A DNA stretch of 64,000 nucleotides from Stegostoma tigrinum (taxonomy: Eukaryota). The notes under the pieces are model-generated. The model had not been told where the DNA came from and made no database searches. It worked only from the letters and a program-made list of their open reading frames with translations. The stretch spans positions 123,867,237 through 123,931,236 of the forward strand of contig NC_081355.1 of the NCBI RefSeq assembly GCF_030684315.1, in the 5' to 3' direction. Of the stretch, positions 1 to 64,000 are shown piece by piece. A program made the translations under genes and the position numbers. Positions within the stretch are counted from its first letter, which is position 1. The number at the start of each line of letters is the position of its first letter.

Positions 1-554
1 TGGAAAAGTGAATTTCTACAGTTAGATTTTTGTTGATCAAAGAGATACAATGAACCTAATGATTTCCTTCTGTGCTGTAAATGTCAACGAATCTATGAGC
101 AACTCATCCAAGTTTCTTTGGAAACAACAAATCTTGTCTCCCCTGAATAAGTAGCAGAAAACCAGAACACAGAGCCAGATTCGAAGGCCTAGCAGTTGGC
201 TGAAATATTGTATGAACCTGTTAAGGTCAAATATCAGGATTTCTAACCGACCCTTGCCTGAACTCAAATCTGCTTTTCAGATTGTAAAGATCCATGGATG
301 TCAGCATCTAAAATTTGTCAGGAAATTGTTTTCTAATTTTTATCCTTGTTTGAACTCTTGGTCCACTCTGGTGCTTTGTTATTTTGCTTTTCCATTTTTT
401 TTCAAATCCTCTCTGCTGAAATGTACAGTTTTGTCAGTCATGTGAATGCTCATATCTAGGCTTAATGGCATACAGTTTAATTGATTATTACACCTTAGTT
501 GTTAGTCAATTTTTACATTTGTGGTAGGAACAGGGCTGCTTATAATAAACTAGT

Positions 555-682
555 GATAATGGAAACTGCAGATGCTGGAGAATCCAAGATAACAAAGTTT
601 GGAGCTGGATGAACACAGCAGGCCAAGCAGCATCTCAGGAGCACAAAAGCTGATGTTTCGGGCCTAGACCCTTCATCAGAGA
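555..682 (-). mobile_element. Short PLE 3' terminal (pLTR + tail) insertion
   Basis: Matches the 3' end of the GIY-YIG PLEs in this window. 21-bp TSD ggctgcttataataaactagt (534-554) / ggttgcttatagtaaactagt (683-703). Confidence 0.88.
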
Positions 683-824
683 GGTTGCTTATAGTAAACT
701 AGTTGTTTTCATGTTAATCACTGAACCTGATGGATATTCTGACAGTAATACAAAGAAAGACCAATTGATGATTTTGGAGAATAAATAAAACATTCCAACT
801 TTTGGTAGAGCTGCTGGAGTAGGA

Positions 825-1015
825 CCATAGAATCCTGGCAGTGAGGAAAGAGGCCATTTGGCCCACTGACCTTTGAAGAACATCCCATCAAACCCAGGCC
901 CTCAGCCTAAACCCGTAGCCCTGCATTTTCAATATCTAACCCACCTAGTGTGCATATCCCTGGACACTATTAGACAATTTAGCATGGCTAATCCAACTAA
1001 TCTGCATATTTTTAG
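825..1015 (-). mobile_element. HE1-like (V-SINE) fragment
   Basis: Reverse complement of the SINE 3' part at 16550-16765. Confidence 0.6.
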
Positions 1016-1499
1016 AATGGTGAGGCTTGATTATAGCACACATCTGCAATCAGAGTCAAAACAGACCTCAAATCTATCACATACGCATTGCTTAAAGACA
1101 GTCCTGGTCTTCATCTTGGTTCACTTAAGTCCTTTAAGGAAGAAAACTGCCATCCTTACCTGGTTAGGCCTATGTCTGACTCCAAGCCCATAGCAATGTG
1201 GTTGACCCTTAACTGACCTCTCTTTGGGCAATTAGGAATGGGCAATAAATGCTGCCTACCCAGCAATGCTCTTATCACATGAATAAATAAAGAAAATAAA
1301 TTGCAATGGGTAAAACCACAATTTGTCTCTTGTTTATAGTTAAAGATTTGAGGATATTACACGAGATGACAAATGCTCAGAGAAGAAGGAAGATGTTTTT
1401 CATATAAAGCCCTGAAGGTGATACTTAGAGCAGAGTTCTACATCTTGGGATTGAATAGACACCTTCCTAAGAAGGGAATTGCAGGAGAAATGATAGTGA

Positions 1500-2180
1500 A
1501 GCCTTAGTAGTCCACCCCTGCTTTTATATTCAAGTCCTCTCTAAATAAATGCCAACATTGCATTTGCCTTCCTCACTACTGACCCAACTTGCATTTTTAC
1601 CTTGAGAGAATCCTGGATTAGAATTCCAAGTCTCTTTGCGCTTCAGACTTCTGAATTTTTTTCCCCAATTAGAAAATTGTCCATGCTTTTGTTTTTCTTA
1701 CCAAAGTGCATGACCTTACACTTTCCCACGTTGTACGCCATCTGCCACTTCTTTGCCCACTTTCCTAACCTATCCAAATCCTTCTGCAGTCTCTCCACCT
1801 CCTCAATACTACCTGTCCCTCCACCTATCTTTGTATCATCTGCAAACGTAGCCAGAATGCCCACAATTCCTTCATCTAGATCATTAATGCACAAAGTAAA
1901 GAGTTGTGCTGCCAGCACTGACCCTTGTGGAACACCATTTGTCACCAGCTGCCATCCCGCGAAAGACCCCTTGATCCCTACTCTGCTTTCTGCCAGCCAG
2001 CCAGCCAATCTTCTATCCATGCTAGTGCCTTGCCTCTAACACCGTGGGCCCTTATCTTACTCAACAGCTTCCTGTGTGGCACCTTATCAAAGGCCTTCTT
2101 GAAGCCCAGGTAGAACACATCCATTGGCTCTCCTTGGTCTACTTTGCTCATTACCCCCTCAAAGAATTCTAGCAGTAATG
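1500..2180 (-). mobile_element. CR1-clade LINE ORF2 (RT) fragment
   Basis: FKKAFDKVPH, GVPQGSVL, FADDTKIGG, LQKDLDRL and KCKVMHFG motifs, with frameshifts. Confidence 0.92.
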
Positions 2181-2569
2181 CACAGAGATGCCAACAGCAT
2201 GCATTCAATTCCTCTAGCAGCTGAGGTTACCATGAAAATTCTTGCATCTCAAACTTTGCCTTACCTGAGGTGTGGTGATCCTCGTTAACTAATCACCAGC
2301 AGTCTCTCTCTAATGAGAGAGCAGAGAGAGCAGCCTGTTGGGACTACAGTTGCTTTACTTGAGATTGGCTTTATATTCCTGATTTATTAATTGAGTTAAA
2401 TTCAACCAACAGCTCGGAGTGCTTCGAATCAGTGTCCCTTGATCGTTAGCCTGGACCTCTCAATTACTTGTCAGGTAAAAGATACATTGCTTTAAGAGCT
2501 TTACCTTAGTTCTACCTTGATTCACATCTGTGAGTTTCTGTTCCCATTGCATACTCTACTACTATGTAA

Positions 2570-3055
2570 TCTGCAGCTCAGTAGTCATACTCACCTCTGA
2601 GTCAGAGGAATGTGTATTTAATTCAACCTGCAGGGATTTAGAAACAAAAAATAATGTATAAGCACAGATACAGGTCCTTTGGCACATGCTGATGCATGAC
2701 ATCTTTCTAAATTAAAAACTTTTTGCCTCTACACAGTCCATATCACTCTATTCCCTGGCTATATCTGTCAAGATGTCTCTTAAATGTTGCTATTGTATCT
2801 GCCTCCACCATCTTCTCTGGAAGCACATTCCAGGTACTTAGCACCTTTCACCATAAACCTATGACCCCCTAGTAAATGACATTGACTTGAGCGCAAATCT
2901 AGACTGACACTTCAGCGCAGCACTGAAAATCCTTCACTATTAGATGTACCATCTTTTGGATGTTACATTAAAGTAAAGAATTTTCTTCCTCATCTGGTGG
3001 TCATAAAAAATCTTATTGCAATATTTCAAAGAAGAACTGGTACTTTCTAGGACAT
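2570..3055 (+). mobile_element. Deu-domain SINE (SacSINE1-like) relic, interrupted by a CR1 3' fragment (~2655-2880)
   Basis: tRNA-like head followed by gactgacacttcagcgcagcactga...tatttcaaagaagaac, resembling the Deu core. A similar core occurs at 26150-26460. Confidence 0.55.
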
Positions 3056-3059
3056 TCTT

Positions 3060-3700
3060 TGATTTGATTTGATTTATTGAAGTCATATGTACCTATGTGC
3101 TGTGAAAAGCTTTGCTTTGCGAGCAGTACAAGCAGGTCATAGAAAACAAGGCACACAGTTCATAGGAAGCTTCGACAGATATTGGCATACAAATTTACAC
3201 TAACAGGAGGTGCACTAGGCAAGATCAACAGTAGCAAGATCAACATTTTTGGAAGTTAGAGAGTCCGTTCAGCAATCTAATAATGGCAAGGAAGAAGTTG
3301 TTCTTGAAACTTTTGTACATATGTTCAAGATTCTGCATCTTCTGCCTGGTGGAAGAGGTTGTAGGAGAGCAATACCAGGGTGGGAGAGATCTTTGATGAT
3401 GTTGGCAGCTTTTCTGCAGCAAAGAAATGGATATGGGGTAGGCTTCCGTGATGGTTTGGCCTGTGCACACAACCTTCTGTAATTTCTTCCAGTCCTGGCA
3501 GAGCAGTTGCTGTACCAGGCCATCATGCACGGGTCTAGGCCCGAATCGTCAGCTTTTGTGCTCCTGAGATGCTGCTTGGCCTGCTGTGTTCATCCAGCTC
3601 CACACTTTGTTATCTTGGATTCTCCAGCATCTGCAGTTCCCATTATCACATGCACGTGGACAGTATGTTTCTGGACAACATTTATCCTCAACCAACAAGA
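3060..3700 (-). mobile_element. Rex1/Babar LINE 3' fragment (interrupted by a PLE at 3531-3648)
   Basis: WYSNCSA, LQKVV, RKAANIIKDLSHPG and FKNNFFLAIIRLLN motifs. Confidence 0.75.
3531..3648 (+). mobile_element. Short PLE pLTR + tail insertion
   Basis: Begins inside hammerhead stem II (gggtctaggcccgaa). TSD catgcac at 3524-3530 and 3649-3655. Confidence 0.85.
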
Positions 3701-3824
3701 ATGAAATTAATTACAGTATCATGCTGCAGTTTGTCCAGTTTTATTGTGAGCCAATCCATTGCATTGTTTCCTGCATAACTATAATGACAAAGCTTTGTAG
3801 AAATATTTAATAGCCGTCATAAGA

Positions 3825-3912
3825 GATAACAAGGTGTAGATCTGGATGAACACAGCGGGTCAAGCAGCATCAGAGGAGCAGGAAAGCTGACGTTTCAGGT
3901 CTGAACCCTTCT
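3825..3912 (-). mobile_element. Short PLE pLTR fragment, older subfamily
   Basis: gataacaaggtgtaga...ctgacgtttcaggtctgaacccttc. Confidence 0.75.
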
Positions 3913-4022
3913 ACTTTGATCTCAATTGATGTAACAGAGATGTAGAAACACAAACAACACATTCAACCCCTCAAGCTTGGTGCAGTATTCAATTAAACCA
4001 TAGATGACATGTGTCTTAATTT

Positions 4023-5923
4023 TGGAAATAGCAAGAACTATGAATGTTGGAGTCAGTGTCAATACAGTGTGGAGCTGGAGGAACACAGCAGACCAGACCA
4101 CTTCACAAAAGCAGGGAAATTGATGTTTGGGTTTACATGCTTCATCAGGATTGGGGAGGGTTAAGGGAGCTTGGAAATAAAAAGAGGGAAGAGGTTGGTG
4201 CTGGGGGAAGGTAGGTGATAGGTGGAGGCAGGTAGGTGATAGTGGAGATTGGTCAGTGGGAAGGGTGGGGTGGGTAGGTGAGACAGATGATGGACAGGTT
4301 GTATCAGGTCAAGGATGCAGGCATGAGAATGAGGGTTGGACATGGAATGATGCCAGGGTTGGAGAGATTTTGAACCTGGTGAATTCTATGTTGAGGCCAT
4401 CAGGCTGTAAGCTCCTGAGGTGGAATATGATGTGTTGTTCGTGGGTGGCGTCATTATGACACTGGAGGAGGCCCAGAATGGATATGCCACTCAGGGAGTG
4501 GGAGACAGAGTTGAAAAGGTTAGCAACCGGAAGGTGTTGTCATTTGTTATGTACAAAGCACAGATGGTCCATGAATCAGTCACGGAATCTGCGCTCGGTC
4601 TCACTTCTGTAGACAACACCACATCCGGACCAATGGATACAGTAGACCAGGTTAAGGTGAATCCCTTTCGGATTTGTAAAGATTGTCTGGGGCCTTGGAG
4701 GTGAGATGGGAGGGGTAGGGGAAGGAGTTGCATCTCCTGCGGTTGCAGGGAAAGCTGCCTGGGTGGTGGGGATAGTGGGGCATGTAGAGTGGATGAAGGA
4801 ATCATGGAGTGATTGATCTGTATGAAAGGCAGATAGGGGTTGGGAGGGGAATCTCTGTGGTGGAGGGGTCAGATTGTAGGTGGTGGAGGGTGCAGTGGGT
4901 TGGGGGTCATGTGTGAGGGCCAAGGGTGTTCTGTCCTTACTTTTGTGGGAGGGATGGGTTTTGAGGGCAGAAATGTAGGAAGTGCAAGAAATGCAGTTGA
5001 GGGCATTGTGAATCATGGATGTTGGAATTTACAGGAATTGAAGTTAGAGAATATCTGGGATGTCCAGGAGTGGAATGCTCCATCTTGGGAGCAGATGTGG
5101 CATGTCCGTTGCTCCCAATTTGGTCTCCTCTACATCGGTGAGATCAAGCGTGGACGCCATGGCCGATTCATGGAGCATCTGCGCTCTGTACACTATAATC
5201 AACAACACCTTCTGGTTGCCAACCATTTGCCAACTCCCCGTCCCAGTCCCTCCGTGACATGCCCATCCTGGGCCTCCTCCAGTGTCACAATGATGCCACA
5301 CTCAAATTGGAAAAACAACACGTCATATTCTGCGATAATGGGAACTGCAGATGCTGGAGAATCCAAGATAACAAAGTGTGAAGCTGGATGAACACAGCAG
5401 GCCAAGCAGCATCTCAGGAGCACAAAAGCTGACGTTTCGGGCCTAGACCCTCTCTGATGAAGGTTCTAGGCCCGAAACGTCAGCTTTTGTGCTCCTGAGA
5501 TGCTGCTTGACCTGCTGTGTTCATCCAGCTTCACACTTTGTTATCTACGTCATATTCTGCCTTGGGAGCTTACAGCCTGATGGCCTCAACATAGAATTCA
5601 CCAGTTTCAAAATCTCCCCACCCCGTCGTCATTCTACGTCCAACCATCCCCCTCATCCCTGATTCCTTAACCTGACACAACCTGTCCACCTGCTTTCTCA
5701 CCTATCAGCCCCACCCTTCCCACTGACTAATCACCACTACCACTTATCACCATCTATCAAGATCTATCTTCCCACAGCCACACCCCTCTCCCTCTATTTA
5801 TTTCTGAGTTCCCTTTCCTCTCCCCAGTCCTGATGACGGGTGTAAACCTGAAACATAGAGCTTTCTGCTCCTCTGATGCTGCCTGACCTGCTGTGTTCCT
5901 CCAACTCCACACTGTATTGATTA
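4023..5923. mobile_element. Older fold-back PLE (minus arm ~4023-5100, plus arm ~5100-5923) with a nested young PLE
   Basis: GIY-YIG remnants on both strands (LLYIGEIKR, LVYCIHW). TSD tgtcttaattt at 4012-4022 and 5924-5934. Confidence 0.85.
5334..5546. mobile_element. Palindromic mini-PLE nested in an older PLE
   Basis: Near-perfect ~90-bp inverted arms with the tail on the left arm only. 14-bp TSD acgtcatattctgc at 5320-5333 and 5547-5560. Confidence 0.92.
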
Positions 5924-6639
5924 TGTCTTAATTTCACCCTTCTTTTATTCACTTATGTAACAAAGAAGCTATTAACTTCATGTTTGAAATTTACAATGAA
6001 TACTTTTTAAACAGCCTTTTGCGGCTGAATATTTGGAATTCCATCACTCTTCGTGTCAGCAACCCCAAACCCAACTGCCCAAATATATATTAGCAAGGCA
6101 CAGAAGATTAACCTTGCCAATTTCCTCCTTTTCTAACTTGTGTCTTTCAGTTGAACCTTTGAACTACCCCAGTGGATAATCCATCACAACTCTTCAAAAC
6201 ACTTCTATCTCTGTACTTGAGTACACTTGACCATAAAGCAAATTCTAATTCTAATTCTAATTCACCACTTTCCTCCATCAACAAATTGTCTCTGCAGTTC
6301 TCATCTTTGTTGATTCCTACCACAATTTAAATTTGTTATGCTCGCTCTGATTTCACTTCTGTCCAAAATTCCCTTAATTTCAACTCCAAATAAATTCCCA
6401 AATCAATATGTTACACAAACAAAATAATTAATTTCTACCCAGGGACTGAATACGAAGCGAGATTTGGTTAGAAAGTGCATAAGGACAGAGATAATTGGAA
6501 AATGCCATGTACGTGTAATTCAATGCCTTTTATTTTTGTATTTCCTGCATATAAAATCATGGTGCTATGTCTGGATTTATTATGAAACCTTTCTATGTAA
6601 ACTTTTCAAAATGAAACATCCATTCAGTAATGGGGCTGC

Positions 6640-6850
6640 AAGATTCAAGAGTTTTGAACCATTCTGGTGGAGGTGGGCACAATGACCACATACAAAAGGC
6701 ATCTGATTTGGTATATGAATAGAAAGTGTTTACAGGGATACGGACCAAGTACTGGCAAATGGGACTAGGTCAAATTGGGATGTCTGGTTGATGCGGACGA
6801 GTTGGACCGAAGGGTCTGTTTCCATGCTGTATCACTTATGACTCAATGAT
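6640..6850 (+). mobile_element. CR1 LINE 3' end
   Basis: ggacgagttggaccgaagggtctgtttccatgctgtat-type CR1 terminus. Confidence 0.65.
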
Positions 6851-7190
6851 TCTTGAGGATTCTGGAGATTTGGCAATGTTATGGAAAGATGAACAATAAA
6901 ACATTTCAGTAAGGCATATCAAAACGGAATGGGACTTTGCTACTATTGGTTCCTTTCAAACAAGCATCTTCCTCATGTTCTAACATGTCCGGCATAACCA
7001 GTTCACATTTTTGCCTCAAGGATAGATCTTCCAAAAGTCAAGGCGAAGCAACAAAATAATCAAGGACTAGAGATGTGCTGAACTCAAGTGATTTTTCTGA
7101 TTCAGACAGTGTGTACTAAAAATGCACTATCTAATTAGTTTCTTCACTTCTCAGTCAGCAATGGGAAACCAATAAGGCTGCCAATTTATG

Positions 7191-7966
7191 GTAATAAAAT
7201 GTGAGGCTGGATGAACACAGCAGGCCAAGCAGCATCTCAGGAGCACAAAAGCTGACGTTTCGGGCCTAGACCCTTCATCAGAGAGGGGGATGGGGGGAGG
7301 GAACTGGAATAAATAGGGAGAGAGGGGGAGGCGGACCGAAGATGGAGAGTAAAGAAGATAGGTGGAGAAGGTGTGGGTGGGGAGGTAGGGAGGGGATAGG
7401 TCAGTCCAGGGAAGACGGACAGGTCAAGGAGGTGGGATGAGGTTAGTAGGTAGCTGGGGGTGCGGCTTGGGGTGGGAGGAAGGGATGGGTGAGAGGAAGA
7501 ACCGGTTAGGGAGGCAGAGACAGGTTGGACTGGTTTTGGGATGCAGTGGGTGGGGGGGAAGAGCTGGGCTGGTTGTGTGGTGCAGTGGGGGGAGGGGATG
7601 AACTGGGCTGGTTTAGGGATGCAGTGGGGGAAGGGGAGATTTTGAAACTGGTGAAGTCCACATTGATACCATATGGCTGCAGGGTTCCCAGGCGGAATAT
7701 GAGTTGCTGTTCCTGCAACCTTCGGGTGGCATCATTGTGGCAGTGCAGGAGGCCCATGATGGACATGTCATCAAGAGAATGGGAGGGGGAGTGGAAATGG
7801 TTTGCGACTGGGAGGTGCAGTTGTTTGTTGCGAACTGAGCGGAGGTGTTCTGCAAAGCGGTCCCCAAGCCTCCGCTTGGTTTCCCCAATGTAGAGAAAGC
7901 CGCACCGGGTACAGTGGATGCAGTATACCACATTGGCAGATGTGCAGGTGAACCTCTGCTTAATGT
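7191..7966 (-). mobile_element. Young 5'-truncated, tail-less PLE encoding an intact GIY-YIG domain
   Basis: ORF 7506-7931 [28 protein letters not shown]...GINVD. Perfect 15-bp TSD ggctgccaatttatg at 7176-7190 and 7967-7981. Confidence 0.94.
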
Positions 7967-8257
7967 GGCTGCCAATTTATGTTTGTTATAACATTTTTAA
8001 CTGAATAAAACATTTCATAGGACCATTAAAAGTTAATCAGGGCATATTATGGCAGATGGCCAATGGCCAAAGTCTTGTTTCAAGAAACAGGATTCAAGAG
8101 GAAAAAGACAGTAAAGTGGAGGGATTTTGAAAGGAAATTCTTAACAGCTTTAAGCCTCGACAGCTAAAGGTGGGATCACCAGTGTTGGAGTAATACAAGC
8201 TGCCAGAATTAGGGGAGCACTGATATATCTTTGGAAGAGATTACAAGAATTGTGACA

Positions 8258-8458
8258 GATAATGGGAACTGCAGATGCTGGAGAATCCAAGATAACAAAG
8301 TGTGGAGCTGGATGAACTCAGCAGGCCAAGCAGCATCTTAGGAGCACAAAAGCTTACATTTCGGGCCTCTTATGAAGGGTCCAGGCTCGAAACGTCAGCT
8401 TTTATGTCCCTATGATGCTGCTTGGCCTGCTGAGTTCATCCAGCTCCACACAGCGTTA
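8258..8458. mobile_element. Palindromic mini-PLE ~270 bp upstream of the RAB18 promoter motifs
   Basis: Inverted pLTR arms meeting within the hammerhead motif; tail on the left arm. Confidence 0.88.
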
Positions 8459-8699
8459 ACAAGGATAATGAGGACATGGGAAATTTGAAAACAAAAATGA
8501 GAACAAGGGTGATTGGTGAACTAGACAATAACAACTTGTTGCTATTTCCACTTTCATGTGAGAATAGTTGGCTATGCTATCTCTAGTTTTCCGTCAGGAA
8601 TTAAACGTGAAGAAGCATTAGTGAAATATACTTGTGCAAATTCGTTAGTTGCTTCAAACAATCCTTTCCATAATGTACTTGCATAAAGCCAGGACCTCC

Positions 8700-9070
8700 C
8701 TCTGATTAGTTAGCGTCTGTGTTAATCATTGCGCAATGCGCGGTGACGTCACCAGGGCGGGTCTTTGGCCCTGGCGGGCGGGGAAGGCGCTAAACGTGCC
8801 GTAAATTGTGAGGTTTTGTAAGTCAGAGGGAAGCGCCGTAAAGCAGTGTGGGGGTTGGTTTGACGACGCGTTTTGTTTGAGAGCTATGGACGAGGATATC
8901 CTGACCACCCTCAAGATCCTAATCATCGGCGAGAGCGGCGTCGGCAAGTCCAGGTGAGGTGGTGCCGAGTTCCCTGCTGGTTCGACCCGGTGGTTCTCGG
9001 ACCCCGTCTTCCGGAGCTGAACTGTAGGCCCCAGCTTTCCTGACGCAGCACATCAGCGTCCAGTATCCCG
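8700..9070 (+). promoter_or_regulatory. RAB18 CpG-rich promoter/5' region: C/EBP palindrome (8727-8738), full CRE palindrome (8742-8753), GC boxes (8755-8760, 8776-8783)
   Basis: Locally CpG-dense in a CpG-depleted background. CATTGCGCAATG, GGTGACGTCACC, GGGCGG and GGGCGGGG lie 100-160 nt upstream of the ATG. No obvious TATA box. Confidence 0.8.
8886..8953 (+). CDS. RAB18: RAB18 coding exon 1 (68 nt)
   Basis: Encodes [22 protein letters not shown] (P-loop); donor AG|gtgagg. Confidence 0.97.
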
Positions 9071-11514
9071 GCCCATTGGTGTGTAAATGTCACCTCTTCA
9101 GGTGCTTCATTTCAACAATAGTATTCTGTTTCTGCAGCTGATGTAACATTGAAGCTATCATGCACAATCCATAACGATGATAGTCTTCGTATCTCCTAAA
9201 CTCTAGACTTGACCCCAACCTCCCAATCTGAAACTATCCCAGTCTTTGTCACAACATTAAACCCGAACACAATATTGGCAGTTCATATCTTGACATATCT
9301 GCACATTCTAACCCCTTGACCCTAATCTACCCCTATCCTAGCATGACAGTGACAATCCTCATATCTCTAAAAACTCCTTAGCTCATGTTTCTAATTCTAG
9401 CCACTTAAAATGCAACACGACAAACCCCCTAGCCCCATAATCTTAATGTACTGCAACCTGAAATCTATATTGTCGATTTTATTCACTACACACAATGTCA
9501 CGGAATGGCTGAAGGCATTGGAAACTGCAAAGGCTATGGCCCCTGACAAGATTCTGGCAGTTGTCATGAAAATGGGCTCCAGATTGCTGCACTCCATCCA
9601 AACTGTTCTGGTAAACTACAACAAATGCATCCACCTGACAATGTGGAATATTTCTGGTTATGCCCTGTAACTCCAATAGAGTCATAGAGTTATATAGCAT
9701 GGAAACAGACCCTTTGATCCAACTTAGCCATGCCAGCCTAATCTGATCTTGTACCATTTGCCAGCATTTGGCCTATGCCCCTGTTAAACCCTTCTGTTCA
9801 TTCATGTATTCAAGTGCCTTTTAAGTCTTGCAATTGCATCAGTCTCCACCATTACCTCTGTCAGCTTATTCCATACAAATACCACCTTCTGTGGAAAAAC
9901 TTTCCCCTCTCACCTTAAATCTATGCCCTCTAGTTTTGGACTCCTCCACCTTGGGAAGAAAAAAGGATTTTGGCTGTTCAGCCTATCCGTACTACTCATG
10001 ATTTTATCAACCTCTCTAAGGTCACCTCTCAGCCTCTGACACTCTAGGGAAGAAAGCCCCGGCTTATTCAGCCTCTCCCTACTTGCTTACAACGTGCAAT
10101 CCTGGCAACATCCATACAAATCTATTTTGAGCCCTACCAGTTTTAATAACAACTTCCCTATAGCAGGAAGACTGTAACTGAACCCAGCATTCTAAAAGTA
10201 CAGTCTGATGAATCAATTTTCCACTTTTCTAATAAAAACTTCATTCAGGTTGGCTCTTTGTAGAGCATTGCAACAAAACCAAATGTAAAATGAGTAACAG
10301 AAAATTATTAAAATTAGATTTAATGTTGTCTCCAGCGATGATGATGTGTTTCAGGCCCTTTGGAGACCACTGGCACGTAAATTGTTCTAATGACACTGTG
10401 TGCTCTCTCTCAATGGGCACCTAAGCACAGATAGTACCCAACTGTCTGCCCCTCTAATATTGTTATATGACTCATGCTATAGCCTGCTGTTTGGACCTGT
10501 TGATGGCCATTTTGTCCAGTCCATTGAGGAGGTCCCTCTGTGCAGAATGCCCATTGATTAGGAGTGAGGGGCTAAGGTGCAGTCAATCATTGAACAGGCC
10601 ATTAAGAGCCATTAATACCTTTTCCTGGAGGCCACAAAAACTGTGTGGCTAGGCACCCAGTGAACTTCCTTAACTTCCCATAGCGTGGGACTACTGTACA
10701 CAACATTCTCCATCTTGGGTTCCTGATTGAATATGAAACGACCCCTTTAGAGGGTGTTCCACTGGCAAGCTTCACCACCAGTAGGTAAAATATTATGCCA
10801 AGGTGTACCTAAACGAGAGACAAAGATGAGGAAGCGGAGAGTGTGCAGCAGCAGTCCATTCAGGAAACCCCCTCTTTGCTGTTTTGAAAGACATGAAGCG
10901 TTTTCCTGAGATTGTGTGACATCACATACTGTGGGAGGATTGGTATCCAGGGGTAGAGTCATGTTCTCGAGAGATCACTGTCAGTTCATCTGTAAGTTCA
11001 TGGCAATACCTGAGTCACTTCCACTCCCTGTGTATTCTTGGTTAAGTAGTATAGTCAGGACTATCTGGATGACTCTTGTAATGTACTGGGTGTTAACTGA
11101 CATCCTAACAGCCAGTTATGCTGATGACATCTAGTCCACTGCTTTGTCTCCTAGGCTGGTTAAACCTGCATTTCAAGCTCCCTCCTCTACCAACTGCTAA
11201 AAACTTTGGAGCAACCCACACCTAAGCAGTGGCTTCCTTGTGAAGTTGCCGGTCCCTGAAGGTGATGACCATGTCCCAAACCTTAATCTGGTCCAAAAAG
11301 AAGTCAGGCGATTCTCAGTAGACAGTCCAAGGACTTTAGATTTAGGAACAGCATGTCGTTGTTGAGCCCATGTACCTGACAGAAGATATCTTCTATTGGG
11401 GCAGACTGCTTTGGAAGATCAAGATCAAGATGTTGCTGTGGGGCCTGAAGGTGGAAAGTTGCTGTCTGGATGCAGAGGTGCACGAACATCTGACCCTACC
11501 CTGCACAGTCCCCC

Positions 11515-11547
<33 letters not shown>

Positions 11548-14500
11548 GCAGGGCACTCAGTACCTCAGCAGTGACCAAGTGTTGCTTTTTGTCCCAGTCT
11601 GTGTTTATGACATATTTGAGGGGAAGGACCAAAATGAGTAGCTGCTGCCAGTACCGTGGCAGCAATCATTTGTTTTATGACCAGCACTCTATCCATAAGA
11701 CATCGGAACAAAAATTAGGCCATTCGGCCCGTCGCATCTTCTCTGCCATTCAGTCATGGCTGATAAGTTTTTCAACCCTGTTCTCCCACTTTCTCCCCGT
11801 AACCCTTGATCCCCTTGATAAGCAAGAACTTAACTATCTCAGTCTTAAATGTACTCTGACCTGGCCTTCACAGCCTTCTGTGGCAGTGAATTCCATAGAT
11901 TCGCCACTGTATGGCTGAAGAAGTTTCTCTTTATCTCTGTTCTAAAAGCGCTTTCCTTTACTTTAAAGCTGTGTCCTCGGATCCTAGTTTCTCTTACCAA
12001 TGGAAGCATCTTCCCAACGTCTACTCTGTCCAGGCCATTCACTATTCTGTAAGTTTCAATTAGATCTCTTCTTCTTCCCCCCCCACCCCAAAAAAAAACA
12101 CCAATGAGTACAGTCCCAGAGTCCTCAAATATTCCTCATATGTTAAGCTTTCTATTCCTGGGACCATTCTCGTGAACCTCCTCTGAACCTGCTCAAGGGC
12201 CAGTACATCCTTCCTGAGATATTGGGCCCAGAAATGTACACAGTACTCCACATGTGGCATGACCAGAGTCTTACAAAGCCTCAGTAGTACATCCCTGCTT
12301 TTATATTCAAGTCGTCTCAAAATAAATGCCAACCTTGCATTTGCCTTCCTGACTACTGATTCAACCTGTAAGTTTACCTTGAGAGAATCGTGGACTAGAA
12401 CTCCCAAGTCTCTTTGCACTTCAGACTTCTGAATTTTTTCCCCGTTTAGAAAATGGTCATTGCTTTTATTCTACTTACCAAAGTGCATGACCTCACACTT
12501 TCCCACATTGTACTCCATTTGCCATTATAAGACAACATGTTGAGCTGTCCTGCCAGCATTCTAAGCAAGTTAGTTCTCAGATATTGAAACTGCCCAACAA
12601 GACATGGACATTTGCGTTTGGGCTGAGAAGTGACATTTCATCCAAGTTCTAGGCAATATAACTATTTTCCTTTGCATTCAATTACATCACTAAATTCCCC
12701 ATTAACAATATCTTAGGATTAGAAATTGGACCAGCTGCGTATGTGATTAAGTCGTCTTTATTCCTGCATTGAACTGGTGGTAGGAGCTCCATGCTTTGAC
12801 TGTCTTCCATAGGTGCATCTAGGAATTTTGAATTCAATGTTTATGTAATTGAACCTTTTGATTTTTTAGCTATTAGGACAAATGCTCCACCCCCATTGGT
12901 GGACAAACACAAGCCATTGTTCCAATAATTGAATCTTACATTTGACTGGAGTACATAAGATCTAACTAATTCTGTACAGAGCAAATGAGAGCAGTTTTGG
13001 TATTTCAAGTATGCTTTGAAAGAGAGAGACAAATTTTACTTGTAGAGCACAAAATGCTGGAGAAACCCAGCCAGCCTGATCTGCAAAGACAAGTGGTGTT
13101 AACATTTCAAGTCCAATATGAATCTCTTCAGAACTGACGAGAAAGATGGATAAGTGATGTGTCTCTCTTTTTCTCACTTTCTCTCCGCTTTCTCTCTCTC
13201 TTTCCACACCCCCCACCCCCCCACACACACTCTCACTCACTCAACTTGCGCGCTTGCGCTCTCGTCACACTGTGGCTCTGGTCCTTTCGTGTTTGTGCTC
13301 TCACTCCCTTTCAGCATATCCCCAGATTGCTTGAGAGGACAGAATGTATTCCGTGCTGCATCATCCACAACACTGGAGTAGACGGTTTCAAGGTTCATAG
13401 TCATTTGAGGGCACAAAAATTTCAACTCAGCCATAAATGGTTGGCCCGTTACCCTGACACTCTAAACCTGTGTTCTTCATTGCCCAGGCAGGGCAAACAT
13501 CCTCTTAAGTTTACCCTGCACCATCTGCCCCATCACAATCTTGTATGCATTTTAATGAGATCACCTATCATTCATTAAAACATCGGAGCACAGGCCCAAT
13601 TTATTCATTCTCATTTATTCAGCTTCTCATGCCGGGAGTCAATCTATTCAATATTCAGTGTCCTGCCTCCAGTGCAAATACAGCAAACGTTTTACTAACT
13701 GACACCTGTGGGATCAGGAGTGTGTGTACAGTTGATCAATATTCCGGATAATCAAGTGGTCCACGTTAATCCACGTAAAAACACACATTAAGTATTCGAA
13801 ACATAATGCAGGTGTATACAGTATCACTGTTATACTTTATTTACAACATAAATAATGCAACTTTGGCTTAAACGAAACTTACTGGAAGAGAGTCTTCTCA
13901 CTTAAATACTCAACTGACTATGTATATATCGCAGTAGATTGCGATATTTGAGGAGAAATTGACTCAATTTTGAGTCAATGGTTGATATTATGTTTGGCTG
14001 CTCAATTGAACAACAAATGCACTTAAATTGAGGAAAATAAATTTTAAAAACCAGAGAATAATGTAGCAAATTTCATGATATTTGAGGTGTATAATTTTTG
14101 CCGGTTTACCGAGAATGCTAGTTCATCAGGTGCCAGTTAAAACAAAGTTTGCTACTTATCCTTTAAGTATAGAAACCAGAATGACAGAATGCGTCAGGTT
14201 TGTTTTCACCAATACTGATGCAACTGTGGCAGGGCTTGAATTCTGACAAAGAGTCACCACACTTGAAATTGTATCAGTGATAATGGGAACTGCAGATGCT
14301 GGAGAATCCAAGATAACAAAGTGTGGAGCTGGATGAACACAGCAGGCCAAGCAGCATCTCAGGAGCACAAAAGCTGACGTTTTGGGCCTAGACCCTTCAT
14401 CAGAGAGGGGGATGAGGAGAGGGAACTGGAATAAATAGGGAGAGAGCAGGAGGCGGAACGAAGATGGAGAGAAAAGAAGGTAGGTGGAGAAGAGAATATA

Positions 14501-17500
14501 GGTGGGTAGGTAGGGAGGGGATAGGTCAGTCCGGGGAAGACTGACAGGTCAAGGAGGTGGGATGAGGTTAGTAGGTAGGAAATGGAGCTGCAGCTTGAGG
14601 TGAGAGGAAGGGATGGGTGAGAGGAAGAACAGGTTAGGGAGGCAGAGACAGGCTGGGCTGGTTTTGGGATGCAGTGGGAGGAGCGGAAGAGCTGGGCTGG
14701 TTGTGAGATGCAGTGGGGGGAGGGGAAGAACTGGGTTGGTTTTGGGATGCAGTGGTGGAAGGGGAGATTTTGAAGCTTGTGAAGTCCACATTGATACCAT
14801 TGGGCTGCAAGGTTCCCAAGTGCAATATGAGTTGCTGTTCTTGCAACCTTCATTGTGGTACTGCACGAGGCCCATGATGGACATGTCGTCTGAGGAATGG
14901 GAGGGGGAGTTAAAATGGTTCGCAACTGGGAGGTGCAGTTGTTTGTTGCGAACCGAGCGGAGGTGTTCTGCAAAGCGGTCCCCAAGCCTCCGCTTGGTTT
15001 CCCCCATGTAGAGGAAGCCACACTGGTACAATGGATACAATATACCACATTGGCAGATGTGGAGGTGAACATCTGCTTGACATGGAAGGTCATCTTGCGG
15101 CCTGGGATGGGGGTGAGGTAGGAGGTGTGGGGGCAGGTGTAGCACTTCTTGCGGTTGCGGGGAAGGTGCCGGGTGTGGTGGGGTTGGAGGGGAGTGTGGA
15201 GCGGACAAGGGAGTTGTGGAGAGAGTGGCCTCTCCAGAAAGCGGACAAGGGTGGGGATGGAAAAATGTCTTGGGTGGTGGGGTCAGATTGTAGATGGCGG
15301 AAGTGTCGGAGGATGATGCATTGTATCCGGAGGTTGGTGGGGTGGTATGTGTGAATGAGGGGGATCCTCTGGGGGCGGTTGTGGCAGGGGCGGGGTGTGA
15401 GGGATGTGCTGCGGGAGACGCGGTCAAGGGCGTTCTCGACCACTGCGGGGGGGAAAGTTGCGGTCCTTGAAGAACGTGGACATCTGGGATGTGCGGGAGT
15501 GAAATGCCTCATTCTGGGAGCAGATGCGGCGGAGGCAGAGGAATTGGGAATAGGGGATGGAATTTTTGCAGGAGGATGGGTGGGAGGAGGTGTATTCTAG
15601 GTAGCCGTGGGAGTCAGTGGGCTTGAAATGGACATCAGTTTCTAGCTGGTTACCGGAGATGGAGACTGAGAGGTCCAGGAAGGTGAGATATGTGTTGGAG
15701 ATGGCCCAGGTGAACTTGAGGTTGGGGTGGAAGGTGATGGTGAAGTGGATGAACTGTTCGAGCTCCTCTGGGTGAAGTGGATGAACTGTTACCTGCATGG
15801 GCCCAAGCTATGCCTGTCTCTTTGTAGGTTAGGTGGAACAGTCCCTCTTCCGCACCTGCACAGGCTCCAAACCCCAACTCTTCCTCCGTTACATTGATGA
15901 CTGTATCGGCACTGCCACTTGCTCCCCAGAGGAGCTCGAACAGTTCCCTGTCCCCTCCCTACCTCCTCACCTGTACTCTCCTCTCTACTTATCATCTTTT
16001 CTCTCCATCTTCGGTCCGCCTCCCCCTCTCTCCCTATTTATTCCAGTTCCCTCTCCCCATCCCCTCTCTGATGAAGGGCCTAGGCCCTTCATCAGTCAGC
16101 TTTTGTGCTCCTGAGATACTGCTTGGCTTGCTGTGTTCATCCCGCTCCACACTTTGTTACCACACTTGAAATGTTGATTCTGCTTCCTGTCCACAGGTGC
16201 TAAGGGGAGGCGATGGCCCAGTGATATTATTGCTGCACTGATAACCAGAGACCCAGACAATGTTCTGGGCACCCAGGTTTGAATCCTCCATGGCAAATGG
16301 TGAAATTTCAATTCCATAAATATCTGGAATTAAGGGTCTAATGATGATCACGAATCCATTGTCAATGATTTAAAAAAAACCATCTAGTTCACTCATGTCC
16401 TTTAGGTAAGCAAACTGCCATCCTTACCTGATCTGGCCTATGTGTGACTCCAGATCCAGAGAGGTGTGGTTCGGCAATTAGGGATGGGAATAAATGCTGC
16501 CTCACCAACTATGCCCTCATCCTGTGAATGAATAAGAAAAATGCTGCCAAAAATGGGTTTTCTCCAGCTGCTCTGATTTCCTCCCACAGTCCAGAAGTAT
16601 GCAGGCTAAGCGGTTTGGCAATGCTAAATTGCCTGTAGTGTCCAGGGATGTGCAGATTAGATCGGTTATTGGGGGATGTCTGGGTGGGATGTGCTGTGGG
16701 TCAGTGTGAGCTTGTTGGGCTGAAGGACCTGTTTTCACACTATAGGGATTCTATGATTCTATGTTTCTAATTTATAACTGCTGAGTTTCTCCAGCATTTC
16801 CCATTTATGTTTGTAGTCAGACTTATTATACTCTGGGTGGCTTAGAATAAATGCTTTAGTGTGTCATCATATCACTATTTTTGTTACAATTATGAAGAAA
16901 AAATGTTCCTGTTAAATCCTAGCAATTATATTAATAAAATTACTTTTTATTTAAAAAAAACAGGGAAAAGGTTAACTTTTGAAAGCTTTGTTTTTGAAGC
17001 CTTTGTAAAATCTTGAGTTTGGCTTGTCTTGTGATTGACAATTCCTTTAATATTTTCAGTTTGCTACTACGGTTCACAGATGATACCTTTGACCCAGAAC
17101 TTGCTGCAACAATTGGTAAGTTTCACCCTTAGTTGATTAATGATGATACTGTTTTTTGTGAATTAAAGTTTCGAAATCATTTTGTATGGAGAAAGTATTT
17201 GAGGTCTTATAGAAAGCCAGTGCTGTTTAATGAATTTGCTCAGATCATCTTTAACTTATTGGTAAAATGTGAATGAATCCATCTTGTAATTAAGATGATA
17301 GCTGCAAGGCATATAGCATTTTATTGTATAATTATTTCCAATTTCTTGCTGTTTCTGTCACACTGATCTAGCTGCAGTCAGTACTGAAGGAATGAAATAC
17401 TTCTCCACTTTCAGCGCACCGTGAAAGTTCTAGAGCTTAAAGAGAGTTCAGAATAATGCTCCAACTATATACGAGACTGAAGAAAACACTCTCCCTTGAG

Positions 17501-20500
17501 TATATTTCCTGAACTGGCCTTTTTTTAGAATTTCACTGATGCCAAGGAAAAATATTCAGTTAATGATTAGCCTGGTCATGTGGACAACAGACCACTGAAA
17601 ACTGTATTGATGGTTGAAATATATAATAGAATTCTACAGCATAGAAGAAGGCCATTCAGCACATGTGCCTGTGCCAGTTTATGAACTATTCCATTTGAGT
17701 TTCTTTGCTTTTAACAAAAAAAGATCCCTATTTCTCCAACCTGTCAACCTGAAGGCCCTCGTCCCTGGTGCTGCTTTTAACCCTCTAAGTCCTAGATGTT
17801 TTTCCCAAAAGTATGCTGTTCAGAATTACGCATGATACTACAGCTGAGGCATAATGTATAAATGGCTAGCATAGCTTTGTTACATTTTTATTCTTTGCCT
17901 CAAACTTTATTTTCACAAAGGAGAAAGAGTGGCATATTAATTTACTGGATAATTCAGTTTTCTAACTTCTGCGGTACTAATCTTGGCTTAAAATCATCAT
18001 CAATCTGCTAGGCTGAAGTTCTCCCATGAGCTTCACCCGTCACAGCTTTTGATTCAGAGATAATGGGAACTGCAGATGCTGGACAATCGGAGATAACAAA
18101 ATGTGGAGCTGGATGAGCACAGCAGGCCAAGCAACGTCTTAAGAGCACAAAAGCTGACGTTTTGGGCCCAGACCCTTCATCAGAAAAAGCACTTCAACAG
18201 TGGTGACAGATTGGAAACTTCTGGATTTGTACCTTGCTATCATGTTGCAGTATTATTTGGTCAAGTGGTATTGGTATGGATAGGATTTGAGAAGTATGCA
18301 GGATGAATCGAAAGCTGTGATAACAAAGTGTGGAGCTGGATGAACACAGCAGGCCAAGTATCACCTTAGGAGCACAAAAGCTGACATTTCGGGCCTAGAC
18401 CCTTCCTTTTCCTATACCGTCTCACTCTTAAAAAGAGTGTACAGTCTATTTTCAGTTACGCTGCACGTTGCTACATCTCTCATCTTCAAAACCTACAATT
18501 TCACGTTGATCTTCCCTCCCCTCCTCTCAGTTCCCGTTTAGCATCCTTTTTCTTCCCTTATCTGTTTTGTAAATCTCCTTTTGTGAAACACTTAAGTTCA
18601 TGTTATTGTCATATGGAGTCACATTTACTCTCCTTTGAAAATGAGCTAAGTGCCTTGAAACTAACAGCTCAGCTCATACCAAGGCGGGTAGGTGAATCAA
18701 TGAACTTCTAAGTGCAACAGATCTATTGCAACCCTATCTGCAACTTTGACCCAGACTGAAGGAATTAATTTCCCTCTGTAGACATAGTAGGTGAAAAAGT
18801 CTGCAGCTTCATCCCACCTCTGAGCATAGAGTTTGAGGTTTACTTTAAATAACTTTGGCAATGAAAGACAAACTGTCAACCTCATTCAGACAATTGCTGA
18901 TATGCTAAGCCAAAAAATATAGTTATACAGTTGAAAGAGTCTTCTAATTTGTATTTGAAATGCATCAAGCAGAATCAGTTATTTTAACCTTTCTTATCTA
19001 ACCTAGGAATGTTTAATATTGAAATGTTCCATCATAGTTCATTTCCAATTACTGGCATCCCAGATTACTTGAGCACAACGATGCAGTGATCTTTATTAAA
19101 TATGATAAATTTACTGAACTGTGTTTAATGCATTTTTAAAAAAATATTTGTTCTAAGGCTCTGGAGAGTCCATGCTAAACAGCCTTAAATTGTCCATTCC
19201 TAGTTTCCCATGTTGCATTTGGAGTTAACCATACTATGTAAGTCTGTAGTCACAGACAGTATTATGTTTCTTTCTACATGTGAATCTATTGTAAACTTTC
19301 AAGGAAGAGATGGATAGAGCTCTTAAGGATAGTGGAATCAAGGGTTATGGGGATAAAGCAGGAACAGGATACTGATTGTGGATGATCAGCCATGATCATA
19401 ATGAATGGTAGTGCTGGCTCGAAGGGTCGAATGGCTTACTCCTCCACCTATTGTCTATTATTATAATCTGTCAATTTTCATGACATTTTTCTATTCACCA
19501 TCCTATTCCTCAAATTACCACGTTTATTGAAATTAATTTCACAAATTGCCATGGTGGAAGAACATTCATGACCTATAGGTAGTTAATTTGGAATCATAAA
19601 TACCATGTTGCTGCATCTAGCCAATAATGTAATTATCTGAAGAACTTTTTTAAAAACTGGCTGTGTTACTGAAATGCTTGAGGACTTGTCATTGTTCTCA
19701 TCCAGTTCTTTCGGCAGGCAGAATGTGTTTTACTAATCAGTTTTGTATTCAAAGCATTGAATATCAGTTTTCATAGTTTGTGGAGATGATCCAATTGCAA
19801 ATACACAGCTTTGAGAAGGAAATAATTTATGAAGAGAAATTTGTCAATTAATTTCTTGTGACTTTTTTTTAAATTTTGAGAAAAATGTCATTGTTATTTT
19901 AGTTCTTTCAGTGAATTTGGGCATTGCTGGCCAGGCCAGCATTTATTATTGATGCTAAATGCTCACAGTGCAATTAAGAGTTGACCACATTGCAGTGGAA
20001 CAGGAGTCGTACCTGGGCCACAGAAGAATGGTAGATTTCCTTCCTTCAAGGACAAATGTATTCTTGTACAGTCGACTGTGGTGATTGCCATTAGACTGCA
20101 TTTTTTATTGGATTCAAACTTGCTACCGTGGGATTCAAGCCCCAGAATTCATGCCAATGTTTTGAACTTAGGATTATTAGACCAGTGATATTACCACTAT
20201 GTCAACCCTCCCCTAACTTTTAGTGCAACTTTCTTTTGAGGGCTATAATACTGTAGCTCGCATTTGAGTAGTAAATAGTCTTTAATGACAGATGAATCAG
20301 TGAATAGAAAACGTTTTGCTTTGTCAGATGTACCTTGTGCAGTTTCTTAACTATTCTTAGGCGATACGTTCCATCCCAAAAGCTTTGTGTTTACAAAGAA
20401 TTACATAGAATATACATCATGAAAACAGGCTTCTTGGCGCAATTCTATTCTGCATTTAAACCCCTGGTGAATCACTGCCCATTTCTGGCCTCCCAGCATA

Positions 20501-23500
20501 TCTAGCTATTCCCTTTTTTATTGTCATTTGGTTTCCTTTCTAAAATATCTAAACTATTTGCATCAAGTACTTCCTGTGATGATAGGTTAGAATTTGGAGC
20601 CTTTCTCAGAGTAAATAATTTGTTCCTTATTTTTCAGTTTCATTTATTAGCAACTATATTGTATTTATGGTTCCTAGTTATGATTCTGCAATAAATGGAA
20701 ACATTTGCTCCACGTGCACCCTATCCAAACCATTTATGACCCTATTATGTCATATTTAAATCTTCTCTTCACAAAAGGAAACAATCCAACTTTTCTGGAT
20801 AACAATAGACACGCAATTCTGGTATCATCTTTGTAGATGTTTTCTGCATTAACTCCTGCTGTTTTATGCCGTGTTTATAGTGTAGAGTCCAGAATATGCA
20901 TTGTACTTGAAGTGCAGTCTGACCAGAGTTCTTTATAACTTTGACATCATAGTTTTTGCTTAAACAGGCTAGGGATTTTTTCTAACATTACTGATTACTT
21001 AATTTGTATATCTACACCCCGAGTCCCTTTACCCTTCTACTCCATTCAACTTTTTAATTGCTAAATTGTAGATAATGTTTCTGTTATTCCCGCCAGAGCT
21101 CATGACTTTAATTTATCTGCGTTAAATTTGATTTGCTACTTAACTGCGCAGTCTGTGTATTTTCTTATGTTATTTTATACTCCCCAGTGCTATCATCTGC
21201 AAATTTTGATATCGAGCTACTTGTTAAGAATTCAAAATCGTGGATGTAAACTTGTGCACAGCCATTTCTATTTATTTATTTGTTCTATTAATTCACATGG
21301 TGGAATTTGAGTCCTTGATCCAAAAGCATTAACCTAGACCTCTGGATTACTAATCCAGTCACGTCACAATGTTACACTTCCCCCTGTAGTAGATTTCTAG
21401 GTTGAACTTTATTTTTAAAACAATGCATTTGGAAATTGAGCTAAACCGAAAGGTCTGCCCACTTGGATTGTAACAGACCCAAGAGTAGTTGAGATGACCA
21501 TTAAGCACAATTTTCAACTCTGAATGAATTACTGACTGCTGTGAATCAGATTATTGTTGTACAGATGATTTTCACATTTGCCCTTGACAATTAATTGCAT
21601 TGTTTTACATTGAATTAGTGTAACGCCTAGGCTGTCATGGTGCCCTGATGTGGGCATGCATGTCTTTAGTTACTAACTATGCAGTCAAAAATAACTATTA
21701 AGTCTTGGCTTCTTCTGCTTTGCGCGTTTTTATTTCCATGAGCATCTGATTGGACTCATTGTAGCCTTCTCAAAAAGACTTATTGACGGGCAATAAATGA
21801 TGATGTTGCCAGTGAATCCACATCTATGAAAAAATTCAGAGAACTATTCAATTTTTTTAAATTCCTTCAGCCTTCATGGAGATATTGCTTTTTCTCCCAT
21901 TATGATTAACATTTATTTTGTTATTTATAAGATCATTTATTAATTCTCTTAATTGTCTTTGCTAGCCTTCCTCTCCTTTGTCAATCTTTCAGATTCATTT
22001 TTTTGTTTCTCTCTAAAACTTTACTTGATTTTGTCATTATTAAATTTATTATCAAATTTGGTATACGCTTAGAAGTGTCAATTTTTGTTCATAAGGACCT
22101 TCAGATTTTCGAGGCAAGTTTGCTGTTGGTCCATGTACATGTGGCCTGACATTTGTTCATGCGATGTGGGCATTGCTGTCTAGGTCAGCATTTATTACCC
22201 AAGGGACAGTTAAGAATCATTCCCATTGCTGTGAGTCTGGAGTTATGTATGGGCCATACCAGGAAATCTAACATTCTTACCTTCCCGAAAGATCATAGTA
22301 AGCCAGGTTACTTACTGTGACCTAATTCTTCAATAACTTGAAGCTCAGTTTTAATTCTTTCCATCTCTAAACTTCAAAGGCAATTTTTGTTCCCACTACT
22401 TGTACTTTTCTGGCATCCAAATCTGCATCTTGAGTTTATGATAATGAGGTGATCTTGGAGCATGAATGCCTGTTCATTTGTATCTGAAAAATCTGTTTCC
22501 GATAATTTGGATGCAAAATTGTTCTCAAACCTGAAAAAATTCCTCTCTACAATCTGAGACTTGGGACTCTGCTCCCCCATGCAACTGGATCCTCAACTTC
22601 TCTGACCAATAGACCACCATCAGTAAGCATAGGCACCAGCACTTACTCCACAATAATCCTCAACACTGGTGCCCCTCAAGGCTGCATATTCAGCCCCTTA
22701 CTATACTCCTTTTACACTCACGATGGTATTGCTAAATTTAGCTCTAACTCCATTTACAAATTTGTTGATGACACCACCACACTGGTTCGGATCTTAAGCA
22801 TCGATGAGTGAGACTGCAGGGAAGAGGCATAGCGTAAAGACAATAATCGCTCCCTGAATGTGAGCTAAACAAAGAAGCTGGTCATCGACTTCAGGAAGTG
22901 GAGTGGAAGACATGGTCCCATCTATATATTTGCAATAGTGCTGAGGTGGGGGTGGTGGAGAATTTCGAGTTCCAAGGAGTAAATATCACCAACAATCTGT
23001 CCTGGTCCAAACACCTTGACACAACAGTCCAGAAAGTACAACAACACCTGTACTTCCTCAAATGCTAAAGAAATTCGGCATATCCACAATGACTCTTACC
23101 AATTTTTACAGAAGTGCCATAGAAATCATCCTATCCAGATGCATGACTGCTTGGTATGGAAACTGCTGTGCCCACGAGACCACAAGAAATTAGAGTTATG
23201 AATGCCCAATCGGTCGAGCAACCCAACTATTGACTCTCAATACTTCCCACTGCTTTGGGAAAGCAGCCAACATAATTGAAGACCCTTCTTACCCTGGTTA
23301 TACTCTCTTTCACCCTCTTCCATTGAGTAGAAGATACAGAAGTTTGAAAATATGTACCAATTGATTGAAAAACAGCTTCTTCCCTGCTGTTATTAGATTT
23401 TTGAATAGACCTCTCATGAATTAGAGTTCATCTTTCTCTGCAGCTTCTCTGTAGCTATAGCACTGTGTTCTGCATTCTGTTCTATTGCCATGTTGTACTA

Positions 23501-26500
23501 ACGCAATGTATAATTTGCCTGGATAGCGTGCAAAACTATTTTCCACAAAGTGCAAAGAAAGGGTTTTCTCAGCATCTTGATCCTAAGTATTGAGAAAACT
23601 AAAGCCATTGCCTTTGGTTCCTTGCTATAAACTCCTTTTCCTGTCATAGATTTTGCACCTTTCTCTGCTTGTTTCCACTTTTTTATTATTACTCTATACC
23701 TGTTCTGCCTCCTGCTGTAAAAGCTCTAATCTATACCTCTGAGATAATGGAAACTGCAGATGCTGGAGAATCCGAGATAACAAAGTGTAGAGCTGGCTGA
23801 ACACAGCAGGCCAAGCAGCATCTTAGGAGCACAAAAGCTGATGTTTCGGGCCTAGACCCTTCAGAAAGTCTGATGAGGCCCAAAACATTGACTTTTGTGC
23901 TCCTAAGATGCTGCTTGGCCTTCTGTGTTCGTCCAGCTCTACACTTTGTAACCTATACCTTTACTGCTTGAGGACCTGATTGTTCTAGTGTTGCTGCCTG
24001 TATCCTAACTCCTACCAAGATCAATTTGTTCATGATCCGTATGCTTATAATTTTCCATTGACTAAAGTTTAAATAATGCCCCAATTTTAAAACTCTACTT
24101 CTATACGATTTCATATGTTTGGCTGTAAGACACTGGGATTGATCATGATATATACTGAGTGATACATGATAGATATTAATTTCAGAATTAAGATAAATTA
24201 TTTATACTTTTTTTTGCAGGTGTTGACTTCAAAGTGAAAACGATTGCAGTTGATGGAAATAAAGCAAAACTTGCAATATGGGTGAGTCAAAACAAATTAA
24301 AAAGAGATGCCTTCAGTTAGCACTTTGACTACACATTAACCCAGTTTGAAGTTCTGAAGGAGGAATCTCAGTCCTGGATTAAAATTATGCCATATAATTG
24401 TATAGACTTGTCCATAAAGGCAGCAGCATTGCTGCAAATTAATTTTCAGTGCCAACAGTTCTGTCCTAAAAATGCTGCAGTTCCTGGTTTCAGTCTGTTT
24501 GTTAATGCGATGAATGTATTCTGGTAACTTTATTTTCTTTTTAAGCTGCTTGACTTCTAACAAATCAATTATGCAATATTTGTAATTCATTTAACACAGT
24601 CCTATTTTGTTCGTTATTTATCTTCAGTTGATTCAAGGCAGTGCTTTGAAATTTCGCTTACTACTGTACCTGCTTCAAAAAGCAACACTAGCGGCAGCGT
24701 TTTCCGTTTCTTTCTGATTTGACTTTAAACATAGTTTAGGCTTAACATAGTGAGAGATTTATGCATACAGTGACTACTTGCAGCAACATTATAATGACAA
24801 AGTGCTAGAGAAACTTGCATCTGGCCGTATCTTTGGAGAGAGAAATAGAGGTAATGTTTTGAGAGCAATGAATTTTTCGCAATGGTTTGGTCTGTCGGAC
24901 TCGAAGAATCGTATCAGACTGGGGATATTAATACTGTGTCTTGCTGCACAGATCTTGCCAGGCCTGCTCAGTTTCTCGTGCACTTTCTATTTTTTATTTC
25001 AGATCTTCAGCATTCACAGTACTTCATTTATTATTATGAAAATAAAAACATACTATGGTAGAACTAAAGCAACATGAGAAACTACAAGTGAAAATATCTA
25101 ATGTCTTTTATTATCAAGCAGGACAGTTAGAGTATAGCCACCAAAGGTGCATCATTGAATGGGTTAAAAATATAGGCAGGTACAATTTCAGAATGCGAAA
25201 GGCATCCAGCACTCCAGATCTAAGTATTATGTCAACTCTGGAACTCATCACACTCTTGTCTGTTGTAAATGTTCTATTTAATTTGAAAAGAAAGCGTGAA
25301 CTTCCAATGCATCTATAGATAGAAGTGCAACTCTGCCAAGATAGGCCAAGGAGAGAGAAATTTCAGAAAGTATTAGCTGACGTCTTAGCTGAAAAATCCA
25401 TTCCAAATGAGCCTTGGACACCAGAAGGTGAGTGCATATCTCTTCAAAATGATGTTGTACAATTGCAAGGGATGTCTCTGGTATAAAGAAAAGAAATAAT
25501 GGTGATGTGTTCAAAGCTCATGAAGCTGAATTAGTTCCCATGATGAAGGGAAATATTTTGTGAAACTCCCCAAAAGTGATACTTAGCTAGTTTTTGGCAG
25601 CATTCAGCTCTGTGTTCTCTGTTGTGGTTCAGTTGGTGGCTCTTTTCCCACTAGGTCAGAAGAACTGTCAAACGGAGGTATAAATTGCTAGAGAGAGGAA
25701 ACCAAAGTAATGCCGGAGTCAGTCATATAGTGGGAAACATAATTACAGTTCTGAACCAGGACTTAAATGCAACATGCAACTGATATTACATTCAGCTGAA
25801 ATGGAGAAATAGTGGTATTGTCACTGGATGAGTAATCCAAAGGCCCTATTCTGGGAGAATGCTTTCAGACCGGTGGAACCTGAATTAAGTTATAACTCTG
25901 GAATTGAAATCTAGAGTCAGTGATCATGGCAAGACAGTTATCTATTGTTGTAAGACTCGTTTGGTTGACTAATTCCTTTTTAGGGAAGGAAACCTGCCAT
26001 TCTTACTTGGACTAGCCTTCATGTGACTCTAGAACCGTAGCAATGTGATTGACTCTTGACTGCTTTCTGAAAGGGGCTAACAAGTTCAAAAGCTGCCTTT
26101 TCTGGTGATGCTCACATGCCATGAAAGACTGGAGAATTACACACACACTTGTTGGAGATACTGCCCTCCAAGTCAGACTTTAAATCAGAATCCCAGTTGA
26201 CCCTCCACTTGACATAAAAGGTAAAATGGCACTGTTTCAAGGAAAGCAGGTGAGGTATTTTAGTGTCCAGGCCAATTTTTAACCCTGAATCAGATCACAA
26301 GAGCCGATGATCTGATTGTTAGTACATTGCTTCTTGTAGAAGCTTGCTGTGTGCAAATCTTTTGCGTTGCTGCAGTAACCACGCACTTGGAAATACTTTA
26401 TTGGCTGTGAAACTACTGGGACTTGCTGCCATTATGAAAGGTGGTGTGTAAAATCAACTCTTTTTTTTTTGTTTTTATGTAGATTTGGTTAACTTTTGAA

Positions 26501-29500
26501 GATATTGATCTCTCTATTCAGTTCAATCTGAGCTGTCTGTGTTGATGACTAACATCCTAAGTTTGTCCTCAGTGCAGTAACTAATTTTGAGATCTTGTTT
26601 TTCACTTTATAACCTAACTCTGGAGCTGAGACATAGTAAGAACTGCCAATGCTGGAGTCAGATAAATGTGGAGCTGGAGGAACACAGCAGGCCAGGCAGC
26701 ATCAGAGGAACAGAAAAACTGATGCTTTGGGTCAGGACTCTTCAGAAATAGGGGAGGGGGAAGGGGGCTCTGAAATAGAGGGAGGCGGGATGGAGCTGGG
26801 GAAGATAGGTGGGATGGTGATACGCGAGTGCAGGTAGGCAGTGGTGGGGATTGATCAATGAGGTGGGAGGAGCGAGTAGGCGGGAGAGATGATGGACAAG
26901 TCAGGGAGGTGGGGATGAGAGGGATGGTTGGTCGTGAGATGAGGCTGGGGGTGGGGAGATTTTGAAACTGGTAAAGTCCGTGCTGAGACTATTGGGTTGT
27001 AGGCTCCCAAGACAGAATGTGAGGTGCTGTTCCTCCAGTTTCCGGGTGATGTGACACTGGAGAAGGCCTGGGATGGACATGTACAGGAAGTGGGAGGGGG
27101 GTTGAAGTGGTTCACGACAGGAAGGTGTTGTCATTTGTCATGAAACGAGTGCAGGCGCTCGACAAAGCAGTCTACTTTCTTTACAGGTGACTATATTACA
27201 TTAATGACCCCTAGTTCTGGTCTCTGTCTGCAATTGGAATTATTATCTCTATGTCATTGTTTTAAAGATCTTCTACCAAGATATCCCTCAGTCATGTCTT
27301 TCAAGTCGCAACAGAGTCATAGGATAAAATTGTTTCCTCTCACTCGTGCTCATTTGGTGGCAACGAGAGATTTTAATTAAGCATGCGGGTGGCCTTAGGA
27401 GATCCTGCAGCCTTTCCTTCTCACTCATCAGTGTCTGCTTAGGCTTCACGAGATGAAGTCCTTAATGTTGACCCAGCAATACATGGGAAGCTCACAATGC
27501 AGGGAACGTATTTTCCTGGGAAGGGGGAGACTTTGTTCAAAAGAATTTGGTTCCTAATTGAGGGAACTGGCATCAGGAATGGTGGTGTATACTGACAGCT
27601 GTCACCCTGACCGTGCTACTTTCACCATGACCCTCACCTCAATTCCTTGATCCGGGAGCTTTGTTGGATGTAGTCGTTGGCACCAACTATTAAAACCATA
27701 GCCTAAACGTTGGTGAGCTGGAGTCCGGACACTTATTTTTGTAGTACAGAGTTTTATTTCAACTTGCATAAAAAAAATTCCAATAATGTTGATTGTTTGT
27801 TCACCGTGTCAATGTCCAGTCAAGTTCTCACCACTTAATTAACACACAGTTATATGCTCCTAGTTTCACTTGGTTTTTGGCATCACTGTCAAACTCTAGT
27901 AAATAATAACACCAACCACTGCCTTCCTAATGACGCTGCTGAATGCCAAGAGCTGCCAGCCTCTCATGCCTGACAGCTGCCGGGTGGCATTTCTGCCTCT
28001 GGAGTTCTTCATCCCGTAGAACACTTGCCATTAACCTGTTGAATGCCTGAGTGGCAAAGGTTGGGGTGGGCCTTCCCCAAACAAAGGTGATGAGAGGGTC
28101 TACCTGACCAATGGATCCCTTTTGCCACCGTAAGATTCTTCCCCCAATTGACTAACCAGAAATAGCTTACAGATAAGAATGCACTATAATAGCATTATTG
28201 TACTCCATATCTTACATGCCACAATTATGTGGATTTTTGTGGTCAGTTGTCAAGCTCCTCATTGACCTCGAACAAAGTTTACAAATTTGATACCAAATCA
28301 GAGGTGTCTTAGTGTGCAGCAGCAGGAATAAACAGCTAATCAAATCTGAAATACTGTTTCAAAGCAAGGTACAAAGTTAGAAATACTTAAAATCCTTAAT
28401 TTTTGATAGAACTTTAATGTAGCAAAATAAATATAAGCTCTGTTAAGGTAGAGTTAAAGTAAAAGTAGAGACTTTTCAAAAGGGTTTTTTATTTAAAATG
28501 TCAGTTTTGTTAACCATGGTAGATATTTCCACAAATAAGAAATTAGGTTTTAAGAGTCAGTAAGACATTGGTAATAATGGAGGACAGTTTGTTGAACAAG
28601 TTGTAACTTATTCCATGATTTTCAGAACTAGATTCACAATTTAGAATCAATTTTTTTTGTCAGTCCATGATTGTAAGGTAATTAGCAGAGCCTGGTAATC
28701 TCCATGCCACACCCCATGGGAGAACATAGATTTAGTTATTGAAAACACCTGAAAGTTCTGTTCATGTCAGTGGAATAGTGGAGTAGACCTCAGTCATTCA
28801 CTGAATCCATTCTGATTTCACTGTGGTAATGTTTGAGTAGTTGTTTACTATTTATAAACTCAAGCAACTTGATCGTTTTTTAGTGAGCCTCTTTTCTGAT
28901 TGTTGCCTCTGATCCTTCCAATTTGTATTCTTTACTTTGTATCTGCTATTATCTTTTGCAATTTATTTTTTAATTCTTAACACTAAATAATAAATAAGTA
29001 GAATGAATAATTATAAATGGACTTGGGGATTGCCCTTTTGAAAATAAAATTTAGGACTATTCAAGAAGGGGAGATCCTGACTGACCAACCACCATGAGTT
29101 TGATGGATGCTGCTATTGCTACTCCAGCTAGGGGTCAAAAAAATGCAAGTGCTGCTATTTTGGATCACTATTTTCACGTACCTCGGCCAGTTCAGGAGCA
29201 CATACTTACAATAAACTATGGGGAATATTTCTGGATCCGGGGCTTGCCCGGTCTGCTTTAAGTCTTTGGACTTTGTCCAGTGAAAAAAAATCAAAGAGCA
29301 TCAATCAGCATTTTTTCAAATTACTTAACAATAATAATTTATGACTATTGTAGCACCTGATATAGATTAGCTGAGATCAAAATCGAATTACTAAAATTCC
29401 AGAGAGATTGCCTTGGATTTAGAAGTAGATTGATCTTCATAATAGTGCATCAGGGAAGTCGCCCAACTCATTTTTTACACTGTATCTGCTAGAAAATATT

Positions 29501-32500
29501 TTGCCTTGTCTGTGTGTTCGTAACAATCAATATTGTGAACCGAATGAATACCCTGTATGATCAGGAGAGTATCACTTCATTTGAGCCTTGAATTCAGTAA
29601 TATGAACTCTTGATGACTCCAGCTGTTTGAGTCCTTTCCTCCAGAATTTTTCAGGAGGCCAAGGCTTTCAATTTCTTTCTGGAGATGTAATATTGTCTCT
29701 AACAACTACCTTGGCTCCTTCTCATGAGAGAATTGGCAAAAGTCCCTTCTTGTGGTTATTCTCCAAGAACATGGCAATTTGATTTGTAACGTGAAACAAG
29801 AATCTGGTCATCCAACAGGGAGCTATTGAATCATGACTTAAGTTCTCTGGCAGAACACCTATGGAAAGGGTAAAGGGCACAGTGTTCTATCTCACAGTTG
29901 ACCCAGTTTCGCATCTTTGATAATGACAAACTAGGGAATGTGGATATATTGGGACTGGGGAGTTGTTGATTCAGAAACATGAGTTAGAACAGAGTCAAAA
30001 ATCAGGGTTGTCAGATTGTACACATACATCATAAGTGCAAGACTTGCATCTGGGCAGCTGTGTTAAAGGTCGTGTACTTTTTGCAAATATTGCATGCACA
30101 CAGTTTAGTAAATGATTCACTGCAGGATTGAGAATGCTGTAAAATGTCTTGCAAGTATATGGTTTAATGCCAGAAAAGAAAAGATCTCTGCTAAAAATTT
30201 AATGTTTGAACATAACTACTAGCAACTCGATTGATCAGCTTCTCTTATAGCAGAAGCCCTATTCAGACAGTTCCGTTCCAGAGGCTTGCTTATCATAAGC
30301 CATGGAGAAATGTTCTGAATTATGAACAGTAACCCCAACATGTATTTACAATTGACAAATAGTGACATTGACAAGATCTAAAATAATGCAGGAAGTGCTA
30401 TTAGAAACTGAAGTTAACTGCACATTCTTTGTGTGTTTGTCCAGTTTTTTTTTGGTGCATTTAAAATTGTGGTTTGAGTGGTGGCAATCTGTGGAGAATT
30501 GAAAGTGAATTTTGACCACTGGTAACAATGTCAAAAAGTGCAAGCAACTTTTCACATTATATACAGACAATGCAAGTTTTAAACTTGTTTGCAAAAGCAG
30601 CCGCAATTACAGACCTACGGAGCAGAAATAGACATTGGCTCACCTTTTCCAACTTGCTCGCTGTCTTTACGCTTACCAGAAAATTATGACATCAATTCAC
30701 CATTATAGGGCCAGGAAGTACAGCAATTTAAGTATGGTGTTCATTATCAATTTCACCATTGAAGTGAATTCTGAGACTTGACTTTTAACACCTCATTACG
30801 TTTGATAAATCTATTCTGATGTTTCTTGGAAAAAAAAAACTTTAACCTCAGTTGACCACCAGAAACTAGGTAGGTGCTTAGCCAAACTCGGCTTCACCCT
30901 CAACAACTTCTCTTCCAATTCCTCCCACTTTCTACAGACACAGGGGGTGGCCATGGGTACTTGCATGGGCCCAAGCTATACCTGCCTCTTTGTAGGTTAC
31001 GTGGAACAATCCCTCTTCCGTACCTACACTGACCCTAAACCCTATCTCTTCCTTTATTACGTTGATGACTGTATCGGTGCTGCGTTGTGCTCCCACGAGG
31101 AGCTTGAACAGTTCATACACTTCACCAACATCTTCCACCTCAACCTTCAGTTCACCTGGACCATCTCTAATACCTTTCTCTCCTTCCTGGACACACCTGT
31201 CTCCATCTCGGGCAACCACTTGGAAACCAACATCCATTTCAAACTAGTATCAGAGATAATGGGAACTGCAGATGCTGGAGATTCCAAGATAATAAAATGT
31301 GAGGCTGGATGAACACAGCAGGCCAAGCAGCATCTCAGGAGCACAAAAACAAACAACTGCACCTCCCAGTCGCAAACCATTTCCACTCCCCCTCCCATTC
31401 TCTTGATGACATGTCCATCATGGGCCTCCTGCACTGCCACAATGATGCCACCCGAAGGTTGCAGGAACAGCAACTCATATTCCGCCTGGGAACCCTGCAG
31501 CCATATGGTATCAATGTGGACTTCACCAGTTTCAAAATCTCCCCTTCCCCCACTGCATCCCTAAACCAGCCCAGTTCATCCCCTCCCCCCACTGCACCAC
31601 ACAACCAGCCCAGCTCTTCCCCCCCACCCACTGCATCCCAAAACCAGTCCAACCTGTCTCTGCCTCCCTAACCGGTTCTTCCTCTCACCCATCCCTTCCT
31701 CCCACCCCAAGCCGCACCCCCAGCTACCTACTAACCTCATCCCACCTCCTTGACCTGTCCGTCTTCCCTGGACTGACCTATCCCCTCCCTACCTCCCCAC
31801 CCACACCTTCTCCACCTATCTTCTTTACTCTCCATCTTCGGTCCGCCTCCCCCTCTCTCCCTATTTATTCCAGTTCCCTCCCCCCATCCCCCTCTCTGAT
31901 GAAGGGTCTAGGCCCGAAACGTCAGCTTTTGTGCTCCTGAGATGCTGCTTGGCCTGCTGTGTTCATCCAGCCTCACATTTTATTATCTTGGAATCTCCAG
32001 CATCTGCAGTTCCCATTATCTCTCACATTTTATTATCCATTTCAAACTCACTGACTCCCACAGCTACCTAGAATACACCTCCTCCCACCCGCCTTCCTGC
32101 AAAAATGCCATCTCCTATTCCCAATTCTTTCCCCTCTGCCGCATCTGCTCGCAGGATGAGGCATTCCACTCCCGTACATCTCAGATGTCCTCGTTCTTCA
32201 AGGACCGCAACTTCCCTTCCCTCTGTGATCGACAACACCCTTGACTGTGTCTCCCAATTTCCTGGCAACTCATCCCTCACACCCCCTCCCCACAATAACA
32301 ACCAAAACAGAATCCTGTTTGTCCTCATGTGCCACCCCACCAACTTCTGGATTCAATGCAACATTCTCTGACACTTCCACTATGTTCAATCCGACCCCAA
32401 CACCAAAGACATTTTTTCCTCCCCACCCTTACCGGCTTTCCAGAGGGACCACTCTCTCGGTGAATCCCTTATCCGCTCCACACTCTCCCCTAGCCCCACC

Positions 32501-35500
32501 ACACCTGGCACTTTTACCTGCAACTGCAGGAAGTGCAGCACCTGCCTGTACACCCCGCCCCTATCCCAGGCCCCAAGAAGACTTTCTACATCAAGCAGAT
32601 GTTCACCTGCACGTATGCTTATGTAATATGCTGCATCCGGTGTTCCCGTTGTGGCCTCCTCTACAACGGGGATACCAAGCAGAGGCTTGGGGACTGTTTT
32701 GCAGAACACCTACGCTTGGTTCGTACTAAACAACTGCACCTCCCAGTCGCGAACAATTTCAACTCCCCCTCCCAATCCTCAGATGACATGTCCATCCTGG
32801 GCCACCTGCAGTGCGACAACGATGCTACCCGAAGGTTGCAGGAACAGCATCTGATATTCTGCTTGGGAACCTTGCAGCCCAATGGTATCAATGTGAACTT
32901 CAAAATCTCCCCTCCCCTTACTGCATTCCACAGCCAGCCCAGCTCGTTCCGGCCTCCCTAACCTGTCCTTCTTCCCACCTATCCCCTCCTCCCACCTCAA
33001 GCCCCACTGCCATCTCCTACCTACTAACCTCATGCTGCTGCCATTCTGTCCGTCCTCCCTGGACTGACCTATCCCCTCTCTAATTCCCCACCTACACTCA
33101 CCTTTTACTGGCTCCATCCCCACCTCTTTGACCTGTCTGTCTCCTCTCCACGTATCTTCTCCTCTATCCATCTTCTATCTGCTTCCCCCTCTCTCCCTAT
33201 TTATTTCAGAACCCCCTTCCCCTCCTCTATTTCTGAAGAAGGGTTTAGGCCCGAAACGTCAGCCGTCCAGCTCCTCTGATGCTGCTTGGCCTACTGTGTT
33301 CATCCAGCTCTAACCTTGTTATCTCAGAGGTTAGGGTGTCTTGGTTTGACCTGCCGTTGTAGTTTTTCTTCATAAATATTTTGTTTGTAAACATAGAAAA
33401 ATTATCATTCCTAAATTTTTTTGGTTTGGATATGACTCTGGCTAAATATGTAGCAAAATGCATGATTGGTTTACCAATTTTCTGCCAATTTTTTTTGTTC
33501 CCCATTTCTCTGAAGTTATGGCCTTTTATAATTCCACAGACAATAATATTTTGTCCTTAAACTGTGAACACCTTAGTTCATTCGTAAACTTTGCATGCTA
33601 AACTGAAAGAATTTTAATGCTCAGTGTGGTCTGTTGTGAAGTTTGGAATCAGTTCAGTATGCAAACATAAAAATCTAAGCTTAATAAAAACTGAAAGAAC
33701 TGTAGATGCTCTAAATCAGGAACAAAAACAGAAGTTGCTGGAAAAGCTCAGCAGGTCTGGCAGCGTCTGTGAAGAGAAAAAAATCAGAGTCAGCGTTTCT
33801 GTTCCAGTGACCCTTCCTCAGAATGGAACCTTCTAACTTAATTGACTGAACAAGCATATATCTATTTATGACATTTCAGTTTTTTAGGCACAAATTGTGA
33901 CTGTTTCTTGACTTGAGATTTTGCTAATACCTTTTGTTTAGTCTGACAAGTCCATACAAAATGTTTTGTATTCAGCAGTAAATGTTCACATCTGTAAACG
34001 TTGTATGCTATGACTGTAAAATTTAAAAAAGCGATTGATCCTTATGCTGCAAATGTATTTTTGAAATACCAAGTGGAAATCTTTTGCGCAGTTTACAGTA
34101 CAGTTTAGATGTTATCAATAAACACTGAATATCACTATTTTGCTAACATCAATATCTGTTCATTTGAATATTGTAATTAAAATATTCAATTTCTCATGAA
34201 TAGTTTTATATTTGGACTGTTTAACAACATTGCAAAAGTTGCATCAATCGCATAGTAAATAATGGCCCCCAGAACCTAGTTACTTCAATGTTTCATAGAT
34301 TTGTGAATTATTTTTGGAGCCTCACAATGCAGCGTGTGAAATATATTTTAACAATGTCCGGAGGCTAAAGAGTGATTCTATGCACCATATTGTCTGATAC
34401 AAAAATGATTAAATAAAAAGCCTCACAAATGGAAGTGATTTTCATAGCTTAGTGGGAAATGTAATGTGTCCTGATTGAGGTTAAGAATTTATGGCGATAG
34501 TTATTTATATACATGTGTGCATGCTTGCGTGGAGATGCATACGTCTACATATGTATGTGATATTTAACAATTGAGCAAACGTAATATCATGCAGGCTATT
34601 GGAACTTCAAATGAATAGGGGAAAAAATTCTCTGCAGTGATATTTTATCTATGTTTGACTACGTGAGTAGAATTTGTCTTTGAGGCTATTATTTTAGTGC
34701 AAGAAAATTATGTTCAAGTTACTTTGTTAATTTTTGACAATCTGAATCTTCACGATGTTTTTCATGTGCAGCGTGGTGATTATTGACATTTATTGACATT
34801 TTGTTGAAGTACCACCATGAAAGGTAGATAAAAGGGAATCAGCTGTAATATGTTGGGATTTCTAAAAATCAATGGATAAGGTAGTGTGCGTAAGACTGCT
34901 AAACAAAATAAGACCCCACAGTTTTGGGGATAGTATACTAGCATGGATAGAAAATTAGCTATTAGCAAACAGAGTTATGATAAAAGGGGTGTTTGCAAAA
35001 TGGTTTTTTATAACTAGTAGAGTGCCAAGGGAATCAGTGCTGGGGCCACAGTTATTTATGATATATTGTTGTGATCCCCACTTGCTTGTTACTGAACAAA
35101 TAGATCCTGAAGTGGAATTTGGCTTGATAGATAATATTTTGTTACTTTGCTTGGTTTTACTTGAACACAAGCCTGTAATGCTACAGATTTGGTTTTAAGA
35201 GAACAAATTTATTATGCAGAAGTATAATAAATCAAACTGTTTACATGTAATGCTGTTAAGATTTTGAAGCACATGGTAAAATATAATCCTGTTGATCTCA
35301 AAAACACTGCACACCAGAGAAAATTCCCATGTTTTTCACAATTTTTAAGGCTTAATTTAACTTCGGCTTCAATTCCCAGTTGTGAGAAGTTGATGGCCTT
35401 TTCCTAGAGCCTTGATGCAACTGAGTTCAGACATTCTCAGCTTCAAATAATTCCTCCTTGCTTGTAACCAAATATGTCTGGTCTGGAACTATTTAAACTG

Positions 35501-38500
35501 CTTACACTGAGGTAATTTATTTCTTAACAGTTCAAAAACATCTCCTTTGGTAAAGAACGACTGAATAACACATCCAATTTCAGCGAATACTTCTGCAAAG
35601 CTGCTAAACAGAAACCCAGAAGCATTTTTCTAAGCAATGGGTGTTTCCCCTAATTCCAAAAGAATTCCGGGATCTTTTATTTGAATGCAACGCTGTTCAC
35701 TTTACTTGTCAACTATCCCCACATAGACAAATTTCTGTCGGTCTCCTCCAGCTCTCTTTTGTTGACTGATAATTTTGTTTTTAGAAATCACCACAGCTAC
35801 GGAAATACTTACAAGTTAATCATTTAAACCCCTTCAGACATAGTCCAAAACTCTATTACATTTGTTCAAAATCCAAACACAAAGTAAAGGATATCTCTTA
35901 CCTTGCATCACACTGTATTAATCGTGAGGGAAATAGAGCCACTATTGCCACATTTGAGGATGACATGTAAAATGGGTGGGAAGGCAAGGGATGTGGATGA
36001 CACCGTATACAGACCTGCTAAGTGAGTGGGCAGAAACTTGGCAGATAGAATATTTGGTGAAAAAAAATGAGATTATACTCTTTGACATGAAGAAAAGAAC
36101 AGCTGAATGTTATTTAAATAGAAAAAGACCGCAGAAAGCTACAGTACAGAGGGATTTGGAGTCCTTGTATATAAATCTCAAAAAGCTAGTGTTCAGATCA
36201 GCAGGTAGTAGGAAAGTCGAATAGAATGGTGAACCTTAATTCAATAGGAATGAGATATAAAACCGGTTAGTCTTGACACTAGCGTAGAAGCCACTGGTCA
36301 GGCCACATCTAGGATAAAGAGTAATTTTTATCCTCTTGCCCATTGGAAGCAGTTCACCAGGTCGATTTCCGTACTTTGGTGGATTATCTGCTGAGGAGAA
36401 GTTGAATAGGTTGGGCCTATCGTCATTGAATTTTTGAGGTGTGAGAGGCAAATTTATTGAAATATATTGGGATTTTAGATGGTTTGACAGGGTAGATGTG
36501 GAGAGGTTGTTTTCCCTTTGTGGAAGGACATGATCTTGGTAAGGGATCAAACTGTTAAAGACACAGATATGGAAGACTTCCTTTTTAGAAGGTAACAAAC
36601 CTGTGGAATTCCTCGCTGTAAAGGACTGTAGCAGCTGGGTGCTTAAGAATATTCAAGGCTTGTATTCCTTTTTAACCAGTAAGGAATTAACAGGAAGAGA
36701 TAGGAAAGTGGAATTGAGGATTATCATGTCAGTCATGATTTCACTAAAAATTGAACACACTGCAGGGTATGAATACCCTGATTCTGCTCCCATGCCATAC
36801 GTCTTTTAGACCATTGCAAGGATGAAAATATCTCATTCTGGCAAAGGAGCCTATTTATTGAATGAGAGTTGAATTGGCCTTGTGCTCCAATGCAGAATGG
36901 AATGTATGAAAAATCATTTTGTAAATCATGGCTTGGCTACTGTTTGTAATATAAACAGTTCAGGTCTGTATTGCTCAAAAATTACTTTTGAAGAAATGTA
37001 CAGGCAATGTTGGCAAATTTTCTCAGTCTCAAACAGCAGCATGACACCTGATAATTTGATTTTGTCTTATAAGCGAGGGATAAATTTTGGTCAGGGGACT
37101 GGGAGAACTCACTGCTCACAGTAGCATAATGAAATCTTTTTTGTGCATCTGAGAGAGTAGACGAGGCTTCTGTTTAACATTTAATTTGGACTGTTCAGCA
37201 TAGTTAGTACTGCAGTAGGATGTCAGACTAGTCTCTGCTTGCCTCGTTTTGTGGTCAGAGGCACAGGAAGCCTAAATATATAAAAGACCTTTGTGCCATG
37301 GTTATGTGATTCTTGTGTCCTATTATAGGAAACTAATAATAAAAAAAAGATATAGAATAAATAGGAAAAATTGTATTTGTGAATCAAATTTGTTTTTCAT
37401 ACAGCCAGTGAGGTTAAGGGATAACTTCTGATGTTTGCAATATAAATAGTTCTGATTTGAATTTGACATTATCTGCCACAAAAGGTTGAAGCAAAATGAA
37501 TAAATTATTTTAAAATAAATAACACTTGCTCACCAATGTTTGATTTGGGAGTCATTATGCAAGACATATTCCAGAGATGAAGCAAGATGCTTTGCATCAA
37601 GGCACTTAACCAAATGTGATTTTGAGAAGAGTTTTTAAACGGAAGATGGTGTAAATTGAGGTTACACTATGAAACCATTTCCACTCCTCCTCCCATTCTC
37701 CAGATGACATGTCCATCATGGGCCTCCTGCACTGCCACAATGATGCCACCCGAAGGTTGCAGGAACAGCAACTCATATTCCGCCTGGGAATCCTGCAGCC
37801 ATATGGTATCAATGTGGACTTCACCAGTTTCAAAATCTCCCCTTTCCCTACTGCATCCCTAAACCAGCCTAGTTCGTCCCCTCCCCCGACTGCACCACAC
37901 AACCAGCCCAGCCCTTCCCCCCCCACCCACTGCATCCCAAAACCAGTCCAACCTGTCTCTGCCTCCCTAACCGGTTCTTCCTCTCACCCATCCCTTTCTC
38001 CCACCCCAAGCCGCACCCCCAGCTACCTACTAACCTCATCCCACCTCCTTGACCTGTCCGTCTTCCCTGGACTGACCTATCCCCTCCCTACCTCCCTACC
38101 TATACTCTCTCCACCTATCTTCTTTACTCTCCATCTTCGGTCCGCCTCCCCCTCTCTCCCTATTTATTCCAGTTCCCTCTCCCCATCCCCCTCTCTGATG
38201 AAGGGTCTAGGCCCGAAACGTCAGCTTTTGTGCTCCTGAGATGCTGCTTGGCCTGCTGTGTTCATCCAGCCTCACATTTTATTATCTTGGAATTCTCCAA
38301 CATCTGCAGTTCCCATTATCTCTCTCCTACACTGTGAAGTGGTTGGAATCATTCCTGGGACACAGGAAAGATGGTTGTGATGTGGCCAATAGTTTCAGTG
38401 CCTTGACATCACTGCACGGTTCCTCAAAGCAATGTCATCTGCTATTTCATCAGTAATGTTCTGTACATCATAAAGACTGAAATGGAACTGTTGATTAATG

Positions 38501-41500
38501 ATCACAGTTCGCTATCATTTTCAATTAAACAGATAATGTAGCAGTCTGTGCCCACAGCCTGCAACTTTTGGGCAGCGTCAAGCTGGGTTGAAAAGTGGAA
38601 AGTAACACTTGTGCTGCCAGGTAATGACCATTTCCAGCAAGAGAGATCTTGAATGCTTATGTTGATTTATAGTGATAATTGCAAACTGACCCATTTTCAA
38701 CATGCTGGTGAGTTACTATTGACCAGAAATTCAACATGACCAATCCCATGTATGGAATAGCTCCTATATTGGCGTCAGGAACTGGATATTTTGCAGGAAT
38801 CATTCAGCATCTGACCCCAGCCATCCCCCCAAAAAAAACTGACTCAACATACAAGGTACAAATTAAAAGTGTGACCAGACATTCTCTGCTTCTGTAGGTA
38901 CAGGTGCAATTTCAACCACATTCAAAGAATTCATCCAGATATATCAAGTGTCTTGATAGGTGACTGGTCCACTAATTTAACTAACCACATCCTCCACCCA
39001 CCACTGGCCACAGTGGTCTTGGTCACTGTGTATGTCTACAGGATGCACTGCAGCCTAGACATCTTCAGTAGCCTCTCATGAATTCAGAACCAACAGCAAC
39101 TCGAAAAACAAGAGTGGGATAGGGAAGCTGCATGGGAACACCTTCACCTCCAAGTTGCATACTATCCTGTCTTGGGCATGTACTGCTCTTTAGTGCTGGC
39201 TCAAAATCTTGGAAATTCTTCCATCATTGTGGAAGCACTCTGACCATGCTGACTCGGTGTTTCACAAGTAAAGCTCACTAACTTTTTTTTTGATAAAACC
39301 TACATCCCAAGAATGTTTCTCTTTTTTTTAAGAAGAGAGATATAAATAGTATGAGAAATAAGTACAAGAATAGGTTTAGACCAGGTGACACAAACTTGTT
39401 AAGCCTTTTATTGTGTGGTAATAAAGCTTAGCACCAAATTTGACCCTTAAACACATGTTGTCAGAATGCATGCTCTTCTGAAGCAGATCGGGCTACAGGT
39501 ACATTGGAGAGCACTAAAACTAATTTAGCAGCTAATGGTCACTTATCAATGAAAAGAAGTTTGCAATAGTTTAATCATTCCAATGAAATTTGGATTGAGG
39601 AAATGAATTTTGGTAGTCAGCCATCTCAAATTCAGGATATCACTGCAGGGGTTCCTCAAAGCTGCGCCCTAAGCCCAACCACCTTCAGCTGTTTCATCAA
39701 TGGCCTTCCCTGCATCGTATCATCAAAATCATACTTGCTGATTGTGCAGTGTTCAACACCATTCTCAGTTCCTCAGACTGAAGCAGTAAGTGTCCATATG
39801 GTGTATGACCTGAATAATATCCAGGCTTAGGCTGTCAAGTGGCAGTGTTTGCATGACCCAAGTGCTAGATAATGGCCATCTCCAACATCAGAGAGTATAG
39901 AAATTGCTCTTTGACAGTCATTTGACACTACGATCACCAAATCCTCCACTGTTGACATCCTGGGGTTTACCATTGACCAGAAATTGAACTGAAATAGCCA
40001 TATAAATGTGGCAAGAATAGGTCAGATGGGATGAACAGCTTAGTTTTTTTTTATATTTTCACGTGAGCAGAATTTAGTGTTAATATAAAAAGATGTGAAA
40101 GGGAGATTGTTGGAGATTGTTGAAGAGTGTAAATGTGGGAGTATGCAAAATTCATTCAGTCTAGAGTGGCCAAGTCAATAAAATGTGAGGCTGAATGAAC
40201 ACAGCAGGCCCAGCAGCATCTCAGGAGCACAAAAGCTGACGTTTCGGGCCTAGACCCTTCATCAGAGTTTATTTTAGCCTGTCTTTGGCAATGCTTTAGT
40301 TACCTCAAACTTCTTTCTTCACCTTTTTAAAACATTTACTGAGCTGGGTTTTCTGATATTAATAGATCCAGTGAATACCTACTTCTTACCAACTGCATCT
40401 GTTCGTTTGTGCCGAATGAGTAATGTCTGAATGAGTCAAAATTTAGTGCAAACCCAGTGTTTAACTCCCAGTGCCAGGGTGCTACCTGATCAGGCTTTAG
40501 TATGGGTTGGTTCTAGATTTACCAAATCGTCATTGGAGATCCTGATGCCACCATTCAGCAAAGTACAAATCCTAAAATAAAAGGCCTTTGCGAGTATGCG
40601 GTAAACCTAATTTATAATACAAACAAATTCTTGCCAGTTAAGGAATTTGCATTACCTGAAATTGTGTACTGAGAAGTTTCCCTACCTTTTAAATGATCTG
40701 AACAAACTGCCAGAATGATTTCTTTCAGATATAAGCTTATCAAAGACAATATCTAGAAGTACAAAAATAAAATTCTGTGAAAGCTAGAAATAAAAGGAAA
40801 AAGTGCTGTTAATAATCAGCAGGGCAAGTATTATCTGTGGAGAGAAAGTTAAAATTTGATATTACTATTCATTAGAAAGTACGAAAGTTCAGAGAGCCAA
40901 TTGAAGCAGTTCCCCTTGTCACGATCCACTCTTTGCTAAATCTTTGCTTAATTCTGATAACTTGAGCTTTGTATACTTAGATAGGTTTGAAAGTCATCAA
41001 GTATACCACAAATAATTCATAGAATGAGCGATAGCCTTTCACAGCCCTGGAGTTAGCATGTGATTAAATTGGTTTTTGTTCACCCTTCTGCTTGTACAAG
41101 TATTCATGTCTTCTGCTATGAATATTGCTAAATCTAGATAGAGTTTCTGATTTCAGCTCTAATTTTGAGGAATGATTAGAATCAAGGGCATATGTACTAG
41201 CTTAGCTGTAATGATTTCCTTGCTACTAAGAATGTCTTATTGTTTATAAATCTTTTCACCCTCTGGAACCAGTTATGTTACATATGGATCACTATCAGAA
41301 CTCTCGCTGTCAAAATTGAAGGAGTTGAGGAAAAACCTGTCCCACCCATCCTTTCTGTTTAATTGCTTCTGTATCCTTCAAGTAAAATTCTTGGATTGGC
41401 TCAACTTCACATTTCATTCTTGACAATTTAGACAAACTTTTGGACCGTTCACTATGCAATTAATCTCCTTAACATTCCATGAGATCATTTTTTAAAAATC

Positions 41501-44500
41501 TGTCGTCTTACCAGTGTAGCTCGTTTTATAAGATCATCTGGCATCACAGTCTGTGGCATGTTTGAAATTATGCTACTGGCTGCTTGGGTGCATTTAACCT
41601 TCAGGAATAGTTTAAGAATTTTTGACTTTTACAAAGATTGTTGTCCAAAAAAAATCCAAAGACTTTGGCTACTGCTGTTCTTAGCCATAGGGGGGCGCTT
41701 GCAGCCAAAGTATGGATTTTGTTGCCCTGACATTTAGCTGAAACCCTCATGCTGCTATTGTCATGACAAATGGAATCTGCTTGGCTTTAGAATGCTGGAT
41801 TTAGCAATGGTTATTGAAAAACTCTTTACAGTTGGTAAAGCATATACAATTAGTTTAGCATTGGCACACTTACATATTTAATCTACTTCATCTTGCCAGA
41901 ATTTTCCACATGATATTTGTTGTTCTTCTCCATTTTAATCCTTGCCACTGAATAAAGCTTCCCGTATGTGTTATCCGTCTGTTTCCTTTATAAGCACTGT
42001 TGCAACATTAATGCATCACTTTCTAGGATTTATGGGGACTGTTATCAGTAGTTGCGTTTTTAAAAAATTGCATCTGTTTGGCACAGTCACACTTAAAATT
42101 GGCACACTTTGCATGAAAATTTTTAAATTGGCTGAAATAGAATGCTCAGGATTACTAAGGAGCAGCTGTTTGAGCATAACAAATGTATTCAGGTAGTGAT
42201 AATGGGATCAAAATACATATATGTTAAATGAAAAATAAATGAAGTGAGCGAGACTGATTTTTGTATTTTAGACAAATCTCCCAGTAGTTAAAAATTGAAG
42301 CTAACAGAAGTGTTCTGTTGAGCAATCCGTGATCTATCTTCAGTCCTTGTTTAAACCTACAATTCCAAACATCAAATTGGATTTCAAGCATATAGAGGTG
42401 CCAGCTGTCATTTGTTACAAACAGTTCAGTGGATGAAATACGATTGTATATTTCTCTCTCACAGAAGATACAATATCGAGCACCTAAATTTAGTGATAAC
42501 ATGATGTAGAGGTGGATGAACACAGCAGGCCAAGCAGCATCAGAGGAGCAGGAAAGCTGACATTTCTGAAGAAAGGTCTCAACCCAAAACGTCAGCTTTC
42601 CTGCTCCTCTGATGCTGCTTGGCCTGCTGTGTTCATCCAGCTCTCCACTGTTTTATCTCAGAATCTCCAGCATCAGCAGTTCTTACTATCATCTGTACCT
42701 AAATTTACTATTGTGTTACCTTTTCCAAGTACATAATACGCTGTGTACATAATCAATGCTTATTCTGCTTTAGCCAAATGCTAATACCATAAACCAACTA
42801 TGAAAAGTATCAAGGCAACTAAACACGAGTATCAGACTTTTTTCTCTCCACTCCACCTGGCCCTACTGCCTGTCATTAGATGTCATTGTTTTATAATTTC
42901 AGGACACTGCTGGCCAGGAGCGGTTCAGGACCTTGACTCCTAGTTACTACCGAGGGGCACAAGGTGTTATACTAGGTAAAGTTATTTTAAGTATCAAATG
43001 TCTGATTTAATACACACCATGTACAAAATACTTTTAAATTTTTTTAGCAATATAACTTCTCTACTGTAAAGGAGCTTTAGGCATGAGGCACCAAATACAT
43101 TGCAGTCATATTCGCAATCACATTGAATATTGCTTTGTCCCCAAGATGAAACTATTTGCATTTAATAAATTTGGAAATGTTTTTCTTCCAGTGTATGATG
43201 TGACCAGAAGAGACACCTTCATAAAATTAGAAAATTGGTTGAATGAACTGGAGACATATTGCACAAGAAATGATATTGTGAAAATGTTAGTTGGAAACAA
43301 AATTGATAAAGTAAGTGATACAGTTTAGATTTTGTTGACTTTTAGTTTTTAGTCTGTTGTACTACAAACGTTCTGCCTCTCCAACATATTATTTATAAGA
43401 TACCTGTTTCTGAAATACCCTTTTCATTGGTAGAATTGGGATTTGTTTCTTAAAGTGCCTGGCCTTTGTCCCTAAATATTTCCAGGCAATTTTGTAGCAT
43501 TAGCAGCTGAGTACTTTGTATTTAAAACAGAATAGAACTTCAATTTAATTTTTGGCTGTTTGACCATGCCTAATCACATCATGCCTTTTCCAGCATGCTG
43601 CAAGGCTAAGCCAGTAGATGGAGCAATATGCAGTATAATGTTTGCAATATAAAAGAGAAAAAGGTAAAAGTATGATGTTTTTCTCTGCAGTTCGGAATTT
43701 GTTGTTGCGTGCAGGGAATATCCATAGCCCAGACTAGCCTGATAGTTGGGAGACTGACTGCAATTGGGACTTTTATGTATGTGCATGGTCTCTTCATCCT
43801 TCATTTATGCTCTGTCCCAAGGCAGTGCCTTGTCTTATTGCTTGCTGATAACCTGTATAGATATTTTAAAGTTTCCTTCCAACGATGCTATATCAAACTT
43901 TGTGTAATAGTTTCTTGTACTATTGATCATTGTGCTGGGACAGTTTAATCCTTGCAGATCAGCAATTCTTTTAATCTTTTGAATTCTCCTACTCCAGTTA
44001 AAATGTTTATGGTGTTGCTTAATAGTCTTAAAAATAAGAGCACTTTCACAATACAGGTATCCATTATCTTCATTAACGGTAATTAGCTACATCCTAATCA
44101 CATTGTATCAGTGATAATGGGAACTGCAGATGCTGGAGAATCCAAGATAATGAAATGTGAGGCTGGATGAACATAGCAGGCCCAGCAGCATCTCAGCACA
44201 AAAGCTGACGTTTCGGGCCTAGATCCTTCATCAGAGAGGGGGATGGGGGTGAGGGTTCTGGAATAAATAGGGAGAGAGGGGGAGGCGGACCGAAGATGGA
44301 GAGAAAAGAAGATAGGTGGAGAGGAGAGTATAGGTGGGGAGGTAGGGAGGGGATAGGTCAGTCCAGGGAAGACTGACAGGTCAAGGAGGTGGGATGAGGT
44401 TGGTCGGTAGAAGATGGAGGTGCGGCTTGGGGTAGGAGGAAGGGATGGGTGAGAGGAAGGACAGGTTAGGGAGGCAGTGACAGGTTGGACTGGCTTTGGG

Positions 44501-47500
44501 ATGCAGTGGGTGGAGGGGAAGAGCTGGACTGGTTGTGTGGTGCAGTGGGGGGAGGGGACGAACTGGCCTGGTTTTGGGATGCGGTGGGGGAAAGGGGAGA
44601 TTTTGAAGCTGGTGAAGTCCACATTGGTACCATTGGGCTGCAGGGTTCCCAAGCGGAATATGAGTTGCTGTTCCTGCAACCTTCGGGTGGCATCATTGTG
44701 GCACTGCAGGAGGCCCATGATGGACATGTCATCTAAAGAATGGGAGGGGGAGTGGAAATGGTTCGTGACTGGGAGATGCAGTTGTTCATTGTGAACCAAG
44801 ATGACTTTCCACATTAAGCAGAGGTTCACCTGCACATCTGCCAATGTGGTATACTGCATCCACTGTACCCGGTGTGGCTTCCTCAACATTGGGGAAACCA
44901 AGCGGAGGCTTGGGGACCGCTTTGCAGAACACCTCCGCTTGGTTCGCAATGAACATTTGCACCTCCCAGTCGCAAACTATTTCCACTCCCCCTCCCATTC
45001 TTTAGATGACATGTCCATCATGGGCCTCCTGCAGTGCCACAATGATGCCACCCGAAGGTTGCAGGAACAGCAACTCATATTCTCCTTGGGAACCCTGCAG
45101 CCCAATGGTATCAATGTGGACTTCACCAGCTTCAAAATCTCCCCTTTCCCCCACCGCATCCCAAAACCAGCCCAGTTCGTCCCCTCCCCCCACTGCACCA
45201 CACAACCAGCCCAGCTCTTCCCCTCCACCCACTGCATCCCAAAACCAGTCCAACCTGTCTCTACCTCCCTAACCTGTTCTTCCTCTCACCCATCCCTTCC
45301 TCCCACCCCAAGCCACACCTCCACCTCCTACCTACTAACCTCATCCCACCTCCTTGACCTGTCCGTCTTCCCTGGACTGACCTATCCCCTCCCTATCTCC
45401 CTACCTATACTCTCCTCTCCACCTATCTTCTTTTCTCTCCATCTTCGGTCCGCCTCCCCCTCTCTCCCTATTTATTACAGAACCCTCAACCCATCCCCTT
45501 CTCTGATGAAGGGTCTAGGCCTGAAACGTCAGCTTTTGTGCTCCTGAGATGCTGCTGGACCTGCTGTGTTCATCCAGCCTCCCATTTCATTATCCTAATC
45601 ACATTGTGTTCTTTTGAAATATTGTTTGTTTCAATTGCCTTCAAATTAATCTTAATAATTTTAAATGTCTACATATTGGCATTTGTCGTTGAAAACTAGA
45701 ATGTAATTGAATTATTGCAAAGAACATTGCTTCAATTTGCACAGTCTTAGTTCAGAATATTATCCAGTGATCTTTTACTCAGACGCTCTAATCAGGTTCG
45801 AGTTCAGACTTAATGAGCAAAATCTCTCCAGTATTGAAAAAATATGTACAGTGTTTTAAAGTATGCTATTATTGATTTATATAAACCATATAAATTGTGC
45901 TCCTCCCTCCAAATTTTAAATGGCTGCTTATTGTTGTCTTTAGTTTGAAAAACCTAAAATTACTAATAGATGATTCTTTAATGTTGAACTAAGATCAAAA
46001 TGCTAGAAATATGCAGCAGCAGCTGACAGGAGAAAGAGACTTATATTTTTATGAGGAACAGTTTATTTCCAAAATTTTAGTCAGTTTTCCTGCATTTCAT
46101 TTTTATTTTAATTCAATAGATTTGTACTGTTGGACTTTTACAGCCTGCCAGAACAGGTACACTGATTCATGGAAGTATCTTCTGTATTGTGATAGCCCAA
46201 GCTGACCACTGCACTTGGAATTTAATTGTTTCTGCATTGTAGCTAAACACCTCTTCCATTGAGTTTGTTAATGTTGTGAATCTGTGAACAAAACAGTGAT
46301 TTTTAAACTGCTAATGCAAGGAATATTAACACTTTGGAGATCAACTTTGAAGCTATTGAGCATTGTATAAATAAATGCTCCTGCTTAAGATCTTCCACAA
46401 AATTTCTTGTGATCACTTTCATATGCGTGTTCATCAGAAGTTATTAGGAAGTGTGATTTGTCTTATTCAGTGTAATATTACTCCAAAATATTTCATTTTA
46501 TGTGGCAATCATTAACTTCTGTGTCTTATGTTGGAACTCAAGATAATTTCGCACTTTGTTCTCTTGTTTTCTTTCAAGTGTCTACTAAACCATGCAAATT
46601 CATACCAAATTAGGCATCTATTAAGATTACATTCTTGTACACCTGTTTTAATATGTGAAATGCCTTTTGAATTGTTAATCCATTTTACTCTTCAAAATAG
46701 CAAAAGACATGGATCAAGTGCTTGTATGCTAGCAATCAGAGGCTGATTTCAAGGATGTCTCTTTATAAACTATCCCTGTAGCATTTCCTGACTGTGTTCT
46801 AAGTATTTTCCTAATCAACCTGTTCAGAGACGTTATGATATACAATATAAAACCTGAAAGAACTGTGGATGCTGTAAATCAGGAACAAAAACAAAGTTGA
46901 TGGAGAAGCTCAGTGTGGCCAGCAGCATCTGTGAAGGAAAAAAGAGTTAACGTTTCAGGTCTGGCGACCCTTCCTCAGAATGCTGTTCTGAGTTCTGAGG
47001 AAAGGTCACTGGACCTGAAACGTTAACTCTGTTTTTTCCTTCACAGATGCTGCTGGCCACACTGAGCTTCTCCATCAACTTTGTTTTTGTTCCATGTTAT
47101 TGATATACCTCCTGAAGCAGGTGGTGCTTGAGCTGAGGCTTCCTGGCACAGAAGTAGGGACACTATCACTGTGCTGCAAGAACCGTTGAATATACTCATT
47201 GCTTCTGGGGTAATAAGGAGTGCCTGAGGGTAAGAAATCTGTACCCACTGCATCAGGTAGTCCTTTCCTATTGTGGGTATCCTTTTAAGGCATCACTTTG
47301 GCCTATGTTTATGGATTTTCTACAACTATTGATGATCAATTTGAGAGTCAGTATTTCTGATCATTGTATTTCTCAGAGTAAGAATCTTCGATAGTTCGTC
47401 TGTAGTTCAGGTCTACATAGCTGTTTCCTTGCCCCACCAGGACTGTAACTGCTATGATGACATGCACCCCACTTTCCTTTCAGACTCTCTTCTGGGCTTA

Positions 47501-48360
47501 GCATCCTTTTTACGGATTTCTTTTAATGTTAAACATTTAAATAGTTTAATAACTCTACAAAGTATCTTTTTTAATCACAATAGAATTTAAAGTTACAGTG
47601 ATGTTTATCTAACGCATGTACAAAGCTGTTTATTTATTAATGCAAAGATATTCTGTTGAAGGAAAACCGTGAAGTAGACCGGAATGAAGGCCTCAAGTTT
47701 GCAAGGAAACATTCTATGTTATTTATAGGTAGGTTCACAGAAGTAACTGCTGAATTTGTTTTTGAAATGGGTGAAAGTGAGGAAAAAGTGGTTTGAGTAG
47801 TGTAGTAGGGATTTCAACAATTTTTACAGCATGTACTTGTGGTTTAACTTCTGTTTCTGCTAGAAAAAAGGTCAATGCTGAAAATCAACTAAAATTGCAG
47901 TAATGTGCTGCGGGCTAGTTGGTATCTGAGGAAGATACAATTTACTTATCCTTTGGGTGTTGCTGGAACTGCTTGATAGTTTTGCCCATTTTCTATTTTT
48001 GTTTTCATGTATGCTGTATTTATTTTGTTTAAAATGCATAACAACCATTGACTGTGGTTAGTTTTATTCATTTGCAGTTAATCAATTATTGCATGTTATT
48101 GTGCATCTATACACTTGTGCTTCACATTTAAAAATAAGTAACTTGCTGAACACTAAAGATCTTTATCAAACATTTATTTTCCAGAATCAAGCGCAAAAAC
48201 GCGTGATGGTGTGCAGTGTGCGTTTGAAGAACTTGTTGAAAAAATTATTCAGACTCCTGGCTTATGGGAAAGTGAAAGTCAGAACAGTAGACTTAGGTTA
48301 TCTGATTTGCCTGATGCCGACAGTGGAGGCTCTTGTGGTGGATATTGCTCCATGCTGTAA
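8886..48360 (+). CDS. RAB18: Ras-related protein Rab-18, join(8886..8953,17060..17115,24220..24281,42903..42975,43192..43310,47662..47728,48185..48360), 206 aa
   Basis: Manual splicing gives 621 nt: [207 protein letters not shown]1-G5 motifs and a C-terminal CaaX are present, all introns are GT-AG, and phases are consistent. Confidence 0.98.
9460..9670 (+). mobile_element. L2/CR1-group LINE fragment
   Basis: [16 protein letters not shown] resembles the KAMGPDNIP RT N-terminal motif. Confidence 0.6.
9680..10200 (-). mobile_element. CR1 LINE 3' end
   Basis: Starts with tagagtcatagag, followed by a degenerate ORF2 C-terminus. Confidence 0.7.
10330..11690 (-). mobile_element. Tx1 (L1-group) LINE ORF2 C-terminal relic
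   Basis: Minus-strand translations [52 protein letters not shown] and DKMAINRS resemble the Tx1 post-RT region (from memory). Confidence 0.65.
11510..11546. repeat. Poly-C run followed by a poly-A run
   Basis: Seen directly, inside the Tx1 relic. Confidence 0.9.
11695..12525 (-). mobile_element. CR1 LINE 3' portion
   Basis: [34 protein letters not shown] and [16 protein letters not shown] motifs. Confidence 0.92.
13040..13440. mobile_element. Old PLE-like relic with TC/CA microsatellite
   Basis: aaatgctggagaaacccagc...aacatttcaagtcc terminus, similar to the relic at 63320-64000. Confidence 0.45.
13681..14156. mobile_element. Tigger/pogo-like MITE relic
   Basis: Degenerate TIRs ta|cagcaaacgttttactaactgac ... 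gccagttaaaacaaagtttgct, plus internal ccggataatc/ccggtttacc subrepeats. Confidence 0.5.
14270..16158. mobile_element. Composite fold-back PLE: minus arm 14270-15790 (RT C-terminus + GIY-YIG), plus arm 15791-16158 (RT YIDD piece joined to pLTR)
   Basis: ORFs [11 protein letters not shown] and [10 protein letters not shown]. 14-bp TSD accacacttgaaat at 14256-14269 and 16159-16172. Confidence 0.93.
16205..16540 (+). mobile_element. tRNA-derived SINE with L2-like 3' end
   Basis: A-box-like tggcccagtga, B-box ggtttgaatcc and an atgaataag tail. Related copies at ~1100-1300, 19880-20215, 25805-26130 and 56655-57005. Confidence 0.7.
16550..16765 (+). mobile_element. HE1-like V-SINE (5'-truncated)
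   Basis: V-domain gggttttctccagctgctctgatttcctcccacagtcc and a CR1-like attctatgattctatg end. Confidence 0.72.
17060..17115 (+). CDS. RAB18: RAB18 coding exon 2 (56 nt)
   Basis: Acceptor tattttcag; encodes [18 protein letters not shown]; donor gtaagt. Confidence 0.97.
18057..18405 (-). mobile_element. Two PLE pLTR arms (18057-18184, 18320-18405) from one fold-back element broken by an inversion
   Basis: The TSD copies are now inverted: cacagcttttgattca (18041-18056) versus tgaatcgaaagctgtg (18304-18319). Confidence 0.85.
19295..19460 (+). mobile_element. CR1 LINE 3' end
   Basis: gatcagccatgatcataatgaatgg...gaagggtcgaatggcttactcct. Confidence 0.7.
22440..23540 (+). mobile_element. Rex1/Babar LINE RT and 3' relic
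   Basis: [27 protein letters not shown] and [13 protein letters not shown] motifs. Confidence 0.8.
23741..23948. mobile_element. Palindromic mini-PLE
   Basis: Inverted arms with the tail on the left. TSD taatctatacct (23727-23738) / taacctatacct (23949-23960). Confidence 0.88.
24220..24281 (+). CDS. RAB18: RAB18 coding exon 3 (62 nt)
   Basis: Acceptor ttttttgcag; encodes [20 protein letters not shown]; donor gtgagt. Confidence 0.97.
24797..25025. mobile_element. Old fold-back PLE-type element (distinct subfamily)
   Basis: aaagtgctagagaaact ... agtttctcgtgcacttt inverted arms, with the tail on the right arm. Confidence 0.55.
26150..26460 (+). mobile_element. Deu-domain SINE relic
   Basis: atggcactgtttcaaggaaagcagg...gtgtccaggccaat...agcttgctgtgtgcaaat. 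A minus-strand relative lies at ~36900-37270. Confidence 0.55.
26632..27170 (-). mobile_element. Older 5'-truncated PLE
   Basis: [28 protein letters not shown] (GIY-YIG C-terminus) plus pLTR. Confidence 0.85.
27320..28145. mobile_element. Possible ancient non-autonomous DNA transposon (Harbinger-like)
   Basis: Degenerate termini ggataaaattgt ... taagattcttccc around a GC-richer interior. Confidence 0.3.
31246..32034. mobile_element. Young fold-back PLE nested in the RT of an older PLE
   Basis: 14-bp TSD atccatttcaaact at 31232-31245 and 32035-32048. Short minus arm to ~31348, then a plus arm. Confidence 0.93.
31894..31925 (+). ncRNA. Minimal hammerhead motif in PLE pLTR
   Basis: CU-CUGAUGA-A-GGGU(CUAG)GCCC-GAAA-C-GUC^AG; stem I is only ~2 bp. 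Confidence 0.65.
33687..33823 (-). mobile_element. PLE-type terminal fragment, second family
   Basis: Same family as 46844-47093; ends at the CTGAGGA hammerhead core. Imperfect TSD tctaagcttaat / tctaacttaat. Confidence 0.75.
34800..36810 (+). mobile_element. Degenerate CR1 LINE split by an insertion at 35070-35912
   Basis: [12 protein letters not shown] before the insertion; FEDDM and [12 protein letters not shown] after it; CR1 3' end near 36800. Confidence 0.75.
35070..35912 (-). mobile_element. Probable solo LTR
   Basis: TGTGAT...ATCACA termini, 4-bp flanks ttgt/ctgt, precise interruption of the CR1, and a minus-strand AATAAA near 35207. Confidence 0.6.
37674..38327 (+). mobile_element. 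Young 5'-truncated PLE (GIY-YIG C-terminus + pLTR + tail)
   Basis: [30 protein letters not shown] tacactatgaa (37663-37673) / tacactgtgaa (38328-38338). Confidence 0.92.
38193..38224 (+). ncRNA. Minimal hammerhead motif in PLE pLTR
   Basis: Identical core to 31896-31923. Variants on + at 5454, 33233 and 45503, and on - at 7254-7281, 40238-40265 and 44207-44234. Confidence 0.65.
38340..40020 (+). mobile_element. Degenerate L2-type LINE fragments (~38340-39310, ~39600-40020)
   Basis: [24 protein letters not shown]; [10 protein letters not shown]. Confidence 0.65.
40177..40267 (-). mobile_element. Tail-less ~90-bp PLE pLTR insertion
   Basis: aataaaatgtgagg...cccttcatcagag, with an intact hammerhead core on the minus strand. 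Confidence 0.85.
42493..42696. mobile_element. Palindromic mini-PLE ~200 bp upstream of RAB18 exon 4
   Basis: Inverted arms with the tail on the right. TSD acctaaattta at 42482-42492 and 42697-42707. Confidence 0.88.
42903..42975 (+). CDS. RAB18: RAB18 coding exon 4 (73 nt)
   Basis: Acceptor aatttcag; encodes [24 protein letters not shown]; donor gtaaag. Confidence 0.97.
43192..43310 (+). CDS. RAB18: RAB18 coding exon 5 (119 nt)
   Basis: Acceptor ttttcttccag; encodes [10 protein letters not shown]...LVGNKIDK; donor gtaagt. Confidence 0.97.
44107..45591. mobile_element. Large fold-back PLE (~650-bp inverted arms) in RAB18 intron 5
   Basis: GIY-YIG ORFs on both strands. 16-bp TSD atcctaatcacattgt at 44091-44106 and 45592-45607. 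Confidence 0.95.
46844..47093. mobile_element. Palindromic mini-element of the second PLE-type family
   Basis: ~80-bp near-perfect arms with the tail on the left. Imperfect TSD acgttatgatatac / atgttattgatatac. Confidence 0.85.
46990..47029 (+). ncRNA. Minimal type I hammerhead ribozyme motif
   Basis: GAGUU-CUGAGGA-A-AGGUC(ACUG)GACCU-GAAA-C-GUU^AACUC: 5-bp stem I, 5-bp stem II and a palindromic AACGUU stem III region. Confidence 0.75.
47662..47728 (+). CDS. RAB18: RAB18 coding exon 6 (67 nt)
   Basis: Acceptor ttctgttgaag; encodes [22 protein letters not shown]; donor gtaggt. Confidence 0.96.
48185..48360 (+). CDS. RAB18: RAB18 coding exon 7 (176 nt to the stop)
   Basis: Acceptor ttattttccag; encodes [28 protein letters not shown]...GGYCSML then TAA. 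Confidence 0.97.
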
Positions 48361-50010
48361 ACTGTAAGACTTGTGATGAAATTATTTCTTGCCAATTTTA
48401 AACAATTGGTTAGCTATTTGTATAAATTCTAGAGTTGACATTGCAGTTTGCACACTTTGCTCACATCATGTGAAATAATCCCCAATAATTTGCCTTAGGC
48501 CAGATTAGTGTTAGGCATGCAATCTAGAGTTAGTATTCATAAAACATTTTGCTTGTAATGTCAAAATCTCCTCGTAATTTGAAGCAGTTACATGTCAGAA
48601 CTCTCTGCAACTATTTTCATCAGTGAGGGTCAGGGGTTCATCTGTACGCGTTCATATGGTCTAGTTTCATCGAGAAACAATCTGCCCATTGTAGATGCGA
48701 TATATTTTCATCCTTTGTTCATGTTTTTTTCACACTTCTCTGTGAACTACTTAGGCCTTTCTCCAGCCCCCAACCTCAGAAATGTTTCATATGGTTTGCG
48801 AATTTTGGAGTGTATGTGGTATGTGTTGGGAACACTTTGGTGTTAAAATGCTTCAATATAACTGAATTTTCATTGCTGTTAGTCTAGCTGAATAAACATC
48901 TTATAAATGCAGGAGAACAGTAAGCTTGTATCAGATGTTAAAATAACATTCTTTCATTCATAAACTGGTAATTAAGACTGTTCTAATAAAATCTTGCTGA
49001 GTTTTTAAAAAGCTATCACTTTAATAGTTGTGCTAAACAAATGTATTCCAATACACACACAAATTGTAACTCCTAAAATGATAGGACTGCACAACTTTTA
49101 TAGCATCCATACCATAAAACAATGAAAATTAGAACTGTTTTCAAATTAGACGCCATTCTATGCTAACCAAATGGTGGAAGCATTTGGAAAAATAATTTGG
49201 AAACATTTATGACTTTTTCAGTTAGCTAAATGCTAAACTGCACTTACTGTTTTTTTTAATCTTCAATGTATGGGTATACATCTGAGACCGTTATTATAAA
49301 AGTACATTATTGATGACACTTTGTAAGTATTGTACAGAAAAACTACAATATTTTCTTTAATCATTGAGTGTTTTTAAGAAATGCAAATTGAAGGTTGGTT
49401 AGTAATTGTAAGATATCTGTTGTTAAGTGTGTGGTTCACTTCCAGTAGTTGTTTGTTGCACTGTACACTTACTGAAAATAGAAAATCCAAATTTGGAAGT
49501 GTATTATCATAAATGAGATTTAAGTAAATAATCCCTGTACTATTAAATTTTATTCTGAACTAATATGTAGATGCATTTTTGCTACAGATCTTTGAATAAC
49601 CCAAATATTTGTTCAGAAAATACTAAAAGCTTTGAGTTGGGTAGATTGAAAACTGTAAGTTTAGGTGATTGTTATTGGGCAGCACCATGGAATCAACTAC
49701 GTACCGACCCATTCACTTAATCTTCTTGAAATCAACACTGTTGAGATTTTATTTCTGTAAATGAATACTACTGCAAAGTTTTCATCAAGTTAGATTTCAG
49801 AGCATGCAACTGTATTGATGGTAACATTAAAATTGTGTGCTTTTTTAAAGTTGCATTTAGTAAATACAAAATGTTAGATGCTTCAATGTTATTTCATTTG
49901 AACTTTGTACTTTAATTGATCAAAGATTCGTACACGATACATTTTTCAATATAGTCACTGTGGCCTGTTTTGTAGAATGTAATAAAGTGTGAACAGGTTG
50001 ATTAGAAAAT
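48361..50010 (+). other. RAB18: RAB18 3' UTR (probable) with polyadenylation signals
   Basis: Repeat-free AT-rich sequence after the stop, with AATAAA at 48891, 48985 and 49981 (the last followed by U/GU-rich sequence). Another AATAAA lies at 50768. The true end is unknown. Confidence 0.6.
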
Positions 50011-51299
50011 ATCTATACCTAATCCTATGTTTCATTGAGTTTTTGTTTTGAAGGAACTGCCAAATGGCTCCAAACCATTAGCAGTTTTGTAATTCAATTT
50101 TCTTATTAGATGGCATATTTTCTGGCAATCCTTTTGTCGTGATGTATCCTGTTTCTAGAAATAACATAAACATAATTTACATGATATAGAATCAACTGTA
50201 GCAGCTGAGTTTTATTCTACTGAATATTTTGTTATCCTAACATGCATTTCTTTATTTATTCTGGAAGAGTCTGTAATTTTATTTTTTAAAAAAATTGGTG
50301 CCAATCTTCTACTCGATCAAGCTCATCAAATAGCTCAGACAATTTTATGTGATTAACTGTGTTAACCTGGAATATCCCAAGTTCAATCTTTGGTGTTGAG
50401 TGAACTGCCCAGGGTGTCATTATGTGTAACAGCACTTTCTTGAACTAAATGCGGCTGCTTCTACTGGGTATCTGCATGTACATCCAATGCACAGTGAGAT
50501 TTTACTGTCACTTCTGTGTTGAGTTGAGCTTCCAATATAATCAATGACTGCCTCTGAGGTACTGAAACTAACTAATATGGTACCTGCCTCAGCAAGGAGT
50601 GATAAAGGATTCGGGAGCGAGCTGCCGCAAAATGCAAGAAATCCTACAATATCCTGCAACAACGTAGGATACTGATTTATCAGTTCAGTTCAGTTAACAG
50701 TTAAAAAGTTAAATTATTTGTCCCATTGTAACTGTTTCAACACTATAAAGAACTGTCTTTTACTGTTAATAAACCTATTTGTATTCTATTGCTAAAAGAG
50801 TCAGAGGATTTCTGACACAATTCGCTATTTCACAATTATGATAGCGTAAAGTGTTAGAACATACATAGTGTATGAACAAAAATTCTTCATGATTCACCTT
50901 CCAAGATATTTGTTAGCATTTTTGAATGTTACTTTTCTTTGAAAACAGTGTATAAAACAATGTGTTGTATAAACTTGCCTGTTCGTTTATTTTAATAGTC
51001 AGGAATTTATCTGAAGTCACCCTAATTGAAATAATGAATCAGTGCCAAATTCCCTTCTATCGCCTAATAAAACCATTTCATTAGTGCAGTTGCGCAGTGT
51101 TCAGTCAGTCTACTGTAGTGGTGGATGTAATTGTTCAAGGTATTTGGAGAGATTCTTCTTTCTGTTCTGATGTTGAAAATCAAGTCATCGAAGATTATAA
51201 AGGTTTTGATTCTAAGGGCAAAGTATTCCCTAATGAAATAAGGAAATATTAATATTTTGAGATATACTGGATAGGTTCAATCATTCATGATGCTAGTTC

Positions 51300-53545
51300 A
51301 TACAAACCTGGAAATTAGGAACTGAAGTTGTGCCTGAGTCTACTCCCCATTTTATGAGATCTGTTTGTATTTTGAGCTCCACTTTATTGTCCACACATAG
51401 GCAAGGGAAATATAATCTATCAATAATCTGTCTAACCCCCCTGCTCCGTCTTTGTTCTGAAAGGATGATCCTTAATTTTTTAAACGGTATCTCCTAGTTC
51501 TAGACTCACCTGTTAGAAGAAACATCCTTCCCACATCCACATTGTCAAAACTGTTCAACATCTTACATGCTTCAGTCAAGTCACTCTGTGTTCTTCTAAA
51601 CTCTGGTTAAAACAAGCCCAATCTGTCCAACCTTTCCTTTTAAGACAATCCACATTCCAGGTAGTGTTCAACCACCACCTTAGGGGCAAACAGGGAGTAA
51701 CATACTTTACTACTTAAATTTGCCAATATTATGAAAGATAACTGCCACGTCTTTGCTCCCCTTATCTAAATCATTGAAATTAATTGTAAGGATGCTTTTG
51801 ACACAGTGGTAGTACAGTACCTCTGAGCCAGAAGGCCTATATTCAAGTTACATTTGCTCCAGAGCAATGTCAGCATCTCTGAACATAATGATTAAAAATG
51901 TCTATAAATTGGAAAATACTGAGACCCTAGCACAGCACCATGGACAATACTTGTCACATCCTGCCAATCGGAAAAAGATCCTGTTTACGACTACTGTTTT
52001 CTACCAGTAGGATGAGCTTCTACTTTGTGCAACAACCTTTTATGTGATAGTTTGTCTTCCAGGTTGTCTGGTAAAATAAGGTATGAGCCAGTTCCCTTAA
52101 TCTTAAGTTGCTTCGTGACTTTGGTCCATATTCCTCTAAACCTTTACTATTCATGTAACTGTCCAAATGTGTTTTTAAATGTTGTAACTATACCTGCGTC
52201 TACCACTTCCTCTGGCAGTTCATTCCACATATGTGTGGAAAAAGCTGCCTCTTGGGTCCCTTGTTGGCCTCTTGCCGTAAAGTTATGCCCTATAGTTTTG
52301 AACTACCTGACCTTGGCTATTCACTTTCTGTATGCTACTTGTGATTTTATACACCTCTATAAGGTGATCCTAAAACCACCCATGCTCCAGTGAAAAAGGT
52401 CCCAGTCTATGCAGTCTCTCCTGATGATAACTCGAACCCTCTGGTCCCAGTAACACCCTTGTAAATCTTTTCTGTACCTTCACCAATTTATTAATATGTT
52501 TCCTATAACAAGATGACAGGAACTGTACACCGTACTCCAAAAGTGGCCTTATTAATGTCCTGAATAGCTGCAACATGGCATCCCAACTCCTATACTCCAT
52601 GCTGTGAGCAATGAAGGCAAGCATGCCAAATGCCCTGTGTGTGCATGCTGTCCTTTTCAAGGAACTATGTACTTGAACCCTAGGTCTCCCTGTTTGACAA
52701 CACTCCTCAGGACCCTGCCATTAACTATTTAAGTCCTGCCTTGCATTTATCTAAATTAACCTACCTGCCATTCCTTGGCCCAATTAATCAATATCCCTTG
52801 GTAATTTTAGATAACCTTTACTGTCTACTATACCACCAATTTTGGAGTTATCTGCAAACTTACTGACCATGCTTCCTATATTTTCACCCAAATCATGTAT
52901 GTAAATGACAGCAGTGGACCTAGCGCCAATCACTGCGGAATGCTGCTTGTCACAGGTCTCCAGTCTGAAATACAACACCACCACCTTCTGTCTCCAGCCA
53001 TCAAGCCAATTTATATCTAGTTGGCAAATTCTCCCTGAATTCCATGTGATCTAACTTCGACAAGGTTCTGCATTGTAGATTTTTTGTTAAAGACCTTACT
53101 AAAGTCCATGTAAACAACATGTACAATTTGCCTACATCTATCATCTTGGTCACATCCCACATCCTCTCCAGAATGCAGAGAAGTCTATAAAATTGTCAGG
53201 GGTAGCAATAGAGTAAACAGAAGAGCCTGTTTACCTTGCCAGGTAGTTCAAAAACCAGGGGCAGTAGATTCAAGATAAGTGGCAGAAAGATTAGAGGAGA
53301 TGAGGAAAAACATGTTTATGCAAAGATTGGTGGGTGCCTGGAATTCACTGCCTGAGTTGGTGGTGGAGGCAGAGACTGTAAGGTCTTTATAAACATACCT
53401 GGATCTGCACCTTAACTGTTGTAAGCTGCAGGACTATGGGCCATGTGCAGGAAGATAATATTAGAAAGGGTATCTGGATGTCTTTGGTACGACATGGACA
53501 AGATGGACTGAATGGGCCCCATTTGTGCCACATCAGTTCAACAGT
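51300..53545. mobile_element. Cluster of CR1 LINE fragments (mostly minus strand; plus-strand 3' end ~53170-53545)
   Basis: LIRPLLEYGVQF, VQKRFTRVL and SKFADNSKIGG motifs. Confidence 0.8.
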
Positions 53546-55809
53546 ACAAATAATTCTTTTGGAAGTCCAATGTAACTGCTAGGAGGCAGGAAAATAAATA
53601 TATTTGGAAGGCTCTATTGCTTTTAGGGAAAGAATGTTGAAAGAAAAGGAGGGGAGGATGTGCAAGGGTTTTCATTTCAAGTGGAATGATAATGGTAGAT
53701 TTAAAAGAGAGGGACCAGTACCCGACAAGAGAGAGTTGATTTTCATTTCAGCTTGGAAGGCAAGATGGTAAAGTAGGTGACCAGCAGTTTAGTGGAAAAA
53801 GGGTCAAGAGAAGCAGGAGGTGAATCTCTTCGGTAAAATGTGCTCCAAGAAGGCATTAACCAAAATAGGAGAGATTCTAGTCTATGTTTAGAGCTAGGGG
53901 AAGGAAAATCTTTGGGGTAGCTTGGTTTGACAGGTAGGGTTAAAGGAGGGAAAAGGCAACTGCCTTGATAGTCTCAATCTTATTGACAAAGTTCTTTTCT
54001 TGTTGTTGAAGGGGAGAGGGATTGTTAGTGTTGTAAAGAAGTCAGGATTATCGTCACATTCCAGGGTGACCTGGAGTAGTAAGCAGTTTTATGCAATACT
54101 TGATATGCTATAGCCAGAGTTGCTGATGAATAGCTAAATTATTTGTAAGCTATAAACATTCGGATCCGTTCCTTTTTCTATTCACTTGTGGGACGTGAAT
54201 GTCTCTGGCAGAGCCAACATTTTTTACCGATCCTAGTTGCCCTTGACAAAGTGGTGGTGAACTGCCACCTTGAACTGCTGCAATTCGTGTGCTTTAGGTA
54301 GATCCACACTGTTCGGGCTGAAATCCCAACAACTTGGATTTAAGAGAGTGAAGATGGTTCCTATACAGAGACAGGAACTAATGTGGGAGCCAGTAAGCAG
54401 TTTCACTTGGATGTTTGGAATCAAAGGTTGATATGAAAGTCTGATTAGGGAGATCAACACAATTAGAATGCCATAGTGAATAGAAGACCAAGGCTAGACA
54501 TTGTTGGAAGTTCTCAAAAAAATTTTGTTGTATCTCAAAGTAGAGTATTTAACTCTGGATGATTCAGAAGGTAAATGAGATTAGTGAGCATTACAAGGAA
54601 ATTATTAAAGATGGGATAATTTTGGAATGAGGAGGCAATGTCAGTTGGGTGGCCACAAGTAGGAGTGTTTCTGTAAAAGCATTTTCACTATTGCAGTTTT
54701 AATGGAAAAATGATTCTGCATAACTGATTATTTTTACAGTTAGTCTTTGTATTATTTCAGTGAGTGAAACTTAGATTTAGCTCAGTGGAAAAACCCTTAG
54801 TATAAATTTTGCATTGTATGGAAGGAATCATAAATATTCCAAAAATTCAGATACTTTATTGTACAGTATTCTTATTTTGTAACCACATCCTGATGTGGAA
54901 TGGAATGGAATGGAACAGGAAGACAGAAGAAAAGTTGCACACCAATTCTAACACAATGGAAACAGTTCTGCCCCATAGAAGTTCAAGTTCTCTGGCAAAT
55001 AAAATGATTTCAGATTTTCCTCTGAATTGTCACACATCAGTTCACATGATTTCAGTCTTGAACTAGAAGTGAGCATAATCTATATTAGATATTCTGAATG
55101 TAACTTATATAACCAAAAAGTATAATGAACAAGAGCTCCCCAATCAGCAATAGTGAAATACTGTAATATTTTTAGAGGATTTGGCTACCAGTTTTTTGTT
55201 AAATTCCACCCTAAAATAAGTTTCATTTTCCTTATAGAACTATTAGTAATTTATATCACAGTAAAGATTGTCATGATACAGAAATTATGCTGATTATTAT
55301 TACAGGCACTGAGGAATTATATTCATTTGGTGTTACAGGCTCCAGAAGGCCTTTTTTGAAAAAAGTATACTGTTACCCATTTCTTAGCAACATTCTTAAA
55401 AAGACCAAATATTGAGTACTGTTGGCATAGTGAAAAATATCAAAGAAACTAGTGGTTAGGTTGCCACGTGTTGCTCTGGCAAAGAATGCAAAGTGATTCA
55501 ATTTCAGTTGAAATTTATTCGTTTTAGCTAAATCAAAGAAAACTGCTTCATGTTCGAGCTAACATGTCTCTATGAGGACCACAGTTTCCATCAAACAGTC
55601 CATTGTAGTAACCTCCGTTAGACATGATCAGTTTTAGAATCCTTGCTCACTAACTTGCACTCCTTATTCCTTACGATTTTTCAGCAGATGGCACTGAATT
55701 GAGACAGATTAATTGTCAACGTTTTCACCATTATCCCTCAATTGTTAAGAGCAAACAATTAGATAATTTTCAAAATTTTGAAAGGATTTTAAATGCGATG
55801 ATTATGCAA

Positions 55810-56430
55810 TAACCAACAACCTGTCTTGGACTTCCCAGGTAGATGTGTCGGGCAAGATGGCACAACAATATCTCTTCTTCCTCAGGTGGCTCAGGAAATT
55901 TGGCACATCCACAGGGACCCTCACAAGCTTCTATAGATGCATCATTGAAAGCATACTGTTGGGTTGCATAACGGATGTATTGCAACTGCTTTGCCCAGGA
56001 TTGTAAGGAACTACAGAAGGTGGGGTGTGCTGCCCAGACCATCATGGAAGCCAACCTTCCATCCATGTACTCCACTTACACAGCTCGTTGTGACGGAAAT
56101 GCTGCCAACATCATCAAAGACTCCTTGTACCCTGGTAATAATCTCCTGCTACCTCGTCCGTCAAGCTGAAGATACAGAAGCTTGAACACTAGTACCAGCA
56201 GGTTCAGAAACAGCTCCATCCCAGCCATTATTAGACTGATGAATGGAATCTGGAGCCTCAAATAATGCTGATCTTTCTGACATTGATCTCACCTAGTATA
56301 CAACTTGTGTAATGCAGCCTGTTTGCCTCTACCTAAGTTTTTTTTAACAACCTTGGATCCGTACATATTTGCTTGTGATGTACAGTTTGTAAACTGATCT
56401 TTTCATTGTACTTCAGTATATGTGACAATT
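55810..56430 (+). mobile_element. Rex1/Babar LINE 3' end
   Basis: YCNCFAQDCKELQKV...AANIIKDSLYPG; RFRNSSIPAIIRLMN. Confidence 0.78.
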
Positions 56431-56654
56431 AATCAATCCTTGCACTAAAATTTAATGTCTAATAGAGAAACACATATTGCTTGAAATTTCAGTAGGGTGA
56501 ATTTATTCAATTTGTTTCCATTCACTTGGACTCACGTTGAGTAATCATCAAGCAATTTAACAGTTATTGGTAATGACGAATGTTGTAAATCCATCTTTGG
56601 AGAATAAGAAACAGGAAATTAGTTGTGCCTTTTTCATATTTTGAAAAATTAACT

Positions 56655-57005
56655 TTTTTTAAATTCATTATTTGGGTGAGGGCATCACTGGCTAGGCAGC
56701 ATTTATTGCCCATCCCTAATTGCCCAGAGAGCAGTTCAGAGTCAACCACATTGCTGTTGGTCTGGAGTCACATGTAGGCCAGAACAAGGATGGCAGTTTC
56801 CTAAAGGTCATGAGTGAACCAGATAGGTTTTTCCGACAATCGACTGGATTCATGGCCATCATTAGATTCTTAATTCTGGATTGTTTTTATTGAATTCAGA
56901 TTCCACCATCTGCTGTGGTGGGGTTCAAACCCAGTTCCCCAGAATGTTATCTGGGTCTATGGATTAACAGTTCAGCAACAATAGAATGAGACCATCACCT
57001 CCCCT
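56655..57005 (-). mobile_element. Full-length tRNA-derived SINE
   Basis: Reverse complement of the 16205-16540 family, with B box gggtttgaaccc. Confidence 0.75.
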
Positions 57006-58081
57006 TAAAGGGCGAGCATATCAGAACATTTTTGCTCAATCAAGCTTCACATTTTAAGTACACGAACTTAACAGTAATTCATCTCTTAAAGATTGTCATT
57101 AAAATTATATTTAATTTGATTTCTTGATTAGTTCTGACCTTTTATGTGTGTGTAACAAATTCACTTGAACTGCCATTAAGTTTTGAAATAGTGTTCAGGC
57201 TCTGATTCTTCAATATTTAACAAATCCGGGTTTTATGAGAATTAAGAAATCAGTTGAGCAACACATTTAGTTTAAAGTGAACTGTTGAAAAGAGCCTATT
57301 GGCAAAACACAAGTCAGTAGATTAAAGTGATTTGAGGGTACTGTAAGTTGGTGGAGTCAAATCTTTTATAATCTCCTGTGAGGCCTATACCCATGGGAAT
57401 CCCTCTCCTATTAATAACCATTGTGGCGTGATTGCAAAAATATCTACAATGAACTGATATTCAGCCAAACAGTTTTAAGTGATTCATTGCAGAATTAGCT
57501 ACGGCTTATTAGATGAACTAATTCCTAGCCAGTTGAATGGATTTTCTGCAGCAGATAACTGTCAGCACCTTTTCTTCTGAAAGTAACAAAGTAATAACAA
57601 TCCTGAAGCAGCAACAGATTTTTCCAAAAGCATTCTTATTTCAAATTTCACTCCATTCAAATGGAAAATGGCACTGGGTACAAAAGAAAATGCAGGAAGT
57701 TTCAGCTTATTTCACTGTTTCCACCTGTGTTAAAGTCTGTGTCCACTGTTGCTGCCATTAAATTGAAGCAGGAAACAGCTCCCATTAATCCAATATTCTT
57801 AATAGCAGTATGTGTTCTTACACATCATTGAGAATGGTTTTCAGTTCCTTCAAGCTTTTTATTGTATTCCTCCGTTTCCGGGCTGCTTGGCCACAACATA
57901 ATCTCCTTCAGCAAGAAAGGCAATAAGTTTGTTCTGTGAATATTTCCAAGTCTTCCTCCACTATTGTTGATCAATGCTGTGATGTTGAAACGTGGTTTTG
58001 GAAGTGTATAGTTCATGGCATTACATGGGCAAGACTAGGCAATAAAAGCTAAAGAGTAAATGCAATTCATCTAATAACAGA

Positions 58082-58250
58082 GATAATAGGAACTGCAGAT
58101 GCTGGAGAATCCGAGATAACTAAGTGTAGGGCTGGATGAACACAGCAGGCCAAGCAGCATCTTAGGAGCACAAAAGTTGACGTTTCGGGCCCAGACACCT
58201 GCTCCTAAGATGCTGCTTGGCCTGTGTTCATCCAGCTCTACACTTTGTTA
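58082..58250. mobile_element. Palindromic mini-PLE
   Basis: 14-bp TSD catctaataacaga at 58068-58081 and 58251-58264. Confidence 0.9.
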
Positions 58251-59676
58251 CATCTAATAACAGATTGACATTTAAAAATAAGAGTCACTATTCGATCCCG
58301 AGTGATCTACTTGAATGATTAAATAAATGACAGTCTGCAGATTTGATAGTCACTCTCTTCCCGTCTGACCTCAAGCTCTAACTCAAATACCATACACTAT
58401 TTCTTGCTCATTCCCATTCTAGCACATTCCCGGTATTATGTGTACTTCAGATATTTGATTGAATTTGCAGCTGTGGTCTTAGTGTTACTTGTACATTTAA
58501 TTCTGAATCAAAGTATTATAGGAAGAACAATTGACTTCATTTTTTTTGCTGTGTTCATGTGTTTAGTGTTACCTAGGCATTTATTTGAACAATGGGTGAA
58601 AACTACAAGATTATCTGTCAAGTTCCGCATCAGTGAACTCGGGTCAAGTCAAACAATGTAAATTTTCTAACACCCGCTGGGTAAAGTGGAATGCTTTGAG
58701 TACTCAAACAAGCCAGCCAACAGAGAATGAACAAAACTCACCAAATCTATCCATTTGGATTTAAATTATCACTTTGGGATTCAAATCATGGTCTTCCAGT
58801 CAGGCGGAGGCAACTTAATGCTTGCTGAACTACCATGAACATTTGAATCATTCCTCATGTAAATTCCAGGTTGAAAGATCAAACCTTGATAGATTGATGA
58901 CTGTAGCAACTTAATTGAAACTCCTGATGCTGAGGACGGGAGATGATTGCAGTGTATCTGAAATTATTTATAACAATATAGAATTGCAGTGTGTGAAATT
59001 GTGTTTTGACAGGGTTTTACTATTAATGTTTCAAGATAATTTTTAAGAATGAGAAATGCCATTAATGATATTTATTTTAGGCTTTTAGTTTAAATTATGG
59101 AAATAAAACATGCTCCAGAATGCATACCAGACACTTTCACTGGAGAACCATTGAAATGTGTTGCAATGAGCCAAAATAAGCAGAGTATTCCACTGGAATC
59201 TGTTTCACACCCTGCTGTTTTCTATGGAAAAAGTTGGTGGCAAAATCACATAATGTTATCCAGAAAAGGATTACTGTTTACTCTTGTTGTGGAGTGATTA
59301 AAAGCTAACTTGTATTCTGTGTTCAGTAAAATGTGGTAAACAAGCTTCCTGAACAGCTTGGTCCCGCATGACTGCAGTTCACCATCTAGTAATCATTTAA
59401 TTAACTTTTTAACTTTCACCAATACAGTTCTTAGCCCATAATTATATTTGGTGCAATGGCTCTTAATCCATAGGCTATACTGTTTTATAATTTTTGTCTC
59501 ACAGAATTTTTGAGACTACTTATAAAAATGATGAATGTTGTAAATCTGCTGTTAAATAGATATTCATGTATCTGCATTTTTGTGCCTGGTCACAGCATAA
59601 GGTGGCACCATGGGTATAACTTAGATTTTCTTGTCAATTTTAGACTGGCCCTGGTATCAAGCAGTGCTGAAAGTAT

Positions 59677-59893
59677 GGTAGACAAACAGGAGACTGTAAG
59701 AACACAGCAGGCCAGGCAGTATCTGGAGGAAATTAACCTTAATTAATCGATAATTAAGTGTCTTCAGGAATCCTGAAGAAAGGTAAAACCCAATATGTTG
59801 ACTGCTCCAGATGCTGTCTGGCCTGTTGTGCTCTTCCAGCCTACTGTTTGTCTACCTTGGATTCCAGCATCTGCAGTTTTTTTTTGTCACTAA
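59677..59893. mobile_element. Palindromic mini-PLE, third subfamily
   Basis: ggtagacaaacag...ctgtttgtctacc arms, tail on the right, degenerate ctgaagaa core. TSD ctgaaagtat at 59667-59676 and 59894-59903. Confidence 0.8.
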
Positions 59894-61931
59894 CTGAAAG
59901 TATAGCTGGGCCTTTATATAAATTGAAGTGTCACATACTTTTACACAATTATGGAATATAATCATTGGAATGTGCCCATGATTTTTATTTGAACTTTCAC
60001 TGAATGTCAAAGTAGTACATTTGTGTCCTTAATGTTTGTGTATAAAAATAAGTTAAGTGCCCTGTATGTTTGGATGAGGTCAACAGCTCTCTCAAATATT
60101 TTGTTCATAAATCTCACACGGATTGAGGCCGACAATTACGTATGTTGTGTCCTGGCTTGTGGGTACTGAACACACATTTACTCTAACATAAAGTAAGATT
60201 TATTACCCTAGTTTATAAACTTGGCATGGTGTCTAATAAACTATAATCCATGAGGATCTTGATCTTGACATGAGGTATTCAAAGATTTTTGCTGAGACAT
60301 TTGTTCCATCTGTTTAAAAGAAAGCATATATTTTCTTTAAAGGGCTTTCTCATATATTTTGCAGTTGTAGAAATCAAAGGTTGCAGCTAGTGTTTATTTA
60401 TACACCAGAATTTAAAGCCTAAAGTTTTTAACTATTATCAGTATGGAAAAGAAAACTACAGGAGATTATGCAGTGTTACTAAATCTTGCCACAACGAGTA
60501 AGTCTGGTTGGGAGAAGAAAACTTTATTTATTAACAGGCTCTCATACTGTTACATTGTATACCTGTACCTAAACAAGAAGCAACAATTTTACAGATTTCC
60601 TTTTATTAAGTTTGTTTATAAACGGATATGACTATGTTTGGCATTGCAAGTGGTATTGAGGTTTGCTTGAACACGTTCGAGTAAGGCTGAAATTCAAGCT
60701 TGAATTAATTAAGTCTTAACTTATAATGACTGTCAGTAAATAAGATGGTTTATTAGATCTCAGGTCAGTCTTTGATGTTTTGATCAAAGGCAATAGTTGT
60801 CCTGCTAAATCTAAACATGACGAATGCATCCCCATTCCAAGTAATCTATATATGGTATCTCTGACTCCCTGTCTTACTTAAAGTGATTGGGGCGTCAGTG
60901 ATGGTTCTTGACTTATTCTTTCAACTCAATTCTATTGCCATTTTAGTGGTAACTAATGTAATTGTTTATTTTCACATATCCGGTAGATCTGAGTGGATTA
61001 TTTTTGTTGTCTGCTGTACTGGTTTAAAACATGAAGTTGATGGAAAATGTAACATCAGGCACAGAATTCAGTCCTTATCTAATTGCTTTTAAAATGGCCA
61101 CCACCACAGAGTGTTGCCCTGCGTCCTGTGTTTCCCTGTAAATATATAGTAATGATTGCCATGTAACTTAAAGTCAGATCATTTGCTCTGTGTTTTCAAA
61201 TATCAAAAGAGAAGTAACATCCTGTCATGCTTGTCATTCCTGCAGCCCTGATCAACACAGCAGTCTCTTTTAAAGCCAGCCCCGTACTGGGATTCTTCTG
61301 TTGCCATGCCATGTGGAAGTTCAGTTTTGTAACTAACTGCACCACCCAGTTCGCCATTTATCAATGCTCCTTCATTGCTGACATTTTCACCACTTTTTTT
61401 TCCAACATAATACATTTAACATTCCCCTTTGGCTGCATGAAATCTAGCAAGAAGCAAAATTGTAATATAGCCGTGAAAATGTGGACTGAAATTTTCATTT
61501 CGAAAACAGTTTAATAATTAAGCCCTAAAATTTTATAAAAAGTAAAACATGGAACTCTTTGTTGCAAAGTGCTTGCCTTTAGTAAGATTGTTGACATCAG
61601 ATTTGTTGCTGGATTATAAACATTATTCTTGTACTTACTTTCTTTCTGGTTTTCTCCCCAGTGATAGGTTGGAGTCAGCTCAGGTAGCCGTCCCTTCATG
61701 CAATTGATGCTTTATTCTCATCTTTTTGTGATTATAAAGTTGGATATGTCAATGCCCAGAGTAATCCTAGGTCAAGTATTATTTAAAGATGAATGCAGCT
61801 TCTGAACTACCCCAAAGCCGTGATTTTTTTTCATAGTTCTTAATTGAACTGGCTGTTCATTTTGTTCAGCCTTCTGTAGATTCAATACAATGACATTTTC
61901 AAGAAAATAGCAGTATGAATTACTGAATTTA

Positions 61932-63232
61932 GAGATAATGAGAACTGCAGATGCTGGAGAACCCAAGATAATAAAGTCTGAAGCTGGATGAACACAGCAG
62001 GCCAAGCAGCATCTCAGGAGCACAAAAGCTGACGTTTTGGGCCTAGACCCTTCATCAGAGAGGGGGATGGGGAGAGGGTTCTGGAATAAATAGGGAGAGA
62101 GGGGGAGGCGGACCGAAGATGGAGAGAAAAGAAGATAGGTGGAGAGGAGAGTATAGGTGGGGAGGTAGGGAGGGGATAGGTCAGTCCAGGGAAGATGGAC
62201 AGGTCAAGGAGGTGGGATGAGCTTAGTAGGTAGGAAATAGAGGTGCGGCTTGAGGTGGGAGGAAAGGATGGGTGAGAGGAAAAACCAGTTAGGGAGGCAG
62301 AGACAGGCTGGGCTGGTTTTGGGATGCAGTGGGGGAAGGGGATGAGCTGGGCTGTTTTTGGGATGCAGTGGGGGAAGAGTAGATATTGAAGCTGGGGAAG
62401 TCCACATTGACACTATTGGGCTGCAGGGTTCCCAAGCGGAATATGAGTTGCTGTTCCTGCGACCTTCGGGTGGCATCATTGTGGCACTGCAGGAGGCCCA
62501 TGACAGACATGTCATCTAAAGAATGGGAGGGGGAGTTGAAATGGCTCGCGACTGGGAGGTGCAGTTGTTTATTGTGAACCGAGTGGAGGTGTTCTGCAAA
62601 GCGGTCCCCAAGACTCTGCTTGGTTTCCCCGATGTAGAGGAAGCCACACCGGGTACAATGGATACCGTATACCACATTGGCAGATGTGCAGGTGAACCTC
62701 TGCTTAATGTGGAAGGTCATCTTGGGGCCTGGGATGGGGGTGAGGGAGGAGGCGTGGGGGCAAGTGTAGTACTTCCTGCGGTTGCAGGGGAAGGTGCTGG
62801 GTGTGGTGGGGTTGGAGGGGAGTGTGGAGCGAACAAGGGAGTCACGGAGAGAGTGGTCTCTCCGGAAGGCAGGCAAGGGTGGGGATGGAAAAATGGCTTG
62901 GGTGGTGGGGTCGGATTGTAGATGGCGGAAGTGTCGGAGGATGATGCGTTGTATCCGGAGGTTGGTGGGGTGGTGTGTGAGAACAAGGGGGATCCTCTTG
63001 GGGCGGTTGTGGCAGGAGCGGGGTGTGAGGGATGTGTTGCGGGAAATGCGGGAGACGCGGTCAAGGGCGTTCTCGACCACTGTGGGGGCAATGTTGCGGT
63101 CCTTGAAGAACGTGGACATCTGGGATGTGCGGGAGTGGAATGCCTCATCGTGGGAGCAGATGCGGCGGAGGCGGAGGAATTGGGAATAGGGGATGGAATT
63201 TTTGTAGGAGGGTGGGTGGGAGGAGGTGTATT
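61932..63232 (-). mobile_element. Young 5'-truncated Neptune-like PLE
   Basis: TSD ctgaattta at 61923-61931 and 63233-63241; uninterrupted reading frame through the GIY-YIG domain. Confidence 0.94.
62289..63232 (-). CDS. PLE polyprotein C-terminal fragment (RT thumb/linker + GIY-YIG endonuclease), lacking its 5' end
   Basis: About 314 open codons: [44 protein letters not shown]...RFAEH. The N-terminal ~12 aa of the listed ORF come from flanking DNA. Confidence 0.75.
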
Positions 63233-63319
63233 CTGAATTTACTCCATCTAATGATACTTCTAGCCCCAATCAAAGACAATTCTTCAAATAATCTGGCCTC
63301 AAACATCTGAGTATCACAA

Positions 63320-64000
63320 GCAAAATCCTGTGATGCTGGAGATCTAAAATAAAACTAGAAATTGTTACAGAAACTCTGTAGCTCAGGCAACATCTGTGGC
63401 AAGAGAAGTGAAGGGGGTGAGAAAATGATGAATTTTTGTGTTGTTAACGAATAGAGAGGAGGAGCAAGTGGAAAAGATGGTGAGGGTGCCCAGAGATGCA
63501 GAAGAGGTGTGTGTGTGTGCGTGCGTGTATGTGCGTGCGTGTGAGAGAGAAAGAGACAGAGGTGTGGTACTGTGGCAGAGGTTGAGAAACTGGATGAGTG
63601 GATTCCTCACAGAAAGCAGGTCATAAGAAACCTCCTTAACTGTCTCCATGTGGGATATCTATGCTATGCTTGTAAGAATGGCTCCAGCCTTGCAGTTGCT
63701 TGCCATTTCAATGCGCCATTTTGCCAACATTTCTGTCCTGGGCCCACGACAATGTTCCAGCAAAGCCCAATGCAAGCTGGTCCAAAACATTTTAATCCCA
63801 TCTGGTCTCAACATTGAGTTCAAAATTTCAGACCATGAACACTATCTTGGATTTTTGTTCCCCCATCACCATACCTGTTTACATCGGTTTGCTCTCATTT
63901 TCCATTTGGTAAGTCTTCAGCCATCTGGATTCAGTATCGAGTTTAACAATTTTCGGGCTTGAGGCAACTTCTCCCATGTTTTGCCCCAACCCCCAGACAC
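63320..64000. mobile_element. Old PLE relic(s) with (TG)n/(GA)n microsatellite (~63507-63558)
   Basis: LAVACHFN and LQPSGFSIEFNNFR GIY-YIG C-terminal remnants. Confidence 0.6.

Follow-up and report, generated by a model that had tools for sequence, protein, structure and literature searches.

The 64,000-nucleotide stretch of Stegostoma tigrinum DNA analysed here (the window) carries hammerhead-like motifs in the introns of a gene which we take to be RAB18, named from short Rab motifs that also located its exons. The locus raises two questions: what these motifs are, and whether they cut the pre-mRNA that contains them. The sequence-only reading of this DNA had described a hammerhead at 46990-47029 and had suggested that several sense copies in one pre-mRNA could dimerise and cleave the introns, unless the fold-back arms mask them. 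Assembled contigs from a related organism span the exons of RAB18; a long one passes from exon 7 into upstream sequence that does not align, as would fit a spliced mRNA; these contigs are swamped by repeat copies and serve here for exon cover only. Since RAB18 lies on the + strand, the five + strand cores are sense; intron 3 holds three of them and intron 5 the other two (Table 1).

Table 1. Position, strand and character of the features discussed in the text.
Feature	Position	Strand	Remarks
RAB18 coding span	8886..48360	+	seven coding exons, stop near 48360
RAB18 exons	8886-8953, 17060-17115, 24220-24281, 42903-42975, 43192-43310, 47662-47728, 48185-stop near 48360	+	
TATA-like box	31862..31868	+	in ORF-linked family A pLTR, at -34 from C3; putative promoter
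Family A core	31896..31923	+	2-bp stem I; end of young 5'-truncated copy
Older family A subfamily core	33233..33260	+	2-bp stem I (U-A, U-G)
Family A core	38195..38222	+	2-bp stem I; 40170-40267, some 2 kb downstream, is a 96% antisense copy
Intact antisense family A core	40238..40265	-	RAB18 intron 3
Head-to-head family A insertion	44110..45594	.	GIY-YIG end and pLTR on each arm
Family A core	45503..45530	+	2-bp stem I; predicted masked by inverted copy 44110-44786 (core 44234)
Left copy, probable target-site duplication	46832..46843	+	12 nt
Long arm with tail (-2 to +131)	46849..46980	-	own core 46978, 2-bp stem I
Family B minimal type I hammerhead	46990..47029	+	RAB18 intron 5; C3 46995; predicted cut 47024/47025
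Parts of the family B hammerhead	46990-46994 (stem I 5' arm), 47002 (extra A), 47003-47007/47012-47016 (stem II), 47017 (G12), 47024 (H17 = U), 47025-47029 (stem I 3' arm)	+	
Short arm of fold-back insertion (pLTR, -4 to +97 from C3)	46991..47091	+	85% to ORF-linked copy L011
Right copy, probable target-site duplication	47096..47108	+	13 nt; one extra T relative to left copy
Longer family A fragment with GIY-YIG end	61931..63269	-	query for full-length copies

The claim that all helices form at 46990-47029 agrees with the letters, which hold a 5-bp stem I, a CUGANGA box, a 5-bp stem II, GAAA and a CG palindrome; stem III has no loop and therefore needs a dimer to form. The four remaining sense cores named in that reading (31896, 33233, 38195 and 45503) were all found, but each with a 2-bp stem I, and the cut position it gave for the first, 31923/31924, is correct. 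Folded in isolation, the 40-mer is predicted to form stems I and II at -10.0 kcal/mol (z -1.38; 18 of 200 shuffles equally good). Its 10.1-11.1 pair is A-U; family B carries G in 54 of 63 and C in 41 of 63 copies at these positions, and 14 variants compared across families have G-C in 10 cases and G-U in 3. The A-U pair at 10.1-11.1 would be expected to lower activity. The fifth stem I pair of this copy is not native, as the ORF-linked copies carry C at that place.

Hammerhead searching was the check proposed in the sequence-only reading. Descriptors found cores above chance: the loose one gave 24 in the window against a shuffle mean of 7.1 (a count reached in 0 of 100 shuffles), and the strict one gave 10, of which 7 lie within RAB18 (5 sense, 2 antisense). 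An Rfam scan of the window returned no hammerhead match, only weak microRNA-like matches on fold-backs. With relaxed matching, the RAB18 introns that hold sense cores also hold 6-7 antisense ones. Sense cores are denser in RAB18 than average (5 in 39.5 kb against 1.5 expected, Poisson p 0.018), in a window picked for its cores. More short pLTR fold-backs lie at 5334-5546, 8248-8450, 23741-23937, 42495-42690 and 58079-58250, some with weak Rfam microRNA-like matches; they could be dsRNA or editing substrates. The copy ending in core 31896 (31348-31985) is 100% complementary to 7192-7829, and 638 nt of such complementarity 23.5 kb apart would fit very young insertions or gene conversion. On the - strand, 1643-2035 and 12060-12470 are what we take to be fragments resembling CR1-type LINE RT; the one scanned gave no Pfam match.

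Between families, the stems covary. The 14 variants were hand-chosen and selected on the core, so that their covariation, not their invariance, counts as evidence: in 10 of the 11 pairs both partners vary, the covariation score was reached by 0 of 500 shuffles, and covarying pairs amount to 4 of 4 in stem I and 5 of 5 in stem II. Paired cells make up 87% of the set against 14-36% in slid controls. All 11 catalytic positions are invariant in these chosen rows, with N7 and the stems variable. The earlier suggestion that differing stems around a constant core reflect selection on structure is thus borne out between families. Within families, CpG sites inside the core and palindrome have decayed by 14-49%. 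Covariation between families together with decay within them indicates selection on active elements, not on inserted copies.

Class features were counted in 1.2 Mb around kinase internal exons (60 of 139 matches, about 10 kb on each side, flanks assumed intragenic), where the strict descriptor finds 85 cores against 1, 2 and 1 in shuffles. The CUGANGA and GAAA boxes plus UH, which a PLE minimal type I hammerhead requires, are present. An extra nucleotide stands between positions 9 and 10.1 in 82 of the 85 cores (the descriptor allowed 0-2), and the palindromic 15.2/16.2 without loop 3 reads CG in 56, as in the 46990-47029 copy, and CA or TG in 26, which fits CpG decay. Published minimal hammerheads of Penelope-like elements (PLEs) likewise have the extra nucleotide, the palindrome and dispersed single copies (PMC4209133). 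The shark motifs share with them the type I core, the extra nucleotide at 9/10.1, G10.1-C11.1 in the families, 15.2/16.2 without loop 3, covarying families, and a layout of mostly single dispersed copies with opposite-strand pairs. Stem II has 4-6 bp here against 7-8 in the published description of Schistosoma, and stem I of family A only 2 bp. The hammerhead at 46990-47029 and its sister cores are PLE minimal hammerheads. By eye, stem I of families A and B is possibly extended by distal pairing, and that of family C (L031, L044, L057, L087) may gain 5 bp past an internal loop, which would bring it closer to a canonical type I hammerhead.

The carrier itself is present in the genome. A protein search of the 3.2-Gb assembly with the window fragment gave 150 scored matches out of 237,156 candidates, of which 12 with long frames were fetched. 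Full-length family A has the order pLTR(HHR), a 1,105-codon RT/CxxC/GIY-YIG frame and pLTR(HHR), with the cores 3,672 nt apart in copy L157; the profile matches of this copy (RVT_1, E 2.4e-5; GIY-YIG, E 0.0036) are both below the Pfam cut-offs. L157 also holds a CX2-5CxxC linker between RT and EN, as in the Neptune clade, to which it may belong. Family A is an EN+ Penelope-like element, Neptune-like by its linker, a feature common also to Nematis in the published account (PMC8557442) and one that sets it apart from Anolis Poseidon PAc as described. In family B, to which the 46990-47029 copy belongs, 14 copies have a common upstream UTR; its two 3' ends, shared tail and fold-back arrangement suggest that this family too belongs to the EN+ PLEs. 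Genome-wide counts are 102,380 for the exact family A core (control 0), 774 for one exact family B pattern and 23,119 for cores lacking G at 10.2, whose reversed control gives 175. Published counts for coelacanth and Xenopus are 4,000-9,000, against more than 100,000 here. As side observations, the intact PLE frame at L157:2329-5643 has a PPTVDADGT-type repeat of variable length ahead of RT, and a short family A fold-back is lodged inside a full-length copy of the same family at L165:2794-3014.

A first class of copy ends lies at the predicted bond. Genome-wide, family A starts number 293, 1,051, 329 and 437 at +27, +28 (the cut), +29 and +30, or 725, 2,184, 824 and 1,074 after correction for composition, a one-base excess of 2.4-3-fold. 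This excess of about 1,300 set against 102,380 intact cores corresponds to roughly 1%. Of 25 sampled cut-site matches, 20 were true junctions by reading (two of them tandem restarts) and 5 were indels; some junctions carry 2-nt microhomology. The peak is invisible in the 1.2-Mb sample, where 6 of 218 family A and 5 of 124 family B copies start within 2 nt of the cut. An AGCT-palindrome fold-back was considered and rejected as the source of the family A peak; the pattern excludes such junctions, and about 2 of the 25 loci look like one. In family C, 36 starts fall at the cut against 15 and 16 at its neighbours, and without 11 palindromic rows, which the neighbour patterns do not see, 25 against 31 (p 0.16, not significant). 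These 11 rows, from 7 loci, and one further near-perfect case (L233/L234 and L230 among them) are fold-backs mirrored exactly at the predicted cut, as if both cDNAs had run off a cut RNA, although neighbouring positions are not comparable.

The peak may have another origin. The motifs could be catalytically dead, with a conserved fold that binds protein or acts as a promoter element, and microhomology or RT pausing could produce the peak. Most templates seem to have been copied uncut, including read-through across the 5' core in L157 and L160; stem I of family A has only 2 bp, one fifth of the sampled matches (5/25) are indels and some matches share 2-nt microhomology, the family C excess is not significant once the palindromic rows are set aside, and the Anolis study reports no RNA-seq ends at the site (PMC11167929). 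Against this stand the covarying stems, with 11 catalytic positions invariant in 14 rows selected on the core, a peak one base wide at the predicted bond, and tandem restarts that begin anew at the cut base (family A, L221:1505-1640 and L205); in addition, the Anolis motif cleaves, with C3/G8 rescue (PMC11167929). We regard dead motifs as a possible but less likely reading. The one that we lean towards, with some reserve, is that the ribozyme would cut roughly 1% of family A templates in vivo, probably as a dimer or helped by the element's protein.

A second class of copy ends lies at the 5' edge of the ribozyme. Among tailed copies, 107 of 218 in family A and 59 of 124 in family B start within 9 nt of C3, a density of 5.6 and 3.1 per nt at the edge against 0.09 and 0.06 upstream. 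The DNA upstream of these starts is, among the rows listed, target or inverted arm and not diverged UTR. Family B has a TATA-like box at -33 and an initiator-like motif at -6 to -1, while the 52 copies of family C show neither the 5'-edge peak nor a box at -33. A TATA box with an initiator-like motif was noted earlier in an Adineta pLTR (PMC3846280, PMC8557442). The edge might instead mark a splice acceptor or a block to RT: family B has a branch-point-like motif, pyrimidines and an AG just before stem I, and a D. virilis intron ends at helix I (PMC4209133). Family B starts, however, are worn back step by step from -9, contain the AG and have no upstream exon in common; RT would reach the 3' side of the ribozyme first; and family C has the ribozyme without the edge peak or the box. 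We consider splicing or a block a minority reading, which keeps some weight. Whether the edge is the element's own transcription start, at stem I with the box about 30 nt upstream, is in our judgement evenly balanced; the ribozyme would then sit at the 5' end of an RNA most of whose copied molecules were uncut.

Following the carrier to the locus, the insertion around 46990-47029 shows an inverted pLTR, a tail on one end and a probable target-site duplication, as expected of an EN+ Penelope-like insertion. Its sense arm pairs with the upstream arm at 94% over 101 nt, and this antisense arm is transcribed before the 46995 core. The 241-nt fold-back is predicted to fold at -182.2 kcal/mol (z -25), with core 46995 paired base by base to core 46978 (stretch 46951-46978), and the stem II probability of the former falls from about 1.0 alone to 0.0 in context. 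Core 45503 is likewise predicted to pair base by base with core 44234, in a fold-back of about 640 nt. The masking caveat of the sequence-only reading thus holds for both cores. Being predicted to pair with the inverted copy from its own insertion, the 46990-47029 motif is likely silent: we consider it quite probable that a PLE pLTR minimal hammerhead lies here as a silent passenger of RAB18, zipped into a predicted hairpin of about 100 bp.

Such layouts recur in the 1.2-Mb sample. Insertions are often head-to-head, with arm ends near +92 and near +127. Of 74 head-to-head pairs, 65 unite one long arm with one short arm, a count that 0 of 10,000 permutations reach (mean 35.7); there is 1 tail-to-tail pair. 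Head-to-head arms, a one-end tail and a target-site duplication also characterize described inverted-pLTR insertions, whose one-sided tail was already known (PMC3846280, PMC8557442); unlike those described, the arms here are often only 100-135 nt long and start at the ribozyme edge. As in Anolis PAc (Frangieh et al. 2024; PMC11167929), the HHR lies in the pLTR, uncut RNA would be the main template, two internal RT start sites would bound the tail, and both strands would be nicked and extended. The minimal hammerhead of PAc, a Poseidon element, needs the PLE protein; its ORF starts inside the HHR, whereas the long frame in the shark begins about 130 nt after C3, and it is described without RNA ends at the cut, where we find a genomic peak. 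By analogy, both target strands would be primed from the two internal RT start sites.

Some points favour the proposal that stem III pairing between sense copies of a single RAB18 pre-mRNA leads to cutting of intron 3 or 5, frequently enough to alter expression. The gene holds five intact sense cores with the CG palindrome; 1.3 kb separates 31896 from 33233, and neither has an inverted core close by; the isolated 46995 homodimer is predicted to be only about 2 kcal/mol worse than the monomers; the family A ribozyme seems capable of occasional cleavage; and an intronic ribozyme is reported to affect Cpeb3 (PMC10919898). Energies, computed by models without tertiary contacts or proteins, nevertheless speak against it. 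Two of the five cores are masked, and the active dimers of the three unmasked family A cores, each with its 2-bp stem I, lie 16-17 kcal/mol above the monomer folds; in 250-nt context their stem II probabilities do not exceed 0.02. The gene has a single family B sense core, and published minimal hammerheads are described as inactive as monomers and weak as dimers in vitro (PMC4209133).

The strand test in host introns points the same way. Orientation of the 85 strict cores is 45 sense against 40 antisense (p 0.67; 95% interval 0.42-0.64 sense). An inverted partner lies within 200 nt of 29 cores and within 3 kb of 23, and the 33 unpartnered, hence unmasked, cores divide 16 to 17. Intact cores make up 35 of 53 sense and 43 of 66 antisense copies in family A and 11 of 28 and 10 of 35 in family B. 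Of the 60 regions, 13 contain at least two sense cores and 11 at least two antisense ones. The test rules out strong purging only. Cleaved introns may be tolerated via exon tethering, so that the lack of strand bias is no proof of a lack of cutting. Given the masking, the costly dimers and the absence of strand bias or differential decay, dimerisation and cleavage of the RAB18 introns were not borne out, and we hold the proposal improbable; some low-level cutting of these introns may occur. Domestication of this copy as a RAB18 regulator, like the amniote intronic hammerheads, is scarcely credible: the related-organism contigs that flank the site, one overlapping the right-arm end, give a weak hint of a shared insertion, but the copy is 85% identical to family B, is masked, no longer carries G10.1-C11.1 and has no loops for tertiary contacts.

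Both the domesticated amniote hammerheads (RECK and others; PMC6155905) and the non-LTR retrozymes (bioRxiv 2026.07.22.740005) are, like the shark motifs, intronic, type I and retroelement-derived. The former are single, conserved and canonical and the latter form tandem arrays with mild intron avoidance, whereas the shark copies are dispersed, minimal and decaying. In this genome, the motif at 46990-47029 is one of many decayed copies in minimal form, unlike a domesticated hammerhead, and no head-to-tail tandem hammerhead units, a retrozyme trait, were found in the window, where copies are dispersed or head-to-head. A literature search, mostly of open papers, found none on shark PLE hammerheads (the supplement of PMC4209133 may list sharks) and none that treats insertions ending at the cut or a strand bias of minimal hammerheads in introns. 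PMC8557442 describes the role of hammerheads in PLEs as unclear.

Taken globally, the hammerhead probably does not matter for RAB18 function, and after insertion into host introns the copies would be neutral and decaying. A bolder and very unlikely view places a protein-gated PLE hammerhead at the 5' end of the element RNA in sharks, with the PLE protein triggering intron cleavage transcriptome-wide; if true, that protein, for example in the germ line, would activate unmasked sense copies in tens of thousands of introns, including RAB18 intron 3. As it stands, a vertebrate tolerates intact sense cores in its introns at a density of about one per 27 kb, and no strand bias is apparent. With more than 100,000 copies, its junctions offer a countable read-out of where the element RNA may start, of a cut rate that would be about 1% and of two-ended insertion, making the genome a record of the PLE mechanism.
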